From: an uncultured bacterium
GTDB taxonomy: Bacteria > Omnitrophota > Omnitrophia > Omnitrophales > Aquincolibacteriaceae
Reading direction: 5' to 3'
DNA: 64,000 nucleotides
Assembly: GCA_964606385.1 (NCBI GenBank)
Contig: CAZSFZ010000007.1
Span: 6,688-70,687, forward strand
A model generated the notes under the pieces. The model was not told where the DNA came from. It saw only the letters and a program-made list of their open reading frames with translations, and made no database searches. This document shows, one piece after another, positions 1-64,000 of the stretch; positions within the stretch are counted from its first letter, which is position 1, and the number at the start of each line of letters is the position of its first letter. The position numbers and the translations under genes are program-made.

Positions 1-96
1 GAATAACCGTCGATCAGCAACAGCTCGCTGGTTCCCCCCAAGCCTGCTTTTAACACCTCGAAAAGCTCGGAAAGAACGGTCGGGAGATTTTTCTCT

Positions 97-2010
97 TCAT
101 TTTTCGCCATGATCGCGAGAGAGACGTCGAAACTCGCCATACGGGTCGATATCCTTTCTTCGGACAATAAAAGGCTCGTCTTTCCCCAGATACGCTTCCA
201 GCATAAACGCATGCTCTTTGATAAATTCATCCCATCCAGTTCCCTCCGGCAAAAAGACCTTTTGCTCGTCGACTGTTTCTTCGTTGTACTGCGAAAGTTT
301 TTCGGAAGGAACGGTTTCAAAAAACATGATGTAGTTTTTATTCGTCTGCGGCGCAAGGTCCGCATAATACATGGAAACGCGATCATCCATAAGGTAAAAC
401 GACGGTCGGATCTTTTTACTTCTTCGGGTGGCCTCGAACAGGTCTGTCGAGTTGAGGCACACCCTTGACCAAAAATCTTCGAACGCGGCGGCTCGCACCG
501 AGATCTGCCGGGGGAAAACATAAAAAAAACTCAAAAGTTCCATCAAGATCACTGCGCTTAGGATCGTGTTTTTCCAGGGGCTTCCAGCGGCATAGAAGCT
601 CAAAATCGGGAACATCAAAACCGGAACAAAATAATGGGCGGGAACAACATCGGACCCCGTCGGCAATATTAAAATAAGCAGGGTCACTAAAAACATTAAA
701 AGCACATACCGGTTTTTAAGGCCCGTGATCAGAAAAACGCTAAGTCCTGCCGTAAAAATAAAGTAATTCTTGAGGTAGGCCAACAAAAATTTCGCGCTAA
801 ACGTTTCTTCCCGCAAACCCCTTATGTCGCCCAAAAACTCACGCAACATCTCTCCGAGGCCGTAAGATGAGAAAAGAAGGGAAAGGTGAAGCGTTAAGAT
901 CACAAAAAAAACTCCCGCCAGATACCATAAAAAACACTTCCATCGTTTGAATAACAAGGAAAAACCAAAAAGAAACACCGTGATCATAAATAATCCGTTA
1001 TAACGGATCATCGCGGCCAAAACAAAAAAGGCGGCGGCCAAACCGTTCCTGTGTTTTCCGCGCTTGACCAAAAGATAAAACCCACAAAGAAAAAAGAGCA
1101 GAAGCATGGTTTCGCTGCTTTTCGTGAGGTCCACGGGAGGGATATAATCCGCACGAAAAGCCACGATGGTGAAAAAAAGCAGTAAGTACAAAAAAACGGG
1201 TATGCTTTCCTTAATCCCAAGTTTTTGCCCGTTCCCGATCTCCTCGGCCGATGCCTTCAAAACCGGCCCCAAGGCCGCAAAAGCCATGAAAATGCTGAGC
1301 CTTGCGATAAATTCGGCGTTTCCGAGCAGGACCATCGCGAACATATTAAGATGGACCGAAGGTGCGAACGGAAATTGCGGGATCATGGTCAAGGGCGTGC
1401 GATACCCCGTCGGCAAAACCCCTGTTTTAAGGCTGTGCGCTAACCAGTATTGTTCCGCGCCATCTCCGTTAAAAAGAGCGAAAAAAAGTTTTTCCCGAAA
1501 AACATATAAAACGCTGACCAAAAAAACCGCGTAGAGAATGGCGAAGCTTTTTGATCCGGATTTTTTGGGGCTGGCCGTCGAAACCAAAGTTCGGGGTCTT
1601 GAAAAAGAGGGCCAGGCCAAACTCCATCCCGCCAAAACTCCGAGGCCCATCAGCGCCGACATGATCTCACGGGTGATTTCAAGGCCTGTAAAAAGCTTGA
1701 TCGCTGTGGTGGAAAAAAAATAATAAAAATAATTGATCAAGAATCCCTTAAAGGATATTTCCAGCACGCTTTCTCCAGGCTTCCTGAAGCGGTGCGCGAC
1801 AAAAACGCCCGGCACAAAATAGATCATCAGGGTCCCTGCCGTGACCGTCGCCGCGGAAAGGGCTTTGATCCACGGCGGAGAATGAACGATCCCGACCCAA
1901 AACGCCGGCACTGTTCCCCACGGCAACCCCTGCGAAAGGGAAAGCGCTTCGACGGCGCCTATATAAAAAACCCATAACGAAAAAGAAAACAAAAAGTTCC
2001 TTGAGGTCAT
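97..2010 (-). CDS. Large polytopic membrane protein, 12 or more predicted TM segments plus a soluble C-terminal domain of about 150 aa. Possible GT-C fold glycosyltransferase or polymerase-like protein. Last gene of the radical-SAM operon.
   Basis: The long ORF spans 97..2142. I place the start at the ATG at 2008-2010 (MTSRNFLF...), which abuts the stop of the upstream gene at 2024. Many hydrophobic stretches. I recognise no specific catalytic motif. Confidence 0.5.
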   Translation of the reverse strand: MTSRNFLFSFSLWVFYIGAVEALSLSQGLPWGTVPAFWVGIVHSPPWIKALSAATVTAGTLMIYFVPGVFVAHRFRKPGESVLEISFKGFLINYFYYFFSTTAIKLFTGLEITREIMSALMGLGVLAGWSLAWPSFSRPRTLVSTASPKKSGSKSFAILYAVFLVSVLYVFREKLFFALFNGDGAEQYWLAHSLKTGVLPTGYRTPLTMIPQFPFAPSVHLNMFAMVLLGNAEFIARLSIFMAFAALGPVLKASAEEIGNGQKLGIKESIPVFLYLLLFFTIVAFRADYIPPVDLTKSSETMLLLFFLCGFYLLVKRGKHRNGLAAAFFVLAAMIRYNGLFMITVFLFGFSLLFKRWKCFLWYLAGVFFVILTLHLSLLFSSYGLGEMLREFLGDIRGLREETFSAKFLLAYLKNYFIFTAGLSVFLITGLKNRYVLLMFLVTLLILILPTGSDVVPAHYFVPVLMFPILSFYAAGSPWKNTILSAVILMELLSFFYVFPRQISVRAAAFEDFWSRVCLNSTDLFEATRRSKKIRPSFYLMDDRVSMYYADLAPQTNKNYIMFFETVPSEKLSQYNEETVDEQKVFLPEGTGWDEFIKEHAFMLEAYLGKDEPFIVRRKDIDPYGEFRRLSRDHGEK

Positions 2011-2023
2011 ATGTCGATCCGCT

Positions 2024-3346
2024 TTATCCTCCGCCAAATTGAGACAGGGTCTGTTCATAAGACAGTTTCTCGACCTGGGCGTATTGAAAAACCTTGAGAT
2101 TGAAATCGCGGAATTTCCGTATCGAGAGATAAGTTCCCGCATTGTTTGCGAAAACGACTAGCGTGAAAAGGATTAAAAAAATATTCCTTAGGGCCTTTAG
2201 ATCCGACAAGGAAAAACCTTGAAATAAAATAACCAAAAAAGGCAGCAGGGCCGGCAAAGAATATAAGACGCACGACTCAGGACTAAAAAAACAAAAAAAC
2301 GTCGTGTGGACTACTTCAAACCCGACCAGCATCATGAAGGCGGGGGACAAGCCGCCGGCCCTTCGCTTGAAAAAACCAAAAAGCGACGCGACGACCAGGA
2401 ATGAATAGGTCATTCCAAAAAGAACCTGTGGGACTACAAAGCCGCTCAAGCGCGTGTACACGATCGAATCCACAAAAAAAGCCCTCAGAACGAGGAAAAT
2501 GTTGTAAACATCCCAGCGAAACCACCTCTGTAGATATTCCATTGAAAACTTAACCATACCCACGGGACCGAATCCTTCGCCGCCAGATAAATTGTAGAAG
2601 CGGTAGTAAAAATCATAAAAAACATAAACGCTCCCCGTCACAAGAAGGCCCCAAAATAAAACCGCCAGGCTTTTCACAACAGCCCTTTGGAAACTTCCGG
2701 ACTTGCAGAAAAAAAGGACCCCGACAGCAACGGACAGCCATATCATGGCCGTTGAAGCCAGAACACAAAGACCGAGCAACGCTCCAAGGACATGGGTTTT
2801 AGGGCCGGAAGGGGAGGGCCTCACACAATACCAAAAAAGAAAATTTTGAAACAGCGTCGTGACAACGTACGTCTCAACATTGGATGAAAAGATCCAAAAC
2901 GAAAAACATGCCCCGTAAAGAAGCGTCAACGCTTCCGCAAAAAATCCCGCTCGCTCCCCTTCAAAGACAGCTTGAAAAATCCTGTAGCTAACGATCAGAT
3001 TCAACAACCCCATAAGGGCAAAAGGGAAAATCAAGGCGCTCTCGTTTTGGAACGGCAACGCCGAAAACAAAATCCGGCCTAGCCAATAAAGCGGGATAAC
3101 GACCCACGGGAAAAGAGGATGTTTTTTGACGTCGCCCGGGTCTTCGATGGCGTCCGGTCTTGGGATGAGATCTCCTTTGACTATGCTCACATACTCAAAA
3201 TCATCTCCAACAGCAGTTTTTTTGCCGTCCAAATAATTGCCGATCGGAAAAGCGAGCAGGTAAAAAACAAAGTAAAGACCGAGCGCCGCGGGGAACGCGC
3301 GCTTGGCTGTTTTTAAAAAAAAGTCAGTTCTTTTTGTGGAGTTCAT
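2024..3346 (-). CDS. Polytopic membrane protein, GT-C-like. It has an acidic DDFEY motif in the first predicted extracytoplasmic loop, as seen in PMT/ArnT-like glycosyltransferases.
   Basis: The ORF spans 2024..3526. The internal start MNSTKRTDFF... at 3346 avoids overlap with the upstream gene. Multiple TM helices. A GDDFEY loop follows TM1. Confidence 0.5.
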   Translation of the reverse strand: MNSTKRTDFFLKTAKRAFPAALGLYFVFYLLAFPIGNYLDGKKTAVGDDFEYVSIVKGDLIPRPDAIEDPGDVKKHPLFPWVVIPLYWLGRILFSALPFQNESALIFPFALMGLLNLIVSYRIFQAVFEGERAGFFAEALTLLYGACFSFWIFSSNVETYVVTTLFQNFLFWYCVRPSPSGPKTHVLGALLGLCVLASTAMIWLSVAVGVLFFCKSGSFQRAVVKSLAVLFWGLLVTGSVYVFYDFYYRFYNLSGGEGFGPVGMVKFSMEYLQRWFRWDVYNIFLVLRAFFVDSIVYTRLSGFVVPQVLFGMTYSFLVVASLFGFFKRRAGGLSPAFMMLVGFEVVHTTFFCFFSPESCVLYSLPALLPFLVILFQGFSLSDLKALRNIFLILFTLVVFANNAGTYLSIRKFRDFNLKVFQYAQVEKLSYEQTLSQFGGG

Positions 3347-5465
3347 GGTCTTTGTGTTTTTGACAGCTGATTTTGATAAACGTCCAGAAGACCCCCAAAA
3401 GCTCCTGGGGGTTATAGAGCAGGTTGAAAGGCATGAAACACTCATTCGTGCAAAAGCATGCTCTGCTCTTAATAAGGTTTCGTATTTTTTCGGCTCGCGG
3501 CGAACTCCAGATCTTTCCCCAATCAAACTTTGCTTCTCTTAGATTCCCGAAAGGCTCGGGCGACTGTTCGCATGGAAAAACATCCCCGTCGGGAGAAATG
3601 ATCGCGTTAAGAATGCCCGCAAAACAGCGCATGGGATATTTTTTTTCGGTGAAGATTTGTTGTGTTTTTTCGGCCATTCTTATTTTGTAGGCCAGCCGAA
3701 ATCTCTCGAAAAAACCTTGTGTTAGATGAAAATACCTGCTGTTGATGTCTTTTAAAAGAGAAACATATTCATCGGCCTGAATAGCGCCATTGAGCCTGCT
3801 CGCTTGGGCCGGTCTTTCCAGCACAAGGCTGTATTGGTCGGGCCTCATTTTTAAAATTTCCACTTCAAAGAACTTCGGGACCTGATCCTTGTTTTCGCGG
3901 GTATAGGTCGTCAAAATGCCGACGATCAGGTTGGGGTAGATCTGTTTTAACTTTTTTAACCGGAAAAAAGATTCGCGTGTTCTTTCGAAAGCCCCCGCCT
4001 TCTGCCGCATCGCGTCATGAACGTCCGGCGGCCCATCCAAAGAAAGTTTTATTGAAATGCTTGTCGGTGAGCATTGCTCTAAGATCCTCTTCACGCCGTC
4101 GACAACGGCGTCGGGGTCATACCCATTCGTCAACAACGTGATTAAAACAGGCTTCAGATTCTTGTGAAGAACGCCAACCGCCTCGACAACGTCTCCCCGA
4201 AGAAACGGTTCCCCCCCGGTTACGGTAACATATTTGATCTTTGGCATCTTTTTTGTCGCACGGTCCATTTCATCCAAAGACAACTCCAGGCCAGAAAAGG
4301 ACTTTCCTTCCCCCAAGAAACAATGTGAACAGGCCAGGTTGCAGCGGTGGGTTAAAAAAAAGGTCGCTTGTTCAGGGGTTGTTTTATCTTTCCAAAATAA
4401 TTTTCGAGCGCTGTCGACACATTCCGCCGCAAAAATAAGCGCCTTCGCAATCCTTCCAAAGGTCCATTCCGAGAGGCCAAGGCACATCCCGAGTCCGATA
4501 GCGTTCAGCTGAAAAGCCATAAAAAGGATATACAAGGCACTTTGCATCGGATGCTGTTGCTGGGAGGCATAAGCAAGAAAGTCTTGGTTTAGAAGCGTCA
4601 TGACCAGGAAAGACAGGCTGGCGATAAGCGCATAAAAGGGGTTAGAGAACAAAAGGCCCGCGAGGACCCCCAGGGTAAAAACAAATGCGAGCGGAAAAGA
4701 ATAAATGAAGTTTTCATTTACCGCAAAAAATTTCTTTTCCCGGGCTAAATCACACAAGACCTTGCTGTTAACGGCGACCTTGATCCCCTCTCTCCCCGCT
4801 CTAAACTCCCTTTTTAGCAAAGAAAAAATGCTGAATTTTTTGCTGTGCAGAACTTTTATATCCTCGGCAAAATAGCTTTTGTAACCGTTCTTTATCAGCC
4901 GGTAACCGAAATCGCTGTCTTCAGCGCTCGGCATATTTCCAAATCCGCCCACATTTATAAAAACATTTTTTTCTACCGCCGCAAAGGAAGAGCCCAAAAA
5001 AGAAGTCCATCCTTTGAGCTTGGAAAGGTTATAACTCGTCCAGTAATTCTTGTATTGACTGACCCACCCTTTATCCAGTTCTTCTTTAGCTCTGTTCCCC
5101 ACGATCATGTCGGGAACAGGCTGGATTTTATGGCCCCTGAAGTATTCCGAAAGGATTTCTCCCGTCCCCGGCGGGAGCACAACATCCGCGTCAACAAAAA
5201 CCAGCACACTCCCTTTCGCGGCTCGGGCGCCTATATTCCGGGCCGCTCCGGCCCCTTGTTGCTTTCCGTTTCGGATATAGCGGATTTTCGGCTCGTCCTT
5301 GTCCAATATCCGCAGGGCACCTTTAGCGCCGTCTGTGGACTCATCATCCACTAAAATGAGCTCTAATACGCCATTCTGGCTCAAAATGGATTCTACGGTT
5401 CGAGCGAGCGTTGTTCGAGCGTTATGAAAGGGAACGATGTATGAAAAAGTCCGGCCTGTATTCAT
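3324..5465 (-). CDS. Fusion protein: N-terminal family-2 glycosyltransferase (GT2), a central segment of 3-4 TM helices, and a C-terminal radical-SAM domain with a SPASM-like Cys-rich tail.
   Basis: The N-terminus reads YIVPFHNARTTLARTVESILSQ...LILVDDESTDG...VFVDAD, a GT2 signature. Hydrophobic linker. Then THRCNLACSHCF (CxxxCxxC) and TGGEPFL. C-terminal cysteines CFAGILNAIISPDGDVFPCEQ...CFCTNECF. Confidence 0.7.
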   Translation of the reverse strand: MNTGRTFSYIVPFHNARTTLARTVESILSQNGVLELILVDDESTDGAKGALRILDKDEPKIRYIRNGKQQGAGAARNIGARAAKGSVLVFVDADVVLPPGTGEILSEYFRGHKIQPVPDMIVGNRAKEELDKGWVSQYKNYWTSYNLSKLKGWTSFLGSSFAAVEKNVFINVGGFGNMPSAEDSDFGYRLIKNGYKSYFAEDIKVLHSKKFSIFSLLKREFRAGREGIKVAVNSKVLCDLAREKKFFAVNENFIYSFPLAFVFTLGVLAGLLFSNPFYALIASLSFLVMTLLNQDFLAYASQQQHPMQSALYILFMAFQLNAIGLGMCLGLSEWTFGRIAKALIFAAECVDSARKLFWKDKTTPEQATFFLTHRCNLACSHCFLGEGKSFSGLELSLDEMDRATKKMPKIKYVTVTGGEPFLRGDVVEAVGVLHKNLKPVLITLLTNGYDPDAVVDGVKRILEQCSPTSISIKLSLDGPPDVHDAMRQKAGAFERTRESFFRLKKLKQIYPNLIVGILTTYTRENKDQVPKFFEVEILKMRPDQYSLVLERPAQASRLNGAIQADEYVSLLKDINSRYFHLTQGFFERFRLAYKIRMAEKTQQIFTEKKYPMRCFAGILNAIISPDGDVFPCEQSPEPFGNLREAKFDWGKIWSSPRAEKIRNLIKSRACFCTNECFMPFNLLYNPQELLGVFWTFIKISCQKHKDHELHKKN

Positions 5466-5473
5466 TCGGGGTT

Positions 5474-6889
5474 TTAGCCTTTTCGCAATAGCTTCACAAG
5501 GGAGGTAAAGTTCCTTTTAAGGTCCCAGACCCCCCGGATATTCGAGATCCTTTTGAGAATGAACGAGGGCCTAAAATAAAAGCTCTTGTTGGCTTTCTTG
5601 ACCATCGCGATCGCTTTTTCCTTAGGAAAACCTTCAAGTTCCAAACTGCCGTTGATCTCCCATCCTCCGGCGAACGCCTGTTTTTTTTCTTTCATGTACC
5701 AGTGCCGGTCGGACAAGGCTTGGTGGTGCTGGGCCCAGTGATAAATCTCGGTTCCGGGGTATGCGATGGTTAAAAAAGTGAAGGCGAGATCGAGGTTGAG
5801 GGCTTTAATAAAGGCGATCGTTTGTTTCGCGTCCTCTTCGGTCTCTGTGGGGTTGCCGATCATAAAATTTCCGATCGTTTGTATTCCGACTTTTTTGCAC
5901 AGCGCTACAGCTTTTCGGATGTGATCGGTTGTCATTCCTTTCTTCAGCGCATTCAAAATTTTTTGACTCCCCGATTCGATGCCGAAACTGATAAAACAGC
6001 AACCGCTTTGTTTCATGGCCTTTAAAAGCGCTTCATCCAGAAGGTCCGCCCGGGTATTACAGCTCCAGTATATTTTTAACCTTCTTTTCTGGATCTCGGA
6101 ACAAACGTCGTAAACCCATTGCTTGTCCGCGGTGAAAGTGCTGTCTTTGATGACGAATTGTTTGATCCGGTATTTCTGGTAATCCTCTAGCATTTCACCA
6201 ACGACATTCGCGGGCGAACGAAGTCTGAAACGCTTTCCGTGAACTAAGGAGGCGCTGCAGTAAATGCATTGGTAAGGGCACCCCCGTGACGCCAGAATGG
6301 ATGTCAGCGGGAGGGATTTTGCGTAGTAAATATCGTATTTTTTGATATCTAAGAGATCCAGGTCGGGGAACGGAAGCTCATCAAGGTTTTCTATGGTGAG
6401 AGGGGGATCATTGACGATGACCCGTCCTTCTTTTTTATAAATCAACCCTCGAATGTCCGCTAAAGTCGTTCCACTTTCCAGAGCCTTCACGAGGTTATAA
6501 ACCTCTTTTTCGCCTTCCCCATAAAACAAAAAATCGATATTTTCCGTGAACTGAAGCAGTTCTGCCCGGGTAGCGTTCACATGATGCCCCCCTACAATGA
6601 TCTTTAGGGATGGCTTTCTCTTTTTGAGCTCCGCGGTCAGCTCCAGAACCCCTCCGATCTGGATCGTCATGGCGCTAAGACCCACCATCACCGGCTCTTC
6701 TTTTAAGATCTCTCCAACGAGTTTTTCCAGCGTATGGCCCTGAATAGACGCATCGATCAGCCTGACATCGACGCCTTTTTTGCGTAAAAAAGTCGCGATG
6801 TATAAGACGCCCAGCGGAGGCAGTCCCAAGTGCTCTTTTCTTCCAAAAACAATGGGGGGATAAACCAAGACTACTTTGGCCATGAACAC
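5474..6889 (-). CDS. B12-binding-domain radical-SAM enzyme (class B; methyltransferase or rearrangement type).
   Basis: N-terminal cobalamin-binding Rossmann-like region (VVLVYPP...GLPPLGVLYIATFLRKKGVDVRLID). SRGCPYQCIYC radical-SAM cluster motif. Length of 471 aa is typical for this class. Confidence 0.7.
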   Translation of the reverse strand: MFMAKVVLVYPPIVFGRKEHLGLPPLGVLYIATFLRKKGVDVRLIDASIQGHTLEKLVGEILKEEPVMVGLSAMTIQIGGVLELTAELKKRKPSLKIIVGGHHVNATRAELLQFTENIDFLFYGEGEKEVYNLVKALESGTTLADIRGLIYKKEGRVIVNDPPLTIENLDELPFPDLDLLDIKKYDIYYAKSLPLTSILASRGCPYQCIYCSASLVHGKRFRLRSPANVVGEMLEDYQKYRIKQFVIKDSTFTADKQWVYDVCSEIQKRRLKIYWSCNTRADLLDEALLKAMKQSGCCFISFGIESGSQKILNALKKGMTTDHIRKAVALCKKVGIQTIGNFMIGNPTETEEDAKQTIAFIKALNLDLAFTFLTIAYPGTEIYHWAQHHQALSDRHWYMKEKKQAFAGGWEINGSLELEGFPKEKAIAMVKKANKSFYFRPSFILKRISNIRGVWDLKRNFTSLVKLLRKG

Positions 6890-6896
6890 ATCGCTT

Positions 6897-7910
6897 TCAT
6901 TGGTTTTTCCCCGTTGTTTTTAACCATTCTTGAATCGTTGACCGATCGAATGAAAAAACCAGATTCGCCTCTAGACAACAAGCGCTTAAACAGCTCCTGC
7001 ATGACGAGTCTTTCAGTCGTTGAAAGGCTCCCTTGAAGCCATGCTGCAGGACGTTCGCGGGAGCGGTGTGCCCGATCATGGGGGAGCACGGGTACATGTC
7101 GCCATTCGTATCGATGTTGCAAAACAGCTTCCCCGCCCAGCATTTTGGCATCCCCCGAAGTTGTTCTGTAGAGGTGGTATCTTGAAAAAAAGGCCAGTCG
7201 GCCACCGCTCTCAAGTAGCACCGTGACGAGACGATGGGCGCGCCCGCATCTTTCATTTCGATTAAACGGTTAAAAGTTTTTCGGTAAGCATCCGCTGAAG
7301 CAAAAATGTTTTCCGAAGAACCGATGCCTCGGGGGTGATAAGGAACCTGGAACAGGGTTTTAAAGCCATATTCTTTGGCTTTCTCAGCGATAAACTCCGT
7401 GCAATGGATGTTGTGTTGGGTGAGCACGGTCAGCGTCCAGACAGGAATCCTTCCGCGAATAAACTCCACGGCGCGAAAAAATTTGTCATACGAACCGGGT
7501 TCCCTGTTCCGGTCGTGCAGTTCTCTCTCGCCGTCAAAACTGAGGATCAAAAAATCCAGGTCCTTGATTTCGTCGAATCTCTGAGGCACAAGATAGCCGT
7601 TGGAGTCGCAATTGACATAAAGACCTTTTTCCTTCGCGCGACCAATAAGACGGCCGATGTCTTTGCGTAACAACGGTTCCCCGCCCCACAAGCTCAATTT
7701 CTGCACCCCTGCCGCGGCCATTTCATCGATCAGCCCGAGGAGCTCCTTGGTGCTCATTTCTTTTTGTCTTCTTAGCGGTATGTCGCAATAAGCACATTTG
7801 CTGTTGCAGCGATTCGTCACGGAAAGCATGACGCTTAGCGGCACTCTCGCTCCGAAGAGATTGGCCCTCAAGGCGCCCAGGCCCATGGCCACATTATTTT
7901 TGAGCTTCAT
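6897..7910 (-). CDS. Radical-SAM/SPASM domain protein.
   Basis: SVTNRCNSKCAYCDIPL (CxxxCxxC), GGEPLL, and a C-terminal Cys cluster CWAGKLFCNIDTNGDMYPC...CRSCLSACC. Its ATG overlaps the stop of the upstream gene in an ATGA arrangement. Confidence 0.7.
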   Translation of the reverse strand: MKLKNNVAMGLGALRANLFGARVPLSVMLSVTNRCNSKCAYCDIPLRRQKEMSTKELLGLIDEMAAAGVQKLSLWGGEPLLRKDIGRLIGRAKEKGLYVNCDSNGYLVPQRFDEIKDLDFLILSFDGERELHDRNREPGSYDKFFRAVEFIRGRIPVWTLTVLTQHNIHCTEFIAEKAKEYGFKTLFQVPYHPRGIGSSENIFASADAYRKTFNRLIEMKDAGAPIVSSRCYLRAVADWPFFQDTTSTEQLRGMPKCWAGKLFCNIDTNGDMYPCSPMIGHTAPANVLQHGFKGAFQRLKDSSCRSCLSACCLEANLVFSFDRSTIQEWLKTTGKNQ

Positions 7911-9316
7911 GGTTTCCCGTCAGCCGCATGGTTTTTTAAATACCGGTCCGCGATCTCCAGCCCCATGGCGATCACATCGTCCATGTTGCCGTATTTGAAA
8001 GAGCCGTTCCGCCCGAAACACACGAGGTTTGCGAACGGGTCAAGGAGCCTGCGGGCCGCCGCGACGTGGTCCCGGTAATTCATCTGATAAATGGGGTAAC
8101 TGTACCGGACCTTATGATAAAAAAATCCCCTCGCCCTTTTTGCTTTTTCGGTCTGGAGCCCTAATTTTGCGATATCCCGCAAGATCCTTTCGCGGATCTT
8201 CTCGGGGGGCATCTCCCACGTCTCATCTCCGTAATCACAGCTGATCTCGGCGCAAATAACGGTTCGGCCTGCAGGGAACCCGTGCTTCGAGAAGTTTTTG
8301 GGTTCGGAGATCCGGTTACTGAAAAATCCTTCTTCGGGCAGATAGATCCACTGGCTGTCGCTGAAAGAATCCACGTCGAGCACGAGATAAAAAAAGATCA
8401 GGGACCGGAATCTCAGCTTTTCAAAAACCTCTTTCTTCCCAAGGAGTTCTTGGTCCGCCAGGAGCTCCGGAAGTTCCGTCATGGGAATGGTTGACAGCAG
8501 GTCCGTAACATCGGCTTCCTGTTCTTGCCCCCCGTTTTCAAATGCCACGGACCGGATCCGAGTCTTCTGACCTTCTTTTTTTTCGCTAAGAATTCGCGTA
8601 ATGCGGGTATTTAAAAGCACTTGAGAGCCGTTCTCGAGGATCTTTTTCTTCAGATTCTCGGCAATCCGCCCGATCCCTCCCTCTTTGGGATAGTAAAAAT
8701 GGTTCGCGTAAGCGCGTGCCGGTCCTTGTGAGCGAAAGAGGGTTTCTTGCATGGCGCTCCACAAACTAAGCAGATTGATCCTTTCCTGCGCCCAATCTTT
8801 GGAGATCTGGTGGGGCGGAAGTCCCAACACTTTGTGGGTATAGGTGCCAAAGAAGATCCGGTAGAGTGTTTTCCCGAAGCGTTTGGTGACCCAGGATTCG
8901 AACGAGTCCTCGCCCCCGGGACAAAAAAGACCGCACAGCTTCGCCGTCACATAATCATAAAAACACTTCAGCAGCGTGCGTAGCGGCATGTTCTCCAGGA
9001 TGTTGTGGGTGTTTAGGGGATAAATGAAAAAGCGGTCATTCATAAAGATCTCGCTTTTTCTTTTTTGGACGATGAGATTCTCTCCCATGAGCTCTTTGAG
9101 CAGGCGAATCACGGATTGTCTTTTGGAGTGAAACCGGTGAGGGCCGTAATCATACGACAAGCCTTGCAACTCGCGGCTTGCGGCAAGACCGCCAACCATG
9201 GGCTCCTTTTCAAGCACCAGGACTTTGACGCCTTGGCTGGAAAGCCTGTAAGCGCAGGATAAACCCGCCAATCCTGCTCCCAAAATAACAGGGCTTGATT
9301 TTTTAGTTTCTGTCAC
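7907..9316 (-). CDS. FAD/NAD(P)-binding oxidoreductase of the amine-oxidase / UDP-galactopyranose-mutase / desaturase superfamily.
   Basis: N-terminal dinucleotide-binding motif VILGAGLAGLSCAYRL...VLVLEKEPMVGGLA. YGPHRFHS motif resembling the Glf/amine-oxidase family. 469 aa. Confidence 0.6.
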   Translation of the reverse strand: MTETKKSSPVILGAGLAGLSCAYRLSSQGVKVLVLEKEPMVGGLAASRELQGLSYDYGPHRFHSKRQSVIRLLKELMGENLIVQKRKSEIFMNDRFFIYPLNTHNILENMPLRTLLKCFYDYVTAKLCGLFCPGGEDSFESWVTKRFGKTLYRIFFGTYTHKVLGLPPHQISKDWAQERINLLSLWSAMQETLFRSQGPARAYANHFYYPKEGGIGRIAENLKKKILENGSQVLLNTRITRILSEKKEGQKTRIRSVAFENGGQEQEADVTDLLSTIPMTELPELLADQELLGKKEVFEKLRFRSLIFFYLVLDVDSFSDSQWIYLPEEGFFSNRISEPKNFSKHGFPAGRTVICAEISCDYGDETWEMPPEKIRERILRDIAKLGLQTEKAKRARGFFYHKVRYSYPIYQMNYRDHVAAARRLLDPFANLVCFGRNGSFKYGNMDDVIAMGLEIADRYLKNHAADGKP

Positions 9317-9347
9317 GTTCGCTTATCCTGGTAAAAATGCTGTTTTT

Positions 9348-10565
9348 TTATCGCGATATGCGCCGGCTTTCTTCCGCTAATAACCGCTTCATGCGATTCA
9401 GATCCTCCAGAGCCGCTGAAAGCTCCTTGGGATTCCACTTATTGGGTTTGTTGGGTCTTGTGCCTTGGCTTAGTTTGCCCTTAACGCGCCTTAAAGCGCT
9501 CGAAGCATTTCCTCGCCAAGACGAATAAAATTTTATTCTTTTCTTCCATCGGTTGATGCTCGAAGCAATGTATCCGGCCAATCCTTTTTTCCGTAATCGC
9601 CCCAGCCGGGTAAAAATCTTTTGGCCCAAAGACGCCTTCCCAAGATTCTCTTCATAACAGCTCATCAGGCATCCCTGGCACCCTTTTCGATTAATGGCGG
9701 AAATGATTTCACTTCGCCGGGTGGAATTCCAAATATCTTTTAAGCTTTTTTCCTTCACGGAGCCCAGTAGGTGTTCAGGGCCGCTCAGGACCCAGCAGGG
9801 ATAGACTTCTCCTCTAGCATTAATGGGGCATGAAAGGTCTAAGGCGGGGCATTTTTTTGGATTGGCGCCTTTCTTTCCGGTCAGAGATCGGAACATTTCG
9901 TAAAGATACTTTTCAGGGTTGGTGCCAATGCCATACTCACAACAGGTTTCAATCACGTTGAAGATCGTCTGCTTAAAAAGCGGCGCGTCTTGGTCGGAAA
10001 GATAAAAGCTTTTTTCTTGTTTCCCCGGATCCAAAAACATCGGGTTGAATGGCTGCAGCTTAAATGCGGTGACGCCTTGTTGCTTGGCCAGCTCGATAAG
10101 ATATGGCAAGTGTTGAAAATTGCCGGCCGTCACAACGGTAGCGATCGTGGATTCGATCCCGTATTTTTTTAAATTCTTCAATGCCGTCAGGGCGCGGTCA
10201 AAGCTGCCTTTTCCCCTGAGCGCGTCATGCATTTCGCGAGGGCCTTCAACGGAAACGTTTACCACGTCCACGCCCGCACAAAGAAGCTCGTAAGCGCGTT
10301 TTTCATCGAGCAAAAGACCGTTGGTGGTGACGCAGGTCAGCATTTTTTGTTTCTTCGCGAAGGCGATGAGAGAAGCTAGATCGTCCCGCAGGAGCGGCTC
10401 CCCCCCGCTGAAAACGGCCGTCGTGGCGCCCACCGCAGCACCGTCTCGAATGACGTTTTCCCAGGTGCTCGTCCCCAGCTCTTCGGTGCTCGTTAACGGA
10501 ATGTCGCACATGCGGCACCGCAGATTGCAGCGGGTCGTGATGGAAAGAATAAGATCTTTAGGCAT
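9348..10565 (-). CDS. Radical-SAM/SPASM domain protein with a basic C-terminal tail. Paralogue of the gene at 6897-7910.
   Basis: SITTRCNLRCRMCDIPL, SGGEPLL, and a C-terminal Cys cluster CPALDLSCPINARGEVYPC...CQGCLMSC. Confidence 0.7.
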   Translation of the reverse strand: MPKDLILSITTRCNLRCRMCDIPLTSTEELGTSTWENVIRDGAAVGATTAVFSGGEPLLRDDLASLIAFAKKQKMLTCVTTNGLLLDEKRAYELLCAGVDVVNVSVEGPREMHDALRGKGSFDRALTALKNLKKYGIESTIATVVTAGNFQHLPYLIELAKQQGVTAFKLQPFNPMFLDPGKQEKSFYLSDQDAPLFKQTIFNVIETCCEYGIGTNPEKYLYEMFRSLTGKKGANPKKCPALDLSCPINARGEVYPCWVLSGPEHLLGSVKEKSLKDIWNSTRRSEIISAINRKGCQGCLMSCYEENLGKASLGQKIFTRLGRLRKKGLAGYIASSINRWKKRIKFYSSWRGNASSALRRVKGKLSQGTRPNKPNKWNPKELSAALEDLNRMKRLLAEESRRISR

Positions 10566-11730
10566 CGTGGGTCTTGGCCAAAAGCTCCTTCTCGTAATTC
10601 TCGATGACTCGCTGGGCCTCTCTTAAGAGCTCGGCGCGGTCTTCTCGGCCATGGATCTGTTTAAGAAAATTCTCCGCGATCCCCTGGAGAGAGTCCGATT
10701 CCGGATGGGCCCAACAGGTTTGCAGGCAGGGTTTTTGACATTGTTTCATGCCGGCCCTGGCCTTGCCGGCCTCGGCGCTTTCCAGGCACGCGTCCAGCCC
10801 GCCTTCCGCGATATTCCCAAAACTCGCCCCGCAGCTGCGGACTTCGCCGTCCGGACCGATATTGAGAAAAACAAAAGGATTGCACTTCCATTGTTTTTTT
10901 GTGAGAGCGCCCTTGAAGTGGTCGACCCAGAGATAAGGGTCGTGCAGAAAAGCCACCAGCCCGTGCTGTTTCTGGTATTCGACGATCCTGTCGATTTGAT
11001 GTTTTAAGGCGTCCACTTTTTCACCGCGGATCCAAAAAGGAGCGTTGGGGGAAGTGTTCTGCATATCGTCTTGAGCGACCACCACGGGATGATAGACCAA
11101 GCATTCCACCCCCAAACTCTTCGCCAGAGGGATCATATCGTAAAGCTCGTCCACGTTTTCCTTCATGATGGTGACCCAGGAGGAGATCTGAGGTCCGGCG
11201 CCGGCTTTCTTTTTTGCTTCCGCGAGGCGTTTTAAGGCGGTGGTTGCCTTGAGAAACGCCCCTTTTTGCCGTACGGCATCATGGGTTTTTTCTTGGCTTC
11301 CGTCCAGGGAAACAGCGATGTTTTGCAGTCCCGAGCAAACGATCTTTTGGGCGAGATCCTCGGTGATTAACGATCCATTCGAAACCGCCTCGGCTTTAAG
11401 TCCTTTGCGGACCGCGTGCCTGATCAGATCGAAGATGTCTTTACGGAGGAACGGCTCTCCTCCGGTAAAAAGCACCACGCAGTCCCGTCCCCAGGCCGCG
11501 ATCTCGTCGAGCGTTTTCATGACGCTTCCGGTTGAAAGCGAGTGCCCTTTGAGGATGTTGACCACGCCGCACATTTGGCATTTGAACGTGCACTCGTGGC
11601 TCAGGCTGATGTAGATCCAGTACGGCTTGGCAAAAAGGTGTCCCGACCGTTCGGAAAAGTGATATTCCAGGTTCTTTTTGAGCTCTTGCAGCGGGTCTGT
11701 TTTTAGATTCATTTTCCGGGATTCTTCCAT
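10558..11730 (-). CDS. Radical-SAM/SPASM domain protein. First gene of the operon.
   Basis: SLSHECTFKCQMCG, TGGEPFL, and a C-terminal cluster CNPFVFLNIGPDGEVRSCGA...CQKPCLQTC. The start is placed at MEESRKMNLK (11728-11730). The ORF extends upstream to 11790. Confidence 0.65.
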   Translation of the reverse strand: MEESRKMNLKTDPLQELKKNLEYHFSERSGHLFAKPYWIYISLSHECTFKCQMCGVVNILKGHSLSTGSVMKTLDEIAAWGRDCVVLFTGGEPFLRKDIFDLIRHAVRKGLKAEAVSNGSLITEDLAQKIVCSGLQNIAVSLDGSQEKTHDAVRQKGAFLKATTALKRLAEAKKKAGAGPQISSWVTIMKENVDELYDMIPLAKSLGVECLVYHPVVVAQDDMQNTSPNAPFWIRGEKVDALKHQIDRIVEYQKQHGLVAFLHDPYLWVDHFKGALTKKQWKCNPFVFLNIGPDGEVRSCGASFGNIAEGGLDACLESAEAGKARAGMKQCQKPCLQTCWAHPESDSLQGIAENFLKQIHGREDRAELLREAQRVIENYEKELLAKTHDA

Positions 11731-11845
11731 GGACAGTACTGCGTAGTTTACCCGCACTAAAATAAAAAAGCCATCGAGATTAACTCTCAATGGCGATTGA
11801 TTTTAGATCGTTCGAAGCTTCTGTTTTTACGGCTTCCCGAACTGC

Positions 11846-13003
11846 TTATCCTTTCACCGCCGCCAAGGGAGATAATTCCACCATAATTTCCACAAGGTCG
11901 GCCTGCTGCTTCATGACTTCAGCGATGTCTTTGTAAGCTCCCGGGGCTTCGTCAAGCTCGTGGGCGCTTCGGATGCCGTGGACAATGCCTTGAGCCTCCA
12001 TCTTCTGGATCTCCGCCTGAAGGTCCAGTGAGCGCCTCGCCTCTTTCCTTCCCATCTTTCTTCCCGCGCCGTGGGAACAAGACTCGAAGCTCTCGGGGTT
12101 GCCTTTTCCCGTCACAATATAGCTTTTTGCTCCCTGGGAACCCGGGATAATACCGGTCTCTCCCGCTTGGGCCGACGTCGCGCCCTTACGGTGCACCCAG
12201 ACCTCCTGGCCAAAATGACGCTCCTTTCGCGCGTAGTTGTGAGCGATATTGATGAGCGGTTCAAAAGAGCAGGCGATGTTCCGCGTAAAGCATTCCGCGA
12301 TCTGCTCCATCATGAGCTTTCTGTTCCCGAAGGCAAACTCCACGCAATAATTCATCTCACGGATATAGTCCTGCCCTTCCTCGCTTTGTTCCGGTAAATA
12401 GGCGAGCTGGTGAGCGGGAGAAACGGGTGAGCCCTGCTTCATATTGAGGGTGGACGCGATCCTGTTGTAATGGTCCGCAACTTGCTTTCCAAGATTCCGG
12501 CTCCCGCTATGGACCATCACCCAGACCGCTCCGTCAGAGCCTTTTTGGATCTCAATAAAGTGGTTTCCGCCGCCGAGCGTTCCGATCTGGAAGGTGGCGT
12601 GTCGATATTCCCTTTCGCATACCGCGCCTCTTTCAAATCGTTTTCCGGGCATATAGGCATTATCCTGCCGTTCTTTGTGGTGATTAAAACCGATAGGGAT
12701 GGCGGCGCGGATCTGCCCCATGATCTTTTTCAACGTTTCCCGATCTATGGTTTCCAGGCTGGAGCGCATGGCACACATTCCGCAGCCGATATCGACGCCC
12801 ACGGCGTTCGGAATGATCACGCCCTTGGCGGCCAGAACGCCTCCGATAGGCATGCCGTAACCCTGGTGGCTGTCGGGCATAACAGCAATGTGATGAAAAG
12901 CAAAAGGGAGGTTGGCGAGGTTCCGGAGCTGGCTCATCGCGCCTTCTTCGAGGTCCTCGAGCCACATCTTGATCGGGATCTTTTCAGTGCGGCAGGTCTT
13001 CAT
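11846..13003 (-). CDS. rtcB: RNA-splicing ligase RtcB (3'-phosphate/5'-OH RNA ligase).
   Basis: IPIKMWLEDL...FHHIAVMPDSHQGYGMPIGGVLAAKGVIIPNAVGVDIGCGM is colinear with E. coli RtcB. The ORF extends upstream to 13069. I put the start at the internal M of MKTCRTEK... Confidence 0.8.
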   Translation of the reverse strand: MKTCRTEKIPIKMWLEDLEEGAMSQLRNLANLPFAFHHIAVMPDSHQGYGMPIGGVLAAKGVIIPNAVGVDIGCGMCAMRSSLETIDRETLKKIMGQIRAAIPIGFNHHKERQDNAYMPGKRFERGAVCEREYRHATFQIGTLGGGNHFIEIQKGSDGAVWVMVHSGSRNLGKQVADHYNRIASTLNMKQGSPVSPAHQLAYLPEQSEEGQDYIREMNYCVEFAFGNRKLMMEQIAECFTRNIACSFEPLINIAHNYARKERHFGQEVWVHRKGATSAQAGETGIIPGSQGAKSYIVTGKGNPESFESCSHGAGRKMGRKEARRSLDLQAEIQKMEAQGIVHGIRSAHELDEAPGAYKDIAEVMKQQADLVEIMVELSPLAAVKG

Positions 13004-13090
13004 GCGACAGCCTTTCCAGAGCCTAAATTCCGCCTCCTGGGAGCATTCTAAGCCATCACAGCCCCTCAAACAACCCTTGTGCCCCGCCCC

Positions 13091-13855
13091 CTATTCGATC
13101 GAAAAGCTGGCGTTCACGACGGCTGTGACTTTCTTGCTAAGCGAGCTTGTGTCGTTCATGCCCCAGTCGGATATTTCCGTGGAGTTCACGGGCGTGATCT
13201 GAAAAACGCCCATTTTGGCCGAGCGCATGAACCCGATCCGGTTGCCCGTAGCCTGGACCATGTTCTCGGCCCGGAGCTTCGCGTTTTCTGTGGCTTTAGC
13301 GAGCATTTCCACCTTCAACTCGTCGAGCTTGGTGTAAAAATATTCGGGGCTCCCGGAATAAAACTCAATCCCCTCGTTAATAAGTCCCGTGGCTTCCCGT
13401 GAGATCCGCGCTATTTTCTCGACGTCGTTTGACCGAAGCTCGACGGTTTGACGGAGGCGGTAGCCCTCGATCGTATTCGTGTCGTTCCCCTTCTCGTTCT
13501 TTTGATAAAGCGTCTCGGTCGCGATCTGCTGAACAAGGATCTCCGGTTCCGGAATTCCCTGGGCGACAAGGTATTGTTTCACCTGAGCAAGATCGCCGCT
13601 CAGTTTCTGGTAAGCCGACGCCATGTCCGTTTCCCTCCGGGAAAAAGATCCGGTCCAGACCGCGTAGTCGCTTTGAATGTCTTTTTGCGCGGACCCCGTC
13701 ACGGTGATCTGCTCGCGCATGAATTTCGTGACCGACAAGAACCCTTTGGAAAAAATAAGGCTGGAGGCGATCGTGGCGCCGGCGATACATAGCCCGAGAA
13801 TGATGATCTGGGTGTTCTTAAGAAAATTCATTTTCTTTGACGGTTGTTCTTCCAT
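13091..13855 (-). CDS. SIMPL-domain protein (DUF541 / BP26-OMP28-like periplasmic protein).
   Basis: N-terminal TM/signal segment, about 250 aa, pattern typical of the SIMPL family (VTGSAQKDIQSDYAVWTGSF...). Family call is from memory. Confidence 0.5.
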   Translation of the reverse strand: MEEQPSKKMNFLKNTQIIILGLCIAGATIASSLIFSKGFLSVTKFMREQITVTGSAQKDIQSDYAVWTGSFSRRETDMASAYQKLSGDLAQVKQYLVAQGIPEPEILVQQIATETLYQKNEKGNDTNTIEGYRLRQTVELRSNDVEKIARISREATGLINEGIEFYSGSPEYFYTKLDELKVEMLAKATENAKLRAENMVQATGNRIGFMRSAKMGVFQITPVNSTEISDWGMNDTSSLSKKVTAVVNASFSIE

Positions 13856-14080
13856 GGCGGGACTCCTTCTCTTGTTGCGGGCGCTACGCGCGCGGGTTTG
13901 TGTGCTTGGATTTTCCTGCGGGTCCTGATTTTCAGCTTTCAGGCTGAGGGCTATCGTCCGTAGTCTGTGGTCTGAAACGGGCTCACTGGAACACTATTTA
14001 CGGCTGCGGGAGGCAAAACTGAATGTAGTAAAAACTAGCGTTTCGCATGGGAAAACGACGGTCGTTTTTCACAAGAACAA

Positions 14081-14173
14081 CGGAGGGGGGGGGATTTGAA
14101 CCCCCGGTACCTGCTTTCACAAGTACAGCGGTTTAGCAAACCGCCGCCTTAAGCCGGGCTCGGCCACCCCTCC
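14081..14173 (-). tRNA. tRNA-Ser, anticodon GCU, with a long variable arm.
   Basis: The reverse complement folds as acceptor GGAGGGG/CCCCTCC, T-arm GGGGG-TTCAAAT-CCCCC, anticodon stem GCGGT/ACCGC, and loop TTGCTAA. No CCA is encoded. Confidence 0.8.
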
Positions 14174-14280
14174 AAATGAGCATCTGCCTTACGGAGCCTG
14201 CGGCGTAGCTGTACGAGGTTTTCGCTAAATCTCGACGGCTACGTCGTCATGTTTTCAATAAAACCAGTATGAGAACATGG

Positions 14281-14368
14281 CGGAGAGGGCGAGATTCGAA
14301 CTCGCGAGGCCTTTTGGGCCTACCCGCTTTCCAGGCGAGCGCACTAGACCAGGCTATGCGACCTCTCC
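14281..14368 (-). tRNA. tRNA-Ser, anticodon GGA, with a long variable arm.
   Basis: The reverse complement has acceptor GGAGAGG/CCTCTCC, T-arm GCGAG-TTCGAAT-CTCGC, anticodon loop CTGGAAA, and variable-arm stem GGCC/GGCC. Confidence 0.8.
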
Positions 14369-14380
14369 AAATCTTTCGTT

Positions 14381-14417
14381 CCACGGGCCACGTTCGCCGG
14401 GCCGCGTGGGCCGTGGC
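14381..14417. repeat. GC-rich palindromic element CCACGGGCCACG...CGTGGGCCGTGG. Copy A of a three-copy intergenic family.
   Basis: Read directly from the sequence. Imperfect inverted repeat lying between the serS 3' end and tRNA-Ser(GGA). Confidence 0.5.
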
Positions 14418-14504
14418 GCGTGGTTCCTGGAGCGCGCGTCTTTTAGGCGCGGTAAAGTCTATTGATTTACGATTAATCGGTCAAGGAATGAAGCGGCCGC
14501 CGGC

Positions 14505-15776
14505 CTAAGCTAAATACGGCTGAAGCGCTTTCGGAAAAACGACTTTTCCGTTGGCATCCTGAAAATTTTCAAGAAGACAAAGAACGATCCGGGCCAGAGC
14601 CAGGCCGGAACCATTCAGCGTATGAACGAATTCCAGTTTTTTGGTCGCGGCGTTCCGGTAACGGATATTCATACGGCGGGCCTGGAAGTCCGTAAAGATG
14701 CTGCAGCTTGAAACCTCGAACCATTTTTGCGTCGCGGGCGCCCAGACTTCCAGGTCGTAGCATTTCGCGGCCGCAAAACTCATGTCGCCGCTCCCGAGCA
14801 GCACAACGCGATAAGGAAGTTCGAGCGCCTGCAGGACTTCTTCGGCGTCTTTCACGAGAGACTCCAGCTCCATCTCCGATCCTTCGGGTTTTACGAATTT
14901 CACCATCTCGACTTTGTCGAATTGGTGCACCCGGGAAAGGCCTCGCGTATCCTTGCCGTAGGAGCCCGCTTCTTTCCGGAAGCACGGGGTGTAGCCCGTG
15001 TATTTCACCGGCAGATCATTTTCTTCGATGGTCTCATCGCGCAAAAGATTCGTGATCGGGACTTCGGCGGTCGGGATGAGAAAATAAGATCCCTTTTCTT
15101 CGCCTTCCCCGGCGGCCAGGGCATACATGTCTTCTTCCATTTTGGGGATCTGCCCCGTCCCCCGCATGGAGGCGCGGTTCACGATGGCGGGGGCCCAGAC
15201 TTCTTGATAGCCGTGTTTTTTTACATGAAGATCGATCATAAAGCTGATGAGCGCCCGCTCCAGCCTGGCCCCTTCCCCGAAATATACTGGGAACCCCGCG
15301 CCCGTGATCTTGGCGCCCTTTTCCATAGAGAAAAGCCCCGCTTGCGCGGCCAGCTCAAGATGGTCTTTGGCTTTAAAACCGAACTTCCGAGGTTCGCCCC
15401 AGGTCCGGACTATTTTATTGCCTTCGGCGCCCTTTGCGACAGGAACATCTTTCAATGGTATATTTGGGATATTAAGGCTTATTTTTTCTATTTTTTCTGA
15501 TAATTCTCCCACTTTTATGTCAAATTCGGCTATTTTTTGGGAAACAGACTTCATTTCGGATATGATCTCATCGACTGGCTTGCCCTGCTTTTTAAGCTTG
15601 GCGACCTCATCGCTGACAGAGTTTCTCCGGGCTTTGAGCTCTTCGCTTTGCTTCAGGAGGGTCCTTTTTTCGAGGTCCAGGTCCAGGAGGGTCTGAAGGT
15701 CGACGGAAACGCCTTTGGCCGCAAGGCCCTGGGCGACCCCGTCGGGGTTTTCGCGGATCAATCTCAGGTCAAGCAC
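14505..15776 (-). CDS. serS: Seryl-tRNA synthetase.
   Basis: N-terminal coiled-coil MLDLRLIRENPD... and a class-II core. 423 aa. Confidence 0.9.
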   Translation of the reverse strand: MLDLRLIRENPDGVAQGLAAKGVSVDLQTLLDLDLEKRTLLKQSEELKARRNSVSDEVAKLKKQGKPVDEIISEMKSVSQKIAEFDIKVGELSEKIEKISLNIPNIPLKDVPVAKGAEGNKIVRTWGEPRKFGFKAKDHLELAAQAGLFSMEKGAKITGAGFPVYFGEGARLERALISFMIDLHVKKHGYQEVWAPAIVNRASMRGTGQIPKMEEDMYALAAGEGEEKGSYFLIPTAEVPITNLLRDETIEENDLPVKYTGYTPCFRKEAGSYGKDTRGLSRVHQFDKVEMVKFVKPEGSEMELESLVKDAEEVLQALELPYRVVLLGSGDMSFAAAKCYDLEVWAPATQKWFEVSSCSIFTDFQARRMNIRYRNAATKKLEFVHTLNGSGLALARIVLCLLENFQDANGKVVFPKALQPYLA

Positions 15777-15789
15777 GGGTCACAAGCTC

Positions 15790-18303
15790 CTATTTGGAAC
15801 TTTTCTTGGAAGCTTTTTCGCTCAAAAGCTCGAGCTGGCTTGAGTCGGACTCTTCTTCTTTGGCGACCACACGCGTAGCGGAGGCGATCTTGTCCTTGTC
15901 TTTCAGGCGCATGACATGCACCCCCACGGCGTTCCGTCCGGAAGTCCGGATCTGGCTGACCGGGCAGCGGACGACCATGCCGCTTGTTGTGACGATGATG
16001 ATCTCGTCTTCTTCGGCAACTGTGAGCACGTTCACGACCTTGCCGTTCTTTTCGGAGACCTTGATATTGATGATCCCCTTGCCTCCCCGCGACTGAATGC
16101 GGTACTGCGAAAAAAGCGTTTTCTTGCCGAAGCCGTTCTGGGTGATGGTAAGCGCCGTGGCCTTTGGGTTCACGATCTCGGCCGCGATCACCTCGTCGCC
16201 TTTGGCGAGGTTCACGCCGCGAACGCCCGTCGCGTTGCGGCCCATTTCGCGAACATTGTCTTCCTTGAAGCGGATCGCTTTACCGTTCCGGGTCGCGAGG
16301 AAGATCTCGTCCTTGCCGGAAGTGATCTTGCAGGACACGAGTTCGTCTTTGTCGCGCAGTGAAATGGCGTTGATGCCGGTCGAACGGGGCCTTGAATATT
16401 CGATCAGATTGGTTTTCTTGATCACGCCCTGCGCGGTCACCATGACCACGTACCGCTTGTCGTCGAACTCCTTCACCTGAAGGAATCCCGAAACTTGCTC
16501 GTTCGGCCCCAAGGAAAGGAAATTGACGATCGCCTTGCCTTTGGCTTGCCGCGACGCCTGCGGGATGTCATAGGCCTTGCGCCAATAGACGCGCCCCTGG
16601 TTCGTGAAAAACATGATGAAGTCATGGGTCGAAGCGAGGAACAAGTGCTCGATAAAATCCTCGTCGTCGCGCACGCCCGCGCCGGACACGCCGCTCCCGC
16701 CCCGGTTCTGGCGGCGGTACATGCTGACCGGAATGCGTTTGATATAACCCGCGTGCGAGATCGTGATCAACACGTCTTCCTGCGCGATCAGGTCTTCGAT
16801 GTCGATATCCCCTTCCGCGGCCACGATCTGGGTGCGTCGTTCATCCCCGTATTTTTTGAGGATCTCTTGCGTTTCTTCTTTGATGATCTCGAGGACTTTT
16901 TTACGGCTCTTCAGGATCGATTTGTAGTATTCGATCTTTTTGATGAGCTCGAGATATTCCTCGTCGATCTTCAGCCTTTCAAGCTGCGTGAGCCTCTGGA
17001 GCTGCAGTTCGAGAATGGCTTTGGCCTGGATGTCTGTGAGCTTGAGAGCTTTGATCAATCCTTCCTTGGCAAGCTCCGGGCTTTTGGCTGTGCGGATGAT
17101 CTTGATCACTTTGTCGATATTCGCGATGGCTTTTTTGTAGCCTTCGAGGATATGCGCCCGCTTCTCGGCCTTGTCGAGTTCAAAGCGCGTGCGGCGGACG
17201 ATGACCTCGGCCCGGTATTCGATGAACTTCTCGAGCATCTGCTTGATGTTCAGGATGCGCGGCTGCCCGTCTACGAGCGCGAGCATGATGCAGCCGAACG
17301 AGCTCTGCATCTGGGTGTGCTTGTAAAGATTGTTCAGGATCACCTGCGCCACAGCGTCCCGCTTAAGCTCGATCACGACGCGCATGCCATCGCGGTCCGA
17401 TTCGTCCCGGATGTCGGAAATGCCCTCGATCTTCTTGTCTTCCACGAGGCGAACGATCGATTCGATCAGGTTCGTTTTGTTCACCTGATAGGGGATCTCG
17501 GTAATGACGATCGCGTCCTTCTTATTGCGGCCGGTCTCGATCGCGGCCTTCGCGCGCATTACGACCTGCCCGCGTCCTGTTTCGTAGGCTTTCTTGATGC
17601 CGTCACGTCCAACGATCAGCGCTCCGGTCGGGAAATCGGGCCCCGTGATGATCTTGGAGATCTCTTTGACCGAAATTTCGGGATTATCGATCGTCGCGAT
17701 AATGGCGTTCACGACCTCCGTCATGTTGTGCGGCGGAATGTTGGTCGCCATCCCGACCGCGATCCCTGAGGAACCGTTCACCAGCAGGTTCGGGATCTTC
17801 GCGGGAAGGATCGAGGGCTCGGTCAGCGACTCGTCAAAGTTCGGCGTAAAATCAACGGTCTCTTTTTCGATGTCCGCGAGCAGTTCGCCCGCGACATTGG
17901 CGAGGCGCGCTTCCGTGTAACGCATGGCGGCCGCGTTATCGCCGTCGATCGAACCGAAGTTCCCTTGCCCTTCCACGAGCGGGTAGCGGAGCGAAAAGTC
18001 CTGCGCCATGCGGACAAGCGACTCATAAACCGCGGTGTCCCCGTGCGGGTGGTATTTCCCGAGCACTTCTCCGACGATACGGGCGGATTTCTTGTAAGGT
18101 TTATTGTGCGCGAGCCCGAGCTCGTTCATCGCAAAAAGAATGCGCCGGTGCACCGGCTTCAATCCGTCGCGGACATCGGGAAGCGCGCGGCCGACGATAA
18201 CCGACATCGAATAATCGATGTAGGAATCCTTCATTTCCTCTTCGATCGGCCTCGGCACGATCTTCTCGTTCATCGCGTATAAATTCTTCTGGGGTTCTGC
18301 CAT
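15790..18303 (-). CDS. gyrA: DNA gyrase subunit A.
   Basis: [27 protein letters not shown]...YHPHGD, followed by C-terminal beta-pinwheel repeats. 837 aa. Confidence 0.95.
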
Positions 18304-18328
18304 TTTTTGCGTTCCTTTTTATGCTTTA

Positions 18329-20896
<2,568 letters not shown>

Positions 20897-21184
20897 TTAT
20901 TTCCCGACCAGCACCCGAACCTCTTTAACTGCTTGTTCCCCGAGCGCCGCCTGCGCCCGTTTTAATAGCGATTGCCGGTATCGTTGGCTGATCTCGAACG
21001 CCAGGACGGAATCGCTCACGTGAACATACAGGATCCCTTTGGAGGAAAGCTGCGGTCTGGTTTTTTTTACAAGTTTTTCCCCTGCGATGCTTGGCCAGGA
21101 GTCTATCAACAAGCTCCGTTTTTGTTTTTCGGGGTCTTCAAAACCCCGGATCACCTTCGGAAGGATCGATCGAATCTCGTCCAT
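20897..21184 (-). CDS. dciA: DUF721 domain protein, likely DciA (replicative-helicase operator/loader). It sits where recF normally is.
   Basis: 95-aa protein between dnaN and gyrB. Its size and position match the DUF721/DciA family. Confidence 0.55.
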   Translation of the reverse strand: MDEIRSILPKVIRGFEDPEKQKRSLLIDSWPSIAGEKLVKKTRPQLSSKGILYVHVSDSVLAFEISQRYRQSLLKRAQAALGEQAVKEVRVLVGK

Positions 21185-21217
21185 GAAATACCGTTCTATT
21201 ATCGTCCTTTTTCGCCG

Positions 21218-22318
21218 CTAGTTGAGCTGCATCGGCATGATCACGTAAAGATATCCTTCCCGTCCTCGCACCAGTCCCGGCTTATCGGGATTGGTTAAAG
21301 AAATGCTGATGTTCTCATCCGCGAGATTTTTAAGAACATCCAGAAAATAGCCGGGGTTGAACCCTATCGTGATCTCCTCCCCTTTAAAATCCGCCGAGAG
21401 CTCTTCTTTCGCCTCCCCCATATTCGGGGTTTTTGCGGAAACAATGATTTTGTTTTTAATGAAATCGAATTTGAGCGCGGGTGCCTCGGGAGAAGTTAAA
21501 AGAGAGGCTCGCCGGACCGCTTGGAGAAATTCCTCCCGGTTCGCCTGAACAATCGTTTTTTCTTCCTTGGGAATTACCTGGTCGTAATTCGGAAAATTTC
21601 CCTCTATTAAACTGGAGGTGAGATAAGTGTCCTCTAAATAAAAAATGACTTTATTTTGCGTGTGGATAATCTTCACACTTCCTTCCCACCCTAAAAGCTT
21701 AAGAAGTTCGTGAATGGTTTTGGAGGGGATGATCATTTCTATGGTTTTCACCTGCTTCTGTTTAAGCTCTTTTTTATAAAAAGCGAGCCTTCTTCCATCG
21801 GTCGCCACGAACCGGATCTGGCTTCCCTGAATCGCGATCAAAACCCCATTTAAAACATACCGTGTTTCATCATGGGATATCGCGAAAGAGGTTAAAGAGA
21901 GGCTTTCTTTGATCACGGATTGTTCTAATTCAATAGCTTCGTTAAGTGAGAATTCGGGAAGTTTTGGATATTCTTCTTTATCCAGCCCCATAATTTTAAA
22001 ATTAGACTTTCCCGCTTTTATATTTACTGTGTTGTTTTTGGTGACAGTGATCTCCACCACCCCCTCAGGAAGTTCTTTAACAATATCAAAAAACTTTCTC
22101 GCGGGGACTGTGATGCTTCCCCCTTGGATGACCTCCACAGGCAATAATGTGGAAATTCCCACCTCCATATCCGTAGCGATTATTTTTAATTTCCCGTCTT
22201 TTTGGGTTTCCAGCAAGAGATTGTTCAAAATAGGGAGCGTGCTTGGTTTTGAAGCGGCAACATTCACCCCTAAGGTGATCTTTTTTAACAATTCGCTTTT
22301 CTGAACCTTAATCTCCAT
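21218..22318 (-). CDS. dnaN: DNA polymerase III beta sliding clamp.
   Basis: MEIKVQKSELLKKITLGVNVAASKPSTLPILNNLLLE..., 366 aa, three-domain clamp pattern. Confidence 0.95.
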   Translation of the reverse strand: MEIKVQKSELLKKITLGVNVAASKPSTLPILNNLLLETQKDGKLKIIATDMEVGISTLLPVEVIQGGSITVPARKFFDIVKELPEGVVEITVTKNNTVNIKAGKSNFKIMGLDKEEYPKLPEFSLNEAIELEQSVIKESLSLTSFAISHDETRYVLNGVLIAIQGSQIRFVATDGRRLAFYKKELKQKQVKTIEMIIPSKTIHELLKLLGWEGSVKIIHTQNKVIFYLEDTYLTSSLIEGNFPNYDQVIPKEEKTIVQANREEFLQAVRRASLLTSPEAPALKFDFIKNKIIVSAKTPNMGEAKEELSADFKGEEITIGFNPGYFLDVLKNLADENISISLTNPDKPGLVRGREGYLYVIMPMQLN

Positions 22319-22453
22319 GGAAAACTCCTTATGCTTTTATGCTATATTTTAAAAAACAGTAATCAAAGTAGTAGAACTTGTGAAATTGTGGATATCCTAC
22401 ACAACTATCTTAAAAAGAACGATATATAAAAAAGTTTTTTTGTGGAAAAAAAG

Positions 22454-23809
22454 CTATTTTTTCAACAAACCCGTTAGTTTTTCCAATAACCCTCTCACCG
22501 CGACGTCCTGATCTCTTTCTTTGGCGATTTTATTGCAGGAATGAAGGACCGTTGTGTGGTCCTTCCCGCCGAAATACTCCCCTATTTCAGGAAAAGAATG
22601 AGAGGTTAGCTCCCGGACAAGGTACATAGCGATCTGCCGGGGACGCACAATAGAAGCGGTCCGTTTTTTGGCGCGGAGATCCGAAACCTTCACGTTAAAG
22701 TATTCCGCCACCACCTTTTGGATCCCCTCAATGGTGAATTTCTGGGCCTCTTCTTTAAAAGAATCTTTCAGGATCTCTTGAGCTAAGCGGACATCTACCT
22801 TAGAGTTTGTCAGCGTGCAATAAGCCACCACGCGGATCAACGCCCCCTCCAACTCCCGAATATTCGACTTGATCTTTCCGGCGATGAAATAGCACACATC
22901 ATCAGGCACCACAACGGTTTCCCGCTCCATTTTTTTCTTTAAAATAGCCACCCGCGTCTCAAAATCAGGCGGCTGGATATCCGTCACAAGGCCCCACCCA
23001 AAACGAGACACCAAACGTTCTTCCAATCCCGGGATCTCCCTTGGCGGCCGATCGCTTGTCACCACGATCTGCTTGTGAGCGTCGTAAAGCGTATTGAAGG
23101 TGTTGAAAAACTCTTCCTGGGTCGAGTCTTTTTCCGCGATAAAGTGAACGTCATCGATCAGCAAAAGATCCAGCGTCCGGTATTTTGCTCTAAACTGTGG
23201 CGTGGACTTGGTTTGGATCGCTGAGATCAGCTGGTTTGTGAACTTTTCACTGGAGATATAAAGGATCTTAAACTCGGGATGGCGCCGGCGCATTTCGTGA
23301 GCGATCGACTGCAATAAATGCGTTTTCCCAAGACCGGTCGGACCGTAAATAAAAAGAGGATTGTATTGCTTCGCGGGCGACTCACTGACCGCCACGGAGG
23401 CGGCATGAGCAAAACGGTTCCCGGGGCCGATCACAAAATCATCGAAAGTGTAGCGCTGATTTAGCCCCGCCACCGCTTCATCCCTTTCCTTGGCGGGAGC
23501 AGAACCCGGCGGGAGGGAGGGGGCCGCCTTGGGAAGCTCGACCACCTGATAGCCCACCTTAAGCGGATGTCCGACCACCTCTTCCACGGAAGAAAGAATA
23601 AGGTTCTGATAGTGATCTTCAAGCCATTTTCCGTAATACTGATCCGGGACGCTTAAAGTGATGGAATCCGGAGTTGCCCCCGAGAGAGAGATGGGCTCAA
23701 ACCAGGTTTTATAGGAGCGCTCGCTTAATTCGCGGGCGAGGATGGAACAAATTTTACTCCACAGCTCCGGCAAAGGGACGCTAAGAGGCGAAGAAGAGGC
23801 CTGGGTCAC
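22454..23809 (-). CDS. dnaA: Chromosomal replication initiator DnaA.
   Basis: AAA+ Walker A GPTGLGKTHLL, and a C-terminal DNA-binding domain with the dnaA signature region. 451 aa. Confidence 0.95.
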   Translation of the reverse strand: MTQASSSPLSVPLPELWSKICSILARELSERSYKTWFEPISLSGATPDSITLSVPDQYYGKWLEDHYQNLILSSVEEVVGHPLKVGYQVVELPKAAPSLPPGSAPAKERDEAVAGLNQRYTFDDFVIGPGNRFAHAASVAVSESPAKQYNPLFIYGPTGLGKTHLLQSIAHEMRRRHPEFKILYISSEKFTNQLISAIQTKSTPQFRAKYRTLDLLLIDDVHFIAEKDSTQEEFFNTFNTLYDAHKQIVVTSDRPPREIPGLEERLVSRFGWGLVTDIQPPDFETRVAILKKKMERETVVVPDDVCYFIAGKIKSNIRELEGALIRVVAYCTLTNSKVDVRLAQEILKDSFKEEAQKFTIEGIQKVVAEYFNVKVSDLRAKKRTASIVRPRQIAMYLVRELTSHSFPEIGEYFGGKDHTTVLHSCNKIAKERDQDVAVRGLLEKLTGLLKK

Positions 23810-24130
23810 AAAGACGAATCTTCCTAAAAGTTATAAACAGGTTATTAATAAGAAAAAAATGACAAAATTAAATATTATATTCTAGCCTATAAAATTTACT
23901 TAAAATTAATAAATAGCTTTTAAACAAGTTATCCACAACACAAAAATAAGAAAAATAAAAGTTCGACTCCCCGAAGAGAGGCGAACGAGAGTAACAACAA
24001 GAGCCATTCTACAATAAAAAAACGGTTTGTCCACGAAGAAACAGAAAAAAATCTAGAGGCAGCCGTTCGCCGGGCACAGCCCGCAAAGAATCTTTTTAGG
24101 GCGAAATAAAACGCTGGATATTCCAAACGA
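23810..24130. other. oriC: Probable replication origin (oriC). It has an AT-rich DNA-unwinding region and DnaA boxes, and it marks the point where gene orientation switches.
   Basis: Perfect TTATCCACA at 23929-23937. A weaker TTGTCCACG near 24037. An AT-rich stretch at 23830-23920. Additional boxes in the dnaA-dnaN spacer: ATATCCACA (reverse complement) at 22387-22395 and TTTCCACAA (reverse complement) at 22440-22448. Confidence 0.6.
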
Positions 24131-24152
24131 AGTTCACTATAATCCACGCCTC

Positions 24153-24290
24153 ATGAAAAGAACATACCAGCCTTCCAAAAGAAAACGTCGTAACAAGCAT
24201 GGCTTTCTTGCCCGCACGCGGACAGCCGGAGGACGAAAAGTCCTCGCAAGCCGCCGCAAAAAGGGCCGGAAGAAGCTGACCCAAGTATAA
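24153..24290 (+). CDS. rpmH: 50S ribosomal protein L34.
   Basis: Translates to [45 protein letters not shown] (45 aa). It is absent from the ORF track because it is under 60 aa. Confidence 0.9.
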
Positions 24291-24293
24291 GCG

Positions 24294-24671
24294 TTGGAGC
24301 CTCAGAAACGGCTCGGCGCCGGGCAGCGGATCCGCCGGCAAAAAACCTTTAAAAACCTCGTCGAAAAAGGCCAGTTCGCGCGAGGGGCGTATTTTTATTT
24401 ATGGGTGATCCGGCAAGAAGGAAAAGCAAAAGCCGCGGCATCTCAAAAACCGATGATCGGGATTGTCGTGAGCCGTAAGACGGACCCGAGCGCGGTAGGG
24501 CGCAATGCTTGGAAACGACAGGTACGCGAGATTTTCCGCGAACATCAGACGAGCCTGCAACTGGGGACCGTTTGCCTGGTGAAGGTCCGTCACGCCATGA
24601 AGCGTCCGGCCTTTTCCGCTGCCGAAGAAGACCTGGTCAAGCTTTTCAAAAAAGCAGGAGCTTGGACGTGA
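24294..24671 (+). CDS. rnpA: RNase P protein component.
   Basis: Basic protein of about 120 aa directly after rpmH. The start codon is uncertain. Confidence 0.8.
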   Translation: MEPQKRLGAGQRIRRQKTFKNLVEKGQFARGAYFYLWVIRQEGKAKAAASQKPMIGIVVSRKTDPSAVGRNAWKRQVREIFREHQTSLQLGTVCLVKVRHAMKRPAFSAAEEDLVKLFKKAGAWT

Positions 24672-24877
24672 AACAAATTTTGATCCTCCTTGTCCGATTT
24701 TACCGCGCCTGTCTTGCGCCCGCCCTGGGACCCTGCTGCCGCTTTACTCCAACTTGTTCCGCGTATGCCGAAGAAGCCCTCCGGAAAAAAGGCGCCTTGA
24801 CGGGCGCCCGGATGACGCTTCAGAGGATCTTCAAATGCCACCCTTTTCATCCCGGCGGTTTCGACCCGGTCCCATAA
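24668..24877 (+). CDS. yidD: Membrane protein insertion efficiency factor YidD.
   Basis: A GTG start overlaps the rnpA stop (GTGA). Sequence KQILILLVRFYRACLAPALGPCCRFTPTCSAYAEEAL...HPGGFDPVP. Confidence 0.8.
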   Translation: MKQILILLVRFYRACLAPALGPCCRFTPTCSAYAEEALRKKGALTGARMTLQRIFKCHPFHPGGFDPVP

Positions 24878-24884
24878 GGAAACC

Positions 24885-26531
24885 ATGGATAAAAACACCG
24901 TAAGAGCGATCATTCTTGCCATGCTGGTCATGTTGTTCTATCCCGTCTTGGTCGAGAAATTCTTTCCCGGGGCTTATCAGAAAAAACCCGCTGTTTCGCC
25001 GTCGGCTCAAACAACAGCCGCTCCCGAACCCGAACCTGCGCCCGCACCCGTGCTTAGCAAGCCCGAAACACCCGCAGCGGAAACCGCGCTTGAAAAAGCG
25101 GCAGCCCCGGCGGTTTCTTTTTTCGAGAACGCTTTTTATAAAGCGGAATTCTCCACATTGGGCGGCACGATCACCCAACTGTCTTTTCTGGGCGAAAAAG
25201 GGAGACGGTCCTTCACGGAAACGAACTTTTTTTCCGGCAACTCCCATGAGTCCGGGATCTTCGGGGTCAATGTTCTACGTGAAAAAGCAGACCTCGCCGA
25301 AACGATTTTCCGCATGGTTCGCAAAGGGGAAAGCGTGGAGTTTTTTTATGAACTGCCCGGAGAATATCAGCTGACCAAAACCTACGTTTTTCGCGAAAAC
25401 AAACCCGCGATCGACCTCGTGGTGCGGATCAAAGACCTTTCCGGCCGCGGAAGGAGCTTCCCCCTCACCTTGAATTACGGCATGAGCTATAAAGAAGAGG
25501 ACCTGAAAAATTACGGCTACTACGACGCCGTAGCCTACGCCGAAAAGCTCCAGAGCAAAGACCTTTCCGGGGTCAGGAAAAAAGGATTTTTCTTTCCCGA
25601 GCAGACCTTGTGGTCCGGGTTCATCAAAAAATATTTCGCACTTCTTGTGAAACCGGACGGAAAGATCATCGAAGGAAGCGCGAAGGCCGACAAACAGAAC
25701 CTTTGGGGGCAGATGACGCTGGAACCTTTGTCGGTGCCCGCGTCCGGCGAGGCCGAGCGGAGCTTTCTGGTCTACGCGGGGCCGCAGCGTTATGAAGAAC
25801 TCAAAAGCTTCGGCGCGAAGTTCGAAGATGTTTTTTACCGCGGCTTTTTCGGCGGGTTCAAGGTGATGATCCTCGGGGTCCTGAAATTCCTGAACCAGTA
25901 CACGCACAACTTCGGATGGGCGCTCGTGATCCTGACGCTTTTGATCAAGCTCCTGTTCGCGCCGCTCACGCATCTCAGCTACGCCAGTATGAAAAAAATG
26001 CAGCTTCTGGCGCCGAAAATGAAAGCGATCCAGGAACATTACAAAAAAGATCCCGCCCAGTCCCAAAAAGCGCTGATGGATCTTTACCGGCGGAACAAGG
26101 TCAATCCCATGATGGGCTGTCTTCCGATGCTGATCCAGATCCCCGTCTTTATCGCCATGTTCAAACTGCTTCCCGAAGCCATCGAGCTTCACGGAGCGCC
26201 CTTCATCGGATGGATCAAGGACCTTTCGGCGCCGGACCATTTGATGGCGCTCCCCTTCACGGTCCCGTTCCTGGGCTGGAACACGCTCAACATCCTGCCG
26301 ATCACGATGGCCCTGTCGCAGGTGTGGTACCAAAAGCTGATGCCGACCCAGCCGGGGTCGAGTCCCGAGCAGCAGACCATCATGAACATCATGCCGATCT
26401 TTTTCGGTTTTATTTGCTACAACATGCCTTCGGGGCTCACGCTTTACTGGACCCTGCAAAACCTTTTTTCGATCATCCAGCAGGTTTTCATTAACCGGAT
26501 CGTGATCGTTCTGCACCACGAAGACCGATAA
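24885..26531 (+). CDS. yidC: Membrane protein insertase YidC.
   Basis: N-terminal TM, large periplasmic domain, and the C-terminal 5-TM core (MKKMQLLAPKMKAIQEHYKKDP...LPITMALSQVWYQKLMP). Confidence 0.9.
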   Translation: MDKNTVRAIILAMLVMLFYPVLVEKFFPGAYQKKPAVSPSAQTTAAPEPEPAPAPVLSKPETPAAETALEKAAAPAVSFFENAFYKAEFSTLGGTITQLSFLGEKGRRSFTETNFFSGNSHESGIFGVNVLREKADLAETIFRMVRKGESVEFFYELPGEYQLTKTYVFRENKPAIDLVVRIKDLSGRGRSFPLTLNYGMSYKEEDLKNYGYYDAVAYAEKLQSKDLSGVRKKGFFFPEQTLWSGFIKKYFALLVKPDGKIIEGSAKADKQNLWGQMTLEPLSVPASGEAERSFLVYAGPQRYEELKSFGAKFEDVFYRGFFGGFKVMILGVLKFLNQYTHNFGWALVILTLLIKLLFAPLTHLSYASMKKMQLLAPKMKAIQEHYKKDPAQSQKALMDLYRRNKVNPMMGCLPMLIQIPVFIAMFKLLPEAIELHGAPFIGWIKDLSAPDHLMALPFTVPFLGWNTLNILPITMALSQVWYQKLMPTQPGSSPEQQTIMNIMPIFFGFICYNMPSGLTLYWTLQNLFSIIQQVFINRIVIVLHHEDR

Positions 26532-26535
26532 CTTC

Positions 26536-26571
26536 GGGCCACGAGCCACGATACACGAACCGCGTGGCCCG
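26536..26571. repeat. GC-rich palindromic element. Copy B: CGGGCCACG-18 nt-CGTGGCCCG, a perfect 9-bp stem.
   Basis: Lies 5 nt after the yidC stop and upstream of mnmG. It shares the GGGCCACG/CGTGGCCC core with copies A and C. Confidence 0.5.
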
Positions 26572-26589
26572 TGAAACGTGGACCGAAAA

Positions 26590-28416
26590 ATGAACTCCAC
26601 CCAACGATACGCCGCCATCATTGTCGGCGCCGGCCATGCCGGCGTTGAAGCTTCCCTCGCCATCGCCCGGTGCGGTTTTCCCGTACTGGTGATCACCATG
26701 GACACGAACGCCATCGCCCGCATGTCCTGCAACCCGGCGATCGGCGGACTCGCGAAAGGCCATATCGTCCGGGAGATCGACGCGCTCGGCGGTGAAATGG
26801 GCCTGGCCACCGACGCCACGGGGATCCAGTTCCGCATGCTGAATAAATCCAAGGGGCCCGCCGTGTGGGCGCCGCGCGCGCAAGCGGACAAGCATCACTA
26901 TGAGCGCTTCATGAAGCGCGCGCTCGAAACGGAAAAAAACCTGACGCTTCTGCAGGGACAAGTTGTCGAAATTCTTGTAAAAGACGGAACCTGCTACGGC
27001 GTCCGGACAAAAGACGGAGGAATTTTTTTAGCCGACTTCGTGGTGCTCACCACGGGAACTTTTCTCCAAGGGTTGATCCATATCGGCGAAGAACATCATC
27101 CGGGAGGACGGCGAGACGAACCGCCCGCGATCGGATTGTCGGATTCCCTGCGTGCGCACGGGATCGAGCTCGTGCGTTTCAAAACAGGCACACCGCCGCG
27201 CCTCCGCAAAGAAAGCATCGCCTGGGAAAAAACGGAAGAACAAAAAGGCGACGAGCCTCCCCGCCCTTTCTCATACCGGACCGCGAAGCTTGAGGTCCGC
27301 CAGCTTTCCTGTTTTCTGACCCACACGAACGAAAAAGTCCATGAGATCATCCGTAAGAACCTGACACGCTCCCCTCTTTATGCCGGCCGGATCGCGGGGA
27401 TCGGTCCAAGGTATTGTCCCTCGGTGGAAGACAAGATCGTGAAATTCCCGGACAAAAAAAGCCACCAGATCTACCTGGAGCCCGAAGGGCGCGATACGGA
27501 CGAGATCTACGTGAACGGATTTTCGACGTCGCTTCCCAAAGATGTCCAGGAGGCCGCGCTTCGCGAAATTTCCGGGCTCGAGAACGCCGAGATCCTGAAA
27601 TTCGGTTATGCCATCGAATATGACGCGGCACCCCCGACCCAACTTAAACATTCACTGGAAACGAAAAAAATCAAAAACCTGTTTTTTGCCGGCCAGATCA
27701 ACTGCACCTCGGGTTATGAGGAAGCCGCCGCCCAAGGACTCATGGCGGGCCTGAACATTATTCGAAGGCTTTGCGGCGCCAGCGAATTTGTTCTCGACCG
27801 CACCGAGGCTTATATCGCCGTCATGATCGACGACCTTGTGACTTGCGGCACCAATGAGCCTTACCGGATGTTTACTTCCCGCGCCGAATTTCGCCTTTTA
27901 TTGCGGCAGGACAATGCCGACGAACGGCTCATGTTTTACGGGCACCAGTTCGACCTGATACCAGAAAAAACCTTCGCCGAATTTAACGCGAAGATGGATC
28001 GGGTCCATCAGGATATCCGCGAGCTTAAAGCAAAAAAGATCGGAAACGATACGCTTTATCAATACATGAAGCGGCCAAGCGTAGATTATAACTTATTGAT
28101 AAAAAACAACTTACACCTATCAAATTTATCAGAGGATGAAAAGCACGCTGTTGAAACAGAAATTAAATACGAGGGCTATATTGACCAGCAACGGCGCGAG
28201 GTTCAAAAATTTTCCAGATTGGAAAAAAGAAAAATCCCCGCCGGAATTAACTACGACGAGATCTCCGGGATCGGCCGTGAAGCAAAAGAAAAGCTGAAAA
28301 AGATCCGGCCGGAATCCATCGGTCACGCCGCGAGGATTCCTGGGATTTCCTCCTGCGACCTTTCGCTGCTTGCCGTTTTCATCGAAAAGAAAGCCAAAGA
28401 AAAAGCGACCAACTAA
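26590..28416 (+). CDS. mnmG: tRNA uridine 5-carboxymethylaminomethyl modification enzyme MnmG (GidA).
   Basis: RYAAIIVGAGHAGVEASLAIARCG...CNPAIGGLAKGHIVREIDALGG. The ORF begins at 26578. The likely start is MNSTQRY. Confidence 0.95.
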   Translation: MNSTQRYAAIIVGAGHAGVEASLAIARCGFPVLVITMDTNAIARMSCNPAIGGLAKGHIVREIDALGGEMGLATDATGIQFRMLNKSKGPAVWAPRAQADKHHYERFMKRALETEKNLTLLQGQVVEILVKDGTCYGVRTKDGGIFLADFVVLTTGTFLQGLIHIGEEHHPGGRRDEPPAIGLSDSLRAHGIELVRFKTGTPPRLRKESIAWEKTEEQKGDEPPRPFSYRTAKLEVRQLSCFLTHTNEKVHEIIRKNLTRSPLYAGRIAGIGPRYCPSVEDKIVKFPDKKSHQIYLEPEGRDTDEIYVNGFSTSLPKDVQEAALREISGLENAEILKFGYAIEYDAAPPTQLKHSLETKKIKNLFFAGQINCTSGYEEAAAQGLMAGLNIIRRLCGASEFVLDRTEAYIAVMIDDLVTCGTNEPYRMFTSRAEFRLLLRQDNADERLMFYGHQFDLIPEKTFAEFNAKMDRVHQDIRELKAKKIGNDTLYQYMKRPSVDYNLLIKNNLHLSNLSEDEKHAVETEIKYEGYIDQQRREVQKFSRLEKRKIPAGINYDEISGIGREAKEKLKKIRPESIGHAARIPGISSCDLSLLAVFIEKKAKEKATN

Positions 28417-28573
28417 CTACGTTCTCCGCCGATTCGTCCAGCCTCCAAAAGGACACCAAAGCAATCCTGATTTGAAATAGGCATTCATTTTTAGATTAAA
28501 ATCATGCTGACCATGTTTAATTAGGACTCATATATCGATATAAATCGAATGTTTATGTCATTTGGTGTATTGT

Positions 28574-28603
28574 CAATTGATGTTTCACGTGAAACATCAA
28601 TTG
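28574..28603. promoter_or_regulatory. parS: parS centromere-like site 1: perfect TGTTTCACGTGAAACA core inside a perfect 30-bp palindrome (CAATTGATGTTTCACGTGAAACATCAATTG).
   Basis: Exact match to the canonical ParB-binding parS consensus, read directly from the sequence. Confidence 0.85.
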
Positions 28604-28848
28604 CGATAAGACGCGTTAGAGGTAAATCACACCAGACATTTTCCGAAAAAATCAAATAGCCCTAGCGGCGAGTTGCCGGCTTCCAAAAATCAAGCCGGCG
28701 CCATAACGATCCGATTCTTTACGTAGTATCCGATTATCAAGCAAATACTATTTGCCATCACAGAGAATATATGTAAAATAATCGTCACTTGTGACGATAG
28801 GTTATGTGACAAATGCTTTTAGCCTGATTTCGGATATCTTTTTTATCA

Positions 28849-28866
28849 TGTTTCACGTGAAACATT
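28849..28866. promoter_or_regulatory. parS: parS site 2: ATGTTTCACGTGAAACAT. It lies about 10 bp upstream of the parA start and abuts the GGAGG ribosome-binding site.
   Basis: Perfect 16-bp parS core at 28850-28865. Confidence 0.85.
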
Positions 28867-28875
28867 GGAGGCTCT

Positions 28876-29763
28876 ATGGGTGCGATTTTTTCGTTTTTTA
28901 ATCAAAAAGGCGGCGTTGGGAAAACAACGTCGGTTATCAATATAGCAACGGTTGTGGCCGGATTTGGGAAGAAAGTTTTATTGATAGATCTCGATTCGCA
29001 AGGCAATGCTACAAGCGGAGTTGGGATAGAGAAAAATGAAAATGAATCCACAGCTTATCAACTTCTTGTTGAAAACTCTGATCCTAAGGCAAGCATCAAG
29101 CAAACCTCTATAGAAAATCTATGGGTCATACCGTCCAATGCGCATCTTGCCGGGGCCGAAATGCATCTGATCAGCCAGGAGAAAAGAGAATATGTTTTGC
29201 GCGAACAGCTCAAAAAAATATCGGGCGACTATGACTATATTTTTCTGGACTGTCCTCCTTCGCTTGGTCTTATAAGCATAAACGCATTAACATCAAGTGG
29301 TTATGTAATAATTCCGCTTCAGTGTGAATACTACGCACTTGAAGGCCTTGGGCAGCTCCTAAACACCTATCAACTGGTAAAAAAGAACCTCAGCGCGGAA
29401 TTGGAATTGGGTGGGGTCGTTTTAACCATGGCGGATGTGCGCACAAACCTGACCCAGCAAGTGATCGAAGAGGTCCGGAATTATTTTAAAGAAAAAGTTT
29501 TTCAGAGCGTCATTCCGCGCTCCGTGAAACTTTCGGAAGCGCCCAGCTTTGGGAAACCCGCCGTGATTTATGATAAACACAATCGCGGATCCCAGGCTTA
29601 CGTAGAGCTGGGGAAGGAATTTTTGTCACGGTTTGGATCAGACGAAGATCGCGCGATGCTCGCCGCCGCGGAGGAAAAAGCGGTCGAAACATCCGCGGAA
29701 AACACTTCAAGCGCCGACAACGCGGAGCCCGAGCAAACACAAGCCGCCCCGGCCAACACATAA
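28876..29763 (+). CDS. parA: Chromosome-partitioning ATPase ParA/Soj, with an acidic C-terminal tail.
   Basis: Deviant Walker A NQKGGVGKTT. About 250-aa core plus a 40-aa tail. Confidence 0.9.
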   Translation: MGAIFSFFNQKGGVGKTTSVINIATVVAGFGKKVLLIDLDSQGNATSGVGIEKNENESTAYQLLVENSDPKASIKQTSIENLWVIPSNAHLAGAEMHLISQEKREYVLREQLKKISGDYDYIFLDCPPSLGLISINALTSSGYVIIPLQCEYYALEGLGQLLNTYQLVKKNLSAELELGGVVLTMADVRTNLTQQVIEEVRNYFKEKVFQSVIPRSVKLSEAPSFGKPAVIYDKHNRGSQAYVELGKEFLSRFGSDEDRAMLAAAEEKAVETSAENTSSADNAEPEQTQAAPANT

Positions 29764-29792
29764 CAGAATTCATTCACCCATAAGGAGCTGCT

Positions 29793-30740
29793 ATGAAAAA
29801 AGCACTTGGTAAGGGATTAAGCGCGCTGATACCCGATAGTTATAAGGAACATGTAGCGACCATCGAAAAAGAAAGCGTCGCCGCGTCTATGACTGTGACG
29901 ACGGAGCCCGAGGCGGTGATTCAGCCCGCGGCGGCGCCGGCGAAGGATCAGGCGTTTCAATTGATCCCGGTCGCGAAGATCGAGCCGAACGCGGACCAGC
30001 CGCGCAAACATTTCAATCCCGAAACGATCGAGGAGCTGGCGAACTCCATCCGGGAAAAAGGCGTGCTGCAACCCATCATCGTGAAAAAGAAAAGCGCCGG
30101 GACATTCGAGATCGTATGCGGCGAACGGCGTTTTCGTGCCGCGACCGCTTGCGGCCTCACCGAAGTTCCCGCGATCATTAAAGACATTGCCGACGAAGAT
30201 TTTCTCGAATGGGCGCTGATCGAAAATATCCAGAGGGAAGACCTGAATCCTATAGAGGAAGCGGAGGCGTACCAACGCCTTGTGGAAGAGCGTATGATCT
30301 CTCAGGAGGAAGTGGCGAAGCGGGTAGGGAAGAACCGCGTCACGGTCACGAACACGCTCCGGCTTTTAAGACTCCCTCAGGAAGTGAAACAATATTTGGC
30401 GGACGGCAGACTTTCCGCGGGGCACGCCCGCGCGCTGCTCGGGCTTCTGACGCCGGAACACCAGCGGCAAATGGCCAAACGGATCGTCGAAGAGAATCTT
30501 TCGGTTCGCCAGGTCGAAGCGATCGTGAACCGAAGCAATGCCCACAAGCGAAAAGCCAAATCCGCGCGCCATCTCAGCACCGAGATCATTGACCTTGAAA
30601 CACGGCTGACGCACTACCTCGGCACGCAGGCGAAGATCTATCCGCGCAAGAACCAAAAAGAAGGGCGCCTCGAGATCCAATACTTCTCGCTCGACGATCT
30701 GGACCGCGTGCTGCAGAAGATCGGCCTTCCGCGGGGATGA
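29793..30740 (+). CDS. parB: Chromosome-partitioning protein ParB/Spo0J.
   Basis: ParB box GERRFRAA, an HTH, and a C-terminal dimerisation domain. Confidence 0.9.
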   Translation: MKKALGKGLSALIPDSYKEHVATIEKESVAASMTVTTEPEAVIQPAAAPAKDQAFQLIPVAKIEPNADQPRKHFNPETIEELANSIREKGVLQPIIVKKKSAGTFEIVCGERRFRAATACGLTEVPAIIKDIADEDFLEWALIENIQREDLNPIEEAEAYQRLVEERMISQEEVAKRVGKNRVTVTNTLRLLRLPQEVKQYLADGRLSAGHARALLGLLTPEHQRQMAKRIVEENLSVRQVEAIVNRSNAHKRKAKSARHLSTEIIDLETRLTHYLGTQAKIYPRKNQKEGRLEIQYFSLDDLDRVLQKIGLPRG

Positions 30741-30761
30741 CCCCGGGCGGAGGGGCCCGGA

Positions 30762-30792
30762 GGCTTGGCGAGAAAAGAGCCTTTACAGAGAG
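30762..30792 (+). promoter_or_regulatory. Putative sigma70-type promoter for the sugar-binding-protein gene (TTTACA...TGtTATAAT, extended -10).
   Basis: Hexamers read from the sequence. The 19-nt spacer is long and no transcription data are available. Confidence 0.3.
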
Positions 30793-30906
30793 GCTAGCGA
30801 CTGTGTTATAATTCCCGCACTTTATCGCTTTCGTATACGCTTTATCATTAGGCACAACAATTCCTCTCAAGGCCGATAAAGGCCTTTCAAATAAAGGGAA
30901 TTCCGC

Positions 30907-32202
30907 ATGGCGAAAAGTTTTTGTTCGAAGAGTTTTTCCATTCTTTTAACAATCTTTTTTTTGGCGGGTTGCGGATCGCCGGTTAATACGGGAGGCAAAG
31001 GCGTCACGGAAGTCAAGGTGAGCTTTTGGGGCACGCCCGAAGAGATCGGTATCATCACCGAAGCGCTTGCCCCCTGGCAGGCCGAACACCCCGAGATCAA
31101 GATCGTCTTCGAACACACGCCTTATACCGGCTATATCAGCAAGATCCTCACGCGGATCGCCGGGGGGGCGGCCCCTGACATTATCGCCACCGAAGTCGAT
31201 TACTTCGTCACTTTCGCGACCAAGGGCGTTTTGGAGGACCTGACGCCCTACGAAACCGCTGACCCGCAAGGTTTCGACAAGAGCGACTTTTTCCCGCAGA
31301 TCATCGACCGCTTCACCTATCAAGGGAAGCTTCTCGCGATCCCACGCGATATCGCCCCCTTCGCTTGTGTTTTCTATAATAAGAAGGTTTTCGACCAGGC
31401 CAACCTCCCGTATCCCACCGACGATTGGACCTGGAGCGATATGTTGCGCCTGGCCCGCGAATTGACCAAAAAAGACAGCAATGGAAGGGTAACCCAGTAC
31501 GGTTTTTACACTTGGGCGTGGCAGAATTTCATCTACGGGAACGGCGGGGGATTGGTGGATGATGTGAAAAATCCCACCAAAACCCGTTTGGGCGACGACG
31601 AATCGATCATGGGGATCCAGTTTTACGCGGACCTTAGCAATCTTTATGAGGCCATGCCGACCCCGACCGCTTTCATGAATTTCGGGATGGGCGCGGACCG
31701 GATGTTCGCCAACGGCCGCATCGCGCTGTTCCTCTCCGGCATCTGGGAAGCCCCGCAGTTCCGCAATTATAATTTCGAATGGGATGTCGTGATGTTCCCA
31801 AAGAATGATAAAGGCGTCCGGGCGTTCGGGACCGGCGGGACCGGCTACGCGATCCTGAAATCCTCTAAGCACAAAAAAGAAGCGTGGGAAGTGATCAAGG
31901 CGTTGACCGGGCCCGAAGGGCAGAAACAGTTCGCCAAGCGGGGCCTCGCGCAGCCCGCGCGCCTTTCGGTCGCGAAAAGCGACGCTTTTGCCGGAGACGC
32001 GTCGGCGCCCGCCAATAAAAAAATGCTCAACGAGGCGGTGCAGCACGCGATCTTCAGCCCTTTTCATCCGAAATGGCGCGAAATAGAAGAAAAATACATC
32101 CGGCCCAAGCTGGACCTTATTTTTAGCGGGAAAAAGACGGCCGCGGAAGCCGCCAAAGAACTTGTTCCCGAGATCAACGCCCAACTCGCGCAATCCGAAT
32201 AA
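30907..32202 (+). CDS. ABC-transporter extracellular solute-binding lipoprotein (carbohydrate family).
   Basis: Lipobox LAGC. Family-1 SBP pattern (VSFWGTPEE...AAPDII...). No cognate permease or ATPase gene is adjacent. Confidence 0.75.
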   Translation: MAKSFCSKSFSILLTIFFLAGCGSPVNTGGKGVTEVKVSFWGTPEEIGIITEALAPWQAEHPEIKIVFEHTPYTGYISKILTRIAGGAAPDIIATEVDYFVTFATKGVLEDLTPYETADPQGFDKSDFFPQIIDRFTYQGKLLAIPRDIAPFACVFYNKKVFDQANLPYPTDDWTWSDMLRLARELTKKDSNGRVTQYGFYTWAWQNFIYGNGGGLVDDVKNPTKTRLGDDESIMGIQFYADLSNLYEAMPTPTAFMNFGMGADRMFANGRIALFLSGIWEAPQFRNYNFEWDVVMFPKNDKGVRAFGTGGTGYAILKSSKHKKEAWEVIKALTGPEGQKQFAKRGLAQPARLSVAKSDAFAGDASAPANKKMLNEAVQHAIFSPFHPKWREIEEKYIRPKLDLIFSGKKTAAEAAKELVPEINAQLAQSE

Positions 32203-32245
32203 AAAGACCCGTTCAAAAACAAAAAGCCAAGGAGTTTCTGTTCTC

Positions 32246-34702
32246 ATGCCCAGAAAATCGAAAGAAAGAAAAAAAGCGGAAGCCAAAATGGCCGCGCAGG
32301 AAACAACCTGCGAAAAAAAATTCGCCTCCAAATACGGTTATTTCACCCCGGACGGCCGCGAATACGTCATCACACGCCCCGACACGCCGCGGCCCTGGGT
32401 GAACGTGATCTCGAACGGTGATTACGGCACGATCGAAACGCAGACCGGCTCGGGTTTTTCGTGGCGCGACAATTCGAACCTTTCCCGCGTGACGCGCTGG
32501 GACCAGGACCTGATCCGCGACAACTGGGGCAAATACATCTATGTGCGTGACCGGGATAACGGCGACTACTGGTCGGGGACCTGGAAACCCTGCATGCCGA
32601 AATATGATTTTTTTGAAGTCCGCCACGGGCAGGGCTATTCGGTGCTGAAGAGCAAACTGAACGGGATCCTGTTCGAGAAAACGATCTTTGTGGACGTGGA
32701 AGACCCCGTCGAAGTTTGGAAAGTCGTTTTAACGAACCAGTCGGGGAAAAAACGTCGTCTCAGCCTCTTCACGTATTTTGATTGGTGTCTCGGCAATTGG
32801 TCGGATACCCACCGCGAGTTCCACAAGACGTTCATCGAGACCTGGATCGACAAAAAATTCGGATGCATCCACGGCATCAAGCGCGCGCCGCTCGTGCCGG
32901 GATTCATCTCGACCGGCATGACGGAAAAACCGCTCCAGGGATTCCATGCCGCGCATCCCAAGCCGGTGGCTTACGATGGCGACAAAGAGGCGTTCCTGGG
33001 CCGTTACGGTGAAACCCACGCGCCGGCCGCGGTCGTTGAAGGGAAATGCCGTAATTCGGAAGGCAAGTGGGGGGACGCGGCGGCAAGCCTCCAGGTCGAT
33101 GTGGACCTTGGCCCCAAAGAATCCAAAACCATTATTTTTACGCTGGGCTCCACGCGCAGCCGGGAAGAAGCGGAGCGGATCATCCAGAAATACGCGAGCC
33201 CCAAGGCCGCGGACCAGGAGCTCCATAAGGTCAAAGCGCTTTGGGATTCTTTTATCCACGCTTCGGAGATCGAAACGCCGGATGAAGCGCTCAATTTTAT
33301 GACGAACACCTGGATGAAATACCAGGCGATCTCGGCGCGCATCTGGGCGAAATGCGCCTACTATCAATCGAGCGGCGGTTACGGCTTCCGCGACCAGCTT
33401 CAGGACTGCCAGATCTTTTTCGCGACGCGGCCCGAACTCGCGAAAAAACAGATCCTCCTTCACGCTGAACAACAGTTCCCGGACGGCACGGTCTATCACT
33501 GGTGGCATCACGGCACCAATATCGGCGCTATCACGAATTGTTCCGACGACTTGTTGTGGCTGGATTTCATCACGCTGAATTATCTGGACGAAACGGCCGA
33601 CGAGGCGATCCTGGACACCACGGTCAAATTTCTTCCCGATCCCAAGACCAAGGAAGTGACCTCGGGCACGCTGTATGACCATTTGCTCAGGTCGATCGAT
33701 AAGGCGCTTACGCGGTTTTCGCCGCGCGGGTTGCCGCTCATCGGCGAATGCGATTGGAACGACGGCTTGAGCCATGTCGGAACCAAGTGGAGAGGGGAAT
33801 CGATCTGGCTCGGACATTTTCTCTACGGGATCTTGAACCGCATCGCGCCGATTATGGAAAAGCGGGGCGATAAAATCAAGGCCGCGGAATATCTTCGCCG
33901 CGCGGAAGCCATGAAAAAGGCGCTCAACACGGAAGGCTGGGATGGGGAATGGTACCTCGGAGCGACGCGCGACGACGGAAGGCCGCTCGGCAGCAAAAAG
34001 TGCGAAACCGGGAAGATCTTTTTGAACTGCCAGACCTGGGCGGTGATCACGGGCGTGGCGGATGAAAAACGCGCGCGGGTCGCGATGGACGCGGCGGCAA
34101 AATGGCTCTATAAAAAATACGGTCCGCTTCTTCTGACGCCTGGCTACAACAAGACCGACGCGACGATCGGTTATATCACGCGTTACGCTCCTTCGGTCCG
34201 CGAGAACGGGGGGCTTTACACGCACGCTGGAACGTGGGCGATCCAGGCCGAAGCCATGATGCGCGACGGCGATCTGGCCCACCAGCTTTACAAGAGCTTC
34301 AACCCCGCGTTTCGCGGCCTCGAACCGGATATTTATTACAGCGAACCGTACGTGACACCCGGCAACGTGGATGGGCCGGATTCACCCAATAACGGGCGCG
34401 GCGGCTGGACCTGGTATACGGGTTCCGCGGCCTGGTACGCGGTCGTGGCCATGAATTGGATGCTGGGCATCCGTCCTGTCGCGAAAGGACTGCTGGTGGA
34501 TCCCGTGATCCCCAAAAAATGGAAGGGTTTCAAAATGAAACGCCTTTTCCGCGGCAGCACGTACCTGATCGAGGTCAAAAACCCGAAACAGACCGGTCAG
34601 GGAGTCGCGTCCGTGGTCGTGGACGGGAAAAAACAAAAAGAAAATCTGATCCCGGACCTTCGGGATGGCCGCACCCACCGGGTCGAAGTTACGCTCGGGT
34701 AA
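32246..34702 (+). CDS. GH94-family glycoside phosphorylase (cellobiose/cellodextrin/chitobiose-phosphorylase-like).
   Basis: N-terminus YGYFTPDGREYVITRPDTPRPWVNVISNGDYGTIETQTGSGFSWRDNSNLSRVTRW is typical of GH94. About 820 aa. An ATG at 32246 sits inside the longer ORF that begins at 32162. Confidence 0.7.
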   Translation: MPRKSKERKKAEAKMAAQETTCEKKFASKYGYFTPDGREYVITRPDTPRPWVNVISNGDYGTIETQTGSGFSWRDNSNLSRVTRWDQDLIRDNWGKYIYVRDRDNGDYWSGTWKPCMPKYDFFEVRHGQGYSVLKSKLNGILFEKTIFVDVEDPVEVWKVVLTNQSGKKRRLSLFTYFDWCLGNWSDTHREFHKTFIETWIDKKFGCIHGIKRAPLVPGFISTGMTEKPLQGFHAAHPKPVAYDGDKEAFLGRYGETHAPAAVVEGKCRNSEGKWGDAAASLQVDVDLGPKESKTIIFTLGSTRSREEAERIIQKYASPKAADQELHKVKALWDSFIHASEIETPDEALNFMTNTWMKYQAISARIWAKCAYYQSSGGYGFRDQLQDCQIFFATRPELAKKQILLHAEQQFPDGTVYHWWHHGTNIGAITNCSDDLLWLDFITLNYLDETADEAILDTTVKFLPDPKTKEVTSGTLYDHLLRSIDKALTRFSPRGLPLIGECDWNDGLSHVGTKWRGESIWLGHFLYGILNRIAPIMEKRGDKIKAAEYLRRAEAMKKALNTEGWDGEWYLGATRDDGRPLGSKKCETGKIFLNCQTWAVITGVADEKRARVAMDAAAKWLYKKYGPLLLTPGYNKTDATIGYITRYAPSVRENGGLYTHAGTWAIQAEAMMRDGDLAHQLYKSFNPAFRGLEPDIYYSEPYVTPGNVDGPDSPNNGRGGWTWYTGSAAWYAVVAMNWMLGIRPVAKGLLVDPVIPKKWKGFKMKRLFRGSTYLIEVKNPKQTGQGVASVVVDGKKQKENLIPDLRDGRTHRVEVTLG

Positions 34703-34711
34703 ACGAAGAAC

Positions 34712-36802
34712 ATGATCCCGCAAAAGAAGCGTTCCACGGGGATAAAAAAGTTCCCGCGGAACGCTTTTTTGTTTTTTCTGACCGCTTGTTTCCTGGGGAG
34801 CATGGCAGTTCCCGCCTTTGCCGCCAACCCTTCTCCCAAACAAAAAACCTCCTATGTCCAGCAGATCGGTCCTGCGGACGGCGAATCATCGATTGATATC
34901 GGAAAGGTCTACAGCCTTGTCCCGCCGGGGAAGCCTCTGCGCGTCTCCACACGATTTAAGGTGGTGGATGACTTTAACGGAAGGGAATTGAAGAACAGTT
35001 TGAACGGAGCTTGGAGCGTCGACAAGGGCGACGAAAAAAAGGTCCGGCTCGATCTCAAAAAAGAAGATGCGCGAAATACCCGTTCGGGCGGTTCCCTATG
35101 GGCCCGGGTGAATTTAAAGCGGAAGGAAAAAACGACTTTTCGCACTTCGCTCGAAAGGCTGGATATGAGCGCAGCGCACTACCTCGTTTTAAAATGCCGG
35201 ACCGCTGTGTCGTCCCCGTTCAAGGGGCGCTTACGCGTGGGCCTGACCGATTGGTCCGGCAAAACCGTAGAAAAAGACATTACGGACGCTTGTCTCGAGG
35301 AGAACAACTGGGGAGAAGCGGTGCTTCCCATGAATGTTTTTATGGGGGTCGATCTTGATCAGCTGAGCTCGCTTTCTTTCAGCGCCTTCGCCCGGGAAAG
35401 GAACCTGGCGGGGAAGATCGGCCTGGATGAGATCGCTTTTCTGGGACACGCCGAAGTGGGTTTTGAAAGCGTGGAAGATAATTTTGTGGGGTTCCCACGC
35501 TCCATTCAAAACGAGCACCGGCGCGAAGAATTGCTGGCGACCTCAAGCGATAAAGAACTGTTACTCAAGATCGCGACGGATACCTGGAAATATTTCGAAA
35601 ACGCGACCGATAAAAGGAACCGCCTTGTTTCCGACCACTTTAAACTCGGGGATTTTCCTTTGGCGGCAGCCTACACCTCGCCCACCAATATAGGTTTGGA
35701 TCTCATGGGAACGGTCGCCGCGAGGGAACTGGGGATCATTACCCCCGAGGCGGCGGCAGAACGCGCTCAAAGCATTCTTCGCATACTCAAAAAACTCGAA
35801 AAATGGAAGGGATTCTTCCTTAATTTTTATGAAACGACCCGTTTGGGCGTGACCAATCCTTTTGTGTCAAGCGTGGATAACGGATGGCTTGCCATCGCGC
35901 TTGTGGTGACCCGCCAGGCTTTTTCGGGAGAGATCGCCAAAGACGCCACAGCCCTTTTGGAGCAGATGCATTTCCAGGAATTCCTGGATCCCGACACGAA
36001 TCACATCGCGATCGGCTATGACACAAGCCGGCAGAGTTTGACGCCATATCATTACGGCATGCTTGTCACGGAAGCTCGGGCCATGAGTCTTTTCGCCATC
36101 GGAAAAGGGGACATCCCGGAGGAACACTGGTGGTACCTTTACCGAACGGCCCCGGAAGCTTGGGATTGGCAAACGCAAAAACCCCAAGGAAAAACGGTGG
36201 AGCGCGACAAAGTCAGCTATTTCCAAGGCTACTATAAGGATGGGGACAGGAAATTCGTGCCTAGCTGGGGAGGGTCCCTTTTTGAGTTTTTGATGCCCGC
36301 TATGGTGATTCATGAACAAAAATTTGGGACCAAAAGCTTCAGACTTAATGGCAAAACCGTAACCGAGCTTCACAGGGATTACGCGCTCAAAGAAAAGAAA
36401 TATCCTGTTTGGGGGATATCGCCCTCCTCGACCGCGGATGGCCGGCGCTGGATGTACTCCGAATATGGCATCAAAAAACTCGGCGTAAAAGGTTATCCGG
36501 ACCGCGGCGTCATCACACCTCACGCGAGCTTTCTGGCGCTGGACTCTTTACCCAAAGACGCGATCAAGAATATCCGGAAGCTTCTGACCTATGAAATTTA
36601 CGGGGAATACGGGTTTTATGACACGATTTCTTTCCCAAGCCAAAAAGTGAACGCTCAGTATTTGGCCCTCGATCAGGGGATGGTGCTGATTCCGATCGCG
36701 AACTATCTTAAAAACGGTGTCATCCAGGAGTATTTTTATAAAGATCCGATCGGCAAGAAAAGCAAAGAATTGCTGAGCCAGGAGGATTTTTTCAGGGGAT
36801 AA
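34712..36802 (+). CDS. Secreted protein with a C-terminal (alpha/alpha)6-barrel glycosidase-like domain (DUF3131/GH144-like?).
   Basis: Signal peptide. C-terminal motifs (NGWLAIALVV, HYGMLVTEARAMSLFAIG, YGFYDTISF) that I recall from a glucoamylase-like / beta-1,2-glucanase family. Family call is from memory only. Confidence 0.35.
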   Translation: MIPQKKRSTGIKKFPRNAFLFFLTACFLGSMAVPAFAANPSPKQKTSYVQQIGPADGESSIDIGKVYSLVPPGKPLRVSTRFKVVDDFNGRELKNSLNGAWSVDKGDEKKVRLDLKKEDARNTRSGGSLWARVNLKRKEKTTFRTSLERLDMSAAHYLVLKCRTAVSSPFKGRLRVGLTDWSGKTVEKDITDACLEENNWGEAVLPMNVFMGVDLDQLSSLSFSAFARERNLAGKIGLDEIAFLGHAEVGFESVEDNFVGFPRSIQNEHRREELLATSSDKELLLKIATDTWKYFENATDKRNRLVSDHFKLGDFPLAAAYTSPTNIGLDLMGTVAARELGIITPEAAAERAQSILRILKKLEKWKGFFLNFYETTRLGVTNPFVSSVDNGWLAIALVVTRQAFSGEIAKDATALLEQMHFQEFLDPDTNHIAIGYDTSRQSLTPYHYGMLVTEARAMSLFAIGKGDIPEEHWWYLYRTAPEAWDWQTQKPQGKTVERDKVSYFQGYYKDGDRKFVPSWGGSLFEFLMPAMVIHEQKFGTKSFRLNGKTVTELHRDYALKEKKYPVWGISPSSTADGRRWMYSEYGIKKLGVKGYPDRGVITPHASFLALDSLPKDAIKNIRKLLTYEIYGEYGFYDTISFPSQKVNAQYLALDQGMVLIPIANYLKNGVIQEYFYKDPIGKKSKELLSQEDFFRG

Positions 36803-36938
36803 GACGCTCTAATCCCTTGGGCTGGAAGAAGATAGGTTTTTGGCCCTAAAGGCGCTCAATTAACGCTTTGAAAAAGCATATCGTAGAGTTAAAATGAGTG
36901 AAGCTTGAGGCACTTATATATCGATAAAAGAACAAGTT

Positions 36939-38192
36939 ATGACAAAGACCATTTTCGAAAGGAGCAACAGCCCCATGATTATTAAGCAAATGCTAAAAGA
37001 TCGAACTTTGACGGACAAAGAGAGGAAAAATCTGGCGATCCTCGAAGTTATCCGCAAGAACGGGCCGATCTCAAGGACGGACATTTCCAAGCTTACCGAG
37101 CTGAACATTGTGACGGTTTCCAATTATGTGGGCCACTACATCAAAAAAGGCCTCGTGGTGGAAGGCGAGCTGGATGAATCGACCGGCGGCCGCAAGCCCG
37201 TGCTCGTGGAACTCAACCCCAAGGCGGGATACATCGTGGGGGTGGGCCTGAACATGATGAGCATCGTGGCGGTGCTCGTGGATCTCGAGATCAATGTGAT
37301 CAGCGAGATCAAGCGCGAACGAGCTCCCGAAAATTCCGAAAAGGTCGTGCTTCAAATGGTGGACCTGGCGGCGGAGATCATCGAAAAAGCAGAGGTCGAT
37401 AAATCCAAGATCGTCGGTGTCGGTGTCGGCATTCCGGGGATCATCGATGAACGCGGGCGTACGATCCGCTGGCCTCAGAGCCTCGGCGATAAGGACATTT
37501 CCGTTTGCTCTTCGATCAAGGATACTTTTGAAAAACGGCTGAACATTCCCACGATCGTGGAAAATGACGCGAACGCGGCGGTGCTCGGCGAAAAATGGCT
37601 CGGTCTGGACCGCGACGTGAGAAATATGGTCTATATGTTCTCGGGTGTCGGCTGCGGCATTCTGATCAACGAAGAGATCTATCGCGGCGCGAACGGAGCG
37701 GCGGGGGAACTCGGGATCACCAGCGCGCACGCGACCAAGGATTATTCTTTCAAGATCGCGACGCAGCTCGGCCGCTGGGAAATGGATATCGGCATGGTGC
37801 GCCACGCGAGAGAACGCATCGAAAAAGGCGAGCCTTCGGTATTGAAGGATATGCTGAAGGGAGACCTTTCCAAGCTGACCTTCCGCGAAGTGGTGAAGGC
37901 CGTCAAAGAAAAAGACGCGGTCGCGCTCAAGGCGGCTGATCAAGCCGGTCAGGACCTCGGCAAAAAAGTCGCGTTTATCGTGAACCTCCTCAACCCCGAG
38001 GTGGTCGTGATCGGCGGGGGCATCGAGGATTGCGGCGCGCCGCTTCTTGACGCGATCAAGAACACGGTCAAGGAGTGGTCCGTGGAAGAAGCCGCTACCC
38101 AGGTCAAGATCATTCCCTCCGCGTTCGGAGAGAATGCGGTCGCGCTTGGCGTGGTGGGCATCGTGGCCCGAGAAGTTTTCGCCCAGGCCTAA
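36939..38192 (+). CDS. ROK-family transcriptional regulator (N-terminal wHTH plus sugar-kinase-like domain).
   Basis: NLAILEVIRKNGPISRTDISKLTELNIVTVSNYV, followed by an ROK ATPase-fold region. Confidence 0.8.
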   Translation: MTKTIFERSNSPMIIKQMLKDRTLTDKERKNLAILEVIRKNGPISRTDISKLTELNIVTVSNYVGHYIKKGLVVEGELDESTGGRKPVLVELNPKAGYIVGVGLNMMSIVAVLVDLEINVISEIKRERAPENSEKVVLQMVDLAAEIIEKAEVDKSKIVGVGVGIPGIIDERGRTIRWPQSLGDKDISVCSSIKDTFEKRLNIPTIVENDANAAVLGEKWLGLDRDVRNMVYMFSGVGCGILINEEIYRGANGAAGELGITSAHATKDYSFKIATQLGRWEMDIGMVRHARERIEKGEPSVLKDMLKGDLSKLTFREVVKAVKEKDAVALKAADQAGQDLGKKVAFIVNLLNPEVVVIGGGIEDCGAPLLDAIKNTVKEWSVEEAATQVKIIPSAFGENAVALGVVGIVAREVFAQA

Positions 38193-38216
38193 AAGCTTTT
38201 CGGCCCTGATCCCGGC

Positions 38217-39245
38217 ATGAAAGCTTTTATACAGGAGCTCAAGGCGCGGGTCCTTGCGGGCGGAGCGATCACCCGGGAAGAAGCCCTGCGCCTAGTCTCG
38301 GTCAGGGATCCCGCAACGATCGACTTTCTTTTAAGCGCAGCGCACGAGGTCACCCAAAAATTTTGTCCTCCCCGGGCGGATCTCTGTTCCCTCGTGAATG
38401 CCAAGAGCTACCTTTGCTCGGAAGACTGCGGCTTTTGCTCCCAATCCTCGCATTACAAAACCGGCGTCCAACGCTATCCTCTCATGAAACCCGAAGAAGT
38501 CCTTGAAAAAGCCCTGGCCTGCGAAGCGAACGGCATTCAAAGCTTTTGTGTGGTCACGAGCGGGGAAACCTTAAGTGACGGCGAATTCGAACAGGTCCTC
38601 GCGACCTTTGAATTGCTCAGCGAAAAAACAAAACTCCGGCTGGACGGATCGCTTGGGAATTTAACGGCCGGACAGATCGAAAGGCTTCGCGCTGCCGGCA
38701 TGCGGCGCTTTAACCATAACCTTCAATGCTCCCGCGAGTTTTACCCCCGGATCGTGTCGACCCATACCTATGACGAGCGGATGGAAACGCTGAAGTTCCT
38801 GGAAACAAACGGCGTCGAAGTTTGTTCGGGCGGGATCTTCGGCATGGGGGAGACCGAAGAGGACCGGATCAACCTCGCTTTCGAACTCAAACCTTATGAG
38901 CCGCATTGCCTGCCGGTCAACATCCTGAACCCGCGGCCGGGAACGCCGCTTGAAAAACAGCAAGCCGTTTTGCCCGAAGAGATCGTGAAAACGATCGCGA
39001 TCTTCCGTTTGATCCACCCGAAAGCCAATATTAAATTAGCCGGCGGCCGCGAAATGAACCTGGGGGTTTTTTTCCAGGAGAAAGCGCTCCGCGGCGGGGC
39101 GAACGGTTTTGTGGTCGGAGGGTACCTCACCACCTCCGGGAATCCTCTCCAGGAAGATCTCGAGATGCTCCGCCGCTCGGGATTTATGACCGAAAATGCC
39201 GAAGCGGGCAGCTGCTGCCAGGCCGGCTGCGGCCAAAATCATTAA
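38217..39245 (+). CDS. bioB: Biotin synthase.
   Basis: CSEDCGFCSQS radical-SAM motif and bioB-like length. It sits in an operon with bioF, bioA and bioD. Confidence 0.85.
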   Translation: MKAFIQELKARVLAGGAITREEALRLVSVRDPATIDFLLSAAHEVTQKFCPPRADLCSLVNAKSYLCSEDCGFCSQSSHYKTGVQRYPLMKPEEVLEKALACEANGIQSFCVVTSGETLSDGEFEQVLATFELLSEKTKLRLDGSLGNLTAGQIERLRAAGMRRFNHNLQCSREFYPRIVSTHTYDERMETLKFLETNGVEVCSGGIFGMGETEEDRINLAFELKPYEPHCLPVNILNPRPGTPLEKQQAVLPEEIVKTIAIFRLIHPKANIKLAGGREMNLGVFFQEKALRGGANGFVVGGYLTTSGNPLQEDLEMLRRSGFMTENAEAGSCCQAGCGQNH

Positions 39246-39248
39246 GCT

Positions 39249-39977
39249 GTGGAAACCTCTCTTCAAGACAAAACGATCCTCATCACCGGAGGCACCAGCT
39301 GTCTCGGGAAAGCGTTTGTCCGTAAAGCCGCGGCGCAAGGCGCTCGCGTTTTTTTTACCTATTTCAAAGCCGCAGAAGACTCTAAGGAGCTCGAGCAATC
39401 GGGAGCTTGCGGGTTTTCTTTGGATCTGGCGAAGACACAGGACATCGACGCGTTCATAACGGCCTTTAAAGAAAAAACAGACGCGCTGGATGTGCTGATC
39501 CATAACGCCGCCGCGACCGCCGATGCCTACATTGAAAAAATGTCCGAAAAGGCATGGGAAGATGTCATGAGCGTCAATCTCAAAGCCCCTTTTTATCTTA
39601 CCCAGAAACTGCTGCCGCTCCTTTTAATGAAGAAACCGAGCAAGATCTTTACGCTTGTGAGCCGCGCGGGACTTTGCGGGCTTGCCGGCGCCGCCAACTA
39701 CGCCGCCTCAAAAGGCGGTTTGATCGCCATGACCAAAACCCTGGCAAGAGAGCTCGGCCGCAAGAAGATCCTCGTGAACGCCGTGAATCCAGGATTCATG
39801 CGATCCGCCATGACGGCGAGTGTTCCCCAAGAGGTCTTGCAGAGGAATCTCGAAGAGAGCCCGCTCAAGGCTTTTTCAGATCCCGAGGAAGTCGCGGACC
39901 TTCTCCTCTTTCTTTCCTCCGACCGGATGCGTCAAGTCACGGGACAAGTCTTTCATTTTGAATCCCGGCCTTTCTAG
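39249..39977 (+). CDS. Short-chain dehydrogenase/reductase (FabG-like 3-oxoacyl-ACP reductase), embedded in the bio operon.
   Basis: TGGTSCLGKA Rossmann motif and YAASKGG (YxxxK). Confidence 0.75.
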   Translation: METSLQDKTILITGGTSCLGKAFVRKAAAQGARVFFTYFKAAEDSKELEQSGACGFSLDLAKTQDIDAFITAFKEKTDALDVLIHNAAATADAYIEKMSEKAWEDVMSVNLKAPFYLTQKLLPLLLMKKPSKIFTLVSRAGLCGLAGAANYAASKGGLIAMTKTLARELGRKKILVNAVNPGFMRSAMTASVPQEVLQRNLEESPLKAFSDPEEVADLLLFLSSDRMRQVTGQVFHFESRPF

Positions 39978-40022
39978 GGTAGAATTTTCCTTCACTTCAT
40001 ACCTGAAGGGATCATCATATAC

Positions 40023-41228
40023 ATGAAAAGACGCGTGGTCGTTACCGGCATGGGGATCCTTTCCCCCATCGGGAACACCCTTTCCGATTTCCGGGAAAAT
40101 CTCAAGGCGGGGATTTCCGGCAAAGAAAAAGCGGACCATTCCATCGTGGAGGGGCATTCCTTCCCGCCGGTCTTTCCCCTGCGGAACTTCAACCCAAGAC
40201 CCTATGGGACGCACCTTTTAGATCCGTTCATTCAGTTCGCGGTCGCGGCGGCCGAACAAGCCGTCCAAGACGCGCGCTTCGACCTGTCGGCCGTCGATCC
40301 TTATGACATCGCGCTCTCCGTCAGTTCCAGCAAGGGAGGCGTTCATAGCCTCGGACGTTTTAAAGAAAGGTTCGTGCGGAACCCCAGCGCGATCCTCGGG
40401 GCAAGGATGTACACGAGCGCCGTTCCGAATTTCGCGGATCAGTGGATCGCCCGGCGCATGAAGATCCAGGGACCGGCCAAATGCTATGTGGCCGCCTGCG
40501 CCACCGGTACTGTAGCGATCGTCCAGGGATTCCGCATGGTCTCTGAAGGGCAGGCGCAATATTGTCTTGCCGGTGCGACGGACGCTTCGATATCACCTTT
40601 GATGCTGGGCGGCTACCATAACATGAAAGCCCTCGCAAAAAAAGATATCCGTCCTTTTGATCGACGGCGCGACGGATTTTTAGTGGGAGAAGGCGCCGGC
40701 GTGGTTTTCCTCGAAACGTTGGAGAGCGCAACAGCCCGTGGCGCAAGGATTTACGGAGAGATCGCGGAGGCCGCCTACGGCCAGGATAGCAAGCAGCCCA
40801 TCCATTTTGACAAGAACGAACACGCCCTGTCCTACACGCTCGGAGTTCTTCTTAAAAGGACGGGGCTCGCGCCGCGGGAGATCGATTATATGAACCTGCA
40901 CGGTACGGGGACGCGGCACGGCGATCTTTATGAAACCCTGGAGCTTAAAGAAGCGCTCGGCAAAGAAGCGTACAACATTCCGATGAGTTCCACCAAAGGG
41001 GCGACAGGGCACATGCTGGGCGCGACGGGAGCGGTGGAGATCATCGCGACACTGCTCGGGATCCACGAAGGTTTTGTCCCGCCCACGGTCGGGCTTGAAG
41101 AAAAAGATCCGGCGTGTGATCTGGACTATACGGCCGGAAAAATGCGGCCGCGCAAGATCACGAACGCCATCAAGGTTTCCATGGGCTTTGGCGGCCAGAT
41201 CGCCGCGGTCCTGCTCAGGAAGGCCTGA
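40023..41228 (+). CDS. Beta-ketoacyl-ACP synthase I/II-like (FabF/FabB family), embedded in the bio operon.
   Basis: VVVTGMGILSPIGN, active-site AACATG, and the His-His region (HGTGT...GHMLGATGA). Confidence 0.8.
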   Translation: MKRRVVVTGMGILSPIGNTLSDFRENLKAGISGKEKADHSIVEGHSFPPVFPLRNFNPRPYGTHLLDPFIQFAVAAAEQAVQDARFDLSAVDPYDIALSVSSSKGGVHSLGRFKERFVRNPSAILGARMYTSAVPNFADQWIARRMKIQGPAKCYVAACATGTVAIVQGFRMVSEGQAQYCLAGATDASISPLMLGGYHNMKALAKKDIRPFDRRRDGFLVGEGAGVVFLETLESATARGARIYGEIAEAAYGQDSKQPIHFDKNEHALSYTLGVLLKRTGLAPREIDYMNLHGTGTRHGDLYETLELKEALGKEAYNIPMSSTKGATGHMLGATGAVEIIATLLGIHEGFVPPTVGLEEKDPACDLDYTAGKMRPRKITNAIKVSMGFGGQIAAVLLRKA

Positions 41229-41240
41229 ACTTTCCCTCGA

Positions 41241-42410
41241 ATGAACATGAGAAACGAATATCAAAAAGAACTGAAAGAAATTCAAGCAAAGAACCTTTAT
41301 CGTTCTCTTCGCGTCCTTAAGGAACACGAAGGGACGCGCGCCGTTTTTGAAGGGAAAAGGGTGCTCCTTTTTTGTGGTAATGATTATCTGGGCATGAGCC
41401 GCCACCCTCGAGTGATCGCGGCCGCGCATAAGGCGCTCGATCGGTACGGTGTCGGCGCTCGCTCGGCCCGTCTGATCGCCGGGACCACGGAGGCGCACGA
41501 AAGGCTCGAAAAAAAGATCGCGCAATTTAAAAACAAAGAAGGCGCGCTTGTGTTTGCGGCCGGATTTCTCACGAACCTCGGGATCCTCACTACCTTTGCC
41601 GGCAAAGAAGATGTTGTGATCATGGACAAGCTTTGCCACGCCTCCCTGATCGACGGGGCTAGGCTTTCCGGAGCCGAAATGCGGGTATTCCCGCACAAAA
41701 ATTATGAGAAATGCGAAGAGGTCCTGAAAAAAAGCACAGCGCAACGGAAGATCCTTGTCACGGAGAACGTTTTCGGTATGGATGGGGACCGGGCAGATCT
41801 TGGAGAGTTGACGCGCCTTAAGAAAAAATACGACGCGCTCCTCATTGTCGATGACGCGCACGGAACGGGCGTGTTTGGGAAGGACGGTCCCGGCGCGACC
41901 GCGGCCTTTGCCAAAGGCATCGACGTGATCATGGGAACGCTCTCCAAGGCGATCGGCGGGCTTGGGGGTTTTGTCGCGGCCGACAAGGTCTTGATCGATT
42001 ACCTGGTCAACTTTGCCCGCCCGTTCATTTTCGCGACGGCGCTTCCGCCTGTTCTTTGTGAAGCCGCGCGCGAAGCTTTTTGTGTGATCGAAGAAGAACC
42101 GGCACTTCTAAAAAGGCTTTGGATGAATGTCGATAAAGTTTATCGAGCGCTCACCAGGCTCGGATTTCAGCTCGCAACGCCGGAGTCCGCCGTTCTTCCC
42201 GTGATCCTTGGCGACGAAAAGGAAACGCTCGAAGCTTTTGAAAAACTGCTCGCGCAAGGGATCTTCATTCCCGCGGTACGTTACCCGACCGTTCCCAAAG
42301 GAAAGGCGCGCCTGCGCATCACGGTGTCAGCGGCGCATACGGAAGACGATATCCTTGAACTCGAACGCGCATTTTCGAAACTAAAAAAATCTGGAGAAAA
42401 AAAACCATGA
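41241..42410 (+). CDS. bioF: 8-amino-7-oxononanoate synthase.
   Basis: PLP-dependent AOS family (NDYLGMSRHPRVIAAAHKALDRYGVGARSARLIAGT...). It sits between bioB and bioA. Confidence 0.8.
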   Translation: MNMRNEYQKELKEIQAKNLYRSLRVLKEHEGTRAVFEGKRVLLFCGNDYLGMSRHPRVIAAAHKALDRYGVGARSARLIAGTTEAHERLEKKIAQFKNKEGALVFAAGFLTNLGILTTFAGKEDVVIMDKLCHASLIDGARLSGAEMRVFPHKNYEKCEEVLKKSTAQRKILVTENVFGMDGDRADLGELTRLKKKYDALLIVDDAHGTGVFGKDGPGATAAFAKGIDVIMGTLSKAIGGLGGFVAADKVLIDYLVNFARPFIFATALPPVLCEAAREAFCVIEEEPALLKRLWMNVDKVYRALTRLGFQLATPESAVLPVILGDEKETLEAFEKLLAQGIFIPAVRYPTVPKGKARLRITVSAAHTEDDILELERAFSKLKKSGEKKP

Positions 42411-43570
42411 AGCGAATCTTGGTTTTTCTCCCGGTGTTTATCGCCGCGGTTCTCATCCAGGCCGCCTCGGCAGAGGACGCGATCACGGAGGAACTTGAGG
42501 GGGGAGAGCCGGCCGAGGAAACCCTTCTTGAAAGCGGCATCATGTCCGGCCCTACTTATTTCGAGGGCCTTCTTCAAAAAAATCCCGAAGACCGGCGCGT
42601 TTATGACGCTTATGCCCAGACCCTGATCGGGGAGCGCAGGTTTGATGAAGCGATCGAGGTTTATGAAAGGGCCCTCCGGATGGGGGACCGGCTGCAGGAC
42701 GATGCCGTGGTCACTGTGCCGGAAGCCATCCAGGAAGCGCAAGCGCTCAAGGAGTTTTTCGAGGCCATGAAGGGCCAACCCTCCTGGGCCGCGGCGAGAA
42801 CCATCCCTTTTCGTGGCGGCGAACTGACGACCAACCTTCCGCCCGACTACAGCGAGCAATTGATCCGACAACTGACCGCCCTGATGCAAAAAGAAAAAAC
42901 TTTGCTGGAGGAGATCCTGGGGCCTCCCGAAGGGGAAGAGCCCTTCATCAAGATCAGCATTGCCGGACGGCCCGAAGAATACAAAGCTTTGTGGAAAGAT
43001 AAAAAATTCGATCCGGCACAGCTCGCATCCGGGGCGTACAGCATCGGGAGAAACGAGATTGTCGTGTTTTTTACCGGCACGGATGTGCAATGGACGCTTG
43101 CCCACGAGTTCGCGCATTGCTTCCTGAGGCAGTTTTATGCCCAGCAGCCTTCACGGTTCCTGGATGAGGGCCTGGCCAATTATCTGTCGTTCAAGCTCGC
43201 AAAGGAGGGGGCCAAGCCCGTCGTGGAGGAGATCCTGGGGCGGCTTCAAGGGGCTTACGATGAAGGCAAACTCAAAGCTGCCATGGACCTCTTTACTTCC
43301 TGGGAGCGGTATGAGCAGTCGCCTACCCCCGAAGAAAAAATGGACTTTTATTTGAGAGCCTGGAGCCTGACCGCCTTTTTCCTGGACGGCAAGGACGAAT
43401 TCTTCACGAAGTTTTTTCGCGATTATCTTCAGTATGAGCTTCAGATCGGCCCCCTCTCCAAAAAAGATACGGAAACGTATTTCCGCGCTAATTTGCCCGG
43501 CGAAAAGATCGCCGCTCTGAATGAAGCTTGGGGTTCTTTTATCGATAGGATGACCTATGAAACGATCTAA
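42407..43570 (+). CDS. Secreted protein with an HExxH motif (AHEFAHC) and TPR-like N-terminal helices. Putative zinc-metallopeptidase-like protein, function unknown.
   Basis: N-terminal signal peptide (MKRILVFLPVFIAAVLIQAASA) and a HEFAH pentapeptide. Its start overlaps the bioF stop (ATGA) and its end overlaps the bioA start. Confidence 0.5.
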   Translation: MKRILVFLPVFIAAVLIQAASAEDAITEELEGGEPAEETLLESGIMSGPTYFEGLLQKNPEDRRVYDAYAQTLIGERRFDEAIEVYERALRMGDRLQDDAVVTVPEAIQEAQALKEFFEAMKGQPSWAAARTIPFRGGELTTNLPPDYSEQLIRQLTALMQKEKTLLEEILGPPEGEEPFIKISIAGRPEEYKALWKDKKFDPAQLASGAYSIGRNEIVVFFTGTDVQWTLAHEFAHCFLRQFYAQQPSRFLDEGLANYLSFKLAKEGAKPVVEEILGRLQGAYDEGKLKAAMDLFTSWERYEQSPTPEEKMDFYLRAWSLTAFFLDGKDEFFTKFFRDYLQYELQIGPLSKKDTETYFRANLPGEKIAALNEAWGSFIDRMTYETI

Positions 43571-44921
43571 AAAAATAGAGACCGGGACCTGGCTTGCGAA
43601 AGACCGGAAATACCTCTGGCACCCTTTTACCCAGATGCGGGACTGGCAAACCGAGGAAGTGCCGGTCATCGAAAAAGGGGAAGGCTCTTATCTTGTCGAT
43701 ACAGAAGGGAACCGGTATCTCGACGGGGTTTCTTCCCTCTGGTGCAATGTCCATGGGCATCGGGTGAAAGAACTCGATCATGCGATCGAAAAACAGATCA
43801 AAAAGATCGCGCACACCACTTTTCTCGGGCTGACGCACCCGACGGCCATTGAGCTCGCGGAAAAACTCATTCGGATCGCGCCACAAGGACTCGCGAGGGT
43901 TTTTTATTCGGATTCCGGGTCCGAGGCCGTTGAGATCGCGCTTAAGATGGCCTTTCAATACTGGGCGCAAAAAGGCCGTCCCGAAAAGAAAAAATTCGTG
44001 CGGCTGGTGAACGCTTATCATGGCGACACGCTCGGCTCTGTAAGTGTCGGCGGCATCGATCTTTTCCATCAGATCTATAAACCGCTTCTATTTGATACCT
44101 TTGCGGCTCCCTCGCCTTACGTCTATCGCTGGAAAACCGGAGGCGGCGCGGAAAAAGTCAAACAAGAAGCACTGGATGCGCTCGAAAAGATCCTTCGGGA
44201 ACATCACGGCGAGATCGCAGCGTTCGTGATGGAACCGCTCATACAAGGAGCCGCGGGCATGATCGATCAACCCGAGGGTTACATTTCCCGTGTCAGGGAG
44301 TTGACGCGAAAGTATAATACCCTTCTGATCTTTGATGAGGTGGCGACGGGGTTCGGGCGGACGGGGAAAATGTTCGCGGCTGAGCATGAGCACGTGACGC
44401 CGGATATCATGGCGGTCGCCAAAGGCCTCACGGGAGGGTATCTTCCGCTCGCGGCGACGCTGACGACCGAAGAAATTTACGAAGCGTTCCTGGGGCGTTA
44501 TGAAGAGTTTAAAACGTTCTTTCACGGCCACACCTATACCGCCAACCCGCTGGCTTGCGCGGTATCGATCGCGAATCTCGAGCTTTTTGAAAAGCAAAAG
44601 ACAATCGAAAAATTACAGCCCAAGATTCGCCTGATCGAAAACAGGCTAAAAAGCTTTTACGAGCTTAGTTCTGTGGGCGACATACGACAACGCGGCGTCA
44701 TGATCGGGATCGAGCTGGTCAAGGATAAGGCAACGAAACAAGAATTTGAGCCCAAAGAAAAGATCGGTGTTCGCGTGATCGAACGGGCCCGCGAAAAAGG
44801 GGCGATCCTCAGGCCGCTCGGGCCGGTGATCGTGCTGATGCCGCCCTTGGCGATGACGGAGCGGGAGCTGGATAAGCTTTTCGACATCGCCTATGAATCA
44901 ATAGAGGAAACAACAAAATAA
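43557..44921 (+). CDS. bioA: Adenosylmethionine-8-amino-7-oxononanoate aminotransferase.
   Basis: Class-III aminotransferase (LWHPFTQM...SSLWCNVHGH). 454 aa. Confidence 0.85.
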   Translation: MKRSKKIETGTWLAKDRKYLWHPFTQMRDWQTEEVPVIEKGEGSYLVDTEGNRYLDGVSSLWCNVHGHRVKELDHAIEKQIKKIAHTTFLGLTHPTAIELAEKLIRIAPQGLARVFYSDSGSEAVEIALKMAFQYWAQKGRPEKKKFVRLVNAYHGDTLGSVSVGGIDLFHQIYKPLLFDTFAAPSPYVYRWKTGGGAEKVKQEALDALEKILREHHGEIAAFVMEPLIQGAAGMIDQPEGYISRVRELTRKYNTLLIFDEVATGFGRTGKMFAAEHEHVTPDIMAVAKGLTGGYLPLAATLTTEEIYEAFLGRYEEFKTFFHGHTYTANPLACAVSIANLELFEKQKTIEKLQPKIRLIENRLKSFYELSSVGDIRQRGVMIGIELVKDKATKQEFEPKEKIGVRVIERAREKGAILRPLGPVIVLMPPLAMTERELDKLFDIAYESIEETTK

Positions 44922-45024
44922 TGAGAAGAGCTTACGGGGAACGGGGAATGGGGAACGGAAAAGAAAATAATTTTTCGTTAGCCGTTACCCGCGATCCGTT
45001 TCGCGGCTTTTCGGAGAAAAGCGC

Positions 45025-45762
45025 ATGAAAGCCGGTATTTTCATTACGGGGACAGACACCGACGTCGGGAAAACAGTGGTTTCCGCGGGGTTTGCCCTTG
45101 TTCTCCGGGAACGCGGGATGAAGGTCGGGGTCATGAAACCCGTCGCGACGGGGTGTTATGGCGGCGATGAAAGGCTCATCTCGCATGACGCGGCCTTTCT
45201 GATGGAAGCCGCGCAGAACGAGTACCCGCCGCTCACGAGCCCTTCTCGCTACCGGAACCCGCTTTCGCCGAATGTCGCGGCAATGCTCGAGAAAAAAGAG
45301 GTCGACGTTCCCAACATCCTGAAAAGCTACCGCCAGCTTCAAAAGCATTATGACTTTATGATCGTGGAAGGGATCGGGGGGCTGATGGTCCCTCTCAGGA
45401 AGGATTATTACGTGGCCAACCTGATCCGCGACATGGGGCTCCCCATTGTGATCGTTTCCCACGCGGGCCTCGGCGCGATCAACCATACGCTTCTTACGGT
45501 GGACGCCGCCACGATCCGCGGGCTGGAAGTGAAAGGCATTATTTTTAACCGTGTGTCCCTGACGAATTGTTCCACCGCGGAACTCACGAACCCGAAGGTC
45601 ATTCATGATCTTTCCGGGGTTCCGATCCTGGGCAGCCTGCCCGAGATCGACGGGCTTAATATTGACAGCTGCCAATTCGGAAAACTCAAAGAGATCTTCC
45701 GAGAACGCATCCGGACCGACAAGATCGCCGGAAATCTTGCTGGGACGCTTCCGCCTCGCTGA
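45025..45762 (+). CDS. bioD: Dethiobiotin synthetase.
   Basis: IFITGTDTDVGKTVVSAG P-loop. 245 aa. Confidence 0.85.
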   Translation: MKAGIFITGTDTDVGKTVVSAGFALVLRERGMKVGVMKPVATGCYGGDERLISHDAAFLMEAAQNEYPPLTSPSRYRNPLSPNVAAMLEKKEVDVPNILKSYRQLQKHYDFMIVEGIGGLMVPLRKDYYVANLIRDMGLPIVIVSHAGLGAINHTLLTVDAATIRGLEVKGIIFNRVSLTNCSTAELTNPKVIHDLSGVPILGSLPEIDGLNIDSCQFGKLKEIFRERIRTDKIAGNLAGTLPPR

Positions 45763-45779
45763 CACGAAAGGAAACCGCC

Positions 45780-47150
45780 TTGTCCCAACGGACCCAGCCC
45801 TTACCAGCTTCAAACGGACCTGAGACGGAACGGTCCGGAAATTTGCGCGGGGGAAATGGGTTGAGATCAAAACGCAAGGCGGTAGGGATCCGGCTCGAAA
45901 GAAAAAAAGAAGCGAGCCTGATCAATTGGAACCTGAAGCGGCCTTATCCTCCCGAAAAAGTCCGCATCCCCATCCCGCATTTTGCGGAGCCCTGCGTCAA
46001 ATCCGGGAAAACGGTTCAAACCGGGCAAAAGATCGCGGAGCCGCGGAGCCCCGAGGGCGTGAGCGTTCACGCAAGCCTGTCAGGCGTGATCGAAAAGATC
46101 GGCATGTTCCCGGACGCCGGAGGCGGGGAGAGCCTGATGATGGAGATCCGCAAACACGGCGAACCCAAATCGCTTCCTCCTTATGAAATGAAAAAAGATT
46201 GGGAACAAACCCCGGCGGAAGAAACTTTGAAGGTCTTCCGGGATGCCGGTCTTGTGACCACGGACCCGTCCGAGGAACCTTTACATGTGAAGATCGAGCG
46301 GCATGCCGGCGCGGGGACCGTGGTGATCAACGGCTGTGAGCCGGAGCCTTATATTACCTGCGAACAGGTCCTGACCATGTCTCACCCCCTGGAAATCCTT
46401 AAGGGAGCCGAACTTATAAGAAAGGTCATGGGCGCGGGCAAGATCCTTTTCGCGCTGGAGGAATGCAACCTTGAAACGATCGAGCTCATCAAAAGTAAGA
46501 TTTACTTCCTGAAATGGGACCATGTGGAAGTCCGGACCGTGCCAGCTTTTTACCCGCAGGGGCTTGAAAGCACGCTGTTGCAGACATGGTTCGGGGGAGA
46601 AGAGGGAACGGCCGCGGTGTTTCCGGCTTCGACGGTTTTTGCGGCGTATGAGGCTGTAGCGTTGCAGAAACCTTTTTATGAGCGCGTTGTGACCGTGGGA
46701 GGGGAGTGTGTGGTCGAACCGCGCAGTGTGTGGCTTCCCATCGGGATCTCCTTCCGGGATGCGATCCATACTTGTAAGGGAGTGATGCGTGAGCCACGAA
46801 GGGTCCTGAGGGGTGGTCCGATGGCGGGGACCGCGCAGACGGGCGAAGAGGCCCCGGTTACGGCGGGGACGAATGCGATCCTTGCGCTTCCCAAAGAGAT
46901 CGCGAAAGAAGAAGCAGAAGAACCCTGTATCCGCTGCAACCTCTGCGTGGACCATTGTCCCGTTTTTCTTTCTCCAGCCATGATCACGCTGGCTTCGGAG
47001 CGCCGGGAGTTCTCTATTGCTGAAGCATGGCACGCCCGAGATTGCATCGAATGCGGTAACTGCGCGTATGTTTGTCCCGCCAAAAGACCGATGCTCGAAT
47101 TGATCCGGACGGCGCTTGCCGCGTCCGGGGCGAGGAGGTCCTGTGATTGA
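45780..47150 (+). CDS. rnfC: RnfC-like subunit (NqrA/RnfC N-domain, NADH/FMN-binding region, two 4Fe-4S ferredoxin motifs).
   Basis: VSVHASLSGVIEKIG (RnfC_N), VINGCEPEPYITCEQ, CIRCNLCVDHCP and CIECGNCAYVCP. The N-terminus of the ORF is probably over-extended. Confidence 0.7.
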   Translation: MSQRTQPLPASNGPETERSGNLRGGNGLRSKRKAVGIRLERKKEASLINWNLKRPYPPEKVRIPIPHFAEPCVKSGKTVQTGQKIAEPRSPEGVSVHASLSGVIEKIGMFPDAGGGESLMMEIRKHGEPKSLPPYEMKKDWEQTPAEETLKVFRDAGLVTTDPSEEPLHVKIERHAGAGTVVINGCEPEPYITCEQVLTMSHPLEILKGAELIRKVMGAGKILFALEECNLETIELIKSKIYFLKWDHVEVRTVPAFYPQGLESTLLQTWFGGEEGTAAVFPASTVFAAYEAVALQKPFYERVVTVGGECVVEPRSVWLPIGISFRDAIHTCKGVMREPRRVLRGGPMAGTAQTGEEAPVTAGTNAILALPKEIAKEEAEEPCIRCNLCVDHCPVFLSPAMITLASERREFSIAEAWHARDCIECGNCAYVCPAKRPMLELIRTALAASGARRSCD

Positions 47151-48000
47151 GTCAGCGCATCCCGGTCCCAAAACCTTGCCGCCGCACATTCGTTCCCGGG
47201 ATTCTTTAAGCCGGCGTTATTGGGGGCAAGCGCTCGCGTTGATACCGGTCTTCGCGGCGGGCTGCTTCACCGGGCATGCGGAGATCCTTCGCGTTTTGTT
47301 GACCTGTCTGGTCAGCGCGATCGCCTTTGATTTTCTCGCGAACAAGTTTTTTCAAAAAAAAGAAAAATTGCAGAACGGTGAGATCGTGCTTGCCGCGGCG
47401 ATTTTCTCCCTTTTGATCCCGTCACGATGCCCTTCCGAAGCGATCATCCTCGGCATTTTTATGGCGGTGTTTCTGGCCAGAGGACTTTTGGGGGGAACGG
47501 GGTCTTATCCCTTGCACCCGCTGCTCCTGGCGTATGTTTTTCTCCAGCTTTGTTTCCCTCAAATAAATTCAGCCCCCATGCTTTTTGCAGGGGAGGGAAG
47601 CCTTTGGACGCTCGGGGCGCTTGTTCTCGGAGGCGTGATCTTTCTAAAACAAAAGCAGGGCTATGGGGAAACCCCTGTTCTTTTCATGTCGATCTGCTTT
47701 CTTTGCGAAGCGCTGTGGGGGAGCGGGGAGGCCCCGCAGGCATTTTTTAGCGGTGTTCTTTTGACATCTTTTTTTCTTTTGGGAGATCCCGCGACACTGC
47801 CGCTCACACGAAAAGGAACGGCTCTTTTCGCGCTGGGCGCGGCGCTTTTAAGTTCCGGGCTCACCCCGGAAGGTTTTTCGATCCGTTCGGCCGGTTTTGC
47901 GATACTCACGATGAATCTTTTGACGCCCTGGCTGGACGTGTGGCTGAAACCCGTGTCCTACAAAACAAAAGATCCGATCAAAGCGACCTATCCGTCATGA
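47116..48000 (+). CDS. rnfD: RnfD/NqrB-like integral membrane subunit.
   Basis: N-terminus PPHIRSRDSLSRRYWGQALALIP matches the SPHIxS...ALLP start of RnfD. Polytopic. An alternative GTG start at 47143 overlaps the rnfC stop. Confidence 0.6.
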   Translation: MPRPGRGGPVIESAHPGPKTLPPHIRSRDSLSRRYWGQALALIPVFAAGCFTGHAEILRVLLTCLVSAIAFDFLANKFFQKKEKLQNGEIVLAAAIFSLLIPSRCPSEAIILGIFMAVFLARGLLGGTGSYPLHPLLLAYVFLQLCFPQINSAPMLFAGEGSLWTLGALVLGGVIFLKQKQGYGETPVLFMSICFLCEALWGSGEAPQAFFSGVLLTSFFLLGDPATLPLTRKGTALFALGAALLSSGLTPEGFSIRSAGFAILTMNLLTPWLDVWLKPVSYKTKDPIKATYPS

Positions 48001-48126
48001 ACATAAAAAAAATGGCCGTTATCGCGGGAAAATATCTTTTTCTGACGCTTTTTCTGTGCCTGCTCGTCGCGATCCTGTGCGCGGCCGAAATGTTGAGACG
48101 ATCATGATCCAAAAGGACCCAGAGCG

Positions 48127-48654
48127 ATGAAGCTGCCCGAAAGTCTTTTTTCGAGAATGCTTTTAGCGTATCTTCCGTTCATGCTCTACCCGTACGGTCT
48201 TTTCAGGGCGGGGGTCGCCGCGCTATGGATCACCCTGTTCCTATGGGTGACCGTCGGCTTTTTTTGGTTCAGCCGGCGCTTTTTCCCGGACCGGACCCTG
48301 AAAAGCGCTTTTTTTCTCTGGCTGATCGTTTGGGCGCAGGCTCTGTGGACTCTGACCCGGCTGCCCCCTTACTGGATCGCGAGCGTTTTCTTTTTAGCGC
48401 CCGTGGCTTTTCTGGAGGATACGGTCAAGCCCGGGCATGTCCGCGTTTTTTCAAGGGAGGTCCCGAGGTATTTCTTTGAACGAGTGCTCGCCGGGGTCGG
48501 CTTTGTGTTGTTCGTGGTTTTGTTGAGTTTGGTCCGCGAGGTGGGCGAAAAGCGCCTGGGCATGCACGTTTTTGAACAGCCCGCGGGCATGCTGCTTTTG
48601 ATCACGGCCGCGGCTTTTTTATGGAAGAATCAGCCTTACCGGCACAAGGGATAA
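48127..48654 (+). CDS. Small polytopic membrane protein of unknown function.
   Basis: 4-5 TM helices. No recognisable motif. A role as an Rnf accessory subunit is speculative. Confidence 0.4.
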   Translation: MKLPESLFSRMLLAYLPFMLYPYGLFRAGVAALWITLFLWVTVGFFWFSRRFFPDRTLKSAFFLWLIVWAQALWTLTRLPPYWIASVFFLAPVAFLEDTVKPGHVRVFSREVPRYFFERVLAGVGFVLFVVLLSLVREVGEKRLGMHVFEQPAGMLLLITAAAFLWKNQPYRHKG

Positions 48655-48655
48655 C

Positions 48656-49162
48656 ATGTTCATCTACATCATCATCTTCGGATTTTTGCTGGCCATGCGC
48701 GGCGCAAAGCCCGCGCCCCTGCAAGAGCCCTTTGTGGGCCTAAGACGCCTCTGGCGTGAGACGGCAGATCTTTGGCTTACCCTGAGCCTGGTCCTCGCCC
48801 TCCTGGATTTTACCGCGGGCTTTGGAAAGATCCGGGTGATGATCCAAAATTTTGAGATCCTTAACGCCGGCCTGGCCGCATTCCTCCTTTCGCGCTATCA
48901 GAAAAAAACGGATGTATTCTTCCTTGCCGTTCTGGCGGGAGTTTTTATGATCCGCTCCGAACAGCCGGGTCTTCCCCAGGCGTTTGCGATGGCCTGCACC
49001 CTGAGCGCTGGAACAGCGTTTTTTCAGACCTTTTTTCTGGGACTGCGGCATCGGTTGCTTTTTTCGCGTATTCCCGATGCCATGAAGGGATGGCCCGTTC
49101 TTTGCCTGCTGGCTGCTTTTATTTCGATCATTCTTGGGGGGTTCAGCGACCTGGTTTTCTAA
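48656..49162 (+). CDS. Small polytopic membrane protein. Its C-terminus resembles the RnfA/RnfE/NqrE tail (IPxAxxG...GFS).
   Basis: RIPDAMKGWPVLCLLAAFISIILGGFSDL compared with the NqrE/RnfA C-terminal pattern. The similarity is weak. Confidence 0.4.
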   Translation: MFIYIIIFGFLLAMRGAKPAPLQEPFVGLRRLWRETADLWLTLSLVLALLDFTAGFGKIRVMIQNFEILNAGLAAFLLSRYQKKTDVFFLAVLAGVFMIRSEQPGLPQAFAMACTLSAGTAFFQTFFLGLRHRLLFSRIPDAMKGWPVLCLLAAFISIILGGFSDLVF

Positions 49163-49236
49163 GGTTTTTTTTTGGAAAGTCGACAATAACGAGAAGAAGT
49201 GTTGTTCCCAACGAATTCATTTAAAGGAGCCTTCCC

Positions 49237-50316
49237 ATGGCCATAGAAAGCATCCTTCTAGGAGCAGTCGAAAAAGAAGCCTCGGACATTCACCTGACGG
49301 TGGGGAGGCCGATCACCTACCGCATGATCGGTGACCTGGTTTCCGTGGGACAGAAGCCGTTGACGGCTCAGGATACGGAAGCTCTCGCCAAGGAGATCAC
49401 GACCGAAGTTCAGCGTAAAAAGGTCGAAGAGGTCGGCGGCATTGATTTTGGATTTTCATTCGGGGATAAAGCGCGATTCCGCGTTTCTTGCTTTAAGCAG
49501 CAGGGCCATTACGCCATGGTGTTGCGCCTTCTTCCTTCGAAATTCTACAGCTTCGAACAGATCGGGCTTCCCAGTCAGCTGGTCGAGACCGTAAGCCTTC
49601 CCCGGGGCCTGATCCTCGTGACGGGACCCACAGGGAGCGGTAAGACGACTTCGCTGGCGACCATGCTGAATTACATCAATGAGAATTTTCCGAAGCACAT
49701 CATCACCGCGGAAGATCCGGTCGAATTCGTGCACCCCCATAAAAAATGCGTCGTGACCCAGCGCGAAGTCGGGGAAGACGTGCCGAGTTTTTCGGAAGCG
49801 ATCGTGAAGTCTCTGCGCCAGGACCCGGACGTGATCCTGATCGGGGAAATGCGCGACCTGGCGACCATGGAAACCGCCATTCGCGCGGCGGAAACAGGCC
49901 ACCTGGTGTTCTCCACACTGCATACCACCGGAGCTGCACGGACCGTGGACCGCATCATCGACGTTTTTCCGGCCGAGCAACAACCGCTGGTCCGCGTTCA
50001 GCTGGCCGCCACGGTGGTGGCCGTGATCTCGCAGGTACTGGTGCCGCGCCTGGACGGGCATGGCCGCGTTGCCGCCTTTGAAATCATGTTCGCGACCCCC
50101 GCCATCCGCAACCTTATCCGGGAAGGCAAAACCTATCAGATCCTTTCCGAGATCCAGACAGGTTCGCGTTACGGCATGATCATGCTGGACGATTGCTTGA
50201 AGAAGCTTTACACCGAAGGCGTGATCAGTTACGAGGCCGCGCTCGAAGTGGCCGTGGATTCCCGCGAGCTGGGCCTGCAGCTTTCCAAGATCCAGCCCTC
50301 CGGCAAAATGAGATAA
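49237..50316 (+). CDS. pilT: Type IV pilus retraction ATPase PilT.
   Basis: GPTGSGKTT Walker A, and a conserved PilT core (DPVEFVHPHKKCVVTQREVG...DVILIGEMRD...STLHT). Confidence 0.85.
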   Translation: MAIESILLGAVEKEASDIHLTVGRPITYRMIGDLVSVGQKPLTAQDTEALAKEITTEVQRKKVEEVGGIDFGFSFGDKARFRVSCFKQQGHYAMVLRLLPSKFYSFEQIGLPSQLVETVSLPRGLILVTGPTGSGKTTSLATMLNYINENFPKHIITAEDPVEFVHPHKKCVVTQREVGEDVPSFSEAIVKSLRQDPDVILIGEMRDLATMETAIRAAETGHLVFSTLHTTGAARTVDRIIDVFPAEQQPLVRVQLAATVVAVISQVLVPRLDGHGRVAAFEIMFATPAIRNLIREGKTYQILSEIQTGSRYGMIMLDDCLKKLYTEGVISYEAALEVAVDSRELGLQLSKIQPSGKMR

Positions 50317-50334
50317 GGAACCGACAAATAAAAC

Positions 50335-50363
50335 TTGACCCATGGTAGGGGCTTGGGTATTCT
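50335..50363 (+). promoter_or_regulatory. Strong sigma70-like promoter TTGACC-17 nt-TATTCT, followed by a 9-bp GC hairpin (50366-50389) at the start of a leader about 170 nt long before polA.
   Basis: The hexamers and spacing are read from the sequence. The hairpin is CCGCCTC-GCAGGG-GAGGCGG with two extra flanking base pairs. Confidence 0.4.
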
Positions 50364-50534
50364 ATGCCCGCCTCGCAGGGGAGGCGGCCTGATAGCCATA
50401 CGGGGCCGGTTTAAATTCCACGCAAAAGAGACCCGATTCGAACCTAATCCCAGATATCTTAATCGCCACTTTCAGCTCTTTCCGCGTATTTTTTCAGGAA
50501 ATCGAACCCAGGACCTTAAGATCCACAATCCCGA

Positions 50535-53261
50535 TTGAACCTTAAAATGACGAAACAGGCCCCGAAGAAGCGTTCCCAAGGGGAAAAACTGTTCCTGGTG
50601 GACGGGAACTCCTTTTGTTACCGGGCTTTTTACGCGATCCCGAACCTGACAAATTCCAAGGGAGAGCCGACAAACGCGATCTACGGGTTCGCGACCATGA
50701 TGCGCAAGCTCATGGAGGAACAAAAACCGGGCTATGCGGCCATATGCTTTGACCGGAAGGAACCGACGTTCCGGCATGAGCAATATAAGGAATACAAGGC
50801 GCACCGCAAGCCCATGCCGGAAGAGCTTGTAAAGCAGATCGAGCCGATCAAGGAATTCTGCCGGCTCTCGAACTGGACGATCTTTGAAAAAGCGGGCTAT
50901 GAAGCTGATGACGTGATCGGGACTTTGGCCCGCCGCGGCGAAGAAGAAGGCTGCCAGGTATTCATTATCACCGGGGACAAGGATGCTTTCCAGCTCGTGA
51001 ATGACCGGATCAAGATCCTTCAGCCGCATAAGGAGAATCTCGTTTACGACGCGGAGAAGGTCCGTGAACGTTTTAGCGGCCTTGGGCCCGACAAGATCGT
51101 GGACATTCTGGCGCTCATGGGCGATGCCTCGGATAACATTCCGGGCGTTCCCGGGATCGGCGAAAAAACGGCCATGAAACTGGTCCAGGAATTCGGTTCC
51201 GTGAAGGGCCTGATGGACCGTCTGGAGGAGGTCCCGTCGGAGAAACAACGGCAAAAGATCCGGGAAAACCTGGAAGACCTCAAAATGTCCCACATGCTGG
51301 CGACGATCGATACGAATGTCCCTTTAGAAATCGACTGGAACGCTTTGCGGGTGGTCGAGCCCGACGCCGAAGGGCTTATGGAATTTTTCAGGCGCTATGA
51401 ATTCCGCGGGTTTTTGAAAAGCGCCGCGGTGCAGGGGGCTAAAGAAGACAAAGCAAGGGACTACAAGGCCGTTCAGACGGCGCAGGAGCTCAAGGTTTTT
51501 GCGGAGAGCCTCAGGAAAGCGGAAGCTTTCAGTTTCGATACTGAAACGACCTCGACGGATCCGATGAGGGCCGCGCTGGTCGGCATGAGCTTTTGCTGGG
51601 AGCCTTTCAAGGCGTATTACATCCCCGTATCGCTTGCGGCGCATCAGGGCCTCGGATTGCCGCTCGCGGAGATCTCGAAAGTTTTGAAACCGGTTCTGGA
51701 AGATGCAAAGATCGCCAAATACGGACAGAACATTAAATACGATACGATCGTGATGGCGCGTCACGGCGTCGAGCTTGCGGGTGCCGCATTCGACACCATG
51801 ATCGCGAGCTATCTGATCGATCCTGTAAAACGAAATCACAATCTTGATGATATTTCGCTCGAATACCTGAACGTTAAAAAGATCACGACTGAAAGCCTGA
51901 TCGGAACAGGGAAAAAGAGCATCACGATGGACGCGGTCCCGCTCGAACGGATCGCGGAATACGCCTGTGAAGACGCGGATTGCGTGATGAGGCTCGTGCC
52001 CATTCTCAGAAAAAGGATGGAAGAACTCGATCTGACCGGGCTTTATGAAAAGGTCGAAATGCCTTTGTCGGGGGTTCTGGCCCGCATCGAAAGGAACGGC
52101 GTGGCGCTGGACCTGAAGTTCCTGAAGGAGCTTTCAGGGAAGGCCGCGCAGGAGATCGAAGCGCTGGTTAAAGAGATCCATAAGGAAGCGGGGAGCGAAT
52201 TCAATCTCGATTCCCCGAAACAGCTGGCGGACGTGCTTTTTGTTCAGCAAAAATTGCCGGCCCTGAAAAAGATCAAAACAGGTTATTCGACGGACGCAAG
52301 CGTGCTTGAAAAACTCGCGCTTTCGCACGAATTGCCGCGCAAGATCCTGGAATACCGGGAACGCGCAAAGCTGCGGTCGACTTATCTTGACGCGTTGCCG
52401 GAGATGGTGAATCCGGAAACGCATTGCGTGCACACATCGTTCAATCAGACGACGACGGATACAGGACGGCTTTCGAGCTCGGAACCGAATTTACAAAATA
52501 TCCCGGTCAAGACCGAGATGGGAAGGCTTGTCCGGAAGGCGTTCGTGCCGCGGCCGCGCGCGAAGGGAAAAGGGAAGGTCCTGTCGGCGGATTATTCGCA
52601 GATCGAACTCAGGATCCTGGCGCATTTTTCGGGGGACCCGAACCTGACCCGGGCGTTCGCGGAGGATCGGGACATTCATACGTACACGGCGACGCTTCTT
52701 TACGGCGTAAAAGAAAAAGACGTGACCCGCGAGATGCGGAACGCCGCCAAAACGATCAATTTCAGCATCGTATACGGAAAAACAAGTTTCGGGCTGGCGC
52801 AGGACCTCGGGATGTCGATCTCGGAAGCCGACCAGTTCATCAAGAATTATTTCGCGCGCTATGCCGGGATCAAAGAATTCCTGGACGCGCAGAAAGAAAA
52901 AGCGAAAAAAGAAGGCCATTTGACCACGATCCTTGGACGGCGTTCTTATTTTCCGAACATCAACGCGTCCAACATGCAGTTGCGGCAGTATGCCGAGCGG
53001 TCGGCCATTAACGCGCCGATCCAGGGATCTGCGGCGGATCTGATCAAGATCGCCATGATCGCGATCCAGCGGAAACTGGACGAAGAACAAAGTAAAAGCC
53101 TGATGATCATGCAGGTGCATGACGAGCTTGTGTTTGACGCACCGGCGGATGAGATCGAGACGCTTTCGGTGCTTGTGAAAAAAGAAATGGAAGGGGCCTA
53201 CAGGCTCAAAGTGCCGCTTAAGGCGGACATCACCACAGGGGAGACATGGTACAAAAACTGA
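50535..53261 (+). CDS. polA: DNA polymerase I (5'-3' exonuclease, 3'-5' exonuclease-like and polymerase domains).
   Basis: KLFLVDGNSFCYRAFYAIP (5' nuclease), and a C-terminal pol A family (RRSAKTINFSIVYG...QVHDELVFD). The start is either TTG at 50535 or ATG at 50547. Confidence 0.95.
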   Translation: MNLKMTKQAPKKRSQGEKLFLVDGNSFCYRAFYAIPNLTNSKGEPTNAIYGFATMMRKLMEEQKPGYAAICFDRKEPTFRHEQYKEYKAHRKPMPEELVKQIEPIKEFCRLSNWTIFEKAGYEADDVIGTLARRGEEEGCQVFIITGDKDAFQLVNDRIKILQPHKENLVYDAEKVRERFSGLGPDKIVDILALMGDASDNIPGVPGIGEKTAMKLVQEFGSVKGLMDRLEEVPSEKQRQKIRENLEDLKMSHMLATIDTNVPLEIDWNALRVVEPDAEGLMEFFRRYEFRGFLKSAAVQGAKEDKARDYKAVQTAQELKVFAESLRKAEAFSFDTETTSTDPMRAALVGMSFCWEPFKAYYIPVSLAAHQGLGLPLAEISKVLKPVLEDAKIAKYGQNIKYDTIVMARHGVELAGAAFDTMIASYLIDPVKRNHNLDDISLEYLNVKKITTESLIGTGKKSITMDAVPLERIAEYACEDADCVMRLVPILRKRMEELDLTGLYEKVEMPLSGVLARIERNGVALDLKFLKELSGKAAQEIEALVKEIHKEAGSEFNLDSPKQLADVLFVQQKLPALKKIKTGYSTDASVLEKLALSHELPRKILEYRERAKLRSTYLDALPEMVNPETHCVHTSFNQTTTDTGRLSSSEPNLQNIPVKTEMGRLVRKAFVPRPRAKGKGKVLSADYSQIELRILAHFSGDPNLTRAFAEDRDIHTYTATLLYGVKEKDVTREMRNAAKTINFSIVYGKTSFGLAQDLGMSISEADQFIKNYFARYAGIKEFLDAQKEKAKKEGHLTTILGRRSYFPNINASNMQLRQYAERSAINAPIQGSAADLIKIAMIAIQRKLDEEQSKSLMIMQVHDELVFDAPADEIETLSVLVKKEMEGAYRLKVPLKADITTGETWYKN

Positions 53262-53860
53262 TCGTGGGACTGACCGGCGGTTTCGGGGTCGGGAAAAGCT
53301 CGGTCGCGCAGCGTTTCAAGAATATGGGAGCCGAAATTATCGACGCTGACGACATCGCGCACGACGCCATGAAAAAAGGCAGCCCGGTTTTTGATGCCGT
53401 GATCGAACTTTTTGAAGAAGCGCTTCACCCGGGAGGTAAAAAGATGGACCGGGCCATGATCGCCGAAATCGTTTTCAGCGATCCCAAAAAAAGAAAAGCG
53501 CTCGAGGCGATCATTCATCCTTATGTTTATAAGAAGATCCAGGAAAAGATCGAGGCGTCCGAACGGCCGGTGATCGTGATCGAAGTACCGCTCCTTTTTG
53601 AGGCCGGCTTCGAGAAATTATGCGACAAGGTCGTGACCGTCACCTGTAATTCCATGGTCAAGATGAAGCGCCTCAAGAGCAAGAGGTTCACCGAGCAGGA
53701 TATCCGGGCGCGCGAACGGGCACAAATGTCGGAGGCCCTCAAGGCGCAGAAAGCGAATTTTGTGATCGATAATTCGAAGTCTATTTACCAAACACAAAGG
53801 GAGATCGAGCGGCTTTGGTACAAGTTCGTCTCTCTTTCCAAAGGAGCCAACCAACCATGA
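53246..53860 (+). CDS. coaE: Dephospho-CoA kinase.
   Basis: [15 protein letters not shown]-loop. About 200 aa. It overlaps the polA end. Confidence 0.85.
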
Positions 53861-55290
53861 TGAGAGAAACAAGAGAAATGCGGGAACCCAAGGAAAAATC
53901 CCACATGCACCACCGCCGCAACGACGACGGGAACGCCAAGCCGCGTCCGCCTCGCATGATGCAGGAAGATGCCGCGGCGAACGGAGAAGCCCTGGAAAAG
54001 GCGCTCCAGCAGCAGAAGTCCGGCGAAAAACCGCTGGACGTGGTGAGCCTGAAGAAAATGAAGATCAGCGAACTTCAGAAAATGGCGCACAAGTTCAACG
54101 TCGAGAACGTGGCCGGTCTGAAGCGCCAGGACCTGATCTTCAAGATCCTTCAGGGACAGGCCCAGCAGTCCGGGCTCATGTTCGGTGAAGGGGTGCTCGA
54201 GATCCTCGAGGACGGGTTCGGCTTCCTGCGTTCTCCTAACTATAACTACCTGCCTTCACCGGATGACATTTATGTCAGCCCGAGCCAGATCCGCCGCTTT
54301 AATTTGAGGACCGGCGATGTGGTGGGCGGGCTGATCCGTCCCCCGAAAGAAGGGGAGCGGTATTTCGCCCTGCTCAAGGTCGAGCTTATCAATTTCGAGG
54401 AGCCGGACAGCGCGAAGGACAAGATCGCTTTCGACAACCTCACGCCGCTTTATCCGGATGAACGGATCAAGTTGGAGACGACCCAGGAAGAAGTCTCAAT
54501 GCGCGTGATGGACCTCCTGACGCCGATCGGTTTCGGGCAAAGAGGCCTGATCGTGGCGCCTCCCTACAGCGGTAAAACGATCCTTTTGCAGAAACTGGCC
54601 AATAGCATCACGACGAATCATCCGGACTCCTATTTGATCGTTCTCTTGATCGATGAGCGCCCGGAGGAAGTCACGGACATGCAGCGTTCCGTGAAAGGCG
54701 AAGTGATCGCATCAACCTTCGATGAACCGGCTGACCGGCACGTCCAGGTCGCGGAGATTGTGCTCGAAAAGGCGAAGCGCCTCGTCGAACATAAACGCGA
54801 TGTCGTTATCCTTCTCGATTCGATCACCCGTCTCGCCCGCGCTTACAACACCGTCGCGCCGCATTCCGGCAAGATCCTTTCGGGCGGCGTGGATTCGAAC
54901 GCGCTCCACAAACCCAAACGCTTCTTCGGCTCGGCGCGAAACGTGGAAGAAGGCGGCAGCATCACGATCATCGCGACCGCGCTCGTGGACACGGGGTCAC
55001 GCATGGACGAGGTCATTTTTGAAGAGTTCAAAGGCACGGGTAATATGGAATTGCAGCTCGACCGCAACCTCTTCCAGCGCAGGATCTACCCGGCCATTGA
55101 TGTGAAGAAGTCCAACACGCGTAAAGAGGACCTCCTGATCCCCGCGGAAGAGCTCAACCGGGTCTGGATCCTCCGCAAGGTCTTGAACGAACTGAATCCG
55201 TCGGAAGCCATGGAGCTTCTGGTGGACCGTCTTAAAAAAACCAAATCCAACGCTGATTTTCTTATCAGCATGAATAAAGCAAAGGAGTAA
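53857..55290 (+). CDS. rho: Transcription termination factor Rho, with an N-terminal extension of about 50 aa.
   Basis: The ATGATGA start overlaps the coaE stop. N-terminal domain ([30 protein letters not shown]), RNA-binding OB fold and RecA-like ATPase. The ORF extends further upstream to 53815. Confidence 0.9.
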
Positions 55291-55294
55291 CACC

Positions 55295-55618
55295 ATGAAA
55301 AAAGACATTCATCCCAAATACGGTCCCGCAACCATCCAGTGCGCTTGCGGCAACACGATCGAAACGCGTAGCGTGATGCCCCGGATCCAGGTGGACATCT
55401 GTTCGAATTGCCATCCGTTCTTTACGGGCAAGCAGAAGATCCTCGATACGGCCGGCCGCATCGACCGTTTCAAGAAAAAATTCCAGGATCGCGTGGCGGT
55501 GACCAAAAAAACCACAAAAACACTGCCGAAGATGCCGGTCAAACTCAAGTTTTCGGAAGACGCCCGGAAAGAAAAACTCCAGGCGCTCAAGGCCAAGGTC
55601 CAGGCGGAAGGAAAATAA
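55295..55618 (+). CDS. rpmE: 50S ribosomal protein L31.
   Basis: [27 protein letters not shown]...[13 protein letters not shown]. Confidence 0.9.
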
Positions 55619-55636
55619 CAAAATAAAGATCGGTCC

Positions 55637-55700
55637 ACGGGCAAGGGACCACGCGCCACGCGGTTTTTCCGTGGAACGTGGCCCGCAAACCGTGGCCCTT
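55637..55700. repeat. GC-rich palindromic element. Copy C: an extended imperfect palindrome with three CCACG and three CGTGG units and a central T-run. Probable rpmE terminator.
   Basis: CCACGGGCAAGGGACCACGCGCCACGCGGTTTTTCCGTGGAACGTGGCCCGCAAACCGTGGCCC. It shares the CACGGGC/GTGGCCC core with copies A and B. Confidence 0.5.
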
Positions 55701-55704
55701 ATTC

Positions 55705-56775
55705 ATGAGAATCCGCGAGCGGTTGGAAAAAACAGAGGCCAGGTTCCGGGAGATCGAGGCTTTACTCGGCGATCCGGAAACTCCCCGGAGCAAATTCCAG
55801 GCTTTGAGCAAGGAAATGTCGCTCCTGAAGCCCATTATGGAGCTCTTTGACCAATACAGGGCGACGGAACGCGAAGTCGCGAGTTTGAAACACAGCCATG
55901 GCGACAGCCACGGCGACGAAGACATGAAGGGCCTGATCGCGGAGGAGTTGAAGGCCCTCGAGGAAAAGCAGAAAGAGCGGGAAGCCAAACTCGAAGAACT
56001 GTTCCTCCGGGATATGCAGCCGGACGCGGCCCGCGACGTGATCGTGGAGGTCCGGGCGGGAACAGGCGGGGAAGAAGCGGCCCTTTTTGTGGCGGATCTT
56101 TTCCGCATGTACAACATGTATGCCGGCAATCACGGCCTCCGCGTGGAAGTGATGGACACGAACCCTACGGGGATCGGCGGCTTCAAAGAGATCATTTTTG
56201 GCGTGACCGGGGACCATGTTTTCAGTTTCTTTAAATATGAAAGCGGGATCCATCGCGTTCAGCGGGTCCCCAAGACCGAAGCGAGCGGACGCATCCACAC
56301 CTCGGCCGTGACGGTGGCGGTGTTGCCCGAAGTCGAGGAAGAGGAGATCGAGATCAAGCCGGAAGATCTCCGGATCGATGTGTACCGGGCCTCAGGGGCC
56401 GGCGGACAACACGTGAACAAGACCGAATCGGCGGTGCGCATCACGCATATGCCGACGGGGTTTGTGGTTGCGTGTCAGGACGAACGGTCACAGCAGAAGA
56501 ACAAAGCGAAGGCGATGCGGATCCTGCGCGCCAAGATCTTTGATTTTCGACGCGCCCAACAGGAAGCGGAGCTCGCGAAAAACCGCAAGGCGCAAGTCGG
56601 ATCAGGAGACCGCTCGGGCAAGATCCGGACCTATAATTATCCAGACAACCGCGTGACGGACCACCGGATCGGGCTGACGCTCCATAGCCTGGGACAGATC
56701 ATGGACGGGAAACTGGACCCGGTCGTTGAAGCGCTCGCGGAAGACGAAAAAACCCGTCTTTTGACGGCGCTATGA
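55705..56775 (+). CDS. prfA: Peptide chain release factor 1.
   Basis: [20 protein letters not shown] (GGQ motif) and PKT tripeptide (RF1-type). The start is placed at MRIRERLEK. The ORF extends upstream to 55678. Confidence 0.9.
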
Positions 56776-57650
56776 GCTGTTCAAAAAAAATCAAGAACAG
56801 CGAACTTTTGGAGCTTGCGGCCTGGGGTCGCGCGGAACTTTTTCGCGCGAGGATCGAAGAAGCGCAGGAGGATTGCGAACGGATCCTGATGAATCTTTTC
56901 GGGTGTGTCCGTTCGGCGATCTATCTGGAAGAACATGCGATAGACGGGAATGTCCGCGAACAGTTTGTTTCGCTTATTGAAAAAAGGGTTCGAAGGATCC
57001 CGCTGGCGTACCTTTTAAAAGAGGCGGATTTTTGGCAAGAGACCTTGTATGTGGATGAAAGATGTCTTATCCCCAGACCTGAGACGGAGATCCTGGTCGA
57101 ACAGGTATTAAAAGCGTTTGGAACGGATACGGGGAGGTCTTTTTCTTTTTTGGATATCGGAACAGGCTCCGGCGCGATCGCCGTGGCTATTTTGCGCGCT
57201 TACAAAAACGCTCAAGGGACGCTATTGGACATCTCGAAGGAAGCGTTAGAGGTAGCTCAAAAAAATCTTGGACGGTACAACCTGGAAGATCGAGCCGAGC
57301 TGGTGCAGGGGGATCTGTTCGAGCCGTTTCCAAAAGAAAAAAAATGGGATTTGATCGTTTCGAATCCGCCCTACTTATCAGAGGAGGATTGGAACGGGGT
57401 CCAGGAAGAGCTGAGACACGAGCCCAGGCGGGCCTTGGATGGTGGGAAAGACGGGTTCGATCACTATAGAAGGATCATTGCCAGCGCCAAAGGCCACCTG
57501 ACCCCCGGAGGCCTGCTGGCGCTTGAGGTCGGGCAGGGCCAGGCGGAAAAGGTTTCAAAGTGGCTTCAAGAGGCGGGTTATGCTAATATTCAGCGTTTTA
57601 ATGACTATTCAGGGGTTCAGCGGGTCGTCATGGCCCAGAGGCATATTTAA
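56772..57650 (+). CDS. prmC: Release factor glutamine N5-methyltransferase PrmC (HemK).
   Basis: NPPY motif ([12 protein letters not shown]), SAM-binding [11 protein letters not shown]. The start overlaps the prfA stop. Confidence 0.85.
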
Positions 57651-57655
57651 TATAG

Positions 57656-58921
57656 ATGGATAAGATCATTATTCAGGGAGGCCCCCGCCTTAAAGGCGAG
57701 GTCGACGTCTCCGGCTCCAAGAACGCGGTATTGCCGATCATGGCGGCCGCGCTTTTGACCGAGGAAGAATCCGTCATTACGAACGTTCCGTCGCTTTGGG
57801 ACGTTCATACGATGGTCAAGCTCCTTCGTTCGCTTGGCGCGAAGGCGATCCTTGAAAACGGTTGCCTCAAAGTAAAACCAGGCAAGAACCTGAAGCCTCT
57901 CGCGCCGTACAAGCTTGTGAAGACCATGCGAGCTTCGGTGTGCGTGCTGGGGCCGCTCTTGGCGCGGCTCGGAGAAGCGGAGGTTTCGCTCCCCGGGGGA
58001 TGTGCGATCGGTCCGAGGCCGATCGATCTTCATTTGAAGGGCCTGGAGGCCTTGAACGCCGAGATCACGATCGAACACGGCTATGTGAAGGTCAAGGCCA
58101 ACAAAAAGCTTCGCGGTTCCGAGATCTATCTCGGCGGCGGGTACGGTTCTTCGGTGCTGGCCACCGACAATGTCATGATGGCCGCGACGCTCGCGTACGG
58201 CAAGACCGTGATCGAGAACGCGGCCTGCGAGCCCGAGGTCGTGGACCTCGCGAAATTTTTGAAAAAAATGGGCGCGAAGATCACGGGGGAAGGTTCTCCC
58301 CGGATCGAAGTTGAAGGCGTCCGGAAACTTCACGGCGCGGAACATCAGGTGATCCCGGACCGGATCGAAGCGGGGACCTTTCTTTACGCCGCGGCGATCA
58401 CGGGCGGCGACCTTTTGGTCCGGAAAATGGAGCCGAGCCATCTGAACGCGGTGATCGACAAGCTCCATCAAGCCGGCGTGCGGGTCGACAAGTTCAAGAA
58501 TTCGGTCCGCGTGAGAAAAAACGGAAGATTGAAACCCGTGGATATCACCACGCTGCCGTATCCGGCGTTCCCGACGGACCTGCAGGCGCAGGCGATGGCG
58601 CTCGCGACGGTGACGCCCGGGATCAGCATCGTGACGGAAAAGATCTATCCGAACCGTTTTATGCACGTGCCCGAACTCGGCCGTATGGGCGCGAAGGTTT
58701 TTTTGGAAGGGCCGAGCGCTATTGTTCATGGCGTTAAAAAGTTGAGCGGAGCGCCGGTAATGGCCTCCGACCTCAGGGCCAGCGCGGCGCTTGTGCTCGC
58801 GGGTCTGGTCGCGGAAGGCGCGACGGAAGTCCAGCGCGTGTATCACCTGGACCGGGGTTATGAGAACCTCGAACAAAAGCTCACAGCCCTCGGAGCGATC
58901 ATCCGCAGGGAAAAAGAGTGA
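57656..58921 (+). CDS. murA: UDP-N-acetylglucosamine 1-carboxyvinyltransferase.
   Basis: MDKIIIQGGPRLKGEVDVSGSKNAVLPIMAAALL... 421 aa. Confidence 0.95.
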   Translation: MDKIIIQGGPRLKGEVDVSGSKNAVLPIMAAALLTEEESVITNVPSLWDVHTMVKLLRSLGAKAILENGCLKVKPGKNLKPLAPYKLVKTMRASVCVLGPLLARLGEAEVSLPGGCAIGPRPIDLHLKGLEALNAEITIEHGYVKVKANKKLRGSEIYLGGGYGSSVLATDNVMMAATLAYGKTVIENAACEPEVVDLAKFLKKMGAKITGEGSPRIEVEGVRKLHGAEHQVIPDRIEAGTFLYAAAITGGDLLVRKMEPSHLNAVIDKLHQAGVRVDKFKNSVRVRKNGRLKPVDITTLPYPAFPTDLQAQAMALATVTPGISIVTEKIYPNRFMHVPELGRMGAKVFLEGPSAIVHGVKKLSGAPVMASDLRASAALVLAGLVAEGATEVQRVYHLDRGYENLEQKLTALGAIIRREKE

Positions 58922-58958
58922 TCTTAAATTTTAATCAAGCAGCATCAAAGGAGGCCAT

Positions 58959-59216
58959 GTGGCAGTCAGGATCAGAATGAAACGTTTCGGCAGCAAGAAC
59001 CGCCCCCAGTGGCGCATCGTGGTCAGCGAGACCAAGATGCCGCGCGACGGGCGCTTCATCGAGGAGATCGGCTATTACGACGCTCTTCCCAAGGAAGATA
59101 TTTTTGTCGTGAAGCAGGACCGTCTCGATTACTGGGTGAAACAGGGCGCTCAGATGAGCGTGGCCCTGAAGAGCCTGGTCCGCCGGCAGAAGAAAAAAGC
59201 AAAGAAGAGCGCCTGA
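58959..59216 (+). CDS. rpsP: 30S ribosomal protein S16.
   Basis: MAVRIRMKRFGSKNRPQWRIVVSETKMPRDGRFIEEIGYYD. Confidence 0.9.
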   Translation: MAVRIRMKRFGSKNRPQWRIVVSETKMPRDGRFIEEIGYYDALPKEDIFVVKQDRLDYWVKQGAQMSVALKSLVRRQKKKAKKSA

Positions 59217-59241
59217 GGCCTTCGGGCCAGGAAGGCGTTTT

Positions 59242-59913
59242 ATGCTTACGATCGATATCGTAACGCTCTTCCCGGATTTTTTTAAAAGCCCTCTGGAGGC
59301 GTCGCTTTTAAAAAAAGCGCAGGCCAAGGGGCTCGTGAAGATCCGGGCCCGCAATCTCCGGGATTGGACGCACGACCGTCATAAAACAGCGGACGATAAA
59401 CCGTTCGGCGGCGGTGCGGGCATGGTGATGAAGCCCGAACCGATCTTCGAATGTGTGGAAGCGATCGGCAAGAAAGCCTGGGTGGTTCTGCTGGACCCGC
59501 AGGGCGAGCCCATGAGCCAGGCGCTGGCCGCGAAGCTCGCGAAAAAAAAGCATCTGGTCCTGATCGCCGGGCATTATGAAGGCGTTGACCAGCGCGTGAA
59601 GGACCACCTGGTCGATCAGGAAGTCTCGGTGGGGGATTTCATCACGATGGGCGGGGAAGCCCCCGCGCTTTGTTTGATCGAAGCGGTGACGCGGCTTCTG
59701 CCGGGAGTGCTGGGGAACGCGGAGTCGATCAAACACGAAAGTTTTCAAACCGGGATGCTCGAGCATCCCCATTACACACGGCCCCGGGAATACCGGGGAT
59801 GGAAAGTCCCCGAGGTGTTGTTCTCGGGGGATCATCAAGAGCTGGAGGCCTGGCGGAAAAAAAGCGCCGAACAGGTCACAAGGCGCAAAAGGCCTGACCT
59901 TTTGAAATCATAG
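59242..59913 (+). CDS. trmD: tRNA (guanine37-N1)-methyltransferase.
   Basis: IDIVTLFPDFF...DDKPFGGGAGMVMKPEP. 223 aa. Confidence 0.9.
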   Translation: MLTIDIVTLFPDFFKSPLEASLLKKAQAKGLVKIRARNLRDWTHDRHKTADDKPFGGGAGMVMKPEPIFECVEAIGKKAWVVLLDPQGEPMSQALAAKLAKKKHLVLIAGHYEGVDQRVKDHLVDQEVSVGDFITMGGEAPALCLIEAVTRLLPGVLGNAESIKHESFQTGMLEHPHYTRPREYRGWKVPEVLFSGDHQELEAWRKKSAEQVTRRKRPDLLKS

Positions 59914-59935
59914 GCACAAACGGGAGAACGCTCAC

Positions 59936-60244
59936 ATGAGTAAAATGGACATCGTCGAAAAAGAAGTTAAAACCAAAAAAACACCGGAATTCCGCGTGGG
60001 GGACACCCTCAAGGTCCACATCCGCGTCAAGGAAGGCGACAAGACCCGCACCCAGCTTTTCGAAGGGGTCTGCATCCGCAAGAAAGGCAAAGGCGTCCGC
60101 GCCAGCTTTACGGTCCTGAAAGAAAGCTACGGGGACAAGGTCGAGAAGATTTTCCCCCTCCATTCGCCCAACGTGGAAAAAGTCACGGTGAGCTCGAAAG
60201 GCAAAGCGCGCCGCTCAAGATTGTATTATCTGAAAAACCAGTAA
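59936..60244 (+). CDS. rplS: 50S ribosomal protein L19.
   Basis: PEFRVGDTLKVHIRVKEGDKTRTQLFEGVCI. Confidence 0.9.
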   Translation: MSKMDIVEKEVKTKKTPEFRVGDTLKVHIRVKEGDKTRTQLFEGVCIRKKGKGVRASFTVLKESYGDKVEKIFPLHSPNVEKVTVSSKGKARRSRLYYLKNQ

Positions 60245-60264
60245 TCTTTTTCAGATCTGCCGCG

Positions 60265-60963
60265 ATGGAGGCTGCCGCAAAAGGATCCCGCAAAGAGCTT
60301 CTCCTCGAGAAGCTCCGCGCTTTCGACCGGCAGGAAGCCCCTCGCTCGGGTTGGCTGGCCGGTGTGGATGAAGCTGGCCGCGGGCCTTTGGCCGGTCCCG
60401 TGGTCGCGGCGGCCGTGATCCTGACCCAGCCCGAAGCCCTTGCCGGTATTAATGATTCCAAAAAATTAACGGCAAAACGCCGCGAAGAGCTTTATGTCCG
60501 GATCGCGCGTTCCTCGATCGTCGGCATCGGTTTCGCGGATGAAAAACTGATCGACGAAGTTAATATTTATGAAGCCACGCGGCTGGCCATGAAAAAAGCC
60601 GTCCTGAACCTCCCCCACACTCCCGCAAACCTTTTGATTGACGGCCCCATGCGCCTGGATCTCGAGCTGGAACAAAAAGGCGTGATCCACGGTGACGGGA
60701 AATCCGCGAGTATCGCCGCGGCCTCGATCGTCGCTAAGGTTTTCCGGGATCACTGGATGAAAAAACTGCATGAGCTGTACCCCGCCTACGGATTTCTCGG
60801 CCATAAAGGTTACGGGACCGCACAACATATGAAAGCCCTTCGGGAAATAGGCCCCTCACCGGTTCACCGGTATAGTTTCGCCCCTGTACGGGAAGCCGCA
60901 ACCTCTCGTCCGCTCACCGAAGCAGAAATCTTGAATACAGCTTTGAACGGAGCGACTTTGTGA
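60265..60963 (+). CDS. rnhB: Ribonuclease HII.
   Basis: LAGVDEAGRGPLAGPVVAAAVIL...DSKKLT. Confidence 0.9.
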   Translation: MEAAAKGSRKELLLEKLRAFDRQEAPRSGWLAGVDEAGRGPLAGPVVAAAVILTQPEALAGINDSKKLTAKRREELYVRIARSSIVGIGFADEKLIDEVNIYEATRLAMKKAVLNLPHTPANLLIDGPMRLDLELEQKGVIHGDGKSASIAAASIVAKVFRDHWMKKLHELYPAYGFLGHKGYGTAQHMKALREIGPSPVHRYSFAPVREAATSRPLTEAEILNTALNGATL

Positions 60964-61358
60964 GGTTAAAGCCTCACCCAGGACCTTTCCGTTCACCTCT
61001 CGGGGCCCGGGGCGAGACGGTAGCATGGAATTTCCTCAAAGAACGCGGGTATGTGATCCTCGAAAAAAACTACAAATGCAAGCTAGGCGAGATTGATGTG
61101 ATCGCCCGGCGGCAGGGGAGACTGGCTTTTATCGAGATCAAAACGCGGACCACCCCGCAATTCGGCCATCCCCAGGAAGCTGTGGACCTCAGGAAACAGG
61201 AAAAGATCCTGAAGGTTGCCCAGTGGTACCTCAAAGAAAAAAAATCCCAAAACGAGCGGGTCGCGTTCGATGTGGTGGCCATTCTCTGGAGGGAAGGACA
61301 GGCCCCGGAGATAAGCCTATTCACCGACGCTTTTGAAAAAGCGGACGACCGCTATTGA
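60960..61358 (+). CDS. yraN: YraN-family (UPF0102) endonuclease-like protein.
   Basis: GEIDVIARRQGRLAFIEIKTR (PD-(D/E)xK-like core). About 130 aa. It follows rnhB as in many genomes. Confidence 0.75.
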   Translation: MRLKPHPGPFRSPLGARGETVAWNFLKERGYVILEKNYKCKLGEIDVIARRQGRLAFIEIKTRTTPQFGHPQEAVDLRKQEKILKVAQWYLKEKKSQNERVAFDVVAILWREGQAPEISLFTDAFEKADDRY

Positions 61359-61442
61359 TTCTCAAGCGTAAAGGGTGCAAAATATCGGCCGATACTTTCC
61401 AAAAGCAGGCCAGGGATTCTTAACAATCAAATACTCGGGATC

Positions 61443-62759
61443 ATGATCAGAAAAATCGCTATTTCTCTTTGCGCGGGACTATTTGTCTTCGCCGTTGTCG
61501 CTTACGGCGAGGAGCAGAAAACCGACCTTTACGCGCCTGAATATACCAAACCCCTCGCACCGGAACCTCTTAAAGGTTTTTTTTCGAGGGCCATCGAGCT
61601 TCCGTTCAAGCTGGTGAAGTGGCCCATGGACAAGGGGATCATCTTCACCGAGAACCATCGGCTTGATAAAAAAACCATCTGGATCTACGAAGAGTCCCTA
61701 AGGCGCGGGCTGAAGCCGCTTTTTGGGTTTTCGGACCTGAGCATGCTCCCGTATTACGGAGCCGAACTTAATCTTTTGACCATTGCCCGCCAGCAGGAAA
61801 AACATCCGGATCTGTTCGCCACAGCGACCATTCTTCATTGCCCCACTGTTTTTTTTATGGTGGGTTCCGAAATGGGGGCCCAGAGGATCGCCGGCACGGG
61901 ACTTCACGCCAAAGGTTTTTTTGGCTACAGCCGCGATGAGAAGGAGCCTTTTTATGGGATCGGGCCTCATACAAGCCGCGGGGACAGCACCTCCTACAGG
62001 ATCGAGGCGACCCGGGTCGGCGCGGCCGCCGGTTACGAGTTTTCTCCCACGGTCGACCTGGAAGGAAGTTTTGATTACCGGCATGTGAATATCCTGAACA
62101 GGGCCCATGACGGCAAAGGGGACATCCGCACGATCTTCGCGGAGCAGGACATCCCCGGGACCGGCGGGGATGATATGCTGGATTACGCCGTGAAACTGAC
62201 ACGGGATACCCGGGACAGCAAAGACGACGCGACGAAGGGGAGCTATCAAAAACTGCTTTTCCAGTACACGGACGGCGTGAACGATTCCTCCGCCAACTAT
62301 TTTAAATACCAGATCGATGTGGCGAAATACTTTCGTTTGGGTTCCCCGCGCCGCGTTCTGATCACGCGTCTTTTTGCCGAGCACAATCAAACGATTGATC
62401 ATGGTAATACCCCGTTTTATGACCTGGCCAAAATGGGGGGCGCTGGAACGAACATCCGGGACAGCGAAACAGCCCGGGCTTTTGTGTATAACCGCTTCTA
62501 CGGGCAAAGCCTTTTGCTTTTGAACCTCGAATACCGTTATACGGTCATGGAGTACAAACAATTCAAGCTTAAAACGGCTTTTTTTAACGATCTCGGCGAG
62601 GTGTTCGGCAAGATTCATCAGTTCCGCTTGAAGGATCTTCGCGAGTCCTACGGCATCGGGTTTTATCTGAGCTATTCCCAGAACTCGCTTTTGAATTTTG
62701 CGATCGCTCACGGTGACGAGGGCACGCAGTTCTATATCAAGAACAAGCTGGCCTTCTAG
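61443..62759 (+). CDS. Outer-membrane beta-barrel protein (Omp85 / bacterial-surface-antigen-like C-terminal barrel).
   Basis: Signal peptide, alternating beta-strand pattern, and a C-terminal ...YIKNKLAF ending in Phe. Confidence 0.5.
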   Translation: MIRKIAISLCAGLFVFAVVAYGEEQKTDLYAPEYTKPLAPEPLKGFFSRAIELPFKLVKWPMDKGIIFTENHRLDKKTIWIYEESLRRGLKPLFGFSDLSMLPYYGAELNLLTIARQQEKHPDLFATATILHCPTVFFMVGSEMGAQRIAGTGLHAKGFFGYSRDEKEPFYGIGPHTSRGDSTSYRIEATRVGAAAGYEFSPTVDLEGSFDYRHVNILNRAHDGKGDIRTIFAEQDIPGTGGDDMLDYAVKLTRDTRDSKDDATKGSYQKLLFQYTDGVNDSSANYFKYQIDVAKYFRLGSPRRVLITRLFAEHNQTIDHGNTPFYDLAKMGGAGTNIRDSETARAFVYNRFYGQSLLLLNLEYRYTVMEYKQFKLKTAFFNDLGEVFGKIHQFRLKDLRESYGIGFYLSYSQNSLLNFAIAHGDEGTQFYIKNKLAF

Positions 62760-62769
62760 GATGGTTTTT

Positions 62770-64000
62770 ATGAGAAAAGGATCAAAAAAAACGAGCTGGA
62801 TCCGGGACGTGTTGATACCCGTATTCCTTGGCGGGTGTATGTTGGGCTTCGTTCCGACGGCGCCAGCCCAGGAAACGGTCAAGTTTAAAGAGAGCGAATC
62901 GTCGTTCTATAGCGATCTTTTTGACCAGAATATTTATAACGAAGGCGTCAACCAGCTGGATCTGGGGCGGTGGCAAAGGAAACTCTTCAGGAAAAAGATT
63001 CCCTCCAAGAACATAAATATTTTTGATGAAGTGCCGGATTCGGGGTTTTTTGTGAACCGGCACGGTCGTGAACGGCTTTCTTCAGAGGTGCTGGAAAAAG
63101 GATACCGGGAAAACGCCGGTCCCGAGGTAAGCCAGCCGTTACGGGTCATGGCCGCGGAACAGAGGGGGATTTACCCGCGGTTCTGGGTCCGGGACGCGCG
63201 CGGAGATGAATACCTGCTGGAATTCGACCCTCAAGGCAGCCTGGAGCTTGTCACGGGGGCCGAAGTCGTTGCCAGCCGGTTCTATTACGCTTTGGGATAT
63301 TACGTGCCCCAATTCACGATTCTTAAGGTCCCGTATGACCAATTTCAAGTGGATCCCAAAGCCACCGCTTGGGAAGAAACGGGTTTCAGGAAACCGCTCA
63401 GTCAAAAACGTCTGGAAGAATACCTGATGGTTCTGCCGCAGGACGAGAACGGTTTGTACCGTGCCTCCGCGTGCAAGATGATGAAGGGCGGGTATCACGG
63501 GAACTTCAGTTTCGAATCTCGCCGCGAAGATGATCCCGAGGATATCGTCAATCACCGGGACCGCCGCGAGATACGTGCTCTTGGGGTCTTCGCGTCCTGG
63601 CTTAACCATTTTGATCTTCGGGAAAGCAACACCCTGGAAATCTCGGTCGAGGAGAACGGCAAAACCTCGCTCAAGCACTACCTGTTCGATTTCAACGGGG
63701 CACTGGGGGCCACCCAGGAGGGTCCCAAGGAGCCGATGCTGGGTTATGAGTACCAGGTGGATTATGGGGGAACATTCAAAACAATGCTGGGGCTGGGGTT
63801 TCGCGAAAAGCCTTGGCAGAAAAAATGGCGGCTTTCGGGAGAAAAGATCCAAGGGTCGCCCGCGGTGGGTTATTTTACGAACGAGCTTTTTGATTCCGCC
63901 CAATATAAAACCCAGTTCCCTTACGAAACCTTCCGACTCGTAACGCGTGCCGACGGACTTTGGGCCGCCAAGCTCCTCCTGAGCTTTTCGGATGACGATA
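62770..64000 (+). CDS. Hypothetical lipoprotein. Partial: it runs off the window end.
   Basis: An open frame with no stop from ATG 62770 (or 62761) to 64000. Lipobox-like FLGGC. It is not in the ORF track because it is incomplete. Confidence 0.5.
   Translation, partial: MRKGSKKTSWIRDVLIPVFLGGCMLGFVPTAPAQETVKFKESESSFYSDLFDQNIYNEGVNQLDLGRWQRKLFRKKIPSKNINIFDEVPDSGFFVNRHGRERLSSEVLEKGYRENAGPEVSQPLRVMAAEQRGIYPRFWVRDARGDEYLLEFDPQGSLELVTGAEVVASRFYYALGYYVPQFTILKVPYDQFQVDPKATAWEETGFRKPLSQKRLEEYLMVLPQDENGLYRASACKMMKGGYHGNFSFESRREDDPEDIVNHRDRREIRALGVFASWLNHFDLRESNTLEISVEENGKTSLKHYLFDFNGALGATQEGPKEPMLGYEYQVDYGGTFKTMLGLGFREKPWQKKWRLSGEKIQGSPAVGYFTNELFDSAQYKTQFPYETFRLVTRADGLWAAKLLLSFSDDD

Follow-up and report, generated by a model that had tools for sequence, protein, structure and literature searches.

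We conclude that the stretch of DNA analyzed here (the window, 64,000 nucleotides in full) begins within an operon of 12 tightly packed chromosomal genes, not eight, the host being probably a member of Candidatus Omnitrophota. Judged from sequence comparisons and structure models, this operon probably assembles an envelope glycan or glycoconjugate by way of polyprenyl-phosphate-linked sugars and tailors it by radical chemistry. Its six radical-SAM (rSAM) domains, including one that shares a polypeptide with a glycosyltransferase (GT), suggest an uncharacterized radical chemistry on membrane-bound sugars. None of the operon proteins reaches a curated NCBIfam cut-off, and therefore every assignment given below is at the superfamily or fold level. 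Literature searches found nothing on point for this gene composition, in agreement with the view in the initial annotation that no characterized cluster has it.

Operon extent and gene content

The initial annotation described an operon of eight genes, separated from rtcB by a gap of 115 bp. The eight co-directional genes are real: in the ORF listing, and likewise when genes were called independently on the native contig, they form a tight minus-strand run at 97-11730 (Table 1), with overlaps of 8, 4, 23, and 35 nt and gaps of 31, 13, and 8 nt. With a longer ORF start, the 13-nt gap becomes 7 nt. The operon, however, is cut by the window edge, and the first positions of the window hold the start of a ninth gene. 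On the native 21-kb contig there are four more co-directional genes and then a convergent GH5 gene. The four encode a GT2 resembling Dol-P-Man synthase (GT2-231; full gene, 231 aa, at 11919-12614 of native contig L002), a sixth rSAM protein (rSAM-358) whose gene overlaps that of GT2-231, and two membrane-anchored SGNH-TPR proteins. Read from the translations, the SGNH-TPR proteins have the catalytic blocks GESTT, GIND, and DFGH and an N-terminal anchor, and the GH5 protein has a lipoprotein-type signal.

The gap next to rtcB is also as described. A terminator scan and direct reading place a terminator-like hairpin with a T-run after it (10 pairs, then TTTTTTATTT) at 11794-11770 of the minus strand. 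No sigma-70-like promoter was called in the gap, where the operon promoter presumably lies. The contig gene call starts the first gene at ATG 11730, and a longer ORF from a TTG would cross the rtcB terminator hairpin.

Table 1. Features of the operon within the window and of the adjoining intergenic region
Feature	Coordinates	Strand	Remarks
GT2-231, ninth operon gene, first 46 codons	1-140	minus	Runs off window start; MASFDVSLAIMAKNEEKNLP...
653-aa polytopic membrane protein, predicted GT-C fold, C-terminal soluble domain	97-2058	minus	Very rare, unannotated family
440-aa polytopic membrane protein, GT-C-like	2024-3346	minus	Start overlaps fusion gene by 23 nt
713-aa fusion, GT2-TM-rSAM/SPASM	3324-5465	minus	Pfam: Glycos_transf_2 3e-28, Radical_SAM 1e-17, SPASM 1e-8
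469-aa class-B (B12-binding) rSAM	5474-6883	minus	Pfam: B12-binding 3e-22, Radical_SAM 1e-22
337-aa rSAM, 7-Cys SPASM-like C terminus	6897-7910	minus	Pfam: Radical_SAM 2.7e-22
469-aa flavoprotein, UDP-galactopyranose-mutase (UGM)/amine-oxidase fold	7907-9316	minus	Pfam: Amino_oxidase 6e-27, GLF 3e-6
405-aa rSAM/SPASM	9348-10565	minus	Pfam: Radical_SAM 2e-25, SPASM 1e-9
390-aa rSAM, first operon gene	10558-11730	minus	Radical_SAM 1e-17; 6-Cys C-terminal cluster
Intergenic region, rtcB/operon	11731-11845	minus	115 nt; terminator-like hairpin and T-run, presumed operon promoter

The gene contents noted earlier (four SPASM-like rSAM proteins, a B12-rSAM, a UGM-like flavoprotein, a GT2 domain, and two polytopic membrane proteins) were recovered from the ORFs and Pfam searches. 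Radical_SAM was found in five proteins of the eight-gene set, alongside B12-binding, Amino_oxidase with GLF, and Glycos_transf_2. SPASM scored above the Pfam threshold in the 405-aa protein and the fusion, just under it in the 390-aa protein (19.4 bits), and not at all in the 337-aa protein. All five rSAM domains of the set carry CxxxCxxC, and each of the four non-B12 domains has the C-terminal cluster ascribed to it, with 5 to 7 Cys.

Soluble rSAM enzymes and flavoprotein

Among solved structures, the 405-aa protein best matches BlsE, PqqE, and anSME; its CxxxCxxC begins at residue 13, too close to the N terminus for an RRE domain to precede it. BlsE is also the best PDB match of the 337-aa protein (1.3e-12), whose best NCBIfam match is the PTO1314 family (103 bits, versus a cut-off of 306). 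The C-terminal Cys residues of the 337-aa protein are at positions 257, 264, 275, 304, 307, 311, and 312, and homologues at 30 to 35% identity occur in L005, L008, and L011. For the B12-rSAM, the best PDB matches are AprD4, OxsB, and TsrM; in NCBIfam it scores best against HpnJ (238 bits) and BchE (211 bits) but comes nowhere near either cut-off. Membership in the hopanoid Hpn families fails, as the HpnJ cut-off is 577.6 bits. L005, L006, L008, L012, L022, and L023 all have homologues of this enzyme (26 to 66% identity) in the neighborhood of the fusion. The flavoprotein aligns over its full length with Trypanosoma cruzi UGM (4dsg, 7e-18) and retains most of the UGM substrate-binding residues: the flavin-side His, one Arg, and two Tyr are kept, and the flap Arg is replaced by Gly. 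Its NCBIfam match is PRK07208.1-4, a "hypothetical protein" (323 bits, versus a cut-off of 389).

Two GT2/rSAM modules

The 713-aa fusion starts with a GT2 domain (residues 1-230) and ends in an rSAM domain with a SPASM-like C terminus (360-690). The hydrophobic linker between them (approximately 253-350) comprises about four helices, is K/R-rich on both flanks, and has no GtrA/DPMS match. Across 24 fusions, the GT residues D40, D92xD94, E182, and H207 are invariant and D183 nearly so (90% or more); in the rSAM part, C375x3C379x2C382, the GGEP motif G417-G418-E419-P420, and C614, C632, C670, C672, and C676 are invariant. Fusion homologues at 45 to 82% identity occur in Omnitrophota metagenome-assembled genomes. 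Members of the GT2-TM-rSAM/SPASM family turn up in many phyla, encoded either by a fusion gene or by two overlapping genes; one example (P0035) is joined to a GtrA/DPMS membrane domain, and other variants have the order reversed (P0087) or a TPR between the domains (P0071). Adjacent or overlapping GT2 and rSAM genes were found in Planctomycetia, Chloroflexota, Myxococcota, Clostridia, Melainabacteria, and Gammaproteobacteria.

By its sequence, the GT2 domain of the fusion resembles membrane GT2s in general, with MftF, EpsD, chondroitin synthase, and PgaC as best matches, Dol-P-Man synthase at only 1e-4, and additional Pfam matches to Glyco_transf_21 and Glyco_tranf_2_3; it may thus act on polyprenyl phosphate, on a growing polymer, or on a lipid. 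GT2-231 is of the polyprenyl-phosphate sugar synthase type. Its named PDB and NCBIfam matches are exclusively polyprenyl-phosphate glycosyltransferases: Dol-P-Man synthase (5mlz, 1.4e-12) and ArnC among structures, and AglJ (the best curated match), PpgS, Dol-P-hexose transferase, and ArnC among families. Within the operon, the rSAM domain closest to that of the fusion is rSAM-358, the partner of GT2-231.

Membrane proteins

Structure models assign both polytopic membrane proteins to the GT-C fold. For the 440-aa protein, the AlphaFold2 model has modest to low confidence (pLDDT 63, pTM 0.67), and its top 18 Foldseek PDB matches are all GT-C proteins (STT3, AglB, ALG12, PglB, ArnT); Pfam gives a weak PMT_2 match below cut-off (3.6e-4). 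This protein has five homologues only, with GDDxEY invariant after the first TM helix. In L005, a counterpart with 44% identity follows the fusion immediately, and the family HMM matches an ORF adjoining an rSAM gene in L025. The 653-aa protein has AftA, AftB, AftD, and EmbA among its structural neighbors.

Conservation in relatives

In the close relative L009/L010, whose fusion is 82% identical, all 12 genes are kept in order. Beyond it, the gene set travels together in part only: the flavoprotein and the 653-aa GT-C protein are missing from L005, L006, and L008, and the GH5 gene is again adjacent in L005 (59% identity). The neighbors of GT2-rSAM relatives include GT2, NDP-sugar epimerases and dehydratases, DegT aminotransferases, PMT_2, GT87, Wzy_C, GT4, and GT9, as well as NeuB/CMP-sugar (sialic acid) genes; RiPP genes were never among them. 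In a Pfam census of 105 ORFs around relatives at 13 loci, the 25 commonest families included no peptidase or exporter.

Proposed pathway and alternatives

The initial annotation placed the product among glycans or glycolipids assembled at the membrane, a view strengthened by the GT-C folds, the GT2 resembling Dol-P-Man synthase and ArnC, the full-length UGM alignment, and the glycan-gene neighbors. In the pathway that we favor, the UGM-like flavoenzyme, the B12-rSAM, and the soluble SPASM-type rSAMs would reshape sugar units at the cytoplasmic face, candidate reactions being ring-form change, C-methylation, anaerobic dehydrogenation, epimerization, decarboxylation, or dehydration. Two GT2/rSAM modules, namely, the fusion and the overlapping pair GT2-231 and rSAM-358, would load sugar onto a membrane acceptor (for GT2-231, most likely polyprenyl phosphate) and modify it there. 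A point against this scheme is that domain searches of the operon proteins revealed neither a flippase (GtrA type or Wzx) nor Wzy, an ABC exporter, or a porin of the outer membrane. After flipping, the two predicted GT-C enzymes may move the lipid-linked sugars to an acceptor on the periplasmic side, where the SGNH-TPR proteins could acylate, deacylate, or hold the polymer and the GH5 lipoprotein could trim it.

The main rival is a glycolipid head-group pathway, in which the fusion's GT2 would glycosylate a membrane lipid and the rSAMs, including the HpnJ-like B12 enzyme, would rearrange the head group; contraction of the sugar ring to a cyclitol, which has been proposed for HpnI/HpnK/HpnJ in hopanoids and for Cds in Sulfolobus, would be one example. 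HpnJ is the best curated match of the B12-rSAM, Glyco_transf_21 and Glyco_tranf_2_3 include lipid glycosyltransferases, a GT linked to an rSAM by TM helices would be an arrangement suited to a substrate in the membrane, and HpnJ and Cds are precedents for rSAM action on lipid-linked sugars (PMC13459092). We nevertheless consider this pathway unlikely, as the HpnJ score of 238 bits falls far short of 577.6 and HpnH-type scores are 54 to 58 bits, versus 225. Moreover, SHC is not seen among the annotated window genes, and a published survey found HpnI/J domains confined to genomes that also have SHC and HpnH (PMC12324291). A periplasmic glycan would account better than a lone head group for the two GT-C proteins, the Dol-P-Man-synthase-like GT2, the periplasmic SGNH-TPR proteins, and GH5. 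It is quite improbable that the GT-C enzymes, in the manner of PMT, PglB, or AglB, put radically modified sugars on surface or periplasmic proteins instead of a polysaccharide or LPS. STT3, AglB, PglB, PMT, and DPY19 are among the structural neighbors of both membrane proteins, and AglJ, the best curated match of GT2-231, acts in archaeal S-layer N-glycosylation, but ArnT, ALG, Aft, and Emb-type lipid/glycan transferases match equally well. To judge by its hydropathy and an AlphaFold2 model that is helical almost throughout, the 440-aa protein has no soluble peptide-binding domain, and the conserved adjacent GH5 and SGNH proteins suggest a polysaccharide.

The RiPP, defence, and lipid-tail readings are poorly supported. 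A RiPP or glycopeptide cluster, with SPASM rSAMs as maturases, GTs as tailoring enzymes, and either a distant gene or one of the larger proteins supplying the precursor, seems to us very unlikely. Genome mining routinely calls rSAM-rich clusters of such phyla RiPP clusters (PMC9902471), and the SPASM-type rSAMs here score comparably against sactipeptide, PqqE, MftC, and SCIFF maturase models, but all far below cut-offs. The initial annotation had argued against a RiPP for want of a short precursor ORF, and this argument holds: intra-operon gaps of at most 31 nt leave no space for a precursor gene, no in-strand small ORF occurs in the 115-nt gap, domain searches found no RRE/PqqD domain in the operon proteins, the operon, like the commonest neighbor families, contains no peptidase or exporter, and the conserved partners are glycan enzymes. 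We give equally little credence to a role in modifying lipid hydrocarbon chains to make branched lipids or lipids that span the membrane (Tes, Mss, Hbs, Grs, or ladderane type). Reports on Omnitrophota describe Hbs and Mss homologues in metagenome-assembled genomes (10.1101/2023.10.20.563219) and "ladderane-type" clusters, and the B12-rSAM matches the ladderane-associated model TIGR04072, although at 160 bits, versus a cut-off of 360. The similarity to GDGT-MAS (7tol) is limited to the rSAM core (E values of 3.5e-8 and 1.9e-5), which leaves the Tes/Grs option entertained earlier unsupported; furthermore, the operon has no fatty acid, isoprenoid, or glycerol-ether genes, and all its non-rSAM genes are glycan related.

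Comparison with known systems

The operon for which we propose envelope glycan assembly overlaps only partially with several known systems. In the HpnI/HpnK/HpnJ hopanoid cyclitol ether pathway and with calditol synthase Cds, attachment of a sugar to a membrane lipid by a GT is followed by its rearrangement by an rSAM (PMC13459092). HpnJ is the model that fits the B12-rSAM here best, yet HpnJ and HpnH scores lie below their cut-offs, SHC, HpnG, and HpnK are not seen, and the GT-C, SGNH-TPR, and GH5 proteins have no counterpart there. Natural-product rSAMs such as BlsE, BtrN, AprD4, GenK, and OxsB tailor sugars without a peptide substrate, and they include the best solved structure for two SPASM-type rSAMs (BlsE) and two of the best for the B12 enzyme; this likeness is only marginally above that to PqqE, anSME, or SkfB, and the setting here would be an envelope glycan with lipid carriers rather than an aminoglycoside or nucleoside antibiotic cluster. 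With the synthase-dependent exopolysaccharide systems (Bcs, Pga, Alg, and Ccs), the operon shares a membrane-embedded GT2, periplasmic TPR proteins, an SGNH-type modifier (cf. AlgX/AlgJ), and an adjacent glycoside hydrolase, CcsZ being the GH5 enzyme of the Ccs system. In contrast to those systems, it has GT-C enzymes and rSAMs, and a PilZ/c-di-GMP module, outer-membrane porin domain, and clear QxxRW motif were not found.

The epimerization of decaprenyl-phosphoribose by DprE1/DprE2, followed by Emb/Aft transfer, offers a likeness of putative logic with no sequence relationship: a polyprenyl-phosphate monosaccharide undergoes redox remodeling and then GT-C transfer, but here the remodeling would use rSAM enzymes and a UGM-like flavoprotein instead of the VAO-type DprE1. 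Compared with the three-component polyprenyl-phosphate-sugar systems (ArnC/ArnD/ArnT, GtrA/GtrB/GtrC, CsbB/GtcA/YfhO, and PpgS/Rv3779), the operon lacks a GtrA-type flippase, has two GT-C proteins of unannotated families, and adds six rSAM domains, of which one is covalently attached to a GT2; its proteins all score below curated cut-offs. What it has in common with them is a small GT2 resembling Dol-P-Man synthase and ArnC together with GT-C transferases in one operon, and ArnD provides a precedent for modification of a sugar on its lipid carrier.

Organization and genomic setting of the operon

The initial annotation described eight genes at the left end of the window as one operon. Independent gene calls on public contigs bearing identical proteins agree on eight co-directional minus-strand genes, tightly packed with overlaps of 4 to 35 nt or spacings of at most 31 nt, and Pfam agrees with the domains that had been named. 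The CxxxCxxC motif occurs in all five radical-SAM (rSAM) domains of the window, and a C-terminal cluster of five to seven cysteines in each of the four that are not of the B12 type. The eight genes are thus real, but the operon is longer, as the window cuts a 12-gene set: the beginning of a ninth gene lies at the very edge, and on the native 21-kb contig (L002) four further genes, this ninth one included, precede a convergent gene. In the 115-nt gap between rtcB and the operon, a 10-bp hairpin and a T-run just past the rtcB stop codon argue that the operon is a separate transcription unit beginning at the ATG at position 11730. The rtcB (RNA ligase) and SIMPL-domain genes lie immediately upstream, a position kept in a close relative.

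Positions of the operon genes and of other features in the window, on the native contig L002, and at loci of relatives
Feature	Length (aa)	Location	Strand	Remark
rSAM	390	window 10558-11730	minus	operon
rSAM/SPASM	405	window 9348-10565	minus	operon
Flavoprotein	469	window 7907-9316	minus	operon
rSAM	337	window 6897-7910	minus	operon
B12-rSAM	469	window 5474-6883	minus	operon
GT2-TM-rSAM/SPASM fusion	713	window 3324-5465	minus	operon
Membrane protein	440	window 2024-3346	minus	operon
Membrane protein	653	window 97-2058	minus	operon
Beginning of ninth gene (GT2-231)		window 1-140	minus	operon
GT2 (GT2-231)	231	L002, off-window		operon
Sixth rSAM/SPASM (rSAM-358)	358	L002, off-window		operon
Two paralogous TPR proteins	477 and 625	L002 13692-16999, off-window		operon
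GH5	418	L002, off-window		convergent to operon
rtcB and SIMPL-domain gene		window 11846-13855		
tRNA-Ser genes (anticodons GCT, GGA)		window 14080-14174 and 14278-14368	minus	
serS, gyrA, gyrB, dnaN, dnaA (22454-23809)		window 14505-30740	minus	origin region
yidC, mnmG, parA, parB		window 14505-30740	plus	origin region
Perfect DnaA boxes		window 21661 and 23929		
Sugar-binding SBP, GH94 phosphorylase, PF10091 "glucoamylase"-like, ROK-family protein	GH94, 846; PF10091, 696	window 30907-38192		
Biotin-synthesis-like genes		window 38217-44921		
ORF without Pfam match		window 42407-43570		in the biotin-synthesis-like stretch
polA		window 50535-53261		
rho		window 53815-55290		
Sulfatase(LtaS/EptA-type)-GDPD-TPR protein	1007	L009 20444-22142; L010 18857-20555		post-operon gene
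Protein with faint beta-propeller/PQQ-repeat matches	1199	L004/L005 3054-6653		upstream of fusion

All 12 genes recur in the same order in the close relative (loci L009 and L010), whose fusion protein is 82% identical, behind the same rtcB and SIMPL-domain genes and with proteins that are 78 to 93% identical. The complete set is kept only there, so that conservation of the gene set among relatives holds at short range and gives way to partial, varying sets beyond. The gene after the operon in this relative is not GH5; it encodes the Sulfatase-GDPD-TPR protein.

The operon lies near the chromosomal origin region, where DnaA-box-like 9-mers are enriched (16 versus 6.6 expected) and GC dips at about 22 to 24 kb of the window. 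Given this setting, the operon is chromosomal and not borne on a mobile element. GC content over the operon (window 1 to 10000) falls to 0.46 to 0.50, versus 0.53 to 0.57 across most of the window, with its minimum over the membrane-protein genes; this could reflect the codon bias of transmembrane (TM) segments or a horizontally exchanged glycan locus. Elsewhere in the window, the two tRNA-Ser genes lie just downstream of serS, and a possible beta-glucan utilization locus precedes biotin-synthesis-like genes (a BioB-type rSAM with a BATS domain, a ketoacyl-synthase-like protein, and class I/II and class III aminotransferases), with polA and rho beyond. Among named homologues, those nearest to the fusion and to the 440-aa membrane protein are from Candidatus Omnitrophota MAGs (49 to 57% identity), and a probable assignment to Omnitrophota is based on these names; the best match in a scan of GTDB representatives is 30 to 34% identical, and none is at species level.

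Recurrent coupling of GT2 and radical-SAM domains

One operon protein, of 713 aa, joins a GT2 domain through a hydrophobic linker to an rSAM/SPASM domain. Across 24 full-length fusions, GT residues D40, D92xD94, E182, and H207 are invariant and D183 is nearly so, and the rSAM C375x3Cx2C motif, GGEP, and five C-terminal cysteines are conserved. In GTDB representative genomes, the coupling mostly takes the form of an adjacent, often overlapping gene pair, in which a GT2 with TM segments (about 330 to 400 aa) is followed by an rSAM protein (about 355 to 390 aa). Such split pairs are found in Planctomycetia, Limnocylindria, Anaerolineales, Myxococcota, Clostridia, Melainabacteria, Chloroflexota, Gammaproteobacteria, and Malonomonas. 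Distant relatives from metagenomes have other arrangements: rSAM-GT2, in reversed order (P0087), GT2-TPR-rSAM/SPASM (P0071), and GT2-GtrA/DPMS_TM-methyltransferase-rSAM (P0035), the rSAM of the last aligning across the whole rSAM region of the fusion. Physical and genetic coupling of GT2 and SPASM rSAM extends to at least 10 phyla, always in glycan contexts. That the two domains have fused repeatedly and independently strongly indicates that they act on the same molecule.

There appear to be two GT2/rSAM modules in the operon itself, the fusion and a split pair, as the rSAM domain of the fusion is closest within the operon to rSAM-358 (28% identity, 2.5e-32), whose gene overlaps that of GT2-231 by 25 nt. 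The residues on both flanks of the hydrophobic linker of the fusion are K/R rich, which, from sequence, is consistent with both of its domains facing the cytoplasm. No match to GtrA/DPMS (PF04138) was found in this linker in seven family members, even at E = 10; PF04138 occurs only in the distant P0035.

In Omnitrophota relatives whose fusions are 45 to 53% identical, the accompanying gene sets differ. At one locus (L005), the fusion stands with the 440-aa GT-C protein (44%), a 337-type rSAM, and a B12-rSAM and a GH5 that are 66% and 59% identical, respectively; PMT_2 proteins, a small GT2, and one SGNH-like and one TPR protein are also present. At another (L006), the neighbors are sialic-acid-type genes, two B12-rSAMs, GT1/GT4, a WecA/MraY-type transferase, Wzy_C, and GT9, and at a third (L008), several rSAMs, a B12-rSAM, large membrane proteins, and a small GT2. 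One distant fusion adjoins a GT87 protein, likewise GT-C, and the HMM of the 440-aa family matches an ORF adjoining the rSAM of locus L025. Upstream of a 53%-identical fusion (L004/L005) lie the 1,199-aa protein and two MiaB-like rSAMs.

In other phyla, glycan families dominate among 105 ORFs lying no more than 5 kb from the pair at 13 loci, as counted with Pfam: GT2 (20 ORFs), rSAM (15), NDP-sugar epimerase/dehydratase (4), DegT aminotransferase, PMT_2, and Polysacc_synt_2 (3 each), and NTP_transferase and Wzy_C (2 each) are represented, and no RiPP-type family is among the commonest. Beyond the close relative, the pattern is that of a surface-glycan locus whose content varies while its GT2-rSAM core stays constant.

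Predicted functions of the accompanying proteins

The 440-aa and 653-aa membrane proteins and 16 relatives gave essentially blank Pfam and NCBIfam results, the exception being one weak PMT_2 match of the 440-aa protein, and a fold search was therefore required. By this search, both have a predicted GT-C transmembrane fold, and at the fold level they belong to rare families of GT-C glycosyltransferases. A word-indexed search of 5.8 billion proteins gave five homologues of the 440-aa protein, and 27 relatives of the 653-aa family occur in a set of 1.84 billion representatives; Pfam has no model for either family. The AF2 model of the 440-aa protein, built from a 5-sequence alignment, is of modest confidence (pLDDT 63), and its top 18 Foldseek matches, all GT-C, count at this pLDDT as supporting evidence only. 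An acidic-aromatic motif after a TM helix is conserved in both families, as an invariant GDDxEY following TM1 in the 440-aa family and as a nearly invariant G..E inside GDGxEQ(Y/F)W in the 653-aa family. Both resemble the motif that ArnT and PMT-type enzymes have in their first loop, and, with the side of the loop judged from sequence, their acidic residues may lie in the first extracytoplasmic loop. The GT-C superfamily gains two very rare families.

GT2-231 has no TM segment. Among named PDB entries, it matches only Dol-P-Man synthase (DPMS; 1.4e-12, over the whole GT domain) and ArnC, and among NCBIfam families it matches AglJ best (108 bits), then PpgS and Dol-P-hexose transferase, all under cutoffs of 325 to 375, with ArnC also matched. 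These matches suggest a polyprenyl-phosphate sugar synthase, the type of enzyme that usually makes the donors for GT-C transferases.

Over its full length, the flavoprotein aligns with the eukaryote-type UDP-galactopyranose mutase (UGM) 4dsg (7e-18). It scores 71 bits against TIGR00031 (cutoff, 303.75) and 27.5 bits against Pfam GLF (cutoff, 26.3) with partial model coverage, and it falls just short of the uncharacterized NCBIfam family PRK07208.1-4. We take the catalytic positions of UGM to be a flavin-side His, two diphosphate-binding Arg, and two Tyr. In the HMMER alignment, the His (GPH versus GGH), one Arg, and both Tyr are kept, and the mobile-flap Arg is replaced by Gly.

The B12-rSAM protein is, by its domain content, a bona fide class B (cobalamin-binding) rSAM enzyme, with PF02310 (79 bits) and PF04055 (81.5 bits) both over their gathering scores and the motif CPYQCIYC from residue 202. 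By the NCBIfam cutoffs, it lies outside HpnJ, BchE, and every other curated family.

The translations of both TPR paralogues, read directly, show a membrane anchor at the N terminus and a putative SGNH hydrolase domain interrupted by the TPR array, with the SGNH blocks GESTT, G, and GIND ahead of the TPR and DFGH behind it; Pfam Lipase_GDSL_2 reaches 31.1 bits, just below its cutoff of 32.9. The translation of the GH5 protein carries a lipoprotein-type signal.

Alternative explanations

No operon protein attains an NCBIfam curated cutoff, in keeping with the view of the initial annotation that the cluster matches no characterized pathway. A RiPP cluster, which is very improbable, would require a precursor gene. 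The largest gap within the operon is 31 nt, and the 115-nt upstream gap contains no in-strand small ORF; a 33-aa call in one relative (L004) is single and absent from the other loci. No RRE/PqqD (PF05402) match was found in any operon protein, and the stand-alone rSAMs, whose CxxxCxxC begins at residues 13 to 47, leave no room for an N-terminal RRE. Maturase families (PqqE, MftC, AlbA, SCIFF, StsB, and others) score 45 to 114 bits versus cutoffs of 265 to 850, and the cluster has no peptidase or exporter. An anti-phage defense function is likewise not supported. In PADLOC, the SPASM-type rSAMs match only pVip-family models (prokaryotic viperins), at 25 to 65 bits and in the N-terminal rSAM half; the B12-rSAM (54 bits to candidate PDC-M51A) and the flavoprotein (37 bits to a "C-3',4' desaturase" model, in the dinucleotide-binding N terminus) give single weak matches, and the membrane proteins and rtcB give none.

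The initial annotation had set the operon apart from the hopanoid pathway, and this stands: HpnJ (TIGR03471) reaches 238.5 versus 577.6 bits and HpnH (TIGR03470) 54.6 to 58.4 versus 225, and no squalene-hopene cyclase (SHC) is among the annotated genes of the 64-kb window and the 21-kb contig. Its option of a membrane-spanning lipid (Tes/Grs) is not borne out, as likeness to GDGT-MAS (7tol), the one characterized member compared, is confined to 90 to 160 residues of the rSAM core (E values of 1.9e-5 and 3.5e-8). We thus reject membership in hopanoid or tetraether lipid pathways, and the same core-only likeness makes action on a lipid tail highly doubtful. A glycolipid head-group pathway would fit the HpnJ-like top match of the B12-rSAM and the GT21/GT2_3-like character of the GT2 of the fusion, but it poorly explains the GT-C, SGNH-TPR, and GH5 components and misses the Hpn cutoffs by a wide margin, and we regard it as unlikely. 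Protein glycosylation would be a variant of envelope-glycan assembly in which the acceptor alone differs, and its chances seem slim.

Proposed function and relation to known systems

From the observed operon organization, domain content, GT-C folds, conserved catalytic motifs, recurrent GT2-rSAM coupling, and glycan context, we conclude that the operon probably serves envelope-glycan assembly via carrier-linked sugars with radical tailoring; any single reaction of the scheme is much less certain. Sugar units would be tailored in the cytoplasm by the UGM-like flavoenzyme, the B12-rSAM, and the soluble SPASM rSAMs. The GT2s would load the sugar on a membrane carrier, where the attached or adjacent rSAM may modify it in place. 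On the periplasmic face, the two GT-C enzymes would then pass sugars from a putative polyprenyl-phosphate donor to the final acceptor, and the SGNH-TPR proteins and GH5 may carry out processing. We tentatively suggest that fusions and split pairs form a widespread undescribed class that performs radical chemistry on a carrier-attached sugar (polyprenyl phosphate or lipid) before GT-C export. If true, bacteria, mainly anaerobes, would use a step of a new type to assemble their surface glycans, and its products would be sugar structures as yet uncatalogued.

Omnitrophota is a mostly uncultured phylum whose cell surface is thought to be important for a host-attached lifestyle, and the operon bears on the composition of its cell envelope. 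The GT2-rSAM coupling gives a concrete, testable starting point for exploring new radical reactions of carbohydrates at the membrane. Genome mining calls for caution, since it will probably label such clusters RiPP or "ladderane."

Modification of a carrier-linked sugar before GT-C transfer has precedents in ArnD and DprE1/E2. To our knowledge, almost all known rSAM enzymes with sugar substrates belong to antibiotic pathways, and only two cases involving lipid-linked sugars are genetically defined. These precedents are HpnJ and Cds (PMC13459092). In keeping with the initial annotation, which knew of no characterized cluster of this composition, our literature searches gave no study of GT-rSAM fusions, of rSAMs in polysaccharide or O-antigen clusters, or of an rSAM-rich envelope-glycan operon, only incidental mentions, such as a Brachyspira plasmid block with an rSAM and a GT. 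Overall, the operon is of a known kind, namely a glycosylation locus that combines a lipid carrier and GT-C transfer with tailoring enzymes; what is new is its load of rSAM enzymes and the coupling of GT2 to rSAM.
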